A program made the position numbers and the translations under genes. This document shows positions 1 to 64,000 of a stretch of DNA of 64,000 bases, in pieces; within the stretch, counting starts at the first letter, position 1; every line of letters begins with the position of its first letter. This stretch comes from an uncultured bacterium (GTDB lineage: Bacteria; Acidobacteriota; HRBIN11; JAKEFK01): NCBI GenBank assembly GCA_963777505.1, contig CAVZQN010000001.1:288001-352000 (forward strand), in the 5' to 3' direction. The notes beneath the pieces were generated by a model. That model ran no database searches. It had not been told where the DNA came from and was given only the letters and a program-made list of their open reading frames with translations.

Positions 1-37
1 GCGAGAAAGCACAAAAATACTTGTCTGAGGCTGTAAC

Positions 38-1342
38 TCATAAGTCCTCCGTCTGCTTTAATCCCGATCCAGTTAGAAATTCGAGCTCTGCGGCAGCTAG
101 AAAGTAATCCTTTGCGGCAGCAATATATGCCTTTTGAATTTCGAGAGTACGTTTTTGCTCATTGATCCAATCCAAAAAACGAAGTTCACCGGCCTCAAAC
201 GAAATACGCATGATTTCCATCTGTTTTTCTGATTGTTTGATGATCGAGTCCTTATAGAGTCCGTAGGTCTGTCTGGCTATTTCATACTTTCGAAATGCCA
301 GCTCAACTTCATGTTCAATAGTTTTTTCCAGCAGTTTTGTTCTGAGCCTTGATTGATCCAAACGTGCTACGGCAGCAGATGTATTTCCTTGATTTTTAGA
401 AAAAGGGAGTTCGAAGGTTATCCCGGTTGAAATAATTTGATCCGAATCCTTTATAGGAACAAGAGCGTTATTCGCGCTGATACCAAATGCATCAAACTGA
501 CTTTTTTCATTCGAGTATGCGAGGAAGACATCGAGGTCCGGTACACCTTCAGCTTTCGCTAATGAAACGGCAGCTTCTGCTTGTTGATATTCAAACTTGG
601 AAATCAGCAGTTGTGGATTTTTTTCCTTAACGTTGCTTAGGATGGCGGTCAAATCAATATTTTGTACAGGAATATCTTCAAGGAATGATCCTCCTACGGA
701 TTGTTCTTCATGAAGCCCTGCTATTATTTTTAGCTTGGAGATTGTCGCGGACAATTGTGCCGTTAGAGTTGCTTGTTCCAGCTCAAGCCGGCTCAGTTCG
801 ATTTCGCTCAAATCCTTTTCGACAGCGGCAGCTTCACCTAAATTTACTTTTTCAACTGTAAACTCATGAAGCTTTCGGTGTGCATCAACTGACCGGCTTG
901 TTGCTTTCAACAGTTCCTGATTTGAAAGAACATCAGCGTAAGTCTTTTTAACTTCCAATATGAGGTTTCTTTTGCGGTCTTGTAGTTGCTGCTTCGCAAT
1001 AAGCAAACCAATCTCGGCAACTGTTAAGCGTCTTCCGCGTTTTTTCCCAAGTTCGATTGTGTGAACGTACGCAACAGACCATTCTTGATCGCCGGATTCA
1101 CCCAGGATCGATGAAGTTCCAAATGATGTTTGAATCTCGGGATTAGGACGCAATCCAGCCTGACGCAATAAACCATCAGCTTCTTGTATGCCGCTTTCAC
1201 TGGCTTGAATTTCCGGATGAGTAATTAACGAGCTCTCAACGATGCTGGCCAAACTCAGTGTTGATGAATCATCAGCATTAGTCTGGGCCAGAACAAAAGA
1301 GCTCGATAGTACAAAACAAAACAATAGAAATAGAAAACGCAT
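38..1342 (-). CDS. TolC-family outer membrane efflux protein (CzcC/CusC-like)
   Basis: Signal peptide; two OEP-like helical repeats (AGLRPNPEI..., AEGVPDLDV..., FELPFS-NQG); 434 aa; the efflux operon probably continues left of the window. Confidence 0.88.
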   Translation of the reverse strand: MRFLFLLFCFVLSSSFVLAQTNADDSSTLSLASIVESSLITHPEIQASESGIQEADGLLRQAGLRPNPEIQTSFGTSSILGESGDQEWSVAYVHTIELGKKRGRRLTVAEIGLLIAKQQLQDRKRNLILEVKKTYADVLSNQELLKATSRSVDAHRKLHEFTVEKVNLGEAAAVEKDLSEIELSRLELEQATLTAQLSATISKLKIIAGLHEEQSVGGSFLEDIPVQNIDLTAILSNVKEKNPQLLISKFEYQQAEAAVSLAKAEGVPDLDVFLAYSNEKSQFDAFGISANNALVPIKDSDQIISTGITFELPFSKNQGNTSAAVARLDQSRLRTKLLEKTIEHEVELAFRKYEIARQTYGLYKDSIIKQSEKQMEIMRISFEAGELRFLDWINEQKRTLEIQKAYIAAAKDYFLAAAELEFLTGSGLKQTEDL

Positions 1343-1409
1343 AGATAGTCCTTAGTTGAAAACTCATGCAAAGAGTTATTTAAGAATCTGGCAGAAAAAA
1401 CGAATCGAG

Positions 1410-1685
1410 CTAGAGACTAGTTTTTGGTGGGTGGTATATTGTGGACTGATACGAAAGCGTAATAGTTTTTACATTCTTATTCGGCATTTGCTGACAGCTA
1501 TCTTCAACCGCAAAATTGAAATACTGTTCCACTCTGATATGGCTGCAACAGCAAAAGCAACTCGCGTCATCTTCACTACTCGCACTTACTTCGTCGCCGC
1601 AGCACACACCTGCAAAACTGATATCAGCAAACGCGAAAAGAGTAAAAAATAGGGCCAAAAACAGACGAACCCATCGTTTTCGCAT
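1410..1685 (-). CDS. Small Cys-rich membrane protein, putative metal-responsive leader (CzcI/CruR-like)
   Basis: N-terminal hydrophobic helix, CC and CFCCCSH clusters, C-terminal IYHPPK; directly upstream of the TolC gene. Confidence 0.7.
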   Translation of the reverse strand: MRKRWVRLFLALFFTLFAFADISFAGVCCGDEVSASSEDDASCFCCCSHIRVEQYFNFAVEDSCQQMPNKNVKTITLSYQSTIYHPPKTSL

Positions 1686-1750
1686 CGCTAAGACTATAAT
1701 CCCTCATCAAATGAAGATCAAATAAGTAACTCGGCGTGAAAAAGCTGAAC

Positions 1751-3740
1751 TTAATTGGTTGGCGCTCTGTCAGACTTTCCCTGAAGATAGTGGCCATACC
1801 AGGCGAGATATCTTTCGTAAAGATCCTTTACGTAATATGGTGAATCAATTCCGTGATTCTCACCCGGATAAACAATCAGCATTGTATCGACATTCAATCG
1901 CCGAAGAGCTTGATACATTTGTTCCGAATGGATCAAAGGAACATTCCAATCTTCCTGGCCGCACAAAAATAATGTAGGTGTCTTTACATTTTCAACTTGA
2001 AAAAACGGTGAAAGTTTTCGCCAGTGATCAAAATTGCGCCAGGGCAACTCAAGCTCTTTCTCCCAGGCGTGTTGCCATTCATCTGTTCCGTAACCAGCAA
2101 AATGATTCGCAATACCCGCACCTGAAGTAGCTGCTTTAAAACGATCAGTTTTTGTAATCACTGTATCGGTTTGCATCCCGCCATAACTCCATCCACCTAC
2201 TCCCATTTTTTCAGGATCGATGAAGCCTTTTGACACAATGTAATCGACACCGGACATCAAGTCTTCATAGTCCTTAATTCCCCAGGCAGACCAGATCACT
2301 CTTGCGAATTCCTCACCATAACCAGTAGATCCGCGTGGATTCAAACCAGCGACGACATATCCGTTCGCAGCAAACAATTGCCAATCATAATAAAAGCCTT
2401 CATTGTATTGATCGTTTGGTCCGCCATGAATTCTCAGTATGAATGGATATTTTTTTGAAGGATCAAAATCGGGCGGAAAAGTCAGAAAGCCTTCGATAGG
2501 AATGCCTTCATTATTCTTGAATTGAATCCGCTCTGTTTTTCCAAATTCTACAGATTGCAGCAGCTTCGCATTCGTCTGCGTCATCTGTTTGGATCCTTCA
2601 TTTTGATTCCAGATAAAAAGTTCCGATGGAAAGTCTGAACGCTCGGAAAGAAATGCGATAGAACCGCCTGGCCCGGCATCAAATTCTGTAACGACATTAA
2701 CTGAGAGTACATCTCGATTCACTAACCCGCCTTCAACAGGCACGCTGGCTAGACGATGAGTTCCGTGATCTTCCAACAGGAAATAAATAAGACGGCTGTC
2801 GCTGGCTGAACGCAATGTTGAATACATTTCGATCTAATTCACGGGTGAGAATTTTTGGCGTACCGCCTTCGGAGGAAATCACAGCAACTTCCAGAGTGTC
2901 GTACCAGATGATGTCCGGCTGGACCGATGTTGAATAGACAATCCATTTTCCATCCGGACTCCATGAAGGCGTTTCATCCGGCCCTTCATTTGTTGTTAAC
3001 TTTTTCAATTCTCCGCCATCGCTTGAAACGATAAATAAATCCGTATTCGTATTCGTGTCAGGATCTTTGGTCCGATTACTGACAAAGAGAATTGTTTTTC
3101 CATCAGGACTCCACCTTGGTGAAGAATCATCGAATGCTCCTGAGGTAATTTGCTTCAACTTACCTGTACTCAGATCAAGTGTGTACAGATGTGAACGCAG
3201 ATCATTTAAATATCCTGTGCCATCCCGTTTCGTCTGTCTGCGTGTAACGACAATCGGTTTTTCGAATCCTAATACTTCTGATTGATCTGCATCCGTCAAG
3301 ATCAATGCGAGCTTATTTCCATCCGGTGACCATTCGAATTCATCAATGCCCTGCTTGATGTCTGTGAGCTTGCGGGCCTCGCCACCACCAAGGCTTAATT
3401 CGAAAACCTGCGATTCTTCGTTCTCACGCGAGGACAAGAAGGTAATACTGTTTCTATTTGGATGCCATCTTGGTGTTGAGTCTCTTTTTGGATAACTTGT
3501 AAGTTGGATTGGCGCTCCTCCACCCGATGGAACCATCCATAGATCCTGATTCTTTCGATTTTTTTTGACATCGAATTGTGTTGCTTCGTATGCAACCCAT
3601 TTTCCATCAGGGGATACTTGTGGAGAAGACAACTGTTGAATCGAAAAATAGTCATCAACAGTCAGGCGGCGCCGTGATTCAGAATAAGCGGACTGTAAAC
3701 TCACGCAAACCAAAAGAGCTGAAAGCAAGATCTTGTTCAT
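1751..3740 (-). CDS. S9-family dipeptidyl/acylaminoacyl peptidase, split by one frameshift near 2820
   Basis: Signal peptide from M3740; PD40-like SPDGK propeller repeats (2733..3827 ORF); HGGP, GWSYGG nucleophile, Asp in EDWNVP and His in GENHG (1751..2827 ORF). Confidence 0.88.
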
Positions 3741-3815
3741 ATGTGCCAATAGCATGCCATGACACAAATCGGAATGGAAGATTCCAAAATAAATACAGGT
3801 TATGATCGTATCGTT

Positions 3816-5168
3816 ATGAAAATCCAACCAACTCTAATGATTTTGGTTTTAATTCTATTTTCTGTCACTGCTCAAAGCTTCGGTGAAAGTGCAATTGCGA
3901 TTACACATGTAACTCTTATTGATGGGACCGGCTCACAACCTAAAAAGGATGTCACTGTAGTCATATCAAATAAGCGCATCATTGCAATCGAACGTTCAGG
4001 CAGTTCACAAATACCGCAAAATGCAGAAATCATCGATGGCACAGGGAAGTTTATAATTCCGGGATTGTGGGATATGCATGCACATCTTACCAACTACACG
4101 GAACTGGCATGTCCTGCGCTTGTGGCTAATGGTGTAACAGGGATTCGCGATGCAGGCGGCGATCTTGAGTTGATCGATTTAATCAAAGAACGGATTGCAT
4201 CTGGAAAAATTGTTGGACCTCAAATTTATCGCGCAGGTCCATTTGTGGATGGTTCAAAGCCTGGTGTCCCTGATCGTCTTGTTGTTTGGAACTCTGATGA
4301 TGCCCGTGATGCTGTTCATTTTTTGAAAAAGCGGGGTGTGGATTTCATTAAGACTCACACTGGAACGCCATCGGAAGCTTATTTCGCGCTTATTGAAGAA
4401 TCACAAAAGCAAAATCTTAAAGTGATCGGCCACATTCCATCGGAAGTAGATCCGGCTAAAGCAGTGGAGGCAGGACAACATAGCATTGAACATGTTGTTA
4501 CACTTTTTGAAGGTCCATTTCAAAAGGTGGTAAAAAGCGGCAAGTCACAGGAGCAAGCAATGGCGGAATTTAGCGATGAATACTTTCGATCGCTTGCACG
4601 CCTTATGGTTTCTAAACGCACATGGTTCGACCCCACGTTGATTGCTTATTGGAATCGTTCTTTTCAATGGGACGTCAGAGCGCGAAAAGATCCACGCGAT
4701 CAATATATTACTGCTTCGGCAAAAGAATTCTGGAAAGTTTTTCCCGATCTTCCAGAGGAAAGAAAAGAACTCTTAGCAAAGGCATACAAACGTTTCAACG
4801 AAATAACGATGATCATGCATAGCGAAGGAGTTCGTTTCCTTGTGGGAACTGACCTTGGAGCTAAATATTCACTACCTGGCTTTAACGTGCATGATGAATT
4901 GGATCTGTTGGTAAAGGCTGGCCTCACGCCAGGTGAAACGCTGGTGGCAGCAACGCGTAATTGTGCCGAATCGCTGGGTATCCTGGATCGTACAGGAACA
5001 ATTGAAACCGGAAAATCGGCCGATCTCGTTTTACTCGATGCCGATCCGCTGGCCGATATCACTAATACCAAAAAAATTTCCGCTGTAATTCGAGATGGCA
5101 AAGTATTCAAGCGCGCGGATCTGGACGAATTGCTGAAACAAGTTGCCGCAAATGCACCAACACATTAA
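3816..5168 (+). CDS. Secreted amidohydrolase-family protein
   Basis: Signal peptide; IIPGLWDMHAH, SIEH, GTD and GKSADLVLL motifs. Confidence 0.88.
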   Translation: MKIQPTLMILVLILFSVTAQSFGESAIAITHVTLIDGTGSQPKKDVTVVISNKRIIAIERSGSSQIPQNAEIIDGTGKFIIPGLWDMHAHLTNYTELACPALVANGVTGIRDAGGDLELIDLIKERIASGKIVGPQIYRAGPFVDGSKPGVPDRLVVWNSDDARDAVHFLKKRGVDFIKTHTGTPSEAYFALIEESQKQNLKVIGHIPSEVDPAKAVEAGQHSIEHVVTLFEGPFQKVVKSGKSQEQAMAEFSDEYFRSLARLMVSKRTWFDPTLIAYWNRSFQWDVRARKDPRDQYITASAKEFWKVFPDLPEERKELLAKAYKRFNEITMIMHSEGVRFLVGTDLGAKYSLPGFNVHDELDLLVKAGLTPGETLVAATRNCAESLGILDRTGTIETGKSADLVLLDADPLADITNTKKISAVIRDGKVFKRADLDELLKQVAANAPTH

Positions 5169-5213
5169 GTTAAATATGATTAATTTTTGAATTTTTTATC
5201 GCCTGACAGGACA

Positions 5214-5552
5214 ATGCATTTCAAGACTAAGTTACCAGAATTTCACGATGAAGTTGCATCATTACTCGAACGGATCCAGAGAAATGATCTGCGAAGTCAG
5301 CTTCCATATTTAGAAATTGATCAACGCTGTCCATGTACCGACTTTGGATGTGCAAGCTTTACAGTTTCCGGAAGTTCAATATCTGATCGATTCGAATCAC
5401 CGGGAGAACGACGACGAATGACCTTCACGAAGAAGCTGGATATAAAATCTGACCGGGGAAAAATCGTTTTGAATTTGGATCAATTAGGAAGAATCACAGG
5501 CTTTGAAGTTTTGAACCGCAATGACGTCCGCCGGCAGTTATTCAAGCGCTAA
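5214..5552 (+). CDS. Hypothetical protein with CxC-x4-C motif
   Basis: Fills the gap between genes; CPCTDFGCASF; start uncertain (5187 or 5214). Confidence 0.55.
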   Translation: MHFKTKLPEFHDEVASLLERIQRNDLRSQLPYLEIDQRCPCTDFGCASFTVSGSSISDRFESPGERRRMTFTKKLDIKSDRGKIVLNLDQLGRITGFEVLNRNDVRRQLFKR

Positions 5553-5563
5553 TCCATCCGCTG

Positions 5564-5622
5564 AAAAAAAAGCAACAGAGAGCCTCCGATCGCAAAGTGC
5601 GACCGGAAGACTCCCTGTGCTG
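5564..5622 (-). terminator. Probable intrinsic terminator of the M36 peptidase gene
   Basis: Long imperfect hairpin (cagagagcctccgatcgca/tgcgaccggaagactccctg) followed by T8 on the minus strand. Confidence 0.6.
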
Positions 5623-5646
5623 AGTATGCAGCGAGATTGTTCCTAT

Positions 5647-8600
5647 TTACGGCAAAACTGTTGTAACCGCTGCTGCTGGCGTAGCTACAGTCAAATCCGC
5701 TGAATAGTCCGCTTGATTTGTAATGATCGTTGTCGGAAGAACAGTCGGTTTGATCTGTGCCTGGACCTTTAATGTTCCAGTAAAGCCAACATTCACCGTT
5801 CCGAGATTCCAGGTTACGGTGCGAGTTACCGCATTATAAGTTCCGCCATTGGTTGCTGAAATAAAATTCAATTCTGCAGGCAATACATCTGTAACTTTTG
5901 CATTGGATGATGCAAAAGGTCCTGCATTCGAATACGTAAGCGTGTACTCAATGGTCGTTCCGCGTGATGCAGTTGCTGGCGCAGTCATAGTGAACGTAAC
6001 AATCGGGTCCATCGGCGGCGCGCTTGCTGCTGCACCGAAAACCTGAAATTCTGCAGCCCGTACATCGTTATCGGCCGGTGGAAGCATTACGCCACCGTCA
6101 CCAACTCTGCAATCCGTTGAAAAAAATGGATCGTTGTCTTGTTCGCCCTGGAATGCTGTTTGTCCTGTGCACTGATTGTTTGCAACCCGGAATTGTACGT
6201 GAGTTGCTTGCGTATCTGGAACATCGAATTCGCGCAAAATCAAATCAGGTGCTGCTGGTCTCGGCACAGAGGCTGGAAATGCATTCGCAGGACTTGTATA
6301 GATGAGAGTAAATCCCGCTGGAATTGTGCCCACACATGTTGGATTGGAAATGTTTCCAACTTTGCATGTCAGTACTTGAAACTGGCGCAATGCTGTGAAT
6401 CTTCCGCCTTCATCCGGATCAAGCATGGCGCTGACTTGAACTCTTTTTATGGTTTGCAATCCACCTGCAAGTGCAATCGTAACTTGATCGCCAACCGCAT
6501 CATCAGGAACATCACCTGTGGTCGATGACCATACTGTGTCTTCAGTATCGTCAATCAGATTATTTAGCGATGTCACTCCGTCACCAGCGGCTACAGCTCC
6601 GTTATTCACGGAAGCCAAATTTTTCGCCATCTTTACTGTGAGTGTGTACGTATTTCCCGCGCCTCCGGACCATGCATTTCTTGGGAAACGAAGATGACCA
6701 TAACCAGGCGCTTGAATCAGGAAATCGTAAAAATAATTCGTGACCAACCAAACTGTTCCGGTCATTCCGGTAGCATCTGAAGTTGCAACAGGAGTTGTGC
6801 GTGCTTCATAATGTCCGACAAATACTTTTGCGTTGGGAATCGCAGTGACTCCATTGGAATCAACAATCTTAAATTTGAATCCGATTTCTGCTTCATTCGG
6901 AGATTCGAAAGATGCTTTTGGATCCACATCATCGGGGCTCGCTGTAGAAGCATTGATCCCCATACCGCGCCGGGCAAATACACGCCACAATTCGGTTTGG
7001 TTTGCACTTCCAAAGCGCATCAAATCCGCAGCAAGATAGGCATCGCGTGCTGAAAGAAAATCCACATCAGATGACATCAGCAAGAATGCATCAAACATGA
7101 TTTGAATCCATCTGCGATTTCCGGGACACTGATTTGCAGGCAATTTTCCGTTTGCACAATCACGCTGCAAGGCTTTGTTTGATTCGGGATAGGAGCCGTT
7201 GTATTTGGTGACTAGAGCCTTGCGAATGTCATAGTTGGTTGCACTCCAAATTTCACCGTCGGCATGCCGCTGCGCATACAGAGTGCATGCTCCAAGATCG
7301 TCCTGTTCGCAAACGAAATCGTAGCCAACGTTGCTGTAGTTCAATGGATTGTTTGTTGTCAGCGGGCTTGTGGGAGCTAATACTTGCGGAGGCCCACTGT
7401 GGAACCCGGCAACCGCTACGTTACGACTCATGTTGTAATTGCGAATTCCGCGTTCCTTATTTCCTGTCGCATACGGTCCAACTGCAAACGGATTTTCGTT
7501 GCTCGTTGGAAATTCGTTTGGACCTCCAGGAATGTAATCTGAATATTCATTCACTATTTCCACTCCGGCCAGATCGCCCCACGATTCACCCATGGAAGCG
7601 CCTTGTTGGCTGAGAATGCCAGAGTCTGGTCCTCCGATCATGCGGTTTGAAATTGCGTGAGTGTATTCATGACCAATAACGGACATATCGAAATCGCCAT
7701 CAACGCATGGTGCGTAGAATGCGCCGGCGATCGGCTGCCACAAATACATGTTTGTGATTCCAGGAATTCCATCTTGCAATGTAATTTGATTTGCATTGTC
7801 TCTTCCCAGAAATGATGGATAACCGCCAACGAGCGCGCCTGCTTGAACATTCCCTGTCTCAGGATCTTGCTCGCCACCAAGTGGAAATGGACCTGGAGCA
7901 GTTAATCCGAAATTGTTCGTTTGCATGTTGAAATTCCGTTCGGTAAATCCTAAGAAGTACGACCAATCGTGCATTCTGTTATGTTCCGAAAACAGATTTG
8001 CGGTTGCAGCATCGACATCGTTTCCATTGGGTGGAACCAACGCTGCAGGATTGCATTTCTGGGTATTCCATTTGTTTTCCCATGGAAATAAATAATCGCG
8101 AGTCGGTGAAACCGGCCGGTAATTTTCTGCAGGAGTTAAAGGACTGGCCCACGCTTGCGAAGAACTTGCATTGTTTCCGATGGTTGTGTTTGTCGCTGCA
8201 TTTGCAGTGACACTGTGATCCCAGGGCACACGGGATGCTAAATTTTCAAGTGCAACATCGCAGTCGGAAGTATCTTTGTTTAAGTCGACACCCGATGTAA
8301 CCCAACATCCACGTGCACGGTTGTCAGTGGCAGACAAATCGAGTGGCGGATTTGCAGGAACGAAATCCCATTTTGGTGGAAAGAAGAATCCTTGTGCTCG
8401 CAACAGGACTTGAGGTGAATACGCCGCCATAGTTGTAAGGAGCAGTTTGAGGAACCGTACCAATGAACGGACAAACCTCAACGCTGAAATTTTCGGCAAC
8501 GGCAGTTGGAGGCGAAAGGGTTTGATTCACGACCGCTTCAGGACTGGTTGCTGTATCAATTGCTTGAAGAAGTATTCCTGTAGTGCAATCACCACGATAT

Positions 8601-9586
8601 AGTTTCAAAACAATGTCATTTGTTACGATTGCTGCGGATGCAACTACGTTAATACTCGCGGTCCCAATCGGTACTGCAAAAGTGTGGCATACGCCGCACG
8701 TATTTGGATTAACGTTGTAACTTCCATTAAATACATTGACGGAAGGTGTTCCGCCTCCAGACTGTTGTTGTTGTCGATTGGTTCGCAGAAGGATTTGGCC
8801 GGATTGGGCATCAACAAAAAATGTATAAGCCATCGAGATTCCGCCTTGAGAGTTCAATACGTTTGTTTCATAGGCGGGGCGTACTCCATTGCTAACTGTT
8901 GGAAAAGCAACAAGACGCGATCTCTGTGGGTGTGAAAAACCGAGAACATCAAAAACTGTCCAGCTATTTTCCTGGCGTGTCGCAGATATATTTGCAAGCG
9001 ATACAACCTGGCCGATGCTAGTTGCAGCATTCAACCATGCAGTAACAGGATCCAGAACCGCTCCTCCAGGAGCTGCTTGATCACCGGTGGCGGAAGAAGA
9101 AACATAAGCAATTTTTCCACCGGTTATGCCAACTGTAATGAGTCCATCCATTCCGGCTGGCAAAGTTCCATACTTCTGCCGGAAAATGACGGCATGGCCA
9201 TCATATCCAGCCATGAGTGAGTCATTCAAAAGTTCAAGCGAATTCGAGCTTGTATCTGACAAGCGAAACAGAGCCTTGTTAACGTTGATCCAGTTGCGAG
9301 CAGCAGTTACAGGACTGCCACTTAAACCGGTCGCAAGATAGCCACCATGTTTAATGAGTGACTTTGGAGTTCCAAATTTGTTCCATTGCGCTTTTGCACC
9401 AAGACTACTGACAATTCCAATTTGCTGCGATGTCGGCGCAATTGATTCCGATCGTGAATCGAAATCAGGCAAAGCGTTGTGAACATCGATGACCTTAGCA
9501 GCGCTCCATACATTTGCGCAAAACATTAAGACAAAAAGCAGTGTGATGATCGAACGGTAGGTTCTAGTGCCTCTGTTACCTGACAT
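5647..9586 (-). CDS. Large secreted M36 (fungalysin-like) metallopeptidase with propeptide and C-terminal DUF11-like domain; frameshift near 8390
   Basis: RBS GGAGG before ATG 9586; signal peptide; FTP/PepSY-like propeptide (FFVDAQSGQIL); HEYTH and GESWGD zinc motifs; HADGEIW; C-terminal TYTLTYSNAG/VTDVLP-type Ig domain; two overlapping ORFs. Confidence 0.85.
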
Positions 9587-9813
9587 TGAATTTCCTCCAA
9601 TTTTCTCAGGAGGCTTCCGAAATGCCGTTTTGAACAACCTCGCGAGCATTTTCTTTGAAGCTCAGCCTTTCAATTCCAATGTACTTTGCGCAGGGATCTG
9701 AACCAATGAGGGAAACACCCTAAAGATGGAGGAAAAGGACCTCAATTTGATTTGAGATAGCAGATTTCAGATAGGAGATTGAAATTGGAGGATTGAAGAT
9801 TGAAAAATTTGGA

Positions 9814-11538
9814 CTAAGACACGCGACGTTTGGAACGGATCGTAGAAATGGCGGCGAATCCCAATCCAAAAAAAAGACCAACCCCCAGACCGGCCCAAAA
9901 CTTGGGGCTTTCAAGAACACTGGCAATAACACTACCGACCGTAGGTGCAGGAGGTTTTTGAAGCAAATATGACGCTATGACCTCTGCTTGTTCGCGCGTT
10001 AGATTGAGGGGTGGCATCTGAGCATTCGGTTCATCAAAACTAGGATATAGAAGTCGATTAATTACCCATAATTTCACGCGGTCTTTATGTTTTGCTGAAA
10101 TCACTTCTTTGCGTGCAACCTTACTTGCTTGTATCTTTTTATCCGGATTTGCATCCAGACGCGCAATGAGAGCCGCATAGGAAGGATCAAGTACTCTTGA
10201 TTCCACACGTGTTTCCAAAGAGTTTTTATCAAGTGACGGCCCTTGAGTATTTCCTACGCCATTGAGTGAATGACACTTCAAACAACTCAGTGAGTTGATA
10301 AGTTCAGCGGGCCCTGTGCCAGGTCCAATGATGCTGGAATGAGCGCGACCTGGTTCGTATCGCATCACCATAACTACTCCACTGTTACCAACAGGAAGGA
10401 TCGGACAGAAATAAAGACCCTCAGTTGAAAGCGCGAGGCCAACAACTCCCTGGCCATGCTTTTTAGCTACAAAATGTACTAGGTATTTCGGGCTTCCTAT
10501 GACCATTTTCTGGTTCAAATCAAATTCAACTGAGACGACTCCAGGGTTAAGTCTTTTAGTCTCGGAAGAAGCAATCAGAAATCGAGGATTCTGTTTCTGT
10601 TCCAATACATTTTGTTCCACTGGAGCAAACGCTACCTGGACTGGACAAATGGTTGGAGAAAAAACCGCTGCAGCGTTCGTTGCAATCGAATTATCCGTAC
10701 CGTCCCATGCATAGTCCCGGCCCGATTGGATCTCTAAAAATCGATCCAAACTGACACCATTTTCAGCAACAAACACGCGATCATCTACAACGGTCAAACC
10801 AAATGGATTGCGGAGACCAAATGCATAAACTGACGCAGGCTTTACTCCCGAAGAAGCAAAAAGATTTGATGGATGCGGTTTGCCATCCAGGGTGAGACGG
10901 AGTAGTTTTCCAAGCATCTTATCCAATGAGCCCGAACTGGAAGGATCACCTCCATCTCCCACACCGATGTAGATGCTGTCACCATCTACAACGCAACCGC
11001 CGATCTGATGAGAAAATGCAGATACATCGTCTTTGAATAATTCCAGATAGTCCTGCCGTTCTGATGCATTTCCTTCGAAAGTATGCGGTGTTGCGGTAAA
11101 ACGAGTGACTCCGTTTCGCAACACACCCAAATTGTCGCGATATGCATATGTAGTGAATACGTAGCCATGTTCGTCATCAAGACAAAGGCCGGCCATCCCT
11201 GCTTCTCCCGCCTCATCCGGCCATTCGGCTTTGGGTGAAAATGTTGGAATTCTCGCGAAAGTTGTAACAGTCGAATCGTTCGAAACCAACTTAATGACTC
11301 CGCGCAGTTCTGTAACGAACATTTTTGGAGATTTCGGATCTGATTTTGGATTCTTAATGATGGCGATCGCTGTCGGAAGTTGAAAGCCACTGGCGGCAAT
11401 TTTCAGTGAGTACCCTGCTTCTACTGCCCACTGCGATAATGGATCAAGTTTAGTATCAGTCATCGCCGCAACCGGCTTGAAAAATAGAATCAAGCCAGCA
11501 AGGAATACAGTAAGCAGGAGTTTTCGCAGCAAAGACAT
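9814..11538 (-). CDS. PQQ-dependent sugar dehydrogenase (GSDH-like) fused to a c-type cytochrome, with C-terminal membrane anchor
   Basis: IYIGVGDGG, GKLLRLTLDG and YAFGLRNPFGL propeller motifs; CLKCH haem motif with a distal MP; N-terminal signal and C-terminal TM. Confidence 0.8.
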   Translation of the reverse strand: MSLLRKLLLTVFLAGLILFFKPVAAMTDTKLDPLSQWAVEAGYSLKIAASGFQLPTAIAIIKNPKSDPKSPKMFVTELRGVIKLVSNDSTVTTFARIPTFSPKAEWPDEAGEAGMAGLCLDDEHGYVFTTYAYRDNLGVLRNGVTRFTATPHTFEGNASERQDYLELFKDDVSAFSHQIGGCVVDGDSIYIGVGDGGDPSSSGSLDKMLGKLLRLTLDGKPHPSNLFASSGVKPASVYAFGLRNPFGLTVVDDRVFVAENGVSLDRFLEIQSGRDYAWDGTDNSIATNAAAVFSPTICPVQVAFAPVEQNVLEQKQNPRFLIASSETKRLNPGVVSVEFDLNQKMVIGSPKYLVHFVAKKHGQGVVGLALSTEGLYFCPILPVGNSGVVMVMRYEPGRAHSSIIGPGTGPAELINSLSCLKCHSLNGVGNTQGPSLDKNSLETRVESRVLDPSYAALIARLDANPDKKIQASKVARKEVISAKHKDRVKLWVINRLLYPSFDEPNAQMPPLNLTREQAEVIASYLLQKPPAPTVGSVIASVLESPKFWAGLGVGLFFGLGFAAISTIRSKRRVS

Positions 11539-11597
11539 GATCAAGAGAAGTGATTTTAACACGGGAATCTCTGCGTCTCTGCGGTTTAGGGTTCGCG

Positions 11598-11886
11598 CTT
11601 CTCGTGTGATACAGTATGGCCACAATGCCTCTAGCTGCAGGCCAAAAGCTTGGTCCGTACGAAATCAGCGCTCCTCTCGGAGCAGGTGGAATGGGTGAGG
11701 TGTATCGAGCGAAAGATACACGTCTGGGTCGTGAGGTCGCGATTAAAATTTTGTCGGATGAATTTACTTCCAATCAAAATCGAATGGAACGATTGCCGGC
11801 ATTGTTCATCCCGATTTGAAACCTGAAAACATCATGATTTCCAAAGATGGTTTTGCCAAGATTCTTGATTTTGGGTTGGCGAAATC
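11598..11886 (+). pseudogene. Internally deleted remnant of a Ser/Thr kinase paralogous to 19719..22450
   Basis: 11616-11794 nearly identical to 19719-19897; then jumps to [29 protein letters not shown] matching about 20112-20200; out of frame and truncated. Confidence 0.85.
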
Positions 11887-12027
11887 AATGACACAGGATC
11901 ATCCGCAGGCATCGCGGCAGCATTCTTGTTGAATCAAAACCAGGTAATAGTCGTTTCAAAGTTCGACTGCCTTTAAAGCAGCCCAACTAGGTTTCGTTTT
12001 CTTACATCTAGTGTAGCTTACTTCAAT

Positions 12028-13900
12028 TCAAGGTGTCTTCTTTCCACCACCAGAGTTTTTCCAAGCATGTCGTGTAGTACCTTGGACATTCGTACGCACC
12101 ACTTCCACTGTGTTCTCCGAGCCCCTGGTGGTTCTAATTACCTCCATAGCTTCTTCCGCAGACATTCCCGCGTCCTGAAATTCTTTAATAGCTTTCTGTT
12201 CTGCTACCGTGAGCTCGCCGGCGGTTGCATTAGGCTTCACATGTACAGATGTTCCACTGCCTTGTCTCCAGGAGGTATTGTGGGTTTTTACACCAGTCTT
12301 GTCTGTTCCTGATGCAATCCGTTTTTCACCCGAGCGGACAACAGTTCCAGTTTCAGCTTTCATTACTTCTTTTTCAGCCGTGCGAGTTGCGGCTCCCGTT
12401 TCAGTTTTCGTTACTTGTCGTTCAGCGGATCTAACAATCGCGCCGGTTTCGGCTTTAGTTATTGATGCTGTCTCCTTTGCCAAGAATTCTTCGCCGAATT
12501 GCAAGGCCTTTTTTCCCAGGAATTTTGATCCCGCGTATGCAAGAGACGCATAGTCAACGGGACCGTCAGTTGGGATCGCCTGTCCCGCACCGCGCGACCA
12601 TCGCTCCTTAAGCACGTTTCCATTCCTATCGTAATATGTTGTTTCAATGCCCCTTTGCACTTTATAGGCTTGAACTTCATTAGGGCCTTTCTTGCCGGAA
12701 GAGTCTACTTCCAAAATGGGACTCAAGTTCGTGATTGGATCCTTATCACCCTTCTGTTTGATATCCCATTCCGAAACCATTCCGTTTTCAAACGGAGTAA
12801 GCTCTTTGCCAAGATTGAGTTCCTTTAGCCGATCCTGCAGTCCAGACTGAGTCGCTGTGCGGGATTGAGTTGGGTGGAAATTCCGCGATTGGATATCTTT
12901 TAGGCCCAGATTATCGGCGTGTTCACGGGTCTTCGTTTGGTTGGTTTTTCCGGGATTAATAGTTTCGACTACGAACAATTCCCCACGTACCATATCCTGT
13001 GAGTACTGTCTTCGATCGAGCTTTTCTATCTTTTGTTGTCGGCTTTCAGGTTCGATAGTGTTTCCATTACGGTCGTAATATTTTGTCTCAAGACCCCTTT
13101 GCACTTTGTATGCTTCAGTGGGTCCTTTTGTTCCTGTCGAATCCAATCCAATAATGGGACTTACAGCCGTAATGCCTCCTTCTTTCATTTGTGGGTCCCA
13201 TTTTGAAACCAATCCTTTTTCAAAAGCAGTGAGATCTTTCCGTTGATTGAGTTCTTGGAGACGATCCTTCAAACCTGATTGAGTTGATGTGCGGTGTTGT
13301 TCCTGGTGATATTTCCTCGAAGCCACATCGCCCCTACTCCGATCTTCAACACGTTCAATGGTTTTGGTTTTGTCCGTGTTTCCTGGAGTAATCTTTTCAG
13401 CTACGAACAATTCACCCCGAACCATATCCTGTGGATATTGATTTTTGTGTAGTTTCTCCACTTGTTTCTGGCGAACGCCATCCGCACCGTTTTCGGCGAT
13501 TGCTTCTGCCGTAGCTTTGGCAGCAGCGGGCAACTTTACTGCAACAACTTCCGCAGCATTTTTCATGCTTTCATAAACGGATCCTGAGTCGCGATTCGCG
13601 ACTTGTTTTTGCAGATTTTCCTTAACAATCTGAGCTTGTATGTTATTTTGGCTCATGTGTTCAGTCGCGTTTTGTTTTGAACCTTGAGCCGCTCTTGCAG
13701 TTGCCTTAAAGTCTTCTGGCTCTTTTTTTTGTTGTGCTGGCGTGCCTGATTTAGCTTCCTTTGCTTGTGTTTTTACGCCACTTGCATCTGACGATGATGT
13801 CGACTTCGCTACGTCTTTCGATTCATCTTTCTGAATTTCTGGTGGCGGCGCCTGCGGAACTGTGGGATCCGGGTTCAGCCTTTGTGATTTGTGGTGGCAT
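12028..13900 (-). CDS. Orphan ~620-aa hydrophilic protein with a duplicated ~145-aa domain; frameshift near its 5' end (~13880)
   Basis: GGAGG-aagt-ATG at 13900 gives MPPQITK, which joins the long 12028..13911 frame after a 1-nt shift; no Sec signal; internal repeats. Confidence 0.72.
12610..13470 (-). repeat. Tandem duplication of a ~145-aa domain inside the orphan gene
   Basis: QY(P/S)QDMVRGELFV...TQSGL(K/Q)DRL.ELN...AYKVQRG(L/I)ET.YYDRNGN occurs twice. Confidence 0.9.
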
Positions 13901-13942
13901 ACTTCCTCCAAAATATTTGCATTGCTACTTTCAAAAACCGCT

Positions 13943-13979
13943 TACAAGTCGGCAAGACATTTTTGAAAGAAATATTTCA
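13943..13979 (-). promoter_or_regulatory. Putative ECF-sigma promoter A
   Basis: Minus strand TGAAAT-atttctttcaaaaat(15)-GTCTTG-ccgacttgta, about 45 nt upstream of ATG 13900. Confidence 0.7.
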
Positions 13980-13992
13980 TTCATTGTTGCGT

Positions 13993-14568
13993 TCATTGCT
14001 TTTGTCTTTCAATTTCTTCCATTTTCCGCTCAATTTTGAGCTGTTTATTTCTTATCGTTTCGTCGTCAAGAGTCTTTTGTGCCTTTTGCTGGTCCATGAC
14101 TTTCTCGAGTTCTTGCTGCTTTGAAGTGCCTTGCATATTCAATTCAAGATTCTTTTGAGCCTTTTGTTTTGCATCATCAATCGTGTATTTCCTGATGTGA
14201 TCGTCTTTGTGGTCAGGGTTAAGTGTTTTTAGCAATTGTTCTCTGCTTCCTGTGGAAAGGCGGTAATGAAATGCTTCTGCAGTTTTGGTACTGTCGGTTT
14301 GCAACATCTCATACATGTATTTTTTATTCTCAGGAGAGAGACCCTGAAACTGTTTTTGCAGTGAATCGACTCGAGCCCGTGCTGCTTTCCAATCTCCCTT
14401 TTGAACGGGTTGATTCAAAGTTTTGTGCAGATTGTTCACTTCCATATTTTGCTCATTCGTAATCTTCACTTCTCCTGGCGTAAGCTCTTTGCCATCATCC
14501 ATTCTTTGCTGATTCCAATAAGGGTCGGTTGTCGGTAAATTTGGGGAAGGATGTACTTTCGGTGCCAT
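13993..14568 (-). CDS. Orphan 191-aa helical, charged protein
   Basis: GGAGG RBS before ATG 14568 (MAPKVHPSP); C-terminal coiled-coil-like Q/K/E-rich helix; no signal peptide. Confidence 0.72.
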   Translation of the reverse strand: MAPKVHPSPNLPTTDPYWNQQRMDDGKELTPGEVKITNEQNMEVNNLHKTLNQPVQKGDWKAARARVDSLQKQFQGLSPENKKYMYEMLQTDSTKTAEAFHYRLSTGSREQLLKTLNPDHKDDHIRKYTIDDAKQKAQKNLELNMQGTSKQQELEKVMDQQKAQKTLDDETIRNKQLKIERKMEEIERQKQ

Positions 14569-14616
14569 ACTTCTAAACCTCCAAAAAATTTTCTTTTTGA
14601 GCGCTGTATCGCCCCA

Positions 14617-14653
14617 TACAAGTCGACAAGACATTTTTGGCAGAAGTATTTCA
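14617..14653 (-). promoter_or_regulatory. Putative ECF-sigma promoter B
   Basis: Minus strand TGAAAT-acttctgccaaaaat(15)-GTCTTG-tcgacttgta; near-copy of promoter A. Confidence 0.7.
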
Positions 14654-14678
14654 GGTAGGAGTTACTTTTTTTGAAGAT

Positions 14679-17600
14679 TTAGAGAGGCAACCACTGGCCG
14701 GATTCAATGAAACTGGCCCAAAAGAAGGGATGAGCGGTGCGGGAGTTTTTCATCATTTTCAACTTCACAGTGCGTAAAGCTTCAGCGCGTCCCAAACCTT
14801 GTTTAAGGTTCTTGTAGTAATTGGTCATAATTTCGCGAGTTGTGTAATCACTGACAGACCACAAGCTCATCACAAGCGATTCAGTCCCAGAAAGAAAAAA
14901 CGCACGCCGTAATCCGTATACACCTTCACCATTTTGAACTTGACCAAGACCTGTATCACAGGCGGATAATGTGACGAGTTTTGTTCCCCAAAGATTTAAT
15001 CCTGAAGCTTCCAATGCTGTAAGAATTCCGTCATCACTTCCACTTTGACGCGTGTTTGCTCCCGCAAAAGCAAGACCTGAGCGCAATAATGGATTTTGAA
15101 TCACAGCATTTGAACTGTTAAGCGCTGGTACATCCGTTAAGAAGAATCCATGAGTTGCAATATGCAAGATTTGCGGAGCAACAACCTGCTTTAATTTGGT
15201 TTCGGTTGCGTTCTTTCCCGTAAAAACATTCAGCTTCAGTGAAAAATGTTTTGATCGCTTGCGCTTCTTCACCCGTACCAGCTAATGGAGCAAAGTATAC
15301 ATTCGAAAGATCAGAAGCTGTGGTTACGCTCCTGCGATTTTTGTTCATTGCGATCTGTGCTGAATCCGAAATTTTTGGGTTCATGAGAGCGCGTGGGCCA
15401 AACATGGGATTTGCTAGCACAACAGGCTTACTTTTTGTTTGTCGTTCAAACTGAAGCCGCAAAAGATCTCGGCCGCTTGTCAAATACGAACATAAAAAGC
15501 TTTCGATTAGATAATGATCCTTTTCATCAACAAGTACTTCAAATGGAAAAAGATTCAGCTTGCCATCAGGTGATATCAGGAGGTGCTCATGCTTTTCAAG
15601 ATAGGGAAGAATTGGCTGAATTATTTTTTCATGAACGATCCTCCCGAATTGTTTCACGTCTTTGCGTGAAGGATCACCCAAACTTTGTCGCAATTTATCA
15701 ATCGATAAATCCACTTCATTGGCTTTACCTAAATCCTTTGAATGTATCTGTCCCTGATTAGGAATGACATAAGCAACATAACGCAAATCGTCTCCATCTT
15801 TGGAGTGATAAAGCGCAAACTCGATTAACACGGATCCGTTTGGAATTGCTTTGCGAATAGAGTCGAGTGTTATCGGCTGTTTCTGTGAAGAAAATTCTGC
15901 GTTGCGTCTGCTGATCTGATCTTGAAGCTTTTCAATTTTTTCTTCCAACTCGCGGCTTTCAGCTGTTGTTGAAAGTTCCGACGCATACAGTATCCGTTGA
16001 GCTAACTCAGAAGCCGATGCATTTATCTCATCCAACAGATTTTGATCATTCGGATCAGAATGGCTCCGCAATGATGAAAATGTATCAGCCATAGAATCAA
16101 GAACTCGGCCTTTGAACCGCATTATTACTGTTGCAGCAAGATCAGCGGCCTTCGAATCTTCGGGTGCGCTGTTCATATGGAGTGTAATATTTCTGCTCAT
16201 GTTTGTAGCAGTGGCGATAAGAGAACTTAGCTTTTGGCGTTCGGAACCGGCCGCGATAGCAAGTGCCAGATGATGTTCGACTACTTCATTCGCGCGGGAT
16301 TGATACTCAATTGCTTGCGCAATGTCATTCCTTCTGATGTAAACATCAGCGAGACCATTGAGCGGCTCAAGTAAAGTTGGCGATTCAGCACCCTCAGATT
16401 TTTCGGTGACCATAATCGAGCGACGGAACAATGGTTCTGCGGCATCGAATTCACTTTTTAAAACAGCAATTTGTCCGAGTACATTCAGCGCTTCAGAAAC
16501 GTGCGAATGATATGGGCCATGCATCTTTTCGTAAATCGAAAGAGCACGCCGGCTTACTTGCTCCGCAGAAGAATAATCCTTGAGCCCAATATAGGATGTA
16601 GCAAGTCTGGTAAGTACATCACCAAGTTGGGATGTATCATTTTTCCAGATTGTCTCCACAATTGATAGCGATCGCTTTAAGTATAATTCAGCGGCTGCAA
16701 AATCTCCCTTGGAATTGTTAATTTCACCGAGACTTACCAGAGCGTGCGCAATTCGCATCGGATTCGGTTTCGATGCCTTTTCACGTTTTTCCAGGATCTC
16801 TTTGTACATTTCTTCGCTATGCTGATAATCTCCCCTGGAAAGATATATGTTTGCAAGATTCGATTGTGCAACAAGAATTCCATTTTCATCATTCAATTTT
16901 TTAGCGATCTCCAAAGCGCGTTGATAATATGTTTCCGCTTCTTCGTATTCTCCCCGCCAGTAATGCATTCTTGCAATGTAATAAAGAACTTTCGAAGCCG
17001 GAATGCTATCTTTTCCTTTGGCATTTTCCACAGACACCAATTCGCGATGATAAAACTGCAGCGCAGTATTGAAGTCGCCAATGCTATCATGCAAATAACC
17101 GATACTGTGAAGCGCTTTTGCAAATTGCGGATCATCATTGGCAATTGAATTTTCCAGGATAGAAAGAGCGCGATTCAGCATTTCCTTGGACTCTGCGAAT
17201 TTTTGAGAATCAAGAAGATAGTTGCCGTAATCCATAAATGCATAGCCGGTAAGAAAGTGATTGCGATCAAGAGTCTTTTCTCGAATCATTACGGCCCGAG
17301 ATGCAAATGATTCTGTTTTAGACTGATTTTCAGTTTGACTATAGAAGCGCGCAAGATCACTGCACGATTCAGCAACGGCGGGGGATTCAGCACCAAATAA
17401 TTTTTCTCTGATTTCCAGTGCTTCAAGATAGAGCGGTTCGGCTTGTTCGTATTCTTCTTTACTGGTGTGAATATTTGCAAGTGTGTTCAGGGCCCGTGCA
17501 TAATCTGAATTTTCCTTGCCCCAAGTTTCTTCGAAAACACGCCTGCTTTCCTCAGCAATCGGAAGGGCATCATCATAATTTTCTTCCTCAGCCATCCGTG

Positions 17601-18024
17601 AAGATTGATAGAGATTCTGACGTGCTTTGAATATTAAACGATCATCGGAAGCAGCCGTACGGATTTTTTGTAGATAAATTGCATATTGCCCCTGCGCATT
17701 TTTTAAAGTAGGTTGTATCTCAATCCGATATTGGCCGGATTGATCAGCAAAAAAAGCCAACTGCTCTCGACCTTGATTTCTATTCTCTTGATCAAAAACC
17801 AAAATTTGTTTTCCATCGACGCCGTTTAATTTGATTACCACATCAACATTCATTTGTTCCACAACAACACATGCAAAATCACCTTCAGCAAGATTGATTT
17901 CAAACGATTGAGTTGTATTGCCGGAAATTTTGTTAGAAACGGTCTTTTCTGGTTCAAGTGGCGAGCTTTGAGCATTGAGCGATGATGAGAACAACACCAG
18001 AATCAATAAGAGGTATGCAAACAT
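14679..18024 (-). CDS. Exported TPR-CHAT (caspase-like) protease, ~1114 aa; frameshift near 15231
   Basis: Signal peptide MFAYLLLILVLFSSSLNA; PPC-like beta domain; many kinesin-light-chain-type TPRs; CHAT motifs LLISPDG.LNLFPFE, ILHIATHG (His), LSACDTG (Cys), MSLWSV, HPFFWASF. Confidence 0.88.
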
Positions 18025-18037
18025 CGACGGTCCAGAA

Positions 18038-18967
18038 TTATTGAATTAAGACATGAAAAGGATAACCGCTGATGATTTCCTTATTCCCTCGTTCAGTGAT
18101 GCCAAGAACTTCCAAGACATAATCCTCCGACTTCAAAATCTTTGCAGGGAATTTCACTTCAACGGTGTGATTAATGCTTTGCTCTGCTTTGCTCTGCAAT
18201 AAAATTTCAGCCGTAGCCGAATTTTTCAAAACAGTTTTGTACATTGGAAAATCATCGCTTTCGAGTTTCAATGTGACTACAAGGAACTCAGTCGCTGCCG
18301 GAATTTTAATCTCCGGGACCGTGGAGATCTCTCTTTGCTGAGGCGAAAGCGTAAATGCAAATAGCTTCACTGGCGCGGAACCCTGATCTGCCATTTGCTT
18401 CTCCAGTGCTTCAAGTTTTTGTTTGGTGATAGCAAGTTCTGTTTCTTTTTGTCGATCCAGAGAATTACGTTGAGTAAGATCTCGCTGCAATTGTTCTTCG
18501 CGCTTTTTCAAGGCAGCGTGCTCTTCTTTCATCTGCGCAATTTGATCTTGCAATTGAAGGTTGCTTAGCAGCAGAAATCCAGCAAGGACGAGCATTCCAA
18601 TAGCCGCTGCGATCGCGATCCACTGGTATCTCCGTGAAGGTGCATATCGCTCCGAGCGGACCCACTCTCTCAGCTGAGCAGAACTGTCGGCATTGTCAGC
18701 ACGTCTGAGGATTGTCCGCGCAACCGCAACCTTTTCAAGTCGTGTGGCAGAAGTGAGATAGTGGGATTCAAACTGAGCCCGCCTATTTTCCGGAAGCTCA
18801 CCTCTGATGTAATCATCTATAAGTTCGCTTTCAACTGCTTCCAGAAATTCGGCAAACTCATCATCGGTCACACTTAATTGATCAAGCCGACTGGCTTCAG
18901 TTTCCGGCAAATCGCCGAGAAGATAATCTACGATCAATTGTTCGTTCAATGAAGAGTCAGGCAACAC
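18038..18967 (-). CDS. Putative transmembrane anti-sigma factor
   Basis: Directly downstream of the ECF sigma; N-terminal LIVDYLLGDL / LIDDYIRGEL anti-sigma-like helices, single TM (WIAIAAAIGMLVLAGFLLL), coiled coil, C-terminal beta domain. Confidence 0.75.
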   Translation of the reverse strand: MLPDSSLNEQLIVDYLLGDLPETEASRLDQLSVTDDEFAEFLEAVESELIDDYIRGELPENRRAQFESHYLTSATRLEKVAVARTILRRADNADSSAQLREWVRSERYAPSRRYQWIAIAAAIGMLVLAGFLLLSNLQLQDQIAQMKEEHAALKKREEQLQRDLTQRNSLDRQKETELAITKQKLEALEKQMADQGSAPVKLFAFTLSPQQREISTVPEIKIPAATEFLVVTLKLESDDFPMYKTVLKNSATAEILLQSKAEQSINHTVEVKFPAKILKSEDYVLEVLGITERGNKEIISGYPFHVLIQ

Positions 18968-18980
18968 TCTACCTCAATAA

Positions 18981-19009
18981 TACAAGACAAAATTTTGAGA
19001 TTTGTTTCA
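18981..19009 (-). promoter_or_regulatory. Putative ECF-sigma promoter C driving the anti-sigma and CHAT genes
   Basis: Minus strand TGAAAC-aaatctcaaaatttt(15)-GTCTTGTA, overlapping the sigma stop codon. Confidence 0.65.
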
Positions 19010-19606
19010 CTTATCATTGTTTAAACATTTCCGGATGCATGATTCGAGCTTAATTCGAATGCGACAAGCTCGAATGGTGAGGGCGTTCATCGAAACACCT
19101 AATTTAGCCGCAATTAATTTGCGATTTTCGATCCGCACACGGCGTTCGCCTTGATAGTACCCAAGGATTACAATCCGCTCTTCCGGATCCAGGGTTTGCA
19201 AACATTTATCCAGGCAATTTGAGCGCTGCTGCTCCCATTCTCCTTCTTCCTGAAATTGCGGAGAACTAGCTAGATCTTGATGAAGAGGTTCGTTATGCTC
19301 GCGTTGTCGCAGAGATTCTAAAAAAACATAACGGGCAGTATTGAAACAGAATTGGGAAGGGGTGCTTCCGGTAATTTCTCCTTCTTCTTCCAATCTTCGC
19401 GCTACGCGATTCAAAGTCTCATCGGCTAATTCTTGAGGAAAAGAACAATTCTTTCGATCGAAATATTGAACCAGACGACGACGTATAACAACATAACGCT
19501 GACCACCAGATTCAAGGCTCTCATCAAGCCAACCTATTAAGCGCTGGAATGCACTTTGGGTCAGCACAAATCTTGTTTTTCTGTCCGGCTTTGGGAGATT
19601 CGCCAT
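19007..19606 (-). CDS. ECF-type sigma-70 family sigma factor
   Basis: Region 2-like PQELADETLNRVARR; region 4-like CLQTLDPEERIVILGYY...IAAKLGVSMNALTIRACRIR; about 200 aa. Confidence 0.82.
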   Translation of the reverse strand: MANLPKPDRKTRFVLTQSAFQRLIGWLDESLESGGQRYVVIRRRLVQYFDRKNCSFPQELADETLNRVARRLEEEGEITGSTPSQFCFNTARYVFLESLRQREHNEPLHQDLASSPQFQEEGEWEQQRSNCLDKCLQTLDPEERIVILGYYQGERRVRIENRKLIAAKLGVSMNALTIRACRIRIKLESCIRKCLNNDK

Positions 19607-19718
19607 GTTTGTTATCAAGACGATCGTGTTACCGATTTTCTAATATTTTGATTGTATTGCCAATGCTTGGCGGATGAAACCAGCGGGTTTATTTAGGTCT
19701 CAACACGTGTGATAGAGT

Positions 19719-22450
19719 ATGGACACAATGCCGTTAGCTGCAGGCCAAAAGCTTGGTCCGTACGAAATCAGTGCTCCTCTCGGAGCCGGTGGAATGGGTG
19801 AGGTGTATCGAGCGAAAGATACACGTCTGGGTCGTGAAGTCGCGATCAAAATTCTAACCGACGAATTCTCTTTGAAGCAAAACCGGATGGAGCGATTTGA
19901 ACAGGAAGCCCGGGCAGCTTCAGCCTTGAACCATCCGAACATCATCACAGTCCATGATATCGGTGTTCATAATGGCGGATCCTATATTGCAATGGAACTG
20001 ATTGATGGCAAAAGCTTGCGCGAAATGCTGCAAGCCGGCGCATTGCCGATCAAACGAGCTGTAAGCATCGCAGCTCAGATTGCCGATGGACTTGCCAAAG
20101 CGCATGAAGCAGGAATTGTTCATCGCGATTTGAAACCTGAAAATATCATGATTTCCAAAGATGGTTTTGCCAAAATTCTCGATTTTGGTTTGGCGAAATC
20201 CATTGCTCCGGCTGTAGCGGACGGCTCTCTGCTTTCAACTATGGCTAAAACCGGAGAAGGTACGATTCTGGGCACAGTCGGTTATATGTCCCCCGAACAG
20301 GCGTGCGGCAAAATTGTTGATTTCCGATCTGACCAATTTTCATTTGGATCCATTTTGTATGAAATGCTTTCAGGAAAACGTGCATTTGCCCGCGATACAA
20401 ACGTCCAAAGTATGTCGGCAATTATTCAGGATGAACCCGAGCCTCTTCAAACCCTGAATCCGCAAACTCCGGCGCCGCTCCGGTGGATCATCGATCGGTG
20501 TTTATCGAAGGATCCTGCAGAACGTTACGCTTCGACGCGCGATCTAGCGCGAGAACTTCAAAACATCAGGGATCATTTTTCGGATTTAACAAGCTCAACC
20601 GATGTGGTTTCACAACAGACACTTGCTCTACATCGTTCTCACGTTGCGCGATCCTGGCTGAAGTTTCTGCCATGGGCATTGTTGATTGCTGTCATTCTTT
20701 TGTTTGCCGGGTGGATTGCACGCCAGAGAAACAGTTCCGGTTCCAGCAGCAACTCGAAGGCTTGAAATATCAATACCAGGCGGTTACCAGCTCGCTCCGA
20801 ATGCGCCGCTCGCTATGGCTCCAAACGGAAGTGCAATTGTATTTGGATTGCTGGATCGTCAAATGCAAACAAAATTATGGCTGCGATATCTGGATAAATT
20901 TGATCTTCAAGCTCTTGCAGGAACTGATGGAGCAAGCTTTCCTTTTTGGTCACCTGATTCCAAATCGATTGCGTATTTTGTAGAAGGCAATTCCACATTA
21001 CGGCGGCTCGATCTTACAACCGGGCTTGCTCAAATCGTTTGTAAAACCCAAGGCTCGGCGCGCGGTGGTACCTGGGGACCTGATGGAACGATCCTTTTTA
21101 CTCCCGGAACGAACAATCCTTTACAAAGAGTTCCGGCAAAAGGTGGCATCCCTGAAGACTTTACGAAATTGGATCCGAAGATTGTCGATGGTTCGCACCG
21201 CTTTCCTGTTTTTCTTCCTGATGGACAACACTTTCTGTTTACGCTCTGGAGCAACCATCTTGAAACTGCATCAAAGATAGGAGGAATCTATATTGGTTCC
21301 CTGAAAAATAGTGAAATTCGCAAACTGAGTTCAGACTCTTCGCAAGCCATTTTAGCTGGAAACAACCGTCTTTTGATTTACCGAAACGAGGCTTTACAAG
21401 CAATTTCGATCGATCCTGAAAAATTGGAAGTCACAGGCGTTCTGGAAGAAATCACTCAACATCCGTTATTTCTTCCTGCTTCAGGCGCTCTGGGAGCTTC
21501 CGCATCAATCTGCTGGTGACATCGCGTATGCGCTTTCATCCGGTGAAGGAACTGCCCAACTTGCATGGGTTGAAGCAAACAGTGGTAATCAAAAAATCAT
21601 TCGTGATGATCGTCTTGGTATCCAGAATCTTGTCATTGCTCCTGATGGAAATCGATTCGCAGGGCAGTTTGTTGGCGCCGCTGGTGCTGAGATTTGGGTC
21701 GCAGATTCACAAAGACCAGTGATGACACGACTTACGCGAGGTGGATTAGACGCAACCGGACCTGTGTGGTCTCCTGACAGTCGTATGGTTGCATTTTCCA
21801 GCCAGGCTTCAGGTGCAGTAAGTGTATATCTTCAACCTGCTGATGGAAGCAACCAACCCGAACTATTTTATTCACAACCAGATCGTGACCTTCGTGTTTG
21901 TTCCTGGTCCGCCGATGGCCGTTCGTTGTTCCTGGAATCAAATGCCAAAGGAAAATCGGACAGCGCGGAAATTTGGATGATCGATGTAGCAACAAAAAAG
22001 GCGTCTTCAGTTTTATCCGATCCGACGGCAACTCTTCGCAGTCCGGTTCTTTCACCAGATGGTCACTGGCTCGCTTATTCTTCGAATGAATCAGGCCGTT
22101 ACCAACTTTATGTGCGTCCTTATCCAGCACTCGATCGCAAGTGGCAGATTTCGCAGAATGGCCTATTAACGCAATCAAACTTTTTTGCTCTGGTTGCAAC
22201 TACGTATCATCCCCACTGGCGTAACGATGGTCGCGAACTCCTTTATATTTCTCTGAATGGAACGGTCGATGCTGTTAGCATTGAAACTGAAGGCGGAAAT
22301 TTATCAGCTACAGAACTGAAAACACTCTTCAAACCCTCTTTTCCGTTGATCGCTATTGCTGCTTCGCCGGATCACACAAAATTTCTCGCAGCAATTGTGC
22401 CGGGCGATGTCACTTCCGAACCGATTCATGTTGTGCTTGGACCAAGATAA
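19719..22450 (+). CDS. Membrane Ser/Thr kinase with C-terminal TolB-like (PD40) beta-propeller; frameshifts near 20740 and 21508
   Basis: [33 protein letters not shown]; TM; WSPD/FLPDG/LSPDG propeller repeats continue across three frames. Confidence 0.88.
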
Positions 22451-22575
22451 AATATTCACATGTACGACATCGGCGAAGTCGATGTCGAATCGATAGGCGA
22501 GAATGTACCCGCAAACGTCTTCTGTTGCTGCCACGGAAGGTGGATGAAGCTCGTCGTTCGTGCTGAAACTGGGCT

Positions 22576-22629
22576 CTTCTCGTGTGATAACAGTATTGGC
22601 CACAATGCCTCTAGCTGCAGGCCAAAAGC
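22576..22629 (+). repeat. Third copy of the kinase 5' end (upstream sequence plus first codons)
   Basis: cttctcgtgtgataacagtattggccacaatgcctctagctgcaggccaaaagc matches 11598-11649 with two extra bases. Confidence 0.88.
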
Positions 22630-22660
22630 AAATTATGCATCAAGTGTTTAGGGAGAAACC

Positions 22661-23449
22661 TTGAACAAGATAACAATTTTCATTCTGTTTTTCCTGGCAG
22701 TCTGCACTGCATCCGCACAGATTGCGGATCGGCTGACAGACAAGGACATCAGAGCGCTCATTGAAACGATTGAACAAGATCGTGATCGCTTCGAGGAGTT
22801 ACTGGAAGATAAGATGAAGAATGCCTGGTATCGCAGCCCAAAAGGTGAAATGAAAATAGCTCTTGTTCTGGATGACTTGAGAAAAAATGTGAAGGCCATG
22901 AAGGAAAGTTTTACGAAAGATTACTCAGCGAGTAACGAAGCGGCGAACACATTCCGGCACGCTACAATCATCGATAGTTTCATCAAAGAACATCCGGACA
23001 CTAAAGCGGCAACTGAGTGGGAACATTTTTCCGTTAATCTTCGAACATTAGCCTATGCTTACGGAACGGATTTTCCGTTGCCTGCCGATGCTACGGTCCG
23101 AAGAATTAATGATCTTGAAACAGCGATGGCAGCAGACGCACTGATAAGGACGGCGAAGCAGTTTAAGAAAGAAGTTGAACGCAACAACACCGTTCCAGAA
23201 GAAATGAAGGAAGCATACAAACGCGATACTGAAGAATTAATCAAGCAAGCCATAACTGTGAGAGCGCGTACATGGGATTCCAAGCCTGCAAACATGGAAG
23301 CAAAAGCAATCATGGATCTTGCAATGCAAATTGGGCAATCACTTCAACGCGATCAGATTTCTTCATCAATTACTTCCGCATGGAATTCGATGCAGGCATC
23401 CTTGCAGAAACTTTCATCTGCTTACGGAATGACTGTTCGTGGGTCGTAG
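22661..23449 (+). CDS. Secreted alpha-helical hypothetical protein
   Basis: RBS GGGAG; signal peptide ending ASA-Q; two similar helical halves ending LAYAYG / LSSAYG. Confidence 0.7.
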   Translation: MNKITIFILFFLAVCTASAQIADRLTDKDIRALIETIEQDRDRFEELLEDKMKNAWYRSPKGEMKIALVLDDLRKNVKAMKESFTKDYSASNEAANTFRHATIIDSFIKEHPDTKAATEWEHFSVNLRTLAYAYGTDFPLPADATVRRINDLETAMAADALIRTAKQFKKEVERNNTVPEEMKEAYKRDTEELIKQAITVRARTWDSKPANMEAKAIMDLAMQIGQSLQRDQISSSITSAWNSMQASLQKLSSAYGMTVRGS

Positions 23450-23483
23450 CCCTTAATTGATTCTTATTAATAGCACATCGGTA

Positions 23484-24128
23484 TTATCCAAGCAGGCCTT
23501 TCTTTGCGGCCCAACGCATTAATTCCGATGAGCTGTGGACATTTAGCTTTCGCATCAAATGTGTGCGGTGATTATCAACGGTTTTCGGTGAGATGAATAA
23601 CATTTCGGCAATTGTTTTGTTCGTATGACCTTCCAAAATGAGCTGCAAAATTTCTCTCTCACGATTGTTCAATCTTTCGTAAGGATCTTCTTCTTGCGAA
23701 GTCACATCTCTGTATGATTCCGCCAAAATTTTTGAAATCTGCGGACTGAAAAAAGCTTTTCCTGCAACTGCATTGCGAATCGCTTCAATCACATCTCGTG
23801 CAGCTGAATCCTTGAGCAAATAACCAGAGACCCCGCTGCGAATCATCTTCAAAGTGTATTCCTCTTCCTCATGCATCGTGAGAATGATGATTTTCGTTGC
23901 AGGATGTTCTTTCTTCAAACGTCTTGCGACTTCCAATCCGCTGAGTTTCGGCATACTTAGATCAAGGAGCACTACAAGAGGATGAAGTTGCTCCACTTTT
24001 TTCATCGCTTCCAAACCATCTGAAGCTTCTCCAACAACCTGAATGTCATTGCACGTTTCCAGGATCTTCATCAGGCCGTCCCGAAAAAGACGATGATCAT
24101 CGGCAATCAAAACAGTAATTTTATCCAC
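23484..24128 (-). CDS. NarL/LuxR-family response regulator
   Basis: IADDH, LLDLSMP, YLLK receiver; LNNREREIL...ISPKTVDNHR..LMRKL HTH. Confidence 0.93.
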   Translation of the reverse strand: MDKITVLIADDHRLFRDGLMKILETCNDIQVVGEASDGLEAMKKVEQLHPLVVLLDLSMPKLSGLEVARRLKKEHPATKIIILTMHEEEEYTLKMIRSGVSGYLLKDSAARDVIEAIRNAVAGKAFFSPQISKILAESYRDVTSQEEDPYERLNNREREILQLILEGHTNKTIAEMLFISPKTVDNHRTHLMRKLNVHSSSELMRWAAKKGLLG

Positions 24129-25173
24129 GATGAACTTTCCTTTTCGTTTCGCTTTTGCTTACTGGAAGCCGAAGCTGTAGCACGGTTCCCTGGTTCAAAG
24201 TTGAACTAATCGTAAATTTGCCACCAAGAAGCGTAACTCGATCTCGCATTCCTTGGATTCCTGATCCTTTCAATTCAGATGAAGAGTCCAGAGTGAAGCC
24301 TTTTCCATCATCACAAATCTCCAGAACAATTCCGGATGACGAATCCAACAGTTTCACGCTTACATTTTGTGCACCGGAATGTTTCAGAATATTATTCAAC
24401 CCTTCTTGTGTAACTCGAAACAGCATGGTTTCAATTTCACGATCCAGTTGTTGCTCGAGTTCTGCAGTGAGTGAGATTTGAATTCCAGTTCTTTCTGAAA
24501 ATGACTTTACATACGAGCGAAGCGTCGGTAGCAAGCCCAGGTCATCCAGTATTGTTGGCCGCAACAAACGGGATAAATGCCGTACTTCTTCAAGTGTTTG
24601 TTGAGTGAGCGTTCTTGCCTCATTGATGACTGCGTCCGTTGCAGATGGATCCTTTGCAATCAAATCCAAATGAATTTTAATGGCTAAAAGCGCTTGACCA
24701 ACCCCATCGTGAAGTTCTCGCGAAATTTTGGCGCGCTCTTCTTCTTGCATTCTTAAAATGCCTCTTGAAATGCTGCTCATCCTATTTTCATTCGCAAGCA
24801 ATTGTTCAAAGAGTTGTGAGTTTCGTTTCGCAAGCTTTTCTCCCTCTTCTGAAAAACCTCGTAGTGTCGCCTCGAGACGAATTTTTTCGTCAATAAAATC
24901 CAATAGTTCGAGAAGTGGTTTCAGTTGTTCCTTGGCGGCCTCATACTCTTTTTCGCTGACATACATCAACTTCAAAACAGATCCATTAGGATTTGAGAAT
25001 TTCAAAATGAATTCTGAACTCGTTGAAGAATTCATTTCGGCTAAAGTTGTCTGATCAGGATCGATCCATTGGCCGGCTTTTGCTGCAGTTTCTTCACAAA
25101 TCGCAGAAAGGATCTTTTGGTGAGTCAGCGGTCTTGTTTTCAAGCATTTCAGAAGTGCGTGAAGAAGATCCAT
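24121..25173 (-). CDS. Cytoplasmic HisKA_3 sensor histidine kinase
   Basis: EEERAKISRELHDGVGQAL, QEGLNNILKHS, DDGKGF, GSGIQGMRDR; no TM segments. Confidence 0.9.
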   Translation of the reverse strand: MDLLHALLKCLKTRPLTHQKILSAICEETAAKAGQWIDPDQTTLAEMNSSTSSEFILKFSNPNGSVLKLMYVSEKEYEAAKEQLKPLLELLDFIDEKIRLEATLRGFSEEGEKLAKRNSQLFEQLLANENRMSSISRGILRMQEEERAKISRELHDGVGQALLAIKIHLDLIAKDPSATDAVINEARTLTQQTLEEVRHLSRLLRPTILDDLGLLPTLRSYVKSFSERTGIQISLTAELEQQLDREIETMLFRVTQEGLNNILKHSGAQNVSVKLLDSSSGIVLEICDDGKGFTLDSSSELKGSGIQGMRDRVTLLGGKFTISSTLNQGTVLQLRLPVSKSETKRKVHRG

Positions 25174-28100
25174 CTACAGCACCTTCTGAATGGACTTTGA
25201 AATAGTTTTTGCACTTTGACTATGCGCCTCTGCTTTTGTGGCGTCGCCTCTGGCTTTGAAGGCAGCGCTTAAAATTGAATGAAAACGATATTGGTAAGGA
25301 AGAGAGCCGCAAGAATCTGCAGAAGCTAACCCTGATTGCGCTGTTTTGATTGCCTTAATCGGATCACGATTTTCAAGTTGTGAACGGGCCAGCGAATTCT
25401 GAGATTCCAAAATGATCCAAAGATTTCTAAGATCTACAGCCTGAGTGGACGTCCGGCTTAAAATTCGAACTGATTCCTGTGGATTTGATTTTTCAAGCAT
25501 CAAGCCTTTTGTAATTTCAGCCTTTACTCTTCCATATTGATAGTCGTGTTCATTCGCAATCGCCAGTGCGCGATTGATATGACCTTCGGCCTTCGCGGAA
25601 GAATTCTTAGACAAGTAAAGCCGGGCCAACAAGACTTCGTTTTCACATTCCATTTCGAAGCTCTGTATCTCTTTTGCGAGTTGTAATGCCTTATTCAACT
25701 CAGCCTCTGCCGAAGTCAGGTCTCCCATTTCAAGAAAAGTGTTTCCCAATAATCTTGTATACTCTGCAATTCCTTTCTTATCATCTAATTTCTTCAAGAT
25801 TTCGATCGCATCGCGGTACGTATCGATGGCTCCTTTATATCTCCCCTGATATTGATAAATGGTTCCAAGGTTTCCTAGCGAAACTGCAATCGCATTTTCA
25901 TATTTGATTTTCCGGCTCTGCTGTAAAGCATCGAGAAATGATTTCATCGATTGATCGAGTTTGCCTTGATCGAGTTGCAAGAATCCCATGTTTTGCAAAG
26001 ACAGGATGATTCCACTCTCTTCACCAATTTGTTTCCGCAGAGATAAGGCCTGGTTCCAATATACTTCTGCGTCATCATATTGACCGGTGAGAAAATAGAT
26101 TTGGCCTACATTGTCATAGCTTTGCGCTGTGAGCCTGTCATTGCCTATCTGCTTTCGAATTTGCAAGGACTTCTTGTAATATTGCAGCGCTGGTTCAAAT
26201 CTTCCTTGATCTTCGTTCATAACTCCAAACATATTCAGCACATCCGCTTCTCCCGGGGCGTCTTGAAGCTCTGAATATATTTTTTCTGTTCGATTAAGAA
26301 TTTTTGTCGCTTCAGAATATTTCCCCTGATAGGAGTAAATCTTTGCTACATTCGAAAGACTTTTTGCTTCGCCTTTTTTGTTACCAATGCGCTCTTTAAT
26401 TGCAATTGAATCGTTGTAATATCGGATTGCATCATCGTACCTCCCGAGTCTTTCGTATCCAACGCCAATCGCATTCAGCACATCGGCTTTTCCGTATTCA
26501 TTATTGAGCTGTGTTTGAACGGCAAGAGCCTTCAACAGATATTCATGAATACCTTTTTCGGCTTCACCCATCAAAACAGTATCTTTTCCCAGGTGGAATG
26601 CAGCTTGTGGATGATTTGGATCGATTGAAATCAGCTTTGTAAGTGTTGTCGCGGCATTTTTCAAATCACCTTTTTCTTCATAGGTTGTGGCTAGCTGAAA
26701 CAGTGCCTCTGAATTATTCGGATCCTTCTGACACAGAGCGTTGTACTTTTCGACGGCTTTATCGAGGTCTCCATTCAAGAGTGAATGGCGGGCTTGTATC
26801 ATCAGCCTGGCTTTTTCATCCTGGGTCCCGATTTGTTGAAGAGCTTTTTCCAGCACACTCAGTGATTGTTCTGGCTCTCCCATTTTTTCCAAAGCAAGAC
26901 TGAGCTGAAGGTGAGCCTTTGCAAAGTTGGGAGCACCTTTTAATGCTTGCTCATAAAATTTCGTAGCTTCCAAAAACTTTCCCATTCGATATTGATCATT
27001 CCCCTGGTGGAAAAATTTCAGGGATTGCACGGACAGCTGTGGAGTTTTTGTTGCGGATTCGGTTGAACTTTTTCCTTGTTGAAATTTTTCCCGGATTTGT
27101 TGCGCCAGACTCTCGGTCATTTTGAAAACATCATCTGGTTTTGCGGCAACGCTCTTAAAATACGTATCATTCCCGGGCTGAGTCATATCGATAACCTTTA
27201 GATCCGCACGAAGCAAACTTCCAGCCTGGACGATTGTTCCCTGAACTACTATTTCTGCATCAAGAATTTCTGCGAGTCGCATCACTGAATTGTCATCAAT
27301 GTTTTGGGAAGAAAATTTCAGATCTTGAAACGTCTGATGAATACGCTCGGAGCTAACCAGTCTAAAACTTTTGTTTTCGAGATCTGTTGCAATGAGATCA
27401 GCCATAGCCGACTCGATCCACTTCATCTCGTCATTTCCCGTACGATTTGCGAATGGAAAGACTGCAACCGATCTTGCCGAAGCCACTTGATCCGTCTTCT
27501 TCGGAGGCTGAGACGGAGAAGCGTAGAACTGACGATACGCAACAATTCCTGCAGCAATGAGAATCAGCACCCCAATGACAATGAAGGCGAATTTCTGATT
27601 GATTTGTACCGGCGTTCTTCTGGCTGTTTGGGTCTTGAGATCGTCAAGTAACGCTCTGCCATTCGTGTAGCGCAAAGCCGGATCCGGATTCAGGCATCGC
27701 TTTATTATTTCTCCATAGTAGGATGGAACATCAGCCTGGACTTTTTTAAGTTTGGACGTTACATCTCCTGGCCCTGTGTTTCGAAAGCGATTCACATTTT
27801 GATTATCAAAAGGAAGTTCACCGGCGACCATTTCATACAGGATTAGACCAAGAGAGTACACATCGCTTCTCGTATCGATATGTTCCCCGCGCGATTGCTC
27901 CGGTGATAAATAGGCGGGAGTTCCAATGATGTGACCAGTTTCGGTTCCGCCGGAAAATTCCAACGAACGAGCAATTCCAAAATCGGTAACAAACACCCTG
28001 CCGTTTTCGTCCAGTAGAATGTTCGCTGGTTTTAGATCACGATGAACCACACCTTCTTCGTGCGCTACAGCAACGGCTTCACACAACTGCAAAGCAGTTG

Positions 28101-28500
28101 ATTCCGCCCTCTGCATTGGAAATGCGCCATCTTCTTTCAAGACCTCCTTGAGTGATTTGCCTGGAATAAAAGACATGGTGAGATATTTTTCACCATCCGC
28201 CTCACCAATATCATGAATCCGTACAACATTTCTGTGGGAGACTTTCCTGGCATTTAATAATTCGTTTTTGAATCGATCAATCGTGTTTTGGCTTTCCAAA
28301 AGATCTTTGCGGATTACTTTCAAAGCTACTTCGATATTCAGTTCATTATCATGCGCCAAATACACACGACCCATTCCTCCCGAGCCAATCAACCGGATTA
28401 TTTTGTAACGTGAGCCGAGGGTTGAGCCAGGTTTTAGCTTTTGAATGGAATCGTAGTAAGTGGATGTTTGATCAGGGCGTGGAGGTTGATCTTGCGGCAT
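25174..28500 (-). CDS. Membrane Ser/Thr kinase with TolB-N-like domain and long extracytoplasmic TPR array
   Basis: GSGGMGRVY, HRDLKPAN, DFGIAR, YLSPEQ; one TM; SVAVFPFANRTG; many TPRs. Confidence 0.9.
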   Translation of the reverse strand: MPQDQPPRPDQTSTYYDSIQKLKPGSTLGSRYKIIRLIGSGGMGRVYLAHDNELNIEVALKVIRKDLLESQNTIDRFKNELLNARKVSHRNVVRIHDIGEADGEKYLTMSFIPGKSLKEVLKEDGAFPMQRAESTALQLCEAVAVAHEEGVVHRDLKPANILLDENGRVFVTDFGIARSLEFSGGTETGHIIGTPAYLSPEQSRGEHIDTRSDVYSLGLILYEMVAGELPFDNQNVNRFRNTGPGDVTSKLKKVQADVPSYYGEIIKRCLNPDPALRYTNGRALLDDLKTQTARRTPVQINQKFAFIVIGVLILIAAGIVAYRQFYASPSQPPKKTDQVASARSVAVFPFANRTGNDEMKWIESAMADLIATDLENKSFRLVSSERIHQTFQDLKFSSQNIDDNSVMRLAEILDAEIVVQGTIVQAGSLLRADLKVIDMTQPGNDTYFKSVAAKPDDVFKMTESLAQQIREKFQQGKSSTESATKTPQLSVQSLKFFHQGNDQYRMGKFLEATKFYEQALKGAPNFAKAHLQLSLALEKMGEPEQSLSVLEKALQQIGTQDEKARLMIQARHSLLNGDLDKAVEKYNALCQKDPNNSEALFQLATTYEEKGDLKNAATTLTKLISIDPNHPQAAFHLGKDTVLMGEAEKGIHEYLLKALAVQTQLNNEYGKADVLNAIGVGYERLGRYDDAIRYYNDSIAIKERIGNKKGEAKSLSNVAKIYSYQGKYSEATKILNRTEKIYSELQDAPGEADVLNMFGVMNEDQGRFEPALQYYKKSLQIRKQIGNDRLTAQSYDNVGQIYFLTGQYDDAEVYWNQALSLRKQIGEESGIILSLQNMGFLQLDQGKLDQSMKSFLDALQQSRKIKYENAIAVSLGNLGTIYQYQGRYKGAIDTYRDAIEILKKLDDKKGIAEYTRLLGNTFLEMGDLTSAEAELNKALQLAKEIQSFEMECENEVLLARLYLSKNSSAKAEGHINRALAIANEHDYQYGRVKAEITKGLMLEKSNPQESVRILSRTSTQAVDLRNLWIILESQNSLARSQLENRDPIKAIKTAQSGLASADSCGSLPYQYRFHSILSAAFKARGDATKAEAHSQSAKTISKSIQKVL

Positions 28501-28540
28501 TTAGAATTAACCACCGGGACGCTACGAACCCAATTGTATC

Positions 28541-29494
28541 TTATCTTTCTTCCGCCAGAGATAACGATGCGAGAACATTCCTTACTGATGTTTGCAATCC
28601 TTCATCGAGCGAACCTTTTTTGTCTACTTCCTTCAAAACAGCAGAAGTCTTTTGAATTAACATCTGAATTTCGCTGCTAACTCGCGCGTTTTCGATAGCG
28701 ATTCCAGCATTGGAAGCAAGTGACTCTAAAACCTGTACGTCCAGCTCGGTCATTTCCAGTTCGCTTTGAATGCTATCGGCATAAAGAAGACCAATGACTT
28801 CGTTTGACATTGCAGGAATTGGAATACAGGTTAATGCTTTGATACCCAGGTCGCGAATGCTTGTATGAAAGCCGAAGGAAGTGTCGCGCTGAGCATTTGA
28901 AATGACAACTGGCGATTTGGATTCCAATGCTTTCTGAATTGCAGTCCGGCTAATGATAAAGGAGTCGGTCTCTATTTCTTGTGATTCAATATTGACGGAC
29001 CTCTTCAATTCCAATCGACCGCTACTCTCCTTTAGTAGAAGAAATCCCCGGTCAGCCTGCGTTAAACTCATTAAAGCCTTCATTATTTCGCTCAGAATTG
29101 AATCAAGCAATTTGCCGGAGTTGATTGAACGATTGAATTCAAGTACAGATTTGAATTTGGTCAGGCTTTGTTCCATGTCCTTCTTCACCTGATCCATTTG
29201 AACATGTTGAAAGATGAGATCGCATCCGGCAATTGTAATCTGATCGTGATCTTTTAAAGGCACTTCGGTGATTGGAAGTCCGTTTACGAGTGTGCCATTT
29301 TTGCTTTTCAGATCTTGAAGGAAATAGTGGTCTCCGTCGTAATGAATTTCTACATGCTGTTTTGAAATACTGGAATGATTCAAAATTAGCTGGCAGTCAT
29401 CGGTTCTTCCAATAATAAATGGATTAGAATCGATTAATACATGCTTGGAAGGCTTGAACGGTTCAGAAATGACCAGTTTGGCCAGAGACATCAA
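28541..29494 (-). CDS. FHA-GAF domain protein
   Basis: FHA motifs IGR, ISKQH, DLKSKNGTLVNG; GAF motifs ADRGFLLL, LTCIPI, IGLLYADS. Confidence 0.87.
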   Translation of the reverse strand: MMSLAKLVISEPFKPSKHVLIDSNPFIIGRTDDCQLILNHSSISKQHVEIHYDGDHYFLQDLKSKNGTLVNGLPITEVPLKDHDQITIAGCDLIFQHVQMDQVKKDMEQSLTKFKSVLEFNRSINSGKLLDSILSEIMKALMSLTQADRGFLLLKESSGRLELKRSVNIESQEIETDSFIISRTAIQKALESKSPVVISNAQRDTSFGFHTSIRDLGIKALTCIPIPAMSNEVIGLLYADSIQSELEMTELDVQVLESLASNAGIAIENARVSSEIQMLIQKTSAVLKEVDKKGSLDEGLQTSVRNVLASLSLAEER

Positions 29495-29506
29495 AACCTC
29501 AGTGGA

Positions 29507-30319
29507 TCATAGCCTTAAGCTGAATATTAGAGTGGCAGCCCTTCTTCGAAGGTCGCCTGCAACATTAATTATAGTGGGATCGTTAGCACGAAATGTATTC
29601 GGAATAGATTGTCCTTCATCAGCCTTAATCAGGTTAATGAAGTCGTTCAGATATGCGACTGCATCGTCAACTGATCCAGAATGGTAGCTTGATTTGGAAG
29701 CAGCCAGCTTATCTTGCAGACTAGCAAGCATATCAGCAGCTATCCTGGATGAATGCGTAGCTAATGCATTTTCCAATTTTGTGTATTTATCAATTACGAC
29801 AGTATTTTTAGTTCTTAGATCGGTGAGGATCAGGAAATCGGAAAAGTCACCACCCGTTCCACGAACGCGGTAACTTCCAATGCCGGAAAATGTTGTAATG
29901 TCGATAAAATTGCCGCCATTAGGAGCAGTAAAGAGACGATACTTAGGATCGAATGAAAGATTGGATGTAGAGAGTTCAATTTCATAGACGCCGGTAAAAC
30001 TCAAAGTACTTGCCGCTGTGGGTGTTATATTAATCAAAATTGGCAATTGAGCAGGAATACTGAACAAGTTTTGAGATCCGATCCGGCCTAATAATGTGAG
30101 ATCCAACGGATTGACCTGAGTAACATTGAACAAAAAAGAATTGGAGTTGAGTCCAATTGCATTTTCAAACGTGATCGTAAGGTTAATACTAAATGTTTCG
30201 GCGACTTCAATGGATGCGCTTAGTTCATTATCCTGAACTTCTACTTCAACTACAGGGTTTGAGAAAGAATAAGGAACGAACAAAACCGAAACTAGGAACA
30301 GCAATGCCAGCTTTTTCAT
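29507..30319 (-). CDS. Secreted hypothetical protein (resembles DUF6689 from memory)
   Basis: Signal peptide; beta-rich N-part with GSYRVRGTGGDFSDFLI, helical C-part ending NVAGDLRRRAATLIFSL; first gene of the signalling operon. Confidence 0.65.
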   Translation of the reverse strand: MKKLALLFLVSVLFVPYSFSNPVVEVEVQDNELSASIEVAETFSINLTITFENAIGLNSNSFLFNVTQVNPLDLTLLGRIGSQNLFSIPAQLPILINITPTAASTLSFTGVYEIELSTSNLSFDPKYRLFTAPNGGNFIDITTFSGIGSYRVRGTGGDFSDFLILTDLRTKNTVVIDKYTKLENALATHSSRIAADMLASLQDKLAASKSSYHSGSVDDAVAYLNDFINLIKADEGQSIPNTFRANDPTIINVAGDLRRRAATLIFSLRL

Positions 30320-30537
30320 GATCTACCCCTAAATCAGAATGAAAGTGATTACTGCCACAGAAAATGGAATGATGTCTAATAATATAGGCAGCATCATAAC
30401 ACCTTTCTAGGGTGCATTTCTACCGACGAGGAATAATGCCAGGACAGGCATACTTCCCTCAATTTTCCCTCTTCCTCTACGTATGATATTATCCTCATCG
30501 GGATCTAAATATCGCCACCAAATATAGGGAGTCATTC

Positions 30538-31425
30538 ATGCCAAAAAAAGGGAAAAAGGATAAAGGAAAAAATAGTCAAGATGCAAACGAGGTCTCGTTG
30601 CCTGAGGATTCAAAGAAAAGACGAGAGCTCAGCAAAAAGGAATGTGATAAAGAACTTGCAAAATTGCACGTTGAACTTGTGAAGCTTCAGGAATGGGTAA
30701 AGTACAAAGGTCTAAAGGTAGTTGTCATTTTCGAGGGACGCGACGCCGCAGGAAAAGGAGGAGCGATCAAGCGGATCACGGAAACAATGAATCCACGCAT
30801 CTGCAAAGTGGTTGCGCTCCCTGCACCCACCGAACGGGAAAAGACTCAATGGTATTTTCAACGATACGCCGCACATCTCCCAGCTGCCGGTGAAATGGTT
30901 CTCCTCGATAGGAGCTGGTATAACCGCGCCGGAGTCGAGCGGGTAATGGGCTTCTGTACAGATGCGGAGCATACGGAATTCTTACATTCATGCCCGCAGT
31001 TTGAACGGATGCTGATTCGATCAGGAATTATTCTGATTAAGTACTGGTTTTCAGTCAACGATAAAGAGCAGGAAAAAAGATTTGCCCAACGATTGAATGA
31101 TCCTACAAAACATTGGAAGTTAAGCCCCATGGATTTAGAGTCGTTGACACGCTGGGTGGAGTACTCGAAAGCAAAAGACGAGATGTTTTCTTATACGGAT
31201 ATTAAAGAAGCCCCTTGGTATGTGGTCAATGCTGACAACAAACGGATTGCTCGTTTGAATTTGATCCGTCACTTGTTAAACACGATTCCTTATAAGGATA
31301 TGAAACGCGACAAGATTGAACTGCCACCTCGCAGTAAACGGGGGATGGGTGGATATGTGCGCCCCCCGATGACTCAGCAGACTTTTGTTCCAGAATATTA
31401 TAGTCCTGCTAAAGCCGACGAGTAG
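30538..31425 (+). CDS. ppk2: Polyphosphate kinase 2
   Basis: FEGRDAAGKGG, DRSWYNRAGVERVMGF, WKLSPMD motifs. Confidence 0.95.
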   Translation: MPKKGKKDKGKNSQDANEVSLPEDSKKRRELSKKECDKELAKLHVELVKLQEWVKYKGLKVVVIFEGRDAAGKGGAIKRITETMNPRICKVVALPAPTEREKTQWYFQRYAAHLPAAGEMVLLDRSWYNRAGVERVMGFCTDAEHTEFLHSCPQFERMLIRSGIILIKYWFSVNDKEQEKRFAQRLNDPTKHWKLSPMDLESLTRWVEYSKAKDEMFSYTDIKEAPWYVVNADNKRIARLNLIRHLLNTIPYKDMKRDKIELPPRSKRGMGGYVRPPMTQQTFVPEYYSPAKADE

Positions 31426-31448
31426 TACTATCGATTATAGTACTACTC
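31420..31448. repeat. Perfect 12-bp inverted repeat between convergent ppk2 and dodecin (possible bidirectional terminator or REP-like)
   Basis: GAGTAGTACTAT-cgatt-ATAGTACTACTC. Confidence 0.6.
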
Positions 31449-31492
31449 CGTAGCATAGAACTCCCTTACGGCTGGTAATGCGGAACGGGACA

Positions 31493-31696
31493 TTAGTCCT
31501 TCAGGATAAAGGATACGCGCAAGAAAACACGGTATTCTGTGATCTTTCCTTTTTGGACTACAACCTTTTGATCTTTAATCCAGGCTCCCGTTACATTCGC
31601 AAGAGTCTTATCTGCTCGTTTAACTCCTTGATTTACCGCATCTTCAAAACTCTTTGCAGATGAAGAGATAATCTCAGTCACTTTAGCTATAGCCAT
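31493..31696 (-). CDS. Dodecin-family flavin-binding protein
   Basis: 67 aa AKVTEIISSS.KSFEDAV..G..RA.KTL..V.GAWI......V..GKITEYRV.L.VSF; GGAGG RBS. Confidence 0.9.
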   Translation of the reverse strand: MAIAKVTEIISSSAKSFEDAVNQGVKRADKTLANVTGAWIKDQKVVVQKGKITEYRVFLRVSFILKD

Positions 31697-31800
31697 TCTA
31701 ATTTTCCTCCAAGTTCAATTCATTTGAATGTAGTTCGTGCAACGCATTTATGCCAGCCCCCGCCGCTCAAAACAAATCCATTCAGCATAAGAGCCAGCAG

Positions 31801-33765
31801 TCACTTTTGTATCGTAGGCGGAGCATCCAATGCTGGATTGCGATCGAAAAAATTAAACGGGCGAAGTGTAATCGAATGCCATCCCAGATTATAAACAGGC
31901 CAGTCTTCAGCTGAGGGTACATGATGGAAGCCCATTGTGTACCAAAGAACAATGTCCGTATTTTCAATGTTCCGATTGCTTGAAGTCCATTTTGGAAGAC
32001 CTTCCCCAGGCATGGATTGGTTCGGATAATCTCCTGCGGCATAACGTTCTTCATTTGTGTAAGGCGTAACCCACAGATGGTAATTTGCGAACACTGCACG
32101 GCTTAGTGGAAGTTCGTTTACATCCACTAAAGGAAGAGCATTTCCTTCGGAGTGAATCATGTAAGAAACAGGATATCCCAATGCATTTGTTTTTTGATGG
32201 TTCATCACATGCCACATTGCAGGATTTTCGTAACTGAGTTTGAGCTTCGCTTCTGATTCAGTTTTTGCAACTTCCTCTTTGACACGCCACAGGCTGGGAC
32301 GCGGTCCTTCACGAAGTTTTTCAACCACCAAAGGATTGCGCATAAAAGTATTTTGTTGTCCATCAATATCCAGATCCAAACGCAGCGACAAAAAGTGATC
32401 GTGATTGATACCGGCTCTTCCGGCGGAAATAAGTGGACCCCACGCGGTATCTCTTTCTGCAGTCTCATCGCTGAGCTTTTGCGCTTTTACACCTTTTACT
32501 GCATCGATTCCAGTAGCTCCAGCTTTGTATGTAATATTTCCTTTTTGATCAAAGATCCAATCGAGTACATAGTCATAGTTGCCAACAGTTGCGATGTATC
32601 GAACAACCACTTCTGTTGCGGGACGGCTCTCCAATGCTTGTGTGATCAGATCGTAGTGGCGCCACACCGGTTCACCCGTTGATCGTTCAAAAACACAAAC
32701 GCGATTCTCCAGAGTATCTACACCTCCTGAAACATTTGACATTACTGGCGAAAGAAACGTCGCAGAGGCAGGACAATCCGCTCCGGGAACCAGAGGTGAT
32801 GCCATCGTTCCAAAACCAAAATCTCCTTCATCCATATAATTTCTGTAAAACCACCCTTTCGTTGGATCCTGATACGGCACAAAAATCTCGGATAAATATC
32901 CTTGATAAAGTACAGAACGTGGTTGATCCTTTTCGTTGAAACTTGCCATGGAGATGATGACACCCGCCCGGATGTCCCAACGGATGTGAAAAGACCATTT
33001 CTGCCATTGAACAAATGACCCATCCAAATTGATATTGCTTCCCTCTGGCGAAGATTGAATAACTGGTTTCACATTTTTTTGAACACCCGTTGAGGCTGGA
33101 TCTAATTCGGAATTTCCGCCAGGTATCGGAACAACTCCCATGTCGGTTACTTCAAGAACCTTTTTTTGATCAAGATCAACTGTGGCGAATAGTCCTTCGA
33201 TCGGATTTGCAAACACATCGCTTTTGACGTTACGAACATCAAAACAATCCACCTTACTCAGCCGCTTTGTTTTCTCAATATCATTTCCGAAATTTCCTAT
33301 GGTACGAGGCGCGCAAAAGACTTTCGTAAAATCAGTAATCCCCCGTTTTTTCAGGCCTTCCTGTATCAAGGGATCAGAAACCACCAACTCGATTGCAGCC
33401 AAAATCTCAGACATTGTTAAAAAAGGTTGTGCTCCGGGAATTTCCTTATGCGATACGACTGAACCACTAATAAGATCGACGACTGCTTCATATGTTTTTG
33501 CATTTCTCCGTAAAATTGCAGCGGCTGCTCTTGGAATCGACTTCCCTGTTTTCCAGGCAAGCACAACCGACTTTTCCGGCTCCTCAAGTTTTATTGAAGC
33601 AAAAAGTGTTTCCTTGTCTGCATGACCCGCAGACTGAAGAATTGCAGTAGTTTTTGTAATTTCAGCTGCCGTTAAAGCATCGAGCGGATGTTTTACAGAA
33701 GCACACAAATGTGCAGTCAACAGAAACAGAAATGTGGTGAGAAAAGCGCCAGTTTTCCGGGACAT
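31801..33765 (-). CDS. tynA: Periplasmic copper amine oxidase
   Basis: Signal peptide; HPLDALT; YMDEGD; TPQ motif TVGNYDY; HDH and HHVPSAEDWP copper ligands; LRPFNFFDRNP. Confidence 0.88.
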   Translation of the reverse strand: MSRKTGAFLTTFLFLLTAHLCASVKHPLDALTAAEITKTTAILQSAGHADKETLFASIKLEEPEKSVVLAWKTGKSIPRAAAAILRRNAKTYEAVVDLISGSVVSHKEIPGAQPFLTMSEILAAIELVVSDPLIQEGLKKRGITDFTKVFCAPRTIGNFGNDIEKTKRLSKVDCFDVRNVKSDVFANPIEGLFATVDLDQKKVLEVTDMGVVPIPGGNSELDPASTGVQKNVKPVIQSSPEGSNINLDGSFVQWQKWSFHIRWDIRAGVIISMASFNEKDQPRSVLYQGYLSEIFVPYQDPTKGWFYRNYMDEGDFGFGTMASPLVPGADCPASATFLSPVMSNVSGGVDTLENRVCVFERSTGEPVWRHYDLITQALESRPATEVVVRYIATVGNYDYVLDWIFDQKGNITYKAGATGIDAVKGVKAQKLSDETAERDTAWGPLISAGRAGINHDHFLSLRLDLDIDGQQNTFMRNPLVVEKLREGPRPSLWRVKEEVAKTESEAKLKLSYENPAMWHVMNHQKTNALGYPVSYMIHSEGNALPLVDVNELPLSRAVFANYHLWVTPYTNEERYAAGDYPNQSMPGEGLPKWTSSNRNIENTDIVLWYTMGFHHVPSAEDWPVYNLGWHSITLRPFNFFDRNPALDAPPTIQK

Positions 33766-33833
33766 TCCTATCCTCCTTAACGATACAAAAAGATCCGTTC
33801 GTTCCTATTTATTCGCCTGTTGTGGTCTATGGC

Positions 33834-33862
33834 TTGACAGTCCTACCGTATCCGTTTAGTCT
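33834..33862 (+). promoter_or_regulatory. Sigma-70-like promoter
   Basis: TTGACA-17 nt-TAGTCT, 17 nt upstream of ATG 33880. Confidence 0.55.
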
Positions 33863-33879
33863 CGCAAATTCAAGCTAAC

Positions 33880-35725
33880 ATGAGAACTATGAAACTTTGC
33901 CGCAAATTTGCCTTCCTGTTCCTTGTACTGATTGCCACAACAAGCAACGCCGCAACTACGGATGACGTCTTATCAAAAGATATTAAATCCTGGAAAGAGT
34001 TTATCCGTACAAACACAGCGACAGATGAAACCTCAAAATACATACGCGAATCATCAGAACCTTTATTGGTGAAAGCCGAGCAAGCTCTCGCGGAAGGAAA
34101 ACGATTCTATGCCCTTCATGTACTCGCCGTTATACGCGGGAATCTCTCCGCAATTAAATACATGGCAACTCTTCCCACAAAAACCAGGAAAGAACTTCCT
34201 GCATTTGAAGAGGAATGGAAAAAGATCGGTTTGACACTTGCTCCTGTTTTAAGCGGCAAAGAAAAACCCAACTTTGACGGTTTATCGGATGCCACGCGTG
34301 CGATCGCAGAAGCGTCTTATTCGGAAATCAAAGTCTATTACGACTCAAGCCTTGATTACGGTCGCGATACAGATCCGGATTCAGGCCTCTTTTATTTGGG
34401 AGTTGCACAAGGACAACTGGATTTTGCGCGCTTCTGCGCTGAACTAAAAGATGCAAAGCACTCGAAATCGCGCACTCCCGATCAACTCTCAGATGAGATC
34501 GACCAGTTTGAAAACCTTTTACTATCGCTATACAAACCACCGGCATCAATGGAACATCATCCGATTTTTATCCGTTCAAGTGCCATGATCAAACAAGCCC
34601 ATGAATTGATTGCCGCAAATATGAAGGATGGTGCTTTTTATCGTTATCTTGATGCGCGCAGACGCTTATCACCGATCACCGGAGCCGGCAAAACAATCAG
34701 CGCTGAAGAAGCGGCTAAACAAGCGAGTGAAATTGAAACACGCTTAGACAAAACTGCGGAAGACAACAGCATCGCACAGCTTTTTCTTGAAATGGCTTTA
34801 ACTGAAGCGGCTGATACAACTCCAAATACAAAAGGCGGCGAAACTGCAAACGTAATTTTTACTGATGTTCTCCCGCATTATTTCACTGCACTTGAGCCAG
34901 GTAAAAAGAAAACTGCTTCCTCCGAAACCTGAAATTACAGTAACTCTTGTACGTTGGCCATACACTTGAAATGTTTCCGATCCAGCAGGTTTGCTGACAC
35001 AAAGCGTCATTCAAAGTTTCAAAGGAAAGGTCAATCTTGTCACTGAAAATTATGGAAACTCCGAGCTTGCAAAACGATTTGGAGTAACACGATATCCCGC
35101 AATTTTTGTTGATGACATCTTAGTTGCAAAGCCCAAAGACTTCGGCTTCTACGGAAAAGGAGAAGGAAGCGGCGACGGACGCTATACGCCATGGAAAGAC
35201 GTCAATAGTCATGAGCGTTTCAGAAAAGATCTCACAACAATGCTCGAACGTGTTCTTGCCGGAGAAAAAGAAACGCTACGCCAGCAGACTGAATCAACTG
35301 AAACTGCCGAAATTAAGACGCTTCCGGCTTTCACATTGAATGATTTCTCTGGCAAACCGATCCGCGCAGAAGATCTGAAAGGGAAAGTTGTCCTGGTGGA
35401 ATTTTGGGCAACCTGGTGCCCGCCTTGCCGTAGTACATTAAGCTGGCTAGGTCAGCTAAAGAAACAATATGGCGATAAGCTGGAAATTGTTGCAGTCGCA
35501 ATTGAGTCTGATGAACCAGAAGTTAAGAAAGTCGCGGAAAAACTCAACCTTCCACTGCGCTGGACAATGGGATCAGCGGATGTCGCGCGATCATTCGGGG
35601 ACATCAGCGCGGTTCCGACGCTCTATTTATTCAACACAAAAGGCGAAACCGTTGAAATCTATTATGGTGCGCCACCGGAGCTGCACGATTTGGCTGAACG
35701 CGACATCGCCTCTGCACTGAAGTAG
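33880..35725 (+). CDS. Putative exported selenoprotein (~614 aa): helical domain, Sec-containing thioredoxin-like domain (UxxS), TlpA domain (WCPPC)
   Basis: Removing one A from the run near 34910 joins 33880.. to ...PKPEITVTLVRWPYT-TGA(34967)-NVSDPAGLL..ELAKRFGVTRYPAIFV.. and on to EFWATWCPPC; SECIS-like hairpin follows the TGA. Confidence 0.75.
34967..34998 (+). promoter_or_regulatory. In-frame UGA with bacterial SECIS-like hairpin
   Basis: TGA-AATGTTTCCGATCCA-GCAGGTTTGC; stem CAGCA/TGCTG with GGTT loop; GCAGGT starts 16 nt after UGA as in E. coli fdhF (GCAGGUCUGC). Confidence 0.72.
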
Positions 35726-35756
35726 CATAAAGCGAACGCGGATGTCTGGTCGCATC

Positions 35757-35900
35757 AGGGACCGCAGCCGTCTCGCCTGCACTAAGAATTGAACCACGAA
35801 GCTCACGGCATCACGAAGTTTATTTTTTAGTGGTAAGCTTCTTCGTGCCTCTTCGTGAACTTCGTGGTTTAAGAGCCGGCAAGATGCCAGCGTTACAAAT
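35757..35900. repeat. Cluster of REP-like palindromic elements
   Basis: agggaccgcagccgtctcgcctgca (reverse copy of 46578-46602); inverted pair AACCACGAAG..CACGAAG / CTTCGTG..CTTCGTGGTT; gccggcaagatgccagcgttacaaat (cf. 60496). Confidence 0.75.
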
Positions 35901-35907
35901 TGCTTGG

Positions 35908-37143
35908 ATGAATAAAATCCTGACTGCTCTACTGTTGATCTTTTTTACAGCTTTTTTATTTGCTGAAGATCCGCAAGTTACAATCCTTCGCGCCAAGCGT
36001 ATGCTCGATGTAAAGTCGGGCAACATCATCAATGATGCTGTACTTGTGATTGAAGCTGGCAAGATTACATCGGTCAATTCGAACAATCTGCCGGCTCAAG
36101 CAAATACGATTGATCTTGGTGATGTCACTTTGCTTCCAGGATTGATCGACATGCATACGCATCTTACTTATGATTCGGCCGATTTTCGTCTTGATCTTGG
36201 AAAACACCCAGGAGCCGCTACGTCAGGTAGAGCGTTATTGGGTGCGAAGTTCGCAAAAATCACATTGATGGCGGGATTCACAACTGTCCGCGATCTTGGG
36301 GCGTGTTGTTATTCTGACATTACTTTAATGCGAGCAATAGAAAAAGGAATCACTGAAGGTCCTGATATATTTCCATCCGGTTACATCATTGCAATCACCG
36401 GAGGACATTGCGATCAAACAGTTGTAAATCCAGATGTAAAAGATGCGGGCCCTGAAGAAGGAGTTGCCGATTCACCTGAGGAAATCGTTGAAGCTGTGCG
36501 TTATCAAATTAAATATGGAGCAAAGGTCATCAAAACTTGTGCGGATCAAAAACAATTCAATGAAGATGAATTACGGATTATGGCGGATGCCGCGCACAGA
36601 AGCGGAGTCAAGCTTGCGGTTCATGTCTGGGAAACTGAAAGCATTTCTAATGCAGTGAATGCCGGCGCTGATTCAATCGAACACGTCTCCTTGATGAATG
36701 ATGAAATCATCAACAGCATGATAAAAAAAGGAACCTACCTGGTTCCAACGATGTATACAGTTGACGGAATGGATTTCAGCAAATTAAAGCCTGAGATGAA
36801 AGCATTGCTTGAAAAAGAAATGCCTGAATATGAAAAGAGTTTGCGAAATTCAATCAAACGCGGAGTTAAGATTGCATTTGGCAGCGACACCGGCCAGATC
36901 TCACATGGGGAAAATGCCAAAGAATTCTCAAGCCTTGTTAAATATGGAATGACTCCACTTCAAGCGATTCAATCAGCTACAATTCACGCTGCCGATCTGC
37001 TCGGTGTTAAAGACAGGGGTTCGCTCGAAGCCGGATTGCGGGCTGACGTTATAGCCGTAAAAGGGAATCCTCTCGAAGATGTAAAGACGCTTGAAAACGT
37101 TCAGTTCGTAATGAAATCGGGCACCATATATAAGAAGCCGTAA
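35908..37143 (+). CDS. Secreted amidohydrolase (Xaa-Pro dipeptidase-like)
   Basis: LLPGLIDMHTH, GFTTVRDLG, TGGH, SIEH, FGSD motifs; signal peptide. Confidence 0.88.
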   Translation: MNKILTALLLIFFTAFLFAEDPQVTILRAKRMLDVKSGNIINDAVLVIEAGKITSVNSNNLPAQANTIDLGDVTLLPGLIDMHTHLTYDSADFRLDLGKHPGAATSGRALLGAKFAKITLMAGFTTVRDLGACCYSDITLMRAIEKGITEGPDIFPSGYIIAITGGHCDQTVVNPDVKDAGPEEGVADSPEEIVEAVRYQIKYGAKVIKTCADQKQFNEDELRIMADAAHRSGVKLAVHVWETESISNAVNAGADSIEHVSLMNDEIINSMIKKGTYLVPTMYTVDGMDFSKLKPEMKALLEKEMPEYEKSLRNSIKRGVKIAFGSDTGQISHGENAKEFSSLVKYGMTPLQAIQSATIHAADLLGVKDRGSLEAGLRADVIAVKGNPLEDVKTLENVQFVMKSGTIYKKP

Positions 37144-37162
37144 GTGATGCTACGATGAGTGC

Positions 37163-37768
37163 ATGAGCTCTGAACTGAGGCCCGAGCTAGTTTCACTGAG
37201 CCACGATTTTTATCGGAGAGGCTGGACACTTGCTACCAGTGGAAATTTTTCGGCACGGATCGATCCACAGCATTTCATCATCACTGCATCGGGAAAAGAT
37301 AAAGGTGCTCTTCAAGCAGATGATTTCGTAGAGCTGGATCTACAGGGCCATTATCGAAAATCCGGTGAAGCCCGTCCCTCAGCCGAAACGCTGCTGCATG
37401 CGACTCTCTACAAAGAGCTTCCGGATATCAATTGTGTTTTGCATACGCATTCGGTCTTCTCAAATGTGCTTTCAATGAAAGGACTCAATGAAGGAAGACT
37501 GCTGATACAAAACTATGAAATGTTGAAAGCGCTTGATGGTGTTTACACACACGAGCACACTGAAACACTCCGGGTCCTCCCAAATTCCCAGGACATGGTT
37601 GCGTTGTCGGAAAAAATTGCAGATCTTGTTCATGATGAGCCTGAGCCTCATGGTTTCTTGATTGCAGCCCATGGTTTGTATACCTGGGGAAAATCGATAC
37701 GTGAAGCAAGGAGACACCTGGAGGCTCTTGAGTTCTTGCTCGAATGTGAGCACAGAAGAGTAAAATAG
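37163..37768 (+). CDS. mtnB: Methylthioribulose-1-phosphate dehydratase
   Basis: ATSGNFS, ITASGKDKG, PSAETLLH, LHTHS, HGLYTWG. Confidence 0.92.
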   Translation: MSSELRPELVSLSHDFYRRGWTLATSGNFSARIDPQHFIITASGKDKGALQADDFVELDLQGHYRKSGEARPSAETLLHATLYKELPDINCVLHTHSVFSNVLSMKGLNEGRLLIQNYEMLKALDGVYTHEHTETLRVLPNSQDMVALSEKIADLVHDEPEPHGFLIAAHGLYTWGKSIREARRHLEALEFLLECEHRRVK

Positions 37769-37788
37769 AAACATTGGAGGAAATACCA

Positions 37789-38355
37789 ATGAGTTTACTG
37801 CGCGTCTATTCTGAAAAAGATCCACAGATGTACGATGAATTCAAGGATCATGAAAAAATCGCTGATGTAATGAAAACTTCTGGAATCCGATTTGAACTCT
37901 GGAAAGTCGATCAACCTGTTTCAGGTGACGCCACGCAGGAACAAATTTTAAAAGCCTACGAAGGTTCGCTGGATCGGATCATGGCAGAGATCGGAGTCTC
38001 TACCGCAGATGTGATCGCTGTAAACTCACAAATGCCCAATCATCCCGAACTGCGAAAGAAATTCCTGGATGAGCATATGCATGATGAAGATGAGGCGCGC
38101 TTTTTTGTAGATGGCAGCGGTATCTTCTACATTCACAAAGACGGAAAAGTATTTTGTTTGCTCTGTGAAAAAGGTGATTTCGTAAACATTCCAGCAGGAA
38201 CTACACATTGGTTTGATATGGGCCCAACTCCTCTTCTGAAATGCATTCGCACTTTCAATACGCCTGAAGGATGGGTAGCGAAATTTACCGGATCAGACAT
38301 TGCATCTCGTTATCCACGCTATGAACAAATCGTTCCTTTACCAGCAAGAGTGTGA
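37789..38355 (+). CDS. mtnD: Acireductone dioxygenase
   Basis: KFLDEHMHDEDEARFFVDGSG, PAGTTHWFDMG, GWVAKFTG. Confidence 0.93.
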   Translation: MSLLRVYSEKDPQMYDEFKDHEKIADVMKTSGIRFELWKVDQPVSGDATQEQILKAYEGSLDRIMAEIGVSTADVIAVNSQMPNHPELRKKFLDEHMHDEDEARFFVDGSGIFYIHKDGKVFCLLCEKGDFVNIPAGTTHWFDMGPTPLLKCIRTFNTPEGWVAKFTGSDIASRYPRYEQIVPLPARV

Positions 38356-39041
38356 AACCCTCAGTCATTCTGTGCGACATTGAAGGAACTACGAGCTCGC
38401 TGTCTTTTGTTCATGATGTTTTGTTTCCACTTTCCTACGAACAAATGGAGAGTTTTATCAAAAAGCATTGGAAAAGCGGAGTTATTTCTGGTGAAATTAA
38501 TTCCTTTCTCACTCAGAATCAGGAAACTGGAGCTGAGGATTTCATCCATACATTACGATCCTGGATTTTGGAAGACCGCAAAGATCCAGTATTAAAATCG
38601 ATTCAGGGAAAGATCTGGAAAGAAGCATTTGAATCAGGATCAATTCAAGGACATGTTTATCCCGATGTTCCACCAAATTTTCGCAAATGGAACGATGAGC
38701 AGATTAGAGTTTGCATCTTTAGTTCAGGATCTGTGCAAGCACAAAAGTTGTTGTTTCAATATTCCGAAGCAGGAGACCTTACGTCTTTAATATCTGCCTA
38801 TTTCGACACGACAATTGGAACGAAAAAGAACAAGGCTGCGTACGCCAGCATATCGGAACAATTGGCAGTCACTCCTGCAAAGATTCTTTTTTTGAGTGAT
38901 GTTGAAGATGAACTCAATGCAGCGCGTGATGCTGAATTGAAGACTATTCAGGTCTTACGCGAAGGCGTGATTTCAAATTCGTCCGGTCATGTAATGGTAA
39001 ATACCTTTGATGATCTCCGTTCTTTTGTGTCTTCAAGGTAA
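38352..39041 (+). CDS. mtnC: Enolase-phosphatase E1 (acireductone synthase)
   Basis: DIEGTTSSLSFVHDVLFP, FSSGSVQAQKLLF, ILFLSD. Confidence 0.93.
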   Translation: MKPSVILCDIEGTTSSLSFVHDVLFPLSYEQMESFIKKHWKSGVISGEINSFLTQNQETGAEDFIHTLRSWILEDRKDPVLKSIQGKIWKEAFESGSIQGHVYPDVPPNFRKWNDEQIRVCIFSSGSVQAQKLLFQYSEAGDLTSLISAYFDTTIGTKKNKAAYASISEQLAVTPAKILFLSDVEDELNAARDAELKTIQVLREGVISNSSGHVMVNTFDDLRSFVSSR

Positions 39042-39047
39042 GATTTC

Positions 39048-39566
39048 ATGATGCCCATTTCGATTCGTCCATACAGACTTGATGATGCTCCAGCTCTTTA
39101 TGAGGCAGCGATCGAATCTGTAAAAGAGGTTTACCCATTCATGGCCTGGTGTCATCCCACTTTATCTATCAATGATTTATGGAAATGGGTAAACGACCAA
39201 ATATCGGCGTTTGGTGCAAGAAGGCAATTTGAGTTTGTAATTCAACGCGAGGATGGCCGACTATTGGGTGGATGTGGTTTAAATCAAATTGATGGCGAAA
39301 ATCGCCGCGCAAATCTTGGATATTGGGTTCGCACTTCAGCCACTGGCCAGGGAGTCGCCAGAAGTGCTATTCGGGAATTAGTTGACTGGGCATTTCAAAA
39401 TACAAATTTAATCAGGTTGGAACTGATTATATCTTCCCAAAATTCTGCAAGCCTTCGCACTGCTGAAAATGCTGGCGCAGTAAAAGAAGGGATTTTGAAA
39501 AATCGTTTGCTGCTTCATGGAAAACCTCATGATGCGGTTGTATTTTCATTCACTCGCACCATCTAG
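39048..39566 (+). CDS. RimJ/RimL-family GNAT acetyltransferase
   Basis: ANLGYWV..SATGQG, NSASLRTAE.AG...EG. Confidence 0.87.
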   Translation: MMPISIRPYRLDDAPALYEAAIESVKEVYPFMAWCHPTLSINDLWKWVNDQISAFGARRQFEFVIQREDGRLLGGCGLNQIDGENRRANLGYWVRTSATGQGVARSAIRELVDWAFQNTNLIRLELIISSQNSASLRTAENAGAVKEGILKNRLLLHGKPHDAVVFSFTRTI

Positions 39567-39643
39567 TAAATCTCCCCTCGGAATCGCATTCAATCCGTCC
39601 TGAGCCTATATTTAGTCATCCGTATATGAGGGGGATCTGTGCA

Positions 39644-41314
39644 ATGCCAACTTTCTTAAAACCGACAGTTCTAAAACGTTACAAAGATATAGTTTTGCTT
39701 TTTCTGAAATATGGTCGCTCCGATCTCTTTAAAAGTGCCGACCTTGAAGACATTTTACAGGATGGTGAAGATCAGCAAGAAACGAAATCGTCTCCAGAAA
39801 ATCTTGCAAAAGATCTTGAAAAAATGGGTCCGACTTTTGTCAAGCTTGGACAATTGTTATCGACACGTGCTGATCTTTTGCCAAAGCCTTATCTGGAAGG
39901 GCTTAGCCGCTTACAGGATGATGTAGAGCCTTTCCCCTTTGCCGAAGTTGAACAAATCGTTTCATCAGAAATTGGCCTGAGGTTGTCTAAAGCGTTTCAA
40001 TTTTTTGAGGCAGAACCAATTGCTGCAGCATCCCTCGGACAAGTTCATCGTGCCGCATTAAGAGACGGGCGTCTTGTTGCGGTAAAAGTCCAACGTCCTG
40101 GAATTCGAAAAATTATCGCAGGAGATCTTGAAGCTTTGGAGGAAATTGCAGCCTTTCTGCAGAAGAACACAGAATTTGGAAAACATTTCGAACCTTCAAA
40201 TGTTCTTGATCAATTTCGAAAAGCTCTACTGCGAGAACTTGATTACTTGCAAGAAGCACGGAATATGGAAATCCTCAGAACAAACCTCAAAGAATTTCAG
40301 AAAATATTTATCCCCAGCCCGATTGAAAGTTATACAACTTCGACGGTTCTTACGATGGATTATGTCCAGGGGAAAAAAATTACTGCGCTCGGGCCACTCG
40401 CTCATACTGAACTCCATGGCAAGGACCTTGTTGATGAATTATTTAAAGCCTATCTTCATCAAGTCTTAGTGGATGGTTTTTTTCATGCTGATCCACATCC
40501 AGGAAATGTGTTTCTTACAGAGGATGCAAGGATTGCATTAATCGATTTAGGAATGGTGGCGGTAATCTCACCGCGTATGCAGGAAAATTTATTAGGCCTG
40601 CTGCTGGCGATCAGTAATGGCCGAAGCGAAGAAGCAACTGCAATTGCAAACAAAATTGGAGAAACTCGAGAGAATTTCGACTCACTGCAATTTCAAAGAA
40701 GGATTGCCGACATCATCGGAGAAAATCAAACTGCCCGGCTTCAACAAATTGAAGTAGGTAGGCTTGTGATGGAAGTCGCGCGGATCTCGGGAGACTGTGG
40801 GATCAGAATTCCTTCTGAAGTAACAATGCTAGGAAAAACTCTGTTGAATCTTGATCATGTTGCAAAAGTACTCGATCCTGATTTTGATCCAAATGCAGCA
40901 ATTCGCAAACATGCATCAGAAATCCTAAGACAACGAATGACAAAAAGCATGACACCTTCTAATGTTCTTGCAACTTTCATTGAAAGTAAGGAATTTATTG
41001 AACGCCTTCCTTCACGGCTGAACAAAATAATGGATTCAATAGCAGAAAATAAAATACGGGTGGAAGTCGATGCATTAGATGAAGCTCAATTGATGGCGGG
41101 CTTTCAGAAAGTAGCAAACAGAATTACTGTTGGACTGATTCTCGCAGCCTTGATCGTTGGGGCTTCAATGTTAATGAGAGTCGAAACTTCCTTTAGAATT
41201 CTTGGCTATCCTGGTTTTGCAATCCTCTTCTTTGTTGCGGCTGCATTGGGAGGAATTATACTTGTGATTAATATACTTTTTTCCGATGAAAATCCGCCAA
41301 AGAAGAAGTCGTAA
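39644..41314 (+). CDS. AarF/ABC1/UbiB-family kinase
   Basis: GPTFVKLGQLLSTRADL, AAASLGQVH, VAVKVQRP, FFHADPHPGN, IDLGMV; two C-terminal TMs. Confidence 0.92.
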   Translation: MPTFLKPTVLKRYKDIVLLFLKYGRSDLFKSADLEDILQDGEDQQETKSSPENLAKDLEKMGPTFVKLGQLLSTRADLLPKPYLEGLSRLQDDVEPFPFAEVEQIVSSEIGLRLSKAFQFFEAEPIAAASLGQVHRAALRDGRLVAVKVQRPGIRKIIAGDLEALEEIAAFLQKNTEFGKHFEPSNVLDQFRKALLRELDYLQEARNMEILRTNLKEFQKIFIPSPIESYTTSTVLTMDYVQGKKITALGPLAHTELHGKDLVDELFKAYLHQVLVDGFFHADPHPGNVFLTEDARIALIDLGMVAVISPRMQENLLGLLLAISNGRSEEATAIANKIGETRENFDSLQFQRRIADIIGENQTARLQQIEVGRLVMEVARISGDCGIRIPSEVTMLGKTLLNLDHVAKVLDPDFDPNAAIRKHASEILRQRMTKSMTPSNVLATFIESKEFIERLPSRLNKIMDSIAENKIRVEVDALDEAQLMAGFQKVANRITVGLILAALIVGASMLMRVETSFRILGYPGFAILFFVAAALGGIILVINILFSDENPPKKKS

Positions 41315-41326
41315 TAAATATACGGG

Positions 41327-43336
41327 TTACGAGTCTGGCGGGAAAACTTCCAATACCGAAAAATCTACCCAGTAAATTCCTTCAGTGTTAGGAGCGACTT
41401 TTAGAATCCGTTCACCGATTTCTTTTGGTGGATCTTTTAACTGAATCCACCATGGCCGATCCGAAGGATATCCAATTTGATATGCAACAGGCGCTGGTGC
41501 AAATGCTTTGGCCCACACAGCAAATTCATCGATCATCGCATCCATGGAAGGCAATATCTGACTATCATCTACGAACAATAATCCGTCGCGCAAAGTGGGC
41601 GGCATCTTTTCAATCAACCAATGCTTGAGGAATAACCTGTATTCAGGATTGTATGATCGAGCGATAGAAAGCCACTGACTTGCAAGAGCGTCACTCACAG
41701 GTTCGCCTTGATCCGGATCTAAAGATTTGTACCACTCCACATCAATCCCAACCCCAACCACCGAACGATGATGTCCATATTTTTTCAGGATAAGGTGAAG
41801 CAATTTGTCCACTGATGCAAATCTTGGCTCAACCTGAAGCCAGATACGAAAATTCATCGTGTCAAACAGAGTCAATGCCTTTTCAGTTCTATCATCAACA
41901 TCCTTACCTGTTATTAATGGATCACCGACATCGTCGATGCTGAAAGGTAATTCGACTCCTCGATCGGTCTTTTTTCCTACGATCCAAATTGCTTCCGGAG
42001 TTGCGCCTGGAAACTTTGCTGCCATTTCACGGCCTACACGTGCCCAATATGCAGGACCTGGATCGTATCGCGGACCATAAATAGAACAACGAAAACCAGC
42101 CCCTAATCCTCGTCGCGTAGTACTATTACTATAGTACGTAGCTGCTGTTAGTGGAACGGGTGATTGGATCCATGCCAATAATTCTTTCGCGCTGACCACT
42201 CGCACTTCCGGTTTTGAAAGCGCGTAATCAAAAAATTCCTGAATCGCCTCGCGGCGTTCTCGAACATTAGCGCCGGGTGGTTGTTCCGGGCTGCTATCCG
42301 CATAAATGGCGCTATGCAAACCCACTGTTAATGGACATCTGTTCCCTTGCAAACGCAAATCCAGCGTATACTTCAACGTTGCAAGAACCTCTGCTTTCGT
42401 CATGCCGTATTCAAACCATAGATTCCAATCCATTCCTGTCACTTTGCCCTGATCCGCTTCAAAGTACTTCACTTTCTGCTTCAAACGATTACGTAAACCA
42501 GCCGCAACACCGTAGGCTTCACATTGATCATCGGGCGGCACAATGAATGCATACACCGGCAGCTCCCATAATCCAGGATGTTCGCGCACGCGAGGCAAAC
42601 CCTGTGTCTTATACGTTGCTTGATTACCTGGACTGCCGTGATTCAACAGATAAGGCCAAAGAAAATTCCGACCATCCTGATCATGCTGAAATCCTTCTTC
42701 GATACTGCAATCGTAAAGAAATCCCTTATTTCTCGCAGCTTTGAATGTGCGATCGCCATACTCAAGAAACGGTGTACGAAAACCAGGGAACTGACCGCTT
42801 TGAATGCCAAGCCCATCTGGCCGCGTTAAATAATCCATGCAAAGCTGCATTTCTTTTTCCCATTCGCCCACGCTGAATTCACGCCCATGCGGATGAGAAT
42901 GAGTATGAATGCCTATTTCGTGTCCGCGATCCAACGCTTCTTTCCAGGATTGTTTTACGAATGAAGGATCTTCCTGTCCATCTGGAGTTATGTAAATCGT
43001 ATTCACATAAAATGAATAATGTGGTTGTTGGCCGTCAAAATTGCGAAGGTCGCCTGTCCCTGCTGGATTCGCTCGCGAAGAAAACAGTTCAGTAAGAAAA
43101 TGCATTCCACCACTGCCACCGGATCCTTCTAGCCCAGAGTAAGGATTGTCATCCGTACCAAATGAAACAAACAGTGGAACCTGCTCTACGTTCAACCCAC
43201 CCGGAGGCTTTTGCATTGTTGCCGCTGGGATCGGAAATTTATGTGCGCCGCACGATACGACGCCAAGTAAAACTATTACTAGAAAAGATTTGGCGATAAC
43301 ACTCATTCTTTTATTCATTCCAATTCCGATAGCCAT
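41327..43336 (-). CDS. Lipoprotein: polysaccharide deacetylase-like domain fused to a second TIM-barrel-like domain
   Basis: Lipobox-like LGVVSC; FGTDD, HEIGIHTHSH, GFRTPFL and YDCSI NodB motifs; second domain starts GFRCSIYGP. Confidence 0.75.
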   Translation of the reverse strand: MAIGIGMNKRMSVIAKSFLVIVLLGVVSCGAHKFPIPAATMQKPPGGLNVEQVPLFVSFGTDDNPYSGLEGSGGSGGMHFLTELFSSRANPAGTGDLRNFDGQQPHYSFYVNTIYITPDGQEDPSFVKQSWKEALDRGHEIGIHTHSHPHGREFSVGEWEKEMQLCMDYLTRPDGLGIQSGQFPGFRTPFLEYGDRTFKAARNKGFLYDCSIEEGFQHDQDGRNFLWPYLLNHGSPGNQATYKTQGLPRVREHPGLWELPVYAFIVPPDDQCEAYGVAAGLRNRLKQKVKYFEADQGKVTGMDWNLWFEYGMTKAEVLATLKYTLDLRLQGNRCPLTVGLHSAIYADSSPEQPPGANVRERREAIQEFFDYALSKPEVRVVSAKELLAWIQSPVPLTAATYYSNSTTRRGLGAGFRCSIYGPRYDPGPAYWARVGREMAAKFPGATPEAIWIVGKKTDRGVELPFSIDDVGDPLITGKDVDDRTEKALTLFDTMNFRIWLQVEPRFASVDKLLHLILKKYGHHRSVVGVGIDVEWYKSLDPDQGEPVSDALASQWLSIARSYNPEYRLFLKHWLIEKMPPTLRDGLLFVDDSQILPSMDAMIDEFAVWAKAFAPAPVAYQIGYPSDRPWWIQLKDPPKEIGERILKVAPNTEGIYWVDFSVLEVFPPDS

Positions 43337-43347
43337 TTTCCTTCTCC

Positions 43348-43374
43348 AGCAGACGGGACGTCTGCGGTCCCTTA
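43348..43374. repeat. REP-like element
   Basis: agcagacgggacgtctgcggtccctta; same family as 46551-46604 and 35757-35781. Confidence 0.75.
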
Positions 43375-44409
43375 TCTGGTTTCGGTGACTTTGTGGATTC
43401 CGCGAGGGGATTCCGTATCGTAACCTTTTACACGAGCAAGGTGATAACAAAATAATTGAGCAGGCACAATTGAAACTAAGGGATTCAGCCATTCTGGAAT
43501 TCCATTTGGAAGAGTCAGCGAAGTATGTGCCAGATTTTGTGCTTCATTCAAATCTGAGATCACAAGCAATTCTGCTGATCGCCCAAAGCGCAATTCGCGA
43601 AGCACATCGATTACAGATTTGGCAACAGCACCTTCAGTGACAACTGCAAAGATAGGAAAGCTGCCATCGACCATCGCGATTGGACCATGCATAAAGTCGG
43701 CAGATGAAAACGAAGCCGCCTTAATGTATGCAAGCTCCTTGAGTTTCAGGCCCCACTCATATGCAGTTGGATAGTTATATCCGCGTCCGAGTACAACGCA
43801 ATCAGAAAGGGATCGATAATGTTGAGCTTTTACATTGACTTCGTTGTCTTGTTGAAGCGCAATTTGAATCCACTCTGGAACCTTATCTAATTCCTTCCAT
43901 CTGGCCCCATCATGTTTCAACGCTGATGACAGCATTGCGATTGCCATCAATTCCGTGCTGTATGTTTTTGTCGCAGCAACTGCATTTTCGTCGCCAGCGC
44001 CGATATCGAATACAAAATCGGCCTCGTTTGCAAGCGGCGAATTGACTTCGTTTGTAATTGCAAGAGTTAAACAACCCTGTCTCTTTCCTTCTGTAATTAC
44101 GCTCACAATATCCGGAGAGCGACCAGACTGTGAAATTCCGACAACTAAAGCAGAACGGAGTTGTGGCGGCTGATTGTAATAGGTAAACAAAGATGGAGCA
44201 GCAAATGCAACAGGGAGTTGATTTTCCGCACCCCATAAATAATTCGCATATCGTCCCGCCGTTTCTGATGTCCCCCTTGCGGCTATGAAAACAAATCGGA
44301 TGTCCTTCTTTTGAATTGCTGACGCAATTTCTTCAGCCGCACGCCTTTGTGTACGAAGCAGCCCTTCCAAACAACCAGGTTGTTCGTGAATTTCAGAATG
44401 AAGGCTCAT
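43372..44409 (-). CDS. SIS-domain amino-sugar-phosphate isomerase/deaminase (GlmS-C / GlmD-like)
   Basis: ARGTS, ISQSGRSPD, AVAATKTY, LKLKE, FMHGP, KVTETR; no glutaminase domain. Confidence 0.87.
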   Translation of the reverse strand: MSLHSEIHEQPGCLEGLLRTQRRAAEEIASAIQKKDIRFVFIAARGTSETAGRYANYLWGAENQLPVAFAAPSLFTYYNQPPQLRSALVVGISQSGRSPDIVSVITEGKRQGCLTLAITNEVNSPLANEADFVFDIGAGDENAVAATKTYSTELMAIAMLSSALKHDGARWKELDKVPEWIQIALQQDNEVNVKAQHYRSLSDCVVLGRGYNYPTAYEWGLKLKELAYIKAASFSSADFMHGPIAMVDGSFPIFAVVTEGAVAKSVIDVLRELRFGRSAELLVISDLNEAQNLAHTSLTLPNGIPEWLNPLVSIVPAQLFCYHLARVKGYDTESPRGIHKVTETR

Positions 44410-45272
44410 GCTATTTTTTTCTCCATTGCATCAAGGTGTAGAGCCGCGGCACCCAACAATGCGATGTCAGGCAATTCAGATTTTTCTATAACAAGACGCT
44501 TTAAGACATGTTGAAATGCGAAAGTCGAAGTTAATTTCTCCATCATGCTTTTTTTGAAAAATTCAAAAGCGCGGCTGATGGATCCTCCAAGGATTATGAT
44601 TTCAGGATCATATGCATATAAGGCGATTAACATAACATGTGCCATTTCAATTCCAAACTTTTCAAATGCATGAATCGCATCCGAATCACCTGCAGCAGCA
44701 CGTTCGAATACGGCTTCGCCACTCATCCCATAGAATCGTGTAAAGAATTCTCCACTGCAATAATTCTCGATCGTACGTTCTTTATATGGGATGGTTCCAA
44801 TTTCTCCTGCCCCGCAGTTGGTTCCGCTGTACAAACGGCGGTCGATAATAATTCCCGCTCCCAATCCAGTTCCGATGGTAATCCCCACAACGTTTCGAAA
44901 ACCGCGTCCTTTACCGTAATGACACTCGCCCAATGCAAAACAATTCGCATCGTTGTTCACATGAACTGATACCTGGAACGTACTTTCAAGAATTTCTCGC
45001 AAATGAACTTCCTTCCAAGAGGGAATATTTTGCACCGAATAAACGATTCCATGATTTACATCGACAACACTTGGAACTCCAATTCCGATCCCGGAAATTG
45101 TGTCATCAAAAACAGTATGAATCGCATCGATTAGTTCCTTGACTACAACCTGATCGTTATCAGTTGCAGGTACCGGACGTGAACATCGCTCGGTCACTGA
45201 GTCCTTTTGTACTTTACCAATCCGAAGGTTTGTTCCTCCAAGATCAACGGCGATTAGTGCGACTTCTTTCAT
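44406..45272 (-). CDS. ROK-family sugar kinase
   Basis: VDLGGT, NNDANCFALGE, IGTGLGAG, GAGEIG; ATGA overlap with the upstream MFS stop. Confidence 0.9.
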   Translation of the reverse strand: MKEVALIAVDLGGTNLRIGKVQKDSVTERCSRPVPATDNDQVVVKELIDAIHTVFDDTISGIGIGVPSVVDVNHGIVYSVQNIPSWKEVHLREILESTFQVSVHVNNDANCFALGECHYGKGRGFRNVVGITIGTGLGAGIIIDRRLYSGTNCGAGEIGTIPYKERTIENYCSGEFFTRFYGMSGEAVFERAAAGDSDAIHAFEKFGIEMAHVMLIALYAYDPEIIILGGSISRAFEFFKKSMMEKLTSTFAFQHVLKRLVIEKSELPDIALLGAAALHLDAMEKKIA

Positions 45273-46534
45273 GCTCTTGCAGTTTCTGGTTGAGATTTTT
45301 TTCGAATCGTTGCATTTGTAATCAGAGGGCGTGCCCAGAATCCAATGCTCAAAATGTATCCAAGGGTCAGATATAAGAAAATCATGCCGTAACGCAATCC
45401 AATCATGTCTCCAAGCCACCCGATTACGAGTGGAACAATCGCACCGCCTACAATTCCCGTACACAATATTCCAGAAAACGAACCATGGTGCCGGTCGAGC
45501 GAGTTGAGCGCAAGCGAAAAAATGATCGACCACATTACGGAAACACAAAATCCAACGCTAGCGAATGCAATTTTCGAAACATTTGCCGGTCCAAAAAGCG
45601 CTACACTGAGCATTGCGATCGAAAGCACTCCAGAACCGATCAATACCGACCTGCTATCAAAAAGCTTCAAAAGCACCAAGCCTACTGCGCATCCAATTGT
45701 CATCAATCCCCAAAACCATGAAACCGCCTGAGCTCCATCTACTTCCGGACGCATACCGTGATATCTTCTCAAAAATTCCGAAATCCAATTTGCTATCCCT
45801 TGTTCCGTTCCGACATAGGCAAAAATTCCGATGAAAAATAGGATCACTGTACGATTCTTGAAGAGTTGCAGGTACGTTTCTTTCGCTCCTGTTTTTTCAT
45901 CTTCCTTTAATTCAACTTTCGGCAATCGATACAATGCGAGCATCATAACCATGAACAAACAAACTGCGGCGAAGACCCAGTAAAGCGATACCCATGGGAG
46001 ATCCGGTGGAACAAGATCGCGGAGAGTGGCAATTAGCCAGCCATCAGCTCCCGGAGGCTGTTTTAGATTCGTAACGAGGTACGAATAAATCTTTGGACTT
46101 ATGTAGGACGCAAGTCCAAAAACCAATTGTCCAAGCACTGAAAAAAATGCGAAATGTTCTTCCCCGCCCGCCGTCCTTAATAATGGATTAATTGCAACTT
46201 GAAGCATGGCCATTCCAATACCAATTGAAAAAAAGGAAACAAGAGCCACATGAAACACTGGCCTCATCGCAAAAAATAAAGACGCAACAAGAGCAATGAC
46301 AAAAGAAGCAATCAGAATCGGCTTTTCAGTAAATTTTTCCAGTAAAATTCCGGCGGGAATTGACATCGGACCATAGGCAATGAAAAACGCAAATGGTAAA
46401 AACCCGGCAAGTACAAGGCTGAGTTTGAATGCATCAATGATATTCGGCACAAGCGGTCCGATGATGTTAGTGAGCAACGAGATCACGAAGAAGATAAAAA
46501 AGACAAGGGCTACGACTGCGTTGTTTCTAACCAC
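45269..46534 (-). CDS. MFS sugar permease (FucP/GluP/NagP-like)
   Basis: About 12 TMs; AFFIAYG, LQVAINP, YVGTEQG, GIVGGA. Confidence 0.9.
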   Translation of the reverse strand: MVRNNAVVALVFFIFFVISLLTNIIGPLVPNIIDAFKLSLVLAGFLPFAFFIAYGPMSIPAGILLEKFTEKPILIASFVIALVASLFFAMRPVFHVALVSFFSIGIGMAMLQVAINPLLRTAGGEEHFAFFSVLGQLVFGLASYISPKIYSYLVTNLKQPPGADGWLIATLRDLVPPDLPWVSLYWVFAAVCLFMVMMLALYRLPKVELKEDEKTGAKETYLQLFKNRTVILFFIGIFAYVGTEQGIANWISEFLRRYHGMRPEVDGAQAVSWFWGLMTIGCAVGLVLLKLFDSRSVLIGSGVLSIAMLSVALFGPANVSKIAFASVGFCVSVMWSIIFSLALNSLDRHHGSFSGILCTGIVGGAIVPLVIGWLGDMIGLRYGMIFLYLTLGYILSIGFWARPLITNATIRKKSQPETARA

Positions 46535-46550
46535 GATGTGCTCCTTTTGT

Positions 46551-46604
46551 AGCGGACGGGACGTCCGCGGTCCCCAATGCAGGCGAGACGCCTGCGGTCC
46601 CTTA
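46551..46604. repeat. Two tandem REP-like elements
   Basis: agcggacgggacgtccgcggtccc and tgcaggcgagacgcctgcggtccctta. Confidence 0.78.
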
Positions 46605-46610
46605 CGAACA

Positions 46611-49187
46611 TCATTTCACGTTCCAGCCTGAATACATCAGGGTTGGTTTTTCTCCGTTTAAGTTTTCCAGAGAGAAACGGGCGGAAAGTTGTTTCGTTTC
46701 ACCTGGAAGAAGCGAAACATAATTGTCATCCCAAAGCACCGGAAGAATTGTACGGCCGGTTTTATCTCCTATCACTTTTAGTTCAATGAAAAACGCAACC
46801 TTCTGTGTGGGATTTTTTAACGTTACACTGACTCCGTTGTCATCCCACTTTTGTTCTACTGAGACCTTCACTGGCTCTAATTTAGAAAATGAAGTGAAGT
46901 CAGCGTGCTCCTTGATGGGCGTGTAATACCAATCGGTTTTTTCAAAATCAAGAACATCCGGTTTTGACGAAAGCCAATAAAAGTTGTCAGCAACAACTTT
47001 GCCATCAGCATCTTTCAATTTCAGACTTAGAAACTGAATTGGTGATGTGTTTTGCCCGGAAGGAAGTTCCAGAATTTGCTTAGATTCGTATTCCCCGATT
47101 GACGTTTTTAGATTCTGCGAAAGCAATTCTTTCGATTCAAAAGAGAGCAACTTAATCTCGGCATTCAACGAAGAATGAGATTGATAGGTATCATTCACAA
47201 TAAAGATTGAACGCTTTCCGTAATCAAAAGAAATATTGAGCGGCTGATTCGCTTTTCGTGCTCCATAGAATGATCCGCCAGGCATTAAGTAATAGTCATA
47301 AAGCTGCCAGAACATTTTGGGCCATGCTGCGTTGAGCATCCACATAACAATGCCTGTTGAAACTGGTTTTCGAGTTCCAAAGGCTTCATACATTGCACGC
47401 ACAGCTTCGTAATTTAGTGCTTGTGCTTTTTTTGCAAAATCTTCCAGATCTGTAGCAGCGCCATAACGTTTGTTAAAAGCCTTCATGTAATAGTCCATTG
47501 ATTTGAATTCGTTACGGCCGGAATGGAAATTCCACACATCATTGATCGGCCAGTGATGCTCTTTTGCAAATTGCTTTTCGATGCTTTCCATCGGAGGTGG
47601 CTGCGCTCCAGGACTTGTTTCCGTATTGAATCCGTATGCGCCGCCATTTTCAGTGTCCACATACCAGTAGTTTGGCGTCACATATTCATAAGGTCCCAAC
47701 ATTTTCACAGCAGTCGGACCACTCACTTCACTTGTATATCCTTTTGTGGCACTAAGGATTGGACGACCTGGATCGATTTGTGCGAGCAACGCACGATACC
47801 GTTTTTCCAATTCAGGATTAGGCAACATATCACTCGCAAGCGCCCACACAAAAATACTGGGATGCTCTCGCAGCCACAAAACCTGATGCCTTAAATATTC
47901 CACCGCAAGTTTCATGTCCTCTTCAGACATGATTCCGCCGAATTTTTCATCGACTTCCTTTCCCAGATATCCTTTCCATTCCCATTGGCAGCTGAAGCCA
48001 ACCATCAGCATGATTCCGTATCGATCTGCCAATTCATAAAGTTTTTCACTGGAGCCCCAAATTCCTTCAAGGCGAACTGTATTCAGATTCAAATGCTTTA
48101 CATATTGAAACTGTGCTTCCAGATTCTTTTCATCTTCATACAGAAACAAGTCATCTACCCAGCCGCCGCCGCGAATCAGAATCTTTTTGCCGTTTACAAT
48201 GTAACCACGGTGTCCTTGCTCATTCAGATAATCTTTAAATTCACGAATGCCAAAGGTAAGGTTTTGTTTATCAGAAGCTTTTTGTAAATGCCGTACGGTG
48301 ACTGAAAGCGAATAGAGTTCAGGACTACCAAGATTGTTAGGCCACCAAAGACGAGGATTTTTAACAATCAAATCAGAAAACTCTGACGGAAGGATCCGGA
48401 ATTCCTTGGTCTCTTTCGGTCCAAGTGAGTAATTCTGTGTGAATTGAATACCTCCTTCGATTTCTCCGAATATCGTTCCTGAAACGGCTTGATTGCTGTG
48501 ATTGACTAGCTCACCGTTGATTGTTAGATGTGCTTCGTCTAAAGATTCAAGCTTACTGTCAACAAAAAGATTCTCAAGTGAAACAAGTCCTGTGCTTTTC
48601 ACTTTCACTTCGCGGAACAAACCCATATTTCTGTCCGGGGGTACTGGATTCCAATCAACAAATCCGATTGTGAGATCTCCGGGCTTTGGAGGAAAGACTT
48701 GAACAGAAAGTACATTCCCTTTTCTGCGGACAACCGAAGTAATATCAAAATCAAATCGTTTGAAAGCTCCCGAAGCTTCATCTGCGGAAGCAATCTTTTT
48801 TCCATTCAGAAAAATATTTGCACTGTAATTAATGCCATCAAAAATCAGCCTGACATTTTCCAATCTGGTTGCCGGATCCAGATCAAATTTGTTTCGATAC
48901 CACCAGGAGACTTGAAACGGTTCATACGAAATAGTCGTCAGGTTTTTGCCGAAGTATGGATCTCGGTAGACACCGCATCGAACCAGGGCCGCCAGAACAG
49001 TATTAGGAACAGTTGTCGCACACCATCCAGAAGTGTCAAAAACAGGCTTTGAAAGTTCTTCAGGTTTAGCAGAAACCTCGGAAGAAGAACGGATGCTCCA
49101 ACCTGCCTTCAGTAATTGTTCAGCCGCTTGTGTATCAGAAAATGAAATCACAAGAACTACAAGAAAGAGCCAGCAACATTTTTTCAT
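46611..49187 (-). CDS. GH2 exo-beta-D-glucosaminidase (CsxA-like)
   Basis: Signal peptide; DWNP.PPDRNMG, LNTVRLEG, ASD, GPYEYV.PNYWY, GFNTETSPG, PVLWDDNYVSLLPGE. Confidence 0.82.
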   Translation of the reverse strand: MKKCCWLFLVVLVISFSDTQAAEQLLKAGWSIRSSSEVSAKPEELSKPVFDTSGWCATTVPNTVLAALVRCGVYRDPYFGKNLTTISYEPFQVSWWYRNKFDLDPATRLENVRLIFDGINYSANIFLNGKKIASADEASGAFKRFDFDITSVVRRKGNVLSVQVFPPKPGDLTIGFVDWNPVPPDRNMGLFREVKVKSTGLVSLENLFVDSKLESLDEAHLTINGELVNHSNQAVSGTIFGEIEGGIQFTQNYSLGPKETKEFRILPSEFSDLIVKNPRLWWPNNLGSPELYSLSVTVRHLQKASDKQNLTFGIREFKDYLNEQGHRGYIVNGKKILIRGGGWVDDLFLYEDEKNLEAQFQYVKHLNLNTVRLEGIWGSSEKLYELADRYGIMLMVGFSCQWEWKGYLGKEVDEKFGGIMSEEDMKLAVEYLRHQVLWLREHPSIFVWALASDMLPNPELEKRYRALLAQIDPGRPILSATKGYTSEVSGPTAVKMLGPYEYVTPNYWYVDTENGGAYGFNTETSPGAQPPPMESIEKQFAKEHHWPINDVWNFHSGRNEFKSMDYYMKAFNKRYGAATDLEDFAKKAQALNYEAVRAMYEAFGTRKPVSTGIVMWMLNAAWPKMFWQLYDYYLMPGGSFYGARKANQPLNISFDYGKRSIFIVNDTYQSHSSLNAEIKLLSFESKELLSQNLKTSIGEYESKQILELPSGQNTSPIQFLSLKLKDADGKVVADNFYWLSSKPDVLDFEKTDWYYTPIKEHADFTSFSKLEPVKVSVEQKWDDNGVSVTLKNPTQKVAFFIELKVIGDKTGRTILPVLWDDNYVSLLPGETKQLSARFSLENLNGEKPTLMYSGWNVK

Positions 49188-49215
49188 ATTATTTAATCTC
49201 TTTGTGTCTCTGTGG

Positions 49216-51556
49216 TTAATTTCTTATCTGTGCCTTATATTGGTTTGCACTGGCCAAAGCCTCTCTGACCTGTTGCGGTTGTTTTTTCCGGTTATAAATA
49301 TCAGCGAGCAAAAAATAACCCATCGCTTTGTGCGCAGGATTTCTTGCGAGCGATAATCCTTGATCTGTTAATTTCAAAATTTCATTCGTATCCGCATTTT
49401 GCTGCAATAAACCGCGCGCGAGAAATAAGTAGCCCATTGCATTCTTTGGAGCAGTACGAACGACTTCACGCATCTGTACCATATATGCTTCTTGATCACC
49501 GCGGCGAAGCTGAAGCCGTCCAAGATTAAAACGTGCCATAAAACAATCCGGATACAGTTCTAATTCCTTTTCGTATTCACTGTAGCTCTCTTGTAATTTC
49601 CCCTGTTCTTCATAAAGCAATCCAAGATGAAAGTGCGCTAACGGAAACTTAGGATGATCCAGAAGAATTGCGGTTAAGTTCTTTTGCGCTTCATCATATT
49701 GCCTTAATCCAATCAGGCATGCGACGTAATTCAATTGGTTTTGTGTTAACTTGGGCTGGATTTCCACGGCTTTCTTCAACGCAGGCAATGCATCTTTGAA
49801 ATTCGCCATATCCATGTAAGCTTGTCCCATCAACGCCAGCGCTTGCGTATTCCGTTCATCGACTTCTATCGCTTTCTTGCAAAGCTGAATTACTTCATCT
49901 GACTTCCCTTCATCCTGAAGAACCTTCGCAAGACACACCAGGGCACGAACATTCACAGGGTCTTCCTCAAGTAAGTCGCGCAACAGAGAAGAGGCTTCAT
50001 CCAATCGCTTCAGTTCCACATAGTTTCCAGCAAGAAGCAATCGTGCTTGTGGATTTTGGGGATCTTCCTTCAGAATTTTTTCCAAAACAGCCGCAGCTTG
50101 TTCGTATTGATCGTTGTTGCTTAGCTCGCCTGCTTCCTGAATTGCCTCATGGACAACCAGCTTGTCTTTTGGATCAATTAAATTGTGAGAATCGCCGTCC
50201 GGCTTTGTAGAAACAGCTGCGCCGATGTAGCCAAGCGCTGCAAGACGTTCAACCGTTTCGCTATCAAGATTGGCCACATTCGCACCGGGAGCTCCTTCCG
50301 ATGTTTCTGCCACAACTTTCTTCAGAGACTTGTTGTAATCGCCAGCAGTCTTTGAGAGTTGTTGATGAATGTCGCTTTTTTCCGATGGATCACTTTTCAG
50401 ATCGTAAAATTCTGGACGTGGTGCATCGATGTATTTGTATTTGGAAGTACGCAGACTCAGAAGCGGTGACCATCCATACTGAATGCTTGGCGCCATTGAT
50501 TCGCTGTATGCATAAAAGCGATCCTCACTGCGCCCACCATCTTGAATCAATGACCACAACGATGTTACCTTGAACATTTTTAGGAATTGCGATGCCGGAA
50601 GCCTGCAACAACGTTGGATATAAATCGATTGTTCTTACCTGAGAAGGGATTTCCAATCCCGTCCCTGTTTAATTGGAGCTGAAAGAATAAACGGAACATG
50701 CACTGCATAGTCATAAATGTAATATCCATGCGATTTTTCACCGTGATCACCTAATCCCTCACCGTGATCGCCGATGACTGCAACGATTGTTTTTTCACGC
50801 AATCCTTTTTTTTCAAGCCAATCCAAGCATCGACCAATCTGTTCATCCATGAAAGCAATTTCACCATCATAAAGTCCAATCATGCTATTTGAAGAAGGCC
50901 GAAATCGATCTGGTGGTGAGTATGGAGTATGCGGGTCATAAAAATGCAGCCATGCGAAAAAGGGTTTATCCTTTTGTTCTTCAAGCCACGCTAACGCAGC
51001 ATCAGCGATTTCATTTCCAGGTCTTTGAACCAGACCGAGATCGAGCTTCTTGAATTTTTTCAAATCGAATTGATCATCATAGTGACTGAATCCTTGATTG
51101 AGCCCCCAGCGTCCATCCAGCACAAACGCGCCGACAAATGCGCCAGTTTGATAACCGTTTTCTGAAAATGCTTCAGCCAGAGTAAGATTTTCTGATGAAA
51201 GAGCTGTGTTTCCGTTAATCCGCACTCCATGATAGGTGGGATATGTTCCAGTAAATATGGAACAATGCGCAGGAAGTGTAAGTGGAGATGTTGTTGCGCA
51301 CTGCCGAAACAGAATTCCTTGCTTTCGCTAAAGAATCCAAATTCGGGGTGCGAATATTCTTGTAACCATATGCCGGAAGATGGTCTGCGCGAGTCGTATC
51401 AACCGTGATCAGAAGAACGTTCGGTTTTTTAAGTTTTTGTAATCCAGCAATGATGTTCTCGTTTGAGGTTCGACAACTGAACAAAAGAAGAATTGAGGTC
51501 GCAACTATGCTGAGCAGCGAGATGAGGAACAGTCCTCGCGTAGGTGCTTTTTGCAT
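49216..51556 (-). CDS. Sulfatase-like hydrolase fused to TPRs; frameshifts near 51320, 50660 and 50568
   Basis: PNVLLITVDTTRADHL, PLTLPAHCSIFTG (alternative frame), HFYDPHTPY, GDHGEGLGDHGE, LAALGY, C-terminal TPRs. Confidence 0.82.
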
Positions 51557-51577
51557 AGTTATCCTCTTACCCTATTC

Positions 51578-51617
51578 GAAGAAATGAGGGCGGCCCACGA
51601 TGGACCGCCCGAAAAAA
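51578..51617 (-). terminator. Hairpin after the TonB receptor gene (terminator or mRNA stabiliser)
   Basis: GGGCGGCCCA-cga-TGGACCGCCC flanked by A/T runs. Confidence 0.6.
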
Positions 51618-51625
51618 TCTAAGCT

Positions 51626-54600
51626 TTAGAACTGGTACGACAAACCTAATCTGAACTTTCGTGAAGGGCTTGTCAAAGCTGTTACTGTTCCTGGAGAGGA
51701 ATAATAATCAGCATTTGTGGCCACACCTGTATTGAAAATGTTAAAGACATCCAGTGCAACCTGAATGTTTTGCCGACTCCCGAGGTTGAAGTATTTTGCA
51801 AAACGGAGATCGAGAATCGTTGATGAAGGTAGAAAGTTCGGATCATTAGGGTCCTGACCAACCAGAATTGGCGTGCCCGGAGATATTACCGCTCCTGGCG
51901 GAGGAGTTGCAAAGTTCCACGACTGCAGAGTTTGAAAATCCTCCAAGAATAATATCGGTCGGCCTGATTGATAGCGTAAACGCATTCCAAAATCTGCTTC
52001 AATCTTCGGGACTAAATAGGAACCCGAAAATTTGAATTCGTATTTTGGTGTAAACGGAAGCACACCTTCAAGGTTGTTGATCGAAGCGTTCAGGCTGCTG
52101 AAGAAGTTGGTATCAATGATCATCGGACCTTGAATGTTGATATCCTGGAATGGAAAATCTCCGCGATGCGCTATGCCATCAGAGGTTGAGTACAGGAAGG
52201 ATCCAAGCATCTGCGCTCTGGTCGAAAACCGTTTGGAAACTACGAATTGTAACCCATCGTACGTACGCTTTGGGCTAAATCCGTCCATTTCTTCCAGATT
52301 CCTGACCTCGTAATCTACATTGTCGTAGATGAATTGAACGTCGCTACCGTCTACAACACCATCTCCGTTGTAATCTCTTAGCACAATGCTGTAAAGATTG
52401 ACGTTTTGCCCATTGGCCGTTGTATATGGTACGCGCTCATATGCAAAGGGCTCTCCGGAAGCGCGATCCACCGGAATGTTCACAAGAATATTTCCTGTAG
52501 TTTTGTGGAGGTATGTAACCCCAAAAGACATATCCGGCAGAATTTCACGTTCGAAGCCTACAGTGAATTGATCCACATACTGATTCTTTGCATCCGGATT
52601 CACTTGTGCTTCCCAGGAAGCATCCGACGTTCTCCATGTTTCAGAGATAGGCGAAAATCCAGTAAGCAGTCTTGCGGTGTTGGTTACTTCATCTGGATCG
52701 ACAAATCCATCATGATCCACATCCACAACATCCCATGGAATTTCGTAAATCAATCTGCGAATATCGCGTAAAGGTAAGTCAGGACCTAAACGCCGCAAGT
52801 TTTCGAGACCCACAGGCGCGTAGTACCTTCCGTAATTCCCACGAATCACTGTTTTACCATCGCCAGTTACGTCATATGCTGCACCAATACGAGGTGACCA
52901 ATCATTGAATTCGTAAACATTTTCAGTACCCTGCCGGTCTCTGGCGACTTCTAACTGATCAATATCAAAATGGATGGAGTCGGGTTGAACAAATACTTTG
53001 CCGGTTCCATATTGGTTGTTCATGTTGTCAAAGCGTAAACCGAGGTTCAACGTCAAACGTGAATTCACGCTCCACTGATCATCAATGAAGAAACCGGTTT
53101 GTTTGAAACTTCGAGCCGTTTCAAACGGCGGAGTGTGAGTCTCATCCACAAACCACTTCATTCCAGTATCACCGTACCACTCGCCAGCGTACTGAACGCT
53201 TTGTGTATATCGATAAGGATATGCAAAGTTGGCATAGCCACCAAAATATCCACCTAAATCATTTCCACTTCCTGTGGTGAACTGAACGCCGAATTTGATA
53301 TCCTGCTGCCCCAGAAAATCTTCTACATACTGGGTCATATCAGCTTGAATCGTATGACGCTCTGCGTTGTTGGATTCGATATAAGGGAAATGCCCATTTA
53401 CACCAAACTCTTTCCACTTCCACCAATTGATATATCCGGAGTTGTCTGGTGCATTATCTGGAATAAACGGATGAGCCGCGGTCCAGAAACCAAGATATTT
53501 TGCAGTTACGATACTCTTGGCATTAGGGAGCCATTGCCACTGAGTTGAAATCGTATCGTTCTTTGTGTCTGCACCATACGTGAGTGAAGAATCCCACGGA
53601 ACTGCATTTCCCCATGTAGCACCTTCGTTGTCATTTCTCTCGAAATGATACGAAAACCATGCTTCATGATTTTCTGTGGGTACTGCAGAAACTTTAAAAT
53701 CGTAATACTGATCATTATTTTGGAGGAGAACCGGCCAGAGTGGTTCTTTCGTATCTTTGCCGAGTAAATTTACGCCACCAAAAAACCACACACGATCCTT
53801 CGCGATTGGTCCACCTACCGTGAAACTGAATTCGCGATCCCTTTCCGTGCGGCCGATCAAACTCGTAGATGGATCCAGATTGAGCCATTCTTCGCCAAGA
53901 TCATCACCGGCATCCGGTGAGTTGTCATCTGGGTCTCCTAATTGACTGTAGACACTTGCTTCACCGTGATAGGTATTGCTTCCAGATTTTGTTAAAACGT
54001 CTACCGCAACACCTGTCGCACTACCGTATTCCGCTTTCGCACCCAATGCGACAATACGAACTTCTTCAACAGTGTCATAGTTGACATTCACAAGCGATCC
54101 GAAACCGCCACCGCGCGGAGATGTTGCATTCACTCCATTGACAAGGAATGCATTCTCATTCGTACCACTTCCATATGCTGTAGGGCTGGGCAACCATGAA
54201 GAATCTCGACCCGTGTCGAACATGCCTGGAGCAGTCAACGTCAGATCGTACCAAGCATCACGTGCAGTCGGGATTCGGTCAATCATCTCTTCGTTAAAAG
54301 CGGTATTGACCACCGAGTTCTTCGTGTCAACGATTTCCCCTTCAGCCGAAACGGTAATGCTTTCCTCAATCTGACCCATTTGCATTGTGAAATCGATCGT
54401 GACAACTGTATCGGCAGACATATCGACATTGTCACGTACCATTGTTGCAAAATTGGGCCCTGAAGCTGTCACGCGATACGTTCCAATCGGAAGATTGAGA
54501 AAGATGTATGTGCCGCTTTCTGATGTTGTTGTTAATCGTTTGCCGGAAATTAAGGCTTCACTTGTAAGTTCAACCTGAACTCCGGGGATAGGTTCGCCTC

Positions 54601-54730
54601 CCTCATCAGCAATCGTTCCAGTCAGTTTTCCTGTCTGAATCGATTGCGCAGTCAGCGTTCCACCGTTCATAAACAAAACTGTGGTTGCTGCTAGGAGACA
54701 AAGGGAAAAAATAAGGGACCTGCTACTCAT
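51626..54730 (-). CDS. TonB-dependent receptor with N-terminal carboxypeptidase-regulatory-like domain (Oar-like)
   Basis: Signal peptide; GTIADE.G.PIPGV; plug AEYGSATG...TKSGSN; LTLNLGLRFD; C-terminal RLGLSYQF. Confidence 0.9.
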   Translation of the reverse strand: MSSRSLIFSLCLLAATTVLFMNGGTLTAQSIQTGKLTGTIADEGGEPIPGVQVELTSEALISGKRLTTTSESGTYIFLNLPIGTYRVTASGPNFATMVRDNVDMSADTVVTIDFTMQMGQIEESITVSAEGEIVDTKNSVVNTAFNEEMIDRIPTARDAWYDLTLTAPGMFDTGRDSSWLPSPTAYGSGTNENAFLVNGVNATSPRGGGFGSLVNVNYDTVEEVRIVALGAKAEYGSATGVAVDVLTKSGSNTYHGEASVYSQLGDPDDNSPDAGDDLGEEWLNLDPSTSLIGRTERDREFSFTVGGPIAKDRVWFFGGVNLLGKDTKEPLWPVLLQNNDQYYDFKVSAVPTENHEAWFSYHFERNDNEGATWGNAVPWDSSLTYGADTKNDTISTQWQWLPNAKSIVTAKYLGFWTAAHPFIPDNAPDNSGYINWWKWKEFGVNGHFPYIESNNAERHTIQADMTQYVEDFLGQQDIKFGVQFTTGSGNDLGGYFGGYANFAYPYRYTQSVQYAGEWYGDTGMKWFVDETHTPPFETARSFKQTGFFIDDQWSVNSRLTLNLGLRFDNMNNQYGTGKVFVQPDSIHFDIDQLEVARDRQGTENVYEFNDWSPRIGAAYDVTGDGKTVIRGNYGRYYAPVGLENLRRLGPDLPLRDIRRLIYEIPWDVVDVDHDGFVDPDEVTNTARLLTGFSPISETWRTSDASWEAQVNPDAKNQYVDQFTVGFEREILPDMSFGVTYLHKTTGNILVNIPVDRASGEPFAYERVPYTTANGQNVNLYSIVLRDYNGDGVVDGSDVQFIYDNVDYEVRNLEEMDGFSPKRTYDGLQFVVSKRFSTRAQMLGSFLYSTSDGIAHRGDFPFQDINIQGPMIIDTNFFSSLNASINNLEGVLPFTPKYEFKFSGSYLVPKIEADFGMRLRYQSGRPILFLEDFQTLQSWNFATPPPGAVISPGTPILVGQDPNDPNFLPSSTILDLRFAKYFNLGSRQNIQVALDVFNIFNTGVATNADYYSSPGTVTALTSPSRKFRLGLSYQF

Positions 54731-54824
54731 TTGTCACCCCCTGAAGGTGTGGTCTGGTCCGAAACTTTGAATGTTAAAACGGGTGTAAAACTGCAACCAT
54801 ATATATGAAGCAAAAATGTTGTAA

Positions 54825-55673
54825 TTACTTCGCAATGATTACCTCGACACCCGCAGCGTCCAGGGCGTCCAGCATTTCCTGTGGAATGCCCTCGTCGGTT
54901 ATGAGTTTGTGCATCGCATCCAGTTTGCCGATGATCGATAAACTTCGTTGCATAAACTTACTTGAGTCGGCCACAGCAATGACTTCACGCGAAACACGGA
55001 TCATGAGTGCACTCAGTTGTGCTTCAAGTACATCCGGTGTTGTTAAACCAACTTCAGGATCAATACCATCAACACCTAAAAACATGCGGTCTGCATTCAG
55101 ATTGCATAATGCTTGTTCCGCATGAGGTCCAACCATAGAAAGCGCCCCACCACGTAAAAATCCACCAAGCATGATGATTCGTACTTGCGGTAGGTTGGCT
55201 AACAACAGTGCGATGTTTAACGCATTCGTAATCACTGTGAGTGATTCCAAACGCAAATCGGCCACACATTTTGCGACTGCTGCCGTTGTTGTACCGGAAT
55301 CAAAAATGACTGTTTCGCCATCCTGAATCATGTTGGCTGCAATTGCGCCGATGCGCGCTTTTTCGTTTTGACGAACTCTTTCTTTTAGACTGATTGGTAA
55401 ATCAGGCGCGGGGGAAAGTGATTTCACTGCGCCACCATGAGATCGCACAAGCGCTCCCATTTGTGATAACGCTTCAAGATCAGCACGAACAGTAACAGCT
55501 GAAACTGAAAAAATCCCTGATAGTTCGCGGACTGTAACGCGCTTAGATTTATCTAATAAATCAATTATGTGCCTGCGGCGCTCTTCGACAAGCATCCTCT
55601 GTTGATCCTCATTCACTTCAATAAGGGCTGAACTCTGACCTTGCGTTTGGTTTCCGTTTCCGGTCGCTTTCAC
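54825..55673 (-). CDS. DeoR-family regulator, AgaR-like
   Basis: EERRRHI..VSAVTVRADL..RSHGGA, DSGTTT, ITNALNIA, ADSSKF; start may be 55595. Confidence 0.88.
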   Translation of the reverse strand: MKATGNGNQTQGQSSALIEVNEDQQRMLVEERRRHIIDLLDKSKRVTVRELSGIFSVSAVTVRADLEALSQMGALVRSHGGAVKSLSPAPDLPISLKERVRQNEKARIGAIAANMIQDGETVIFDSGTTTAAVAKCVADLRLESLTVITNALNIALLLANLPQVRIIMLGGFLRGGALSMVGPHAEQALCNLNADRMFLGVDGIDPEVGLTTPDVLEAQLSALMIRVSREVIAVADSSKFMQRSLSIIGKLDAMHKLITDEGIPQEMLDALDAAGVEVIIAK

Positions 55674-55743
55674 TTTCGTTCTCTTGCGATTTCTTTCATT
55701 TTATTCAGAAACGAAAGTAAATGTCAATAGATGAAAGTAAAGA
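55667..55743 (-). promoter_or_regulatory. AgaR-type CTTTC operator repeats overlapping a sigma-70 promoter
   Basis: ctttcactttcgtt, ttctttcatttt, and reverse copies aacgaaagtaaa / atgaaagtaaag; minus-strand TTGACA-18-TAAAAT (55727-55698). Confidence 0.62.
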
Positions 55744-55767
55744 CAATTTTATGGGACCCGTGGTTTC

Positions 55768-56262
55768 TTAGAAGGAATAACCGATTGCTGCCGTAGTGGT
55801 CATGAGCGGCTCCCAGCCGAAACGAAATTCTGGTGCTATAAATAGTCTTTTAGTAAGGAAAATTCGTGCACCGATTCCACCATTTGCTGTCAATTCATAA
55901 CTAGAAAATTCATCAATGCCGAAACGCTGGGTATGTCTCAGCAATCCTGCCCCTCCAACAACATAAAAGGTAAATCTTTCCCTGGTAGTCAGATTGTAGA
56001 TAACATTTCCGGTCAAAGTTAAATCTCGATCGGATCTTGGCCCCTTCATATATAGAAACTGTGGTTCCAAACTCAATTTATCACTGATGCGGATTGGGAT
56101 CGATCCTCCCATGATTGAATGATCAAACGGAATATCTTCATCGATAAACGCCGACGTTCCAAAAATGAACTTGCCTTCTAATACATGTGAACTTAACGGT
56201 TCATCGGAAAAAGCGAAGGATGAAAGAGCAATCAAAATGAACGTTAAAACAAATTTCTTCAC
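55768..56262 (-). CDS. Small outer-membrane beta-barrel protein
   Basis: GGAGG RBS and GTG start; signal peptide; YVVGGAG, GGIGARIF, C-terminal IGYSF. Confidence 0.78.
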   Translation of the reverse strand: MKKFVLTFILIALSSFAFSDEPLSSHVLEGKFIFGTSAFIDEDIPFDHSIMGGSIPIRISDKLSLEPQFLYMKGPRSDRDLTLTGNVIYNLTTRERFTFYVVGGAGLLRHTQRFGIDEFSSYELTANGGIGARIFLTKRLFIAPEFRFGWEPLMTTTAAIGYSF

Positions 56263-56399
56263 AAGCGCCTCCGTAAGTTCAAAGCTGTTGAGCAAGTTCG
56301 GTGCCGTTACGCTCTGAGAAGGGAACGAAGAATTATGCTCAATCGTCTTGTATTCCGGATAGTTTCTAATCCCATTTAGATAGTGGAGAGGTAAAGCTC

Positions 56400-57053
56400 A
56401 TGGTAGAAAACTATTGGCGTCCTTCGTTCATTCTCCGGCTTGTCTTGATTTGGCTAACCATTCTCTTTGTTATCGGCTGGCTTCCTATGTTGCGCGGCGC
56501 ATTCGATGGTCCCACATATGAGTGGGGCAATTCATATTTTGGAAAGCAATTTTCAGGCAAAGGGACTGCTGGGGATTACTGGTTTTTGATTGTCCAGGCA
56601 GCACTTGGAATTCTAATCCTTTTTTTAGGTTGGCGAGGCGCACGTCCTCTTTTTCTTGGACTTGCATTGACATATCAGACAATCAGTTTGGTAAATGCGA
56701 TACAAAATTCGATTGCAAATCCTGAACAATATCGATTTCAAGGAGACACACTGGGTGTTGATGTCAATCTTACATGGATTGCGCCAGTACTCTATGTCTT
56801 CTTTTTGTTCTTGACGATTCTTTGGGCTGTGCGCAATGCAAAAATAGATTGGCAAAAACCAGTTGCACCATGGTCAAGCAGAAATACAAAATGGCTTTTG
56901 GGATTGCTAGCACTTCTCCCAGTTCAGTATTATCTTCTCCATTATGGTTCTCCGCCGTCAACTGAAGATAAAATTGGAGTCCTGATTACTATTTTCCAAT
57001 GGTTACTGATTGGAAAAGCATTTAGTGCAAAACCAGAAAAGAACCGGGAATGA
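56400..57053 (+). CDS. Integral membrane hypothetical protein
   Basis: About six hydrophobic segments; RBS GGAGAGG. Confidence 0.7.
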   Translation: MVENYWRPSFILRLVLIWLTILFVIGWLPMLRGAFDGPTYEWGNSYFGKQFSGKGTAGDYWFLIVQAALGILILFLGWRGARPLFLGLALTYQTISLVNAIQNSIANPEQYRFQGDTLGVDVNLTWIAPVLYVFFLFLTILWAVRNAKIDWQKPVAPWSSRNTKWLLGLLALLPVQYYLLHYGSPPSTEDKIGVLITIFQWLLIGKAFSAKPEKNRE

Positions 57054-57941
57054 TTAGATTTCTTATTTCATTGCTTCTTATCACCCAAGTTTTCGCGGCT
57101 GAAGAAAAAACATCTTTGAGTCGCGCAAAGCTTGATGGTGTTGAACTTGAGTATGAAATTCGTGGAACGGGTGAACCAGTTGTATTCGTTCATGGCGGTT
57201 TTTTGTATAACGCGTTCCAGCCCTTGATGGATGATCCCAACCTGACCAAACGTTATCGAATGTTAAATTATCACCGTGTAGGTTATGGTGGGAGCACAAA
57301 TCTTCCGGGCGCAATCAGCATTTCTGATCAAGCCAGGCACTTACGACTCCTGATGCAATCTCTCAAGATTGAACAAGCACACATTGTTGGTCATTCATCA
57401 GGCGGAATGATTGCGCTTCAACTAGCTCTCGATTCACCTGGTTTTGTGAATTCGATCGTGTTACTTGAGTCCGCTCGGCCATCACCGACATCTGACCTTC
57501 AGAAAAAATTTTCCGAAACTGTTGGACAGGTAGCGATGCAAAATTACAAGTCAGGAAATAAAAGCGAAGCTGTCGATATCTGGATGCGAGGTGTGTGTTC
57601 TTCTGATTATCGTAGTGTATCTTGATAAGGCGGCACCGGATGCGTTCGATCAAGCAGTAGGCGGTGCAGATACATTTTTCGGGCAAGAAATGCCAGCGAT
57701 TCGGGAATGGACATTCACAAAAGAGGAAGCAACTCGGATCAAGCAGCCAATTCTCGCAGTACTTGGTGAAAAAAGCATTCCGACTTTTCGTGAACGGCGC
57801 GACTTAATTTTGGGCTGGTTCTCAAACATTGAACCTTATAACCTTCCTAACGCAAACCATCTTTTGCATATTCAAAATCCGAGCGGCGTTGCAACGGCGC
57901 TGACTCAGTTCTTTTCAAAATATCCGATTACAAAAAGGTAA
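57050..57941 (+). CDS. Alpha/beta hydrolase; frameshift near 57620
   Basis: VFVHGG, GHSSGG nucleophile elbow; C-terminal PILAVLGE and ANHLLH in the second frame. Confidence 0.82.
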
Positions 57942-57998
57942 TTTGGGGAACTACCTTGAAACACTCTTCTAGCGTACAATCTGCAAGACATCTACCTT

Positions 57999-59345
57999 AT
58001 GGAAGCAATTCAAACAGAGTCCGAACTAAAAACTGCGTCGAAGCAAAGGCTTTTGCGGATTTTGGGAGTCGGATTTGGAGTTGCAATTCTCGTTGGTGGA
58101 ACAATCGGCGTCGGAATTTTGCGTGCACCGGGTTCGATCGCAAAACAACTTGGAACGCCCTGGCTCATTTATTCGGCTTGGATCGTTGTCAGCATTTACA
58201 CTTTGCTGTGCGCCAACTACATCGCTGAACTTGCAACCATGCTGCCCAAAGCGGGCGGTCCTTATGTATATGCACATCGCGCATATGGAAACTACGGCGG
58301 CTTTCTTGTCGGTTGGAGTGACTGGCTGGGAAATGTCACCCCAATTGCATACCTTCCCATCGCATTTGCAGAATTTTCAACGGGGCTTTTCCCATCCTTA
58401 TCAGGACGCACCCACAATCATTGCAATCGCTGTTTTGATTCTATTTACTGCGTTGAATTGGGCTGGCTTGCGTCTGGGAAGCAACACCCAAAAGTTAATT
58501 AGTTCCATTAAAGCAGTCGCATTGCTGGCTTTCGTAACTGCTATGTTTTGTTTTCGGCGGGCAGAAAACCAATTTCAAGTTCCGCTGTAACGGCTCCTGC
58601 AACTTTTGGCGGACTCTTCCTGGCATTTGCCTTGTCTTTTCAGCTTGTACTCGGAACGTTCGGTGGATGGACTTCTGTGATTTATTTTGCTGAAGAAGAT
58701 AAGAATCCTACACGAAATATTCCCCGTTCATTATTTGGCGGACTTTTATTGGTGATTGCAATTTACATACTTGTTAATGCAGCGTTGATTTATGTGTTGC
58801 CGATTTCAAAACTCGCTGCTTCAACGCTGCCAGCAGCTGATGCAATGGTGCAAATATTTGGAACAAAAGGCGGAACGATCGTAACTGTTTTAGCATTGAT
58901 TTCATTGCTGGGAATTTTAAATGCCGCTTTGATGTTTGTACCCCGGACCCTATTTGCTCTTGGACGTGATGGATTATTTTCCTCAAAAGCAACCACAGTA
59001 AATAAAGGTGGAACACCAACTTTTGCCCTCGCAGTTACGGTCTTGTTAGCAATTTTACTGATCGCGACGGGCACATTCGAAAAACTATTTACAATTTATG
59101 CATTCTTTGCAACCGCTAACAACGTTCTGTTGATCGGATCGCTCTTCATTTTAAGAAAACGCGAACCGGATTTGCCACGGCCATTTAAGACATGGGCTTA
59201 TCCGTATATGCCGTTGCTGTTGATGGCTGTATCAATCATTCTTTTCATAAGCTTTGTTATCAGCGATTTCAAGAATGCTGCTTACGTTCTCATCCTGATC
59301 GCAGCGAGCCTTCCTCTTTATTTTTTACTGTTCAAAAAGCGGTAA
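57999..59345 (+). CDS. APC-family amino acid permease; frameshifts near 58408 and 58550
   Basis: GGTIGVGI..PG, AELATMLP.AGG.Y.Y, FGGW....FAEE.KNP.RNIPR, RKREPDLPRPFK..YP. Confidence 0.85.
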
Positions 59346-59347
59346 AA

Positions 59348-60454
59348 CTATTTTGGACGCGGGTCTTCTAGGTCTGCGTCAGACCTTTTATATTTACCGT
59401 TTCGGATTTGGCGAACCATTTTGACTAAAGATAGAGCTCGATTCTTTACTTCGGTTTGAAAATCTTTATCAAGGTCGAGATCATCGTGGCTTGTTGCATA
59501 AGGTTTGTAGTAGCCAACATAGCGGCCTAAGCCAGCATCCGGGCTTACAGGAATCAATTGCATGTCAGTCAACCAATCGACTAAATTTCGCTCAAGATTT
59601 TCAACTCCGGCTGCATCCCCATGAACGATAACGGCGAATGCTCTACCTGCGAGATGTTTCGGATAGGGCCAGCCTTTCAGTTCCAGCTTTTTTGCAAGCT
59701 CAGGACCCTTCCACCGCGTTGTTGTAGGATCAGGATTTCCGCCATCAGCACAAACGAGTCGATCTATCATGAGTTTGAGTGCGCTTGGAGATTGATACCA
59801 GTGCACCGGACATACAATTAGTACTCCGTGTGCCGAAACCCACCGCGGATAAATCTCATTCATCCAATCTCCAACTTGCCCCAATGCATGATTCGGGTAA
59901 CAGGAACAGGGCCAGTGACAAAGCGGCATCGCTGTTGAAACGCAAGCTTTACAGGGATAAATAACTCTTCCATATTCGGATGCCAAACGGGATAAATCGA
60001 GAACGTCTACTTCGAAGTTTGATTCTTTTTCAATTGCTTTTCTCGCGATTTCCACAAGGCGCCATGTCTTTGACATTTCACCCGGACATGTTTGATCACT
60101 CCGTGGCGCTCCGTTAATTACTAGAATGCGTGATCGTGATTTTCGACCGCGATGATTCCGTTCTGCTTTCTGAATTTGCCTGCGTGTTTCCAACCATTCA
60201 ACAGGCAATGGAAACTCAGGATCTGAAAATCCTTTTCCCGCGTTCTTCTTTCGTGGATTTTTTCGAGATTCAGAGTAACCTTCCCAAGCAATTTCAAAAA
60301 GAACGTCAATTTCCTTTTTCGCTGAATCGAATGCGGGATCATAAAAGCGCTGCAAAAAGCGCTCGCGATATTCATCTTTAGTAAGCCGAACAGACTTCAT
60401 GCCAGTTACAACGCGTGGTTTGTTTTTCTTGTCAGTCATTAAGCTATTCTCCAT
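59348..60454 (-). CDS. Flavodoxin-like / iron-sulfur flavoprotein (NADPH-dependent FMN reductase family)
   Basis: PCKACVSTAMPLCHWPCSCYP, PVHWYQSPSALKLMIDRL, YVGYY.PYATSH. Confidence 0.85.
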   Translation of the reverse strand: MENSLMTDKKNKPRVVTGMKSVRLTKDEYRERFLQRFYDPAFDSAKKEIDVLFEIAWEGYSESRKNPRKKNAGKGFSDPEFPLPVEWLETRRQIQKAERNHRGRKSRSRILVINGAPRSDQTCPGEMSKTWRLVEIARKAIEKESNFEVDVLDLSRLASEYGRVIYPCKACVSTAMPLCHWPCSCYPNHALGQVGDWMNEIYPRWVSAHGVLIVCPVHWYQSPSALKLMIDRLVCADGGNPDPTTTRWKGPELAKKLELKGWPYPKHLAGRAFAVIVHGDAAGVENLERNLVDWLTDMQLIPVSPDAGLGRYVGYYKPYATSHDDLDLDKDFQTEVKNRALSLVKMVRQIRNGKYKRSDADLEDPRPK

Positions 60455-60495
60455 TGATCAATATATTCTGAGGAAATCAAAAGTCGTACAGAGGA

Positions 60496-60521
60496 GCAGG
60501 CAAGATACCTGCGTTACAAAT
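60496..60521. repeat. REP-like element
   Basis: gcaggcaagatacctgcgttacaaat, similar to 35875-35900. Confidence 0.65.
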
Positions 60522-60573
60522 CTCAAATCATCTCGCGCTCCCTAGCTCTCGAATGTGATAATGTTTTATTTGC

Positions 60574-63447
60574 ATGAAAAGTTCGAACATAAATAAGCTT
60601 TGCTGCCCAGCTTGCCGTAAACGTTACAGTCTTCGCGTTGTAAATAGTTCTAACGATCGAATCGAGACCGCTCTTCTAACGTGTTCGCGCTGTTGTATTA
60701 CAATTCCGGTGCTTCGTGGGTTCCCCATTTTCGATCAACAATTCCTTGTTGAGAATCCTGATCTCGAGGACCTGACAGCAAAACTGTTTGGCCCTCCTGA
60801 GGAATATCTCGAATTTCTTGATCGCAAACATGAAAAGCCTGTCTATGATTTATATGCCGCATTTCAGCCATTCAATGAATCCACACAAAGCATTTTTCCC
60901 CTCCTTCCTTTATTAAAAGAAGTCGTAAAACCAGGCGATCTGATTTTGGATTTATGGTGCCGCACCGGTTGGACTGGTGAATTCTTAAGCTCTATTTTTC
61001 CGGAGCAAGAGGTCATCTCCATTTGGGAAAGTTCATCCGGGCTATTGGGGTTGAAAGGATTTGATTTCTGGCTTGGTTCAGGAAAACGCCGTGAAAACCT
61101 CGATATTATTTTTCATTCTCCAAATCAGGCGCTCCCTTTTGCGAATGAAACCTTTGGAATTGTTCATGGTCTGGACACACTTCATCGATATCATCATGTT
61201 CCTTTGATTTCGGAATGCTTAAGAGTGGTATCGCAAGATGGGATTTTAGTTTTTCCACACAACCATCTAACGAACTCCGAACCGGATCCATACTTTGACC
61301 GCGGAGAAGATCAATTCCATGGCAAAGAATATAAGAATTACTTCGAACGACTGCTAAAGGGATCCAATGACCAGGCATTTGTGCTCTCAGAAAAGACTTT
61401 ATTTGACGCAGGAACGCGATATCAACTTGCAGATGAATCCGATACCGATCATTACAATGCTTGCATCTTAATCGCACCTAAGAAATATGATGGGCAAAAG
61501 TTCACGCTTCTAAAAAAGAATATGAGTGAATATCGCGGAGCATACATCGTTTCGAATCCGCTATACAAAATTGATTGGGTTAAAGGAGAAGCAGTTCCAG
61601 CTCCCGAAGCGATGGATTTCGGAGTAGAGACTCTCTTTTTCAGACATCCTATGTATCAAGAGCGTCTGCAGAAGCACACTCCGGTGCAATTGGATGAACT
61701 CGATCGATTGATCCTTTATTGGGCAATGAGGATTAAGTCTGTTGACGAAATTGCAATTCTTTTAGACAAGGATGTCAAAGAAATTTTAAGCCGGCTTTTG
61801 AATCTTGAATCAAAAGAACTGATTCAGGTACAAAACATTACTCAAGCGATGGCAAAACTGCAGTCTTATTATTGGCGGCAGGAAGTTCCTTACACAGGTG
61901 AGGATGCTACTCTGCCGGCGCTCTGGAACCGGACGATACTACTTCATAAAGATCAACCATTCATCATATGGCCTGCGGATGACAGCATCTTTACTTATTC
62001 AGATGCAGATTTGATTGTCCGCATGTCTGCTGCATTTTTGGCAGCACAGGGTGTGAAAGCGGGGGACAGGATTGTAATTGATGCCATTTCGCATCCGGAA
62101 TTCTTATTTATTTTCTGGGCCGGCATTTTGCTGGGAGCGGTTGTAGTTCCAGTAAATCCCGATATGAAAGATGATGCCTACGCAGTTGTTCTTGAACGCA
62201 CAAAACCACGGTTGGTGTTCACAGGCCATGAAAAAAGTGCTGTATCAGAGTCAGTTTCATTTGGCGTGAATGAAAATTCCGATTCTTACCGGGGTTCATT
62301 TTCCGAGAAAGTCACCGAATTCGAACCCCATCAAGATTTTCCGAAATGTATAGAAAAGCAGGATGCAGTCATACTTTTTACATCAGGCAGCACAGGTAAG
62401 CCGAAGGGAGTTGTACTTTCGCATGGAGCTTTGTTCCGTACGAGTCAGATTATGGATCGCGCTTATGGCTGGCGCCGCAATGATCGCTTTTTGAGCGGCG
62501 GTTATTTTCATACGATGAGCGGCTTGAGAAACCCCGCGATCGCCGTCGTGCATTCAGGAGGGTCAGTTATTGTTCCAGGAAATGAAAACATCCAGGATCC
62601 AATGAGCTTGATGAACGTGTGCATGAAGTATCAAGCATCGATCTTGAATGTGCCTCCTGCTTTTCTTGCGTACTGGAGAATTGCGGAAAAGAAAATTCAG
62701 TATTTCCAGTCGCACAAGCTGCGCATGGTTCTTTCAACCGGATCCGCATTACATTTCGCACATCGTGAAAATTTTGAGAAGAGTTTTCGTGTTGTGATCT
62801 ACGACTACTACGGACTCACTGAGACTACCGGCGCGTGTATTTTGCAGACACCGCATCATACAGGTGATGAGGAAGTTGGCATCGGCAAACCCAAAGGATG
62901 CCTGGCAAAAATCGTAAATTCAAAGGGTGAATCTGTAAACCCTGGCTCTACAGGAGAACTCGCGATCTATAGCGACAACTTAATGCAGGGCTATCTTGGT
63001 GAAGAAGCAAAGTCTCGAAAAAGGATCAAGAATGGTTGGTTTATGACCGGAGATACCGCACGTATTAATGAAGCAGGTTTCATTGTTCTTTCGGGCAGAA
63101 TGGATCGCATGATGATCGACAAGAATGGAGAAAATATTTATCCGGAAGAAATCGAAAGAGAAATTTGCGCATCGGAAAGCGTCAGCGATGCGTACGTAAC
63201 GCAGATTCAAGATCAAATGCAAATGGATCAGATTGCTGCGCTCGTACAATTTGTTGAGATGACTGAAAATCGGGATGCACTTGTTAAGGAATTAAGGAAT
63301 ACACTGGCCACAAAACTTCCATTGATGCAGATTCCATCGATTATCTTAGCCGTAGAAGAAATTCCAAAAAGTACAACAGGAAAAGCTTCAACCACAGATT
63401 GCAAAAAGATTATTGAAGAATATTTAACCGCAGAGACTCAAAGATGA
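60574..63447 (+). CDS. Fusion of Trm112-like Zn ribbon, SAM-methyltransferase-like domain and adenylate-forming (AMP-binding) enzyme
   Basis: CPAC...CSRC..IPV..GFP; ILDLWCRTGW, LPFANETF, ECLRVV..DG; FTSGSTGKPKG, YGLTET, TGD, GR.D, PKSTTGK. Confidence 0.8.
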   Translation: MKSSNINKLCCPACRKRYSLRVVNSSNDRIETALLTCSRCCITIPVLRGFPIFDQQFLVENPDLEDLTAKLFGPPEEYLEFLDRKHEKPVYDLYAAFQPFNESTQSIFPLLPLLKEVVKPGDLILDLWCRTGWTGEFLSSIFPEQEVISIWESSSGLLGLKGFDFWLGSGKRRENLDIIFHSPNQALPFANETFGIVHGLDTLHRYHHVPLISECLRVVSQDGILVFPHNHLTNSEPDPYFDRGEDQFHGKEYKNYFERLLKGSNDQAFVLSEKTLFDAGTRYQLADESDTDHYNACILIAPKKYDGQKFTLLKKNMSEYRGAYIVSNPLYKIDWVKGEAVPAPEAMDFGVETLFFRHPMYQERLQKHTPVQLDELDRLILYWAMRIKSVDEIAILLDKDVKEILSRLLNLESKELIQVQNITQAMAKLQSYYWRQEVPYTGEDATLPALWNRTILLHKDQPFIIWPADDSIFTYSDADLIVRMSAAFLAAQGVKAGDRIVIDAISHPEFLFIFWAGILLGAVVVPVNPDMKDDAYAVVLERTKPRLVFTGHEKSAVSESVSFGVNENSDSYRGSFSEKVTEFEPHQDFPKCIEKQDAVILFTSGSTGKPKGVVLSHGALFRTSQIMDRAYGWRRNDRFLSGGYFHTMSGLRNPAIAVVHSGGSVIVPGNENIQDPMSLMNVCMKYQASILNVPPAFLAYWRIAEKKIQYFQSHKLRMVLSTGSALHFAHRENFEKSFRVVIYDYYGLTETTGACILQTPHHTGDEEVGIGKPKGCLAKIVNSKGESVNPGSTGELAIYSDNLMQGYLGEEAKSRKRIKNGWFMTGDTARINEAGFIVLSGRMDRMMIDKNGENIYPEEIEREICASESVSDAYVTQIQDQMQMDQIAALVQFVEMTENRDALVKELRNTLATKLPLMQIPSIILAVEEIPKSTTGKASTTDCKKIIEEYLTAETQR

Positions 63448-63451
63448 ATTT

Positions 63452-63528
63452 GTAGGGGCGGGTCTAAGACCCGCCCGCATAGTGCGTGGCGAGAATTAAC
63501 CCCGGGCGGGTCTTAGACCCGCCCCTAC
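63452..63528. repeat. Inverted pair of GTAG-type REP elements
   Basis: GTAGGGGCGGGTCTAAGACCCGCCC ... GGGCGGGTCTTAGACCCGCCCCTAC. Confidence 0.85.
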
Positions 63529-63543
63529 CGCAGAGAAGACGAG

Positions 63544-64000
63544 ATGAAAAACATATTGGAAGGGACAGCAACTCTCACCTACGAAGAGCTCGATCATCGC
63601 ACAAATCAACTCAATGCTTTCATGAAAGAAAACGGCCTGAAGCCTGGAAATAGAGTTGGAATTGCATCGACAGATGAGCGCGAAGCGACGGGCCTTATCC
63701 TGTCTTTTCTGAGGTTAGGTTTTCCAATTGCAATGATTGATCCAAACGCAAGGAAAACAGAAGCATCGGAACTGCTTCGAAGATTGGAGTTGAAAGCGTT
63801 ATTTCTCGATCAGGAAATTTTAGAAAATTGGTCCACAGCGATTGCTTTTAAAAATTCAGTCCCTCATGTCTGGTCAATTTCACGCCAAAAAAAGAAGCTT
63901 CTGAATCGGCTCCTATCAAGAAAAGAAACGTCAGTTACATCAACCCAAACGTATCCGGATTGTTTGAACGGATACGACTCAGGCGAAGCTCCGCCTGCAA
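63544..64000 (+). CDS. AMP-binding enzyme, 5' part (runs off the window)
   Basis: MKNILEGTATLTYEELDHRTNQLNAFMKENGLKPGNRVGI..., a typical ANL N-terminus. Confidence 0.7.
   Translation, partial: MKNILEGTATLTYEELDHRTNQLNAFMKENGLKPGNRVGIASTDEREATGLILSFLRLGFPIAMIDPNARKTEASELLRRLELKALFLDQEILENWSTAIAFKNSVPHVWSISRQKKKLLNRLLSRKETSVTSTQTYPDCLNGYDSGEAPPA

Follow-up and report, generated by a model that had tools for sequence, protein, structure and literature searches.

Can an exported, caspase-like protease control a sigma factor across the membrane? This question is raised by a 64,000-nt stretch of DNA from an uncultured acidobacterium (contig CAVZQN010000001.1; the whole stretch is referred to as the window), in which the region 12028-19618 holds six open reading frames (ORFs), all co-oriented on the minus strand. 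A sequence-only reading of this DNA had described a sigma factor, an anti-sigma-like membrane protein, and an exported TPR-CHAT protease with output genes of their own; the gene positions and shared orientation that it gave were borne out, and the remaining claims are taken up below where the evidence on each is presented.

A probable divergent ECF-type sigma factor is followed by a single-pass anti-sigma-like protein

The first gene encodes a probable divergent ECF-type sigma factor (19007-19618; 203 amino acids from a TTG at 19618, with the probable start an ATG at 19606). Its similarity to TIGR02989 (E = 2.4e-10, 40.6 bits; curated cutoff, 124.6) and TIGR02937 (E = 2.1e-7, 30.7 bits; curated cutoff, 42.9) is significant though under the curated cutoffs, which leaves the ECF assignment made earlier probable; the Pfam model Sigma70_r4_2 scores 17.6 bits against a cutoff of 25.7. 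The top solved-structure match of the sigma family profile is the ECF factor SigE (E = 0.0018; positions 53-191, spanning sigma2 to sigma4). This family comprises about 2,000 clusters (50% identity, E ≤ 1e-30) and carries four conserved cysteines around sigma4, at columns 135 (161/177), 139 (174/177), 194 (171/177), and 198 (158/177). A search for an ECF-type promoter motif found none.

Directly downstream, after a gap of 39 nt, lies the gene for the putative cognate anti-sigma (18038-18967), a single-pass protein of 309 amino acids. Residues 48 to 69 match the zf-HC2 family (PF13490; E = 6.4e-7, 29.8 bits against a cutoff of 22.2). The AF2 model (mean pLDDT, 88) contains a high-confidence helical N-domain (residues 5-93), a helix (113-193) whose start is a hydrophobic membrane segment (residues ~116-136, nucleotides ~18560-18622), and a C-terminal beta-sandwich (202-308) predicted to be periplasmic. 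The above-cutoff profile match, the helical N-domain, and the one membrane segment uphold the earlier description of a single-transmembrane anti-sigma-like protein. In an alignment of 49 sequences, no His or Cys of a zinc-binding HxxxCxxC pattern is found among the invariant or near-invariant N-domain columns, and comparison of the anti-sigma profile with DdvA and with solved anti-sigmas found no sequence similarity.

A loop of the beta-sandwich, with the pattern L-x-P-x-x-R-G, is conserved. Arg212 (codon 18332-18334, minus strand), which the model places between the first two strands of the sandwich (202-207 and 219-222), is an arginine in 132 of 156 aligned anti-sigmas, the rest having a gap (19 sequences) or another residue (5 sequences); its neighbors L207 and P209 are kept in 132/156 and 107/156, respectively. 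We infer that this P-x-x-R-G loop may be a protease site.

The TPR-CHAT gene carries a predicted export signal and a +1 frameshift

The third gene follows after 13 nt. It had been read as one frame with a PPC-TPR-CHAT layout; what was missed is a frameshift, and the gene in fact consists of two overlapping ORFs in different frames. The 5' ORF (15118-18024; 968 amino acids) begins with a hydrophobic N terminus (residues 1-18), followed by a beta-sandwich (~22-125), a TPR array (~145-700), and the first half of a CHAT domain; TPR_12 matches it in seven stretches, and the CHAT profile is covered over positions 3 to 137 of 289. The 3' ORF (14679-15272; 197 amino acids) matches PF12770 with an E value of 2.3e-56 over profile positions 122 to 288 of 289. 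Both catalytic motifs reported earlier are present, in the 197-amino-acid ORF only: HIATHG with the catalytic His (codon 15150-15152) and LSACDT with the catalytic Cys (codon ~14958-14960). Among CHAT proteins of the module, the His is retained in 122/126 and the Cys in 123/126, the remainder being gaps. The proposed signal peptide is likewise plausible, in that a hydrophobic, signal-peptide-like N-terminal segment is seen in the window and, by a crude hydropathy rule, in 103 of 119 unfused CHAT relatives. The label PPC is not supported: a Pfam comparison extended to E ≤ 5 gives this N-terminal domain no family. An AF2 model of an intact orthologue (from G003) has a confident N-terminal beta-sandwich and TPR region and a weak catalytic half (pLDDT below 50 at residues 763-803 and 836-944); with this low-confidence catalytic half, Foldseek searches of the model for likeness to DdvA, separase, or craspase returned TPR proteins only.

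The same orthologue locates the break. Its alignment is in frame -2 as far as 15190 and in frame -3 starting at 15230, and this switch from one frame to the next indicates a single +1 shift in the interval 15190-15230 (minus strand), within which lies a T5 run (15222-15226). The shift leaves the exported TPR part in one ORF and the His and Cys in the other, the latter ORF being homologous from ~15230; the last ~36 residues of the 968-amino-acid ORF are an out-of-frame tail. Because the gene is broken by this one shift, the cassette in the source genome is either misassembled or recently inactivated.

The frameshift could be real and the protease dead, which would make the cassette here a decaying relic in a lineage that is losing the module. 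We regard this as a serious possibility, short of an even chance. Besides the frameshift itself, the four-member clade closest to the window's sigma fits such a loss: the trio is intact in G003 and frameshifted in the window, only the sigma and anti-sigma are present in G001, and G002 has the sigma alone, and tblastn found no remnants of the missing genes. Against a relic, the sequence downstream of the break has kept 70% identity to its G003 counterpart over 183 amino acids, with an intact dyad and no further defects. Candidate split gene pairs also number ~185 in the assembly as a whole, with four inside the window, which suggests indel errors, a reading qualified by the fact that homopolymers are not enriched at the split-pair junctions. 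The frames of eight other CHAT genes of the source genome are uninterrupted. Public read sets checked at the frameshift site had no coverage there.

The three genes co-occur across Acidobacteriota far above chance

We searched 401 Acidobacteriota genomes with the sigma family profile and recovered 106 loci in 51 genomes. The anti-sigma gene lies directly beside the sigma gene in 102 of these loci, and 73 have CHAT encoded no more than 8 kb away. The 73 comprise 38 loci in the order CHAT>sigma>anti-sigma, 20 in the order sigma>anti-sigma>CHAT, 6 fused forms, and 9 with CHAT on the opposite strand. Among loci with at least 5 kb of downstream sequence, drawn from the 80 closest to the window, the order sigma>anti-sigma>CHAT holds in 55 of 59. 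With about 10 CHAT genes spread over the 5.2 Mb of the source genome, simple arithmetic gives a random 16.6-kb stretch a ~3 to 4% chance of containing one. The neighborhood search called for by the sequence-only reading thus finds the three genes together far above chance. Judged from gene content and order, the predicted sigma factor, membrane anti-sigma, and exported TPR-CHAT protein are a conserved three-gene signaling cassette of Acidobacteriota.

The protease gene is not always nearby. CHAT is missing within 8 kb at 33 of the 106 loci (in four of these, one flank is shorter than 5 kb), including the source genome's second sigma/anti-sigma pair (L155) and a locus of G001, a relative from the same genus (L152). 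Linkage to CHAT is thus not a requirement for the pair to occur. When the anti-sigma has the C-terminal beta-sandwich, CHAT is nearby in 60 of 75 loci, versus 7 of 21 when it lacks this domain; since related genomes do not count as independent samples, the comparison is purely descriptive.

The last two genes of the region, orf213 (13993-14634; probable start, 14568) and orf627 (12028-13911), lie outside the conserved module. The orf213 product is rich in Lys, Gln, and Glu, is unmatched in Pfam, NCBIfam, and PADLOC, and shows no visible signal peptide; it has two paralogues in the source genome, and relatives occur in 2 of the 401 genomes of the phylum, namely, the source genome and, weakly, one of the same genus. 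orf627 encodes a hypothetical protein with an internal tandem duplication (residues 147-286 versus 291-434, 57.5% identity); its small, patchy family numbers 13 homologue clusters, none with a Pfam domain, and a search of 40 relatives found it in 0. No homologue of either was found in the other 185 loci examined. The idea that the module has its own output genes in this pair is not supported by these counts: by their distribution, orf213 and orf627 are lineage-specific additions, not conserved outputs.

Fused relatives share the architecture of DdvA

At the six fused loci, a single ORF of 1,170 to 1,222 amino acids matches the anti-sigma profile at its N terminus and the CHAT profile at its C terminus, with a membrane-like segment at residues 102 to 128. 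A further 30 fused-protein clusters (~1,150 to 1,180 amino acids) all carry PF12770. The fused anti-sigma::TPR-CHAT forms retain a YAP-x4-RG motif after the membrane segment, and their predicted topology would put CHAT outside the cytoplasmic membrane, tied to the input side of the pathway.

This design has a precedent, since the fused acidobacterial form has the architecture of DdvA. The earlier statement that no characterized example of such an exported architecture exists is outdated: in the DdvA-DdvS system of Myxococcus xanthus, a transmembrane anti-sigma carries a periplasmic TPR-CHAT region, and its cryo-EM structure has been described (PMC11506125). According to that report, the bulky TPR-CHAT region is a steric shield against RseP and its resting active site is misaligned, DdvA without the TPR-CHAT domain can undergo RseP-dependent degradation, and CHAT-mediated site-1 cleavage is proposed, still as a proposal, to be the first step (PMC11506125). 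The system described here resembles DdvA-DdvS in its ECF-type sigma, in a single-pass anti-sigma whose small cytoplasmic domain would bind the sigma, in a TPR-CHAT region whose His-Cys dyad is predicted to lie outside the membrane, in the proposed order of a CHAT site-1 step followed by RseP, and, in the fused relatives of this locus, in domain order. It differs in that the window's anti-sigma and TPR-CHAT are two genes, not one polypeptide; the TPR-CHAT region forms a protein by itself, predicted to be exported, that begins with an additional beta-sandwich; and the anti-sigma ends in a coiled helix and beta-sandwich and lacks conserved zinc ligands, unlike DdvA with its CHCC zinc site. DdvA-DdvS belongs to an antiviral defense island, whereas no defense genes were recognized among the six proteins of this region, for which a PADLOC scan matched only a generic TPR model. 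This locus comes from Acidobacteriota; DdvA-like proteins are reported by the authors of the DdvA study only in Myxococcota and one Comamonas (PMC11506125).

Two other systems place CHAT proteins near ECF-like sigma factors. In craspase, the type III-E CRISPR protein Csx29 (TPR-CHAT) cleaves Csx30, relieving inhibition of the ECF-like CASP-sigma (PMC10028731). Here too, a TPR-CHAT protease gene lies beside genes for an ECF-like sigma and its inhibitor. However, craspase is cytoplasmic and RNA guided through Cas7-11, while the genes here include no Cas component, the protease has a predicted export signal, and the inhibitor is a membrane protein. The ECF54 group has a gene context of carboxypeptidase, subtilase, and CHAT proteins and, in the account cited, is described without an anti-sigma (PMC8999054). 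Both have a conserved CHAT-domain neighbor beside the gene for the ECF sigma; an anti-sigma, in contrast, is almost always present in the sigma family studied here.

A split cassette in which an exported protease would act on the anti-sigma

We lean, by a little, toward reading this locus as a split DdvA-like cassette whose exported protease helps to inactivate the anti-sigma, probably by cleavage. The cytoplasmic N-domain of the anti-sigma would hold the sigma factor. On sensing a periplasmic signal through its TPR part, the protease would cut the periplasmic part of the anti-sigma with its CHAT domain, acting as a site-1 protease, possibly at the P-x-x-R-G loop, and an RseP-type site-2 protease would then complete cleavage and release the sigma factor. 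A site-1 role for CHAT had been put forward in the sequence-only reading and is plausible; the DdvA authors proposed the same (PMC11506125). The second step is feasible as far as gene content goes, the source genome encoding an M50 site-2 protease (E = 7e-62, 446-amino-acid frame). Regulated intramembrane proteolysis of this kind is known from the sigmaE pathway of RseA, DegS, and RseP, where site-1 cleavage falls to a PDZ serine protease whose gene does not accompany that of the sigma factor. The proposed sequence is the same, a periplasmic site-1 protease acting on a single-pass anti-sigma and then an M50 site-2 protease; unlike DegS, the candidate site-1 enzyme belongs to the clan-CD cysteine proteases and has its gene within the operon.

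The order of cause and effect could be reversed, the sigma/anti-sigma pair sensing something else and inducing the TPR-CHAT protein as an extracellular protease from its own operon. Conserved neighbors of ECF genes can be regulators or targets (PMC7826278), and the loci without a nearby CHAT gene are in keeping with an output. The operon-like packing of the three genes is as well, and it means that the protease would be induced along with the others whichever view is right. We nevertheless think this unlikely: the fusions, at six loci and in 30 further clusters, are hard to square with a freely acting output enzyme, and the outer beta-sandwich of the anti-sigma accompanies a separate CHAT gene. 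It is improbable that TPR-CHAT governs the anti-sigma by binding alone, docking on its outer domain in the role of periplasmic co-receptor or shield so as to admit or bar other proteases, with the dyad kept for another substrate or autoprocessing: the steric protection and misaligned resting site of DdvA (PMC11506125) would suit such a role and the beta-sandwich/CHAT co-occurrence fits binding as well as cleavage, but a His-Cys dyad that is nearly always kept and an almost invariant Arg in an exposed anti-sigma loop argue for catalysis.

The cleavage reading can be extended to a bolder claim, which we advance tentatively and hold at less than even confidence: a large acidobacterial family of ECF cassettes would use a secreted TPR-CHAT protein in trans as a dedicated site-1 protease that cuts the nearly invariant periplasmic P-x-x-R-G loop, with split and fused forms as interchangeable ways of running a single mechanism.

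Significance for Acidobacteriota

The finding matters less for the source genome itself: as assembled, its protease gene is interrupted, and the genes once taken for outputs are additions unrelated to the module. Its weight lies with the family. The DdvA-type design of anti-sigma and TPR-CHAT was already known; what is added looks like a split variant, present again and again in many members of the Acidobacteriota. Within this phylum these parts are common, mostly as two proteins and sometimes fused, which widens the known range of the design. They offer a natural enzyme/substrate pair with which to ask if regulated intramembrane proteolysis is set off by a caspase-like protease, and a candidate cleavage loop in the anti-sigma can be pointed out. 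If the proposal is true, the split form would be the first system for CHAT-triggered intramembrane proteolysis in which enzyme and substrate are separate.

Sigma factor, anti-sigma factor, and TPR-CHAT protein are encoded by adjoining genes

The region 12028-19618 holds six ORFs, all on the minus strand. Reading in the coding direction, the first encodes a sigma factor of 203 amino acids (19007-19618), whose similarity to ECF sigma factors is significant by E-value (TIGR02989, 2.4e-10; TIGR02937, 2.1e-7; Pfam Sigma70_r4_2, 17.6 bits) yet lies under every curated cutoff. A profile of eleven of its relatives had as its best match among solved structures the ECF sigma factor SigE, aligned from sigma2 to sigma4 (E = 0.0018). 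Four cysteines (CxxxC ... CxxxC; residues 135, 139, 194, and 198) flank sigma4 and are conserved in 158 to 174 of 177 sequences of the family; they could form a metal or redox site inside the sigma factor itself.

The second gene encodes the anti-sigma factor (18038-18967, 309 amino acids; PF13490, 29.8 bits versus a cutoff of 22.2). An AlphaFold2 model of this protein from 49 sequences is confident (mean pLDDT, 88) and comprises a helical N-terminal domain (residues 5 to 93), one long helix (residues 113 to 193) that starts with the hydrophobic membrane segment, and a β-sandwich (residues 202 to 308). Given the basic residues ahead of the membrane segment, the N-terminal domain probably lies in the cytoplasm.

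The TPR-CHAT protein is spread over two ORFs. The 5′ ORF (15118-18024) encodes a hydrophobic N terminus, a β-sandwich, seven TPR_12 stretches, and positions 3 to 137 of the CHAT profile, while the 3′ ORF (14679-15272), in another frame, encodes CHAT positions 122 to 288, including the HIATHG and LSACDT motifs. The sequence-only reading, which had described a sigma gene, an anti-sigma gene, and a single protease gene with both catalytic motifs, was therefore real in what it saw but incomplete, in that the CHAT gene occupies two frames and not one. The label PPC that it gave to the N-terminal domain of the protease found no Pfam match at E values up to 5.

The three genes are strongly conserved together

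A profile of the sigma family identified 106 places in 51 of 401 sampled genomes of the phylum, and all 106 loci were scanned, together with approximately 8 kb of flanking sequence in either direction, using purpose-built HMMs for the sigma factor, the anti-sigma factor, and the CHAT domain. The anti-sigma gene adjoins the sigma gene at 102 loci (100 called automatically, plus L154, with a one-base overlap, and L072, in the order sigma-CHAT-anti-sigma), and the other four have none. Of the 106 loci, 73 have a CHAT gene no more than 8 kb away, against a chance expectation of about 3 to 4% (arithmetic from the density of CHAT genes, about ten in 5.2 Mb). These comprise 38 loci in the order CHAT-sigma-anti-sigma, 20 in the order sigma-anti-sigma-CHAT, 6 with a fused gene, and 9 with CHAT on the opposite strand. 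Of the 33 loci with no CHAT gene within 8 kb, four have one flank shorter than 5 kb.

A sample of the 80 nearest loci to the window's sigma factor, drawn from named genome contigs, has the order sigma-anti-sigma-CHAT in 55 of the 59 that have at least 5 kb downstream. By title, all are MAGs of Acidobacteriota type; Pyrinomonadaceae and Blastocatellia predominate, and a few bear other labels. The sample shares overlapping genome collections with the 106-locus sample, and the two are not independent. A quick tree of 178 sigma sequences (omitting L158 and L159, duplicates of L152 and L151, and sigma ORFs outside 150 to 420 amino acids) places the window's sigma factor in a well-supported clade of 87, in which 64 have sigma-anti-sigma-CHAT, 18 reach a contig edge, and 5 are without CHAT. 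The sigma family is a large one, with 2,089 matches at E values of at most 1e-30 among 1.84 billion representatives and 4,454 at E values of at most 1e-10. The trio is thus strongly conserved, and the co-occurrence on which the sequence-only reading depended is borne out.

No family besides the trio was common to most loci when 4,271 ORFs from 186 loci were clustered; the largest further non-antisense families were a C11 peptidase (20 loci) and a CHASE3 histidine kinase (16 loci). The former, a clostripain-family peptidase (PF03415; E = 1.3e-23 at L112:2884-4482), lies near the module at, e.g., L079, L088, L090, and L094. In many loci its gene is directly upstream of CHAT-sigma-anti-sigma, so that two clan-CD cysteine proteases adjoin. 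The window's own genome also encodes a paralogous sigma/anti-sigma pair (contig C10, 14593-16149, minus strand; 36% and 23% identity) with no CHAT gene within 8 kb; the relatives of this pair in genomes G003 (L147) and G021 (L146) have CHAT directly upstream.

Fused forms and hydrophobic N termini point to a protease outside the membrane

Six of the 106 loci have a single ORF, 1170 to 1222 amino acids long, that carries the anti-sigma profile at its N terminus and the CHAT profile at its C terminus, with a membrane-like segment at residues 102 to 128. The first 160 residues of one fused form, used as a query, retrieved 30 clusters of about 1,150 to 1,180 amino acids, all with PF12770; those that are named are called just "CHAT domain-containing protein" and come from Acidobacteria or Pyrinomonadaceae. 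That the anti-sigma factor and CHAT are fused in some genomes and separate in others is classical evidence of joint function, and the topology of the fused forms would put the TPR-CHAT part outside the membrane. A hydrophobic N-terminal segment is present in 103 of 119 unfused CHAT proteins; among the 16 that lack it, several seem to have had the wrong start codon chosen. Together with the fused forms, these segments argue for the outer location of CHAT that had been proposed for the trio. The catalytic dyad is conserved across the CHAT family (His in 122 and Cys in 123 of 126 sequences, the remainder being alignment gaps).

The anti-sigma outer domain carries a candidate cleavage loop

A CHAT gene is nearby at 60 of the 75 loci whose anti-sigma factor has the outer β-sandwich versus 7 of the 21 without it, a comparison that is descriptive only. 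An L-x-P-x-x-R-G loop at the start of this β-sandwich, with the Arg kept by 132 of 156 sequences and a gap in 19, lies between the first two strands in the anti-sigma model; fused forms have a similar YAP-x4-RG motif soon after the membrane segment. Because Arg is the residue after which clan-CD proteases like separase, metacaspases, and clostripain cleave, the loop is, speculatively, a candidate site for CHAT cleavage. Cleavage of the anti-sigma factor by CHAT, as the sequence-only reading envisaged, is plausible. The genome also encodes an M50 site-2 protease.

Complex prediction with CHAT residues 22 to 720 and anti-sigma residues 137 to 309 of the window returned a score of 0.00, a "no answer" that speaks neither for nor against binding. 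Fold searches matched the anti-sigma model to generic β-sandwiches only (phage connector proteins and azurins) and the CHAT model, whose catalytic half is poor, to TPR proteins only. Homology between the C-terminal β-sandwich of the anti-sigma factor and the N-terminal one of CHAT was rejected (hhalign probability, 3.5%).

In the assembly, the window's CHAT gene is interrupted by a frameshift

The related genome G003 has an intact trio (L012, 8910-13457). Its CHAT orthologue (1004 amino acids) matches the window in one frame as far as 15190, and from 15230 onward the match continues in the next frame; this change of frame indicates a single +1 shift, and a T5 run (15222-15226) lies inside the interval. 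The sequence past the shift is undamaged and 70% identical to G003, which favors a shift that either arose very recently or is an error. Genome-wide, a crude screen, which counts mobile-element genes and may count false pairs, yielded 185 collinear split ORF pairs; so many broken genes suggest indel errors in the assembly. Four of the pairs lie in the window. Two of them, a prolyl-oligopeptidase (1751-3827) and a Ser/Thr kinase (19719-21519), have split domains confirmed by Pfam; the other two are the CHAT gene and a pair around 50638-51571. Homopolymers were not enriched at the split junctions (runs of at least 5 in 39.0% of 177 junctions versus 38.9% of controls). Public read runs (shares of 0.12, 0.08, and 0.05; four runs assembled) gave fragments only, with no contig over 15171-16300. 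We regard an assembly artifact as the probable cause and a true pseudogene as the less probable but still credible one; programmed frameshifting is rejected because the orthologous genes are each read in a single frame.

Of the ten CHAT genes in this genome, eight are uninterrupted, and a second broken one (contig C8, 9613-12032, minus strand) is split among several frames when compared with an intact paralogue (C4:512175-515066). In the prolyl-oligopeptidase pair (minus strand), a PD40/DPPIV β-propeller ORF (2733-3827) overlaps a Peptidase_S9 catalytic ORF (1751-2827) in a different frame, and the two jointly match one intact 541-amino-acid paralogue elsewhere in the genome, as a frameshift-split gene. 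The Ser/Thr protein kinase gene (19719-23449, plus strand), divergent from the sigma gene, appears fragmented, with PD40-repeat ORFs (20686-21519 and 21719-22450) following in other frames. Homologues of the kinase domain are found close to the sigma gene in G002 (L151, 1447-5982) and G003 (L012, 3281-5650) as well, which may be mere paralogy. At 5647-9649 (minus strand), a fungalysin-type M36 metallopeptidase ORF with a DUF11 repeat (5647-8499) shares 175 nt with an upstream 441-amino-acid ORF without a family; these may be a further split gene.

The two downstream genes are not part of the conserved module

The two genes downstream of CHAT, orf213 (13993-14634) and orf627 (12028-13911), had been proposed as outputs switched on by the freed sigma factor, a proposal that their distribution does not support. 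Neither has a Pfam, NCBIfam, or PADLOC family match or a homologue in the other 185 loci. Relatives of orf213 occur in 2 of 401 phylum genomes, namely, the window's genome (three copies) and a same-genus genome (weakly), and orf627 is found in none of 40 relatives. The orf627 protein has an internal tandem duplication; its homologues form 13 metagenomic clusters, all without a name, and its best protein atlas score (0.76) is under the useful range. Elsewhere in the genome (contig C4, 1736891-1738458, minus strand), a membrane protein of 213 amino acids is similar to the anti-sigma factor over the outer half only (34% identity over residues 130 to 309) and is directly followed by an orf213 paralogue (45% identity), with no sigma or CHAT gene there; this hints at a local, genus-level link and is no evidence of a conserved output. 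A strong AT skew of -0.27 to -0.38 (plus strand) at 12000-14500 is confined to the two genes, and this A-rich coding-strand skew sets their composition apart from that of the neighboring CHAT gene.

No ECF-type promoter motif emerged from a consensus scan, which did not exceed shuffles, or from a k-mer search of 80 upstream regions. The latter recovered only a sigma-70-like TTGATGTCG...TTATG motif, present at 10 to 13 loci and absent from the window.

The module resembles DdvA-DdvS in outline

The sequence-only reading knew of no characterized example of the exported architecture, a view now out of date. The Myxococcus xanthus protein DdvA is a transmembrane anti-sigma factor whose periplasmic domain is a TPR-CHAT unit with a His-Cys dyad, removal of which permits RseP-dependent degradation. 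The authors of that work propose, as a proposal only, CHAT autoproteolysis in trans as the first step, and they limit the reported occurrence of DdvA-like proteins to Myxococcota plus a single Comamonas (PMC11506125). The acidobacterial fused forms share the domain order of DdvA, and the window's cassette resembles DdvA-DdvS in the outline of its working. Unlike DdvA, the cassette is unfused, is without zinc ligands, and has no detectable sequence relation to it; the anti-sigma profile gave six weak, unrelated matches at E values of at most 1 against solved structures.

Two other systems touch on parts of this design: craspase acts in the cytoplasm, where Csx29 cleaves the sigma inhibitor Csx30 (PMC10028731), and the ECF54 group, which has no anti-sigma factor, includes CHAT proteins in its context (PMC8999054). 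PMC8103513 does not mention CHAT. Our literature search, which lay outside the group descriptions of the ECF classification, found no description of a split sigma/anti-sigma/exported CHAT module or of an acidobacterial form. The module is best classified as a new split form of the DdvA-type design, one that is widespread; the window holds a copy of it with an interrupted protease gene.
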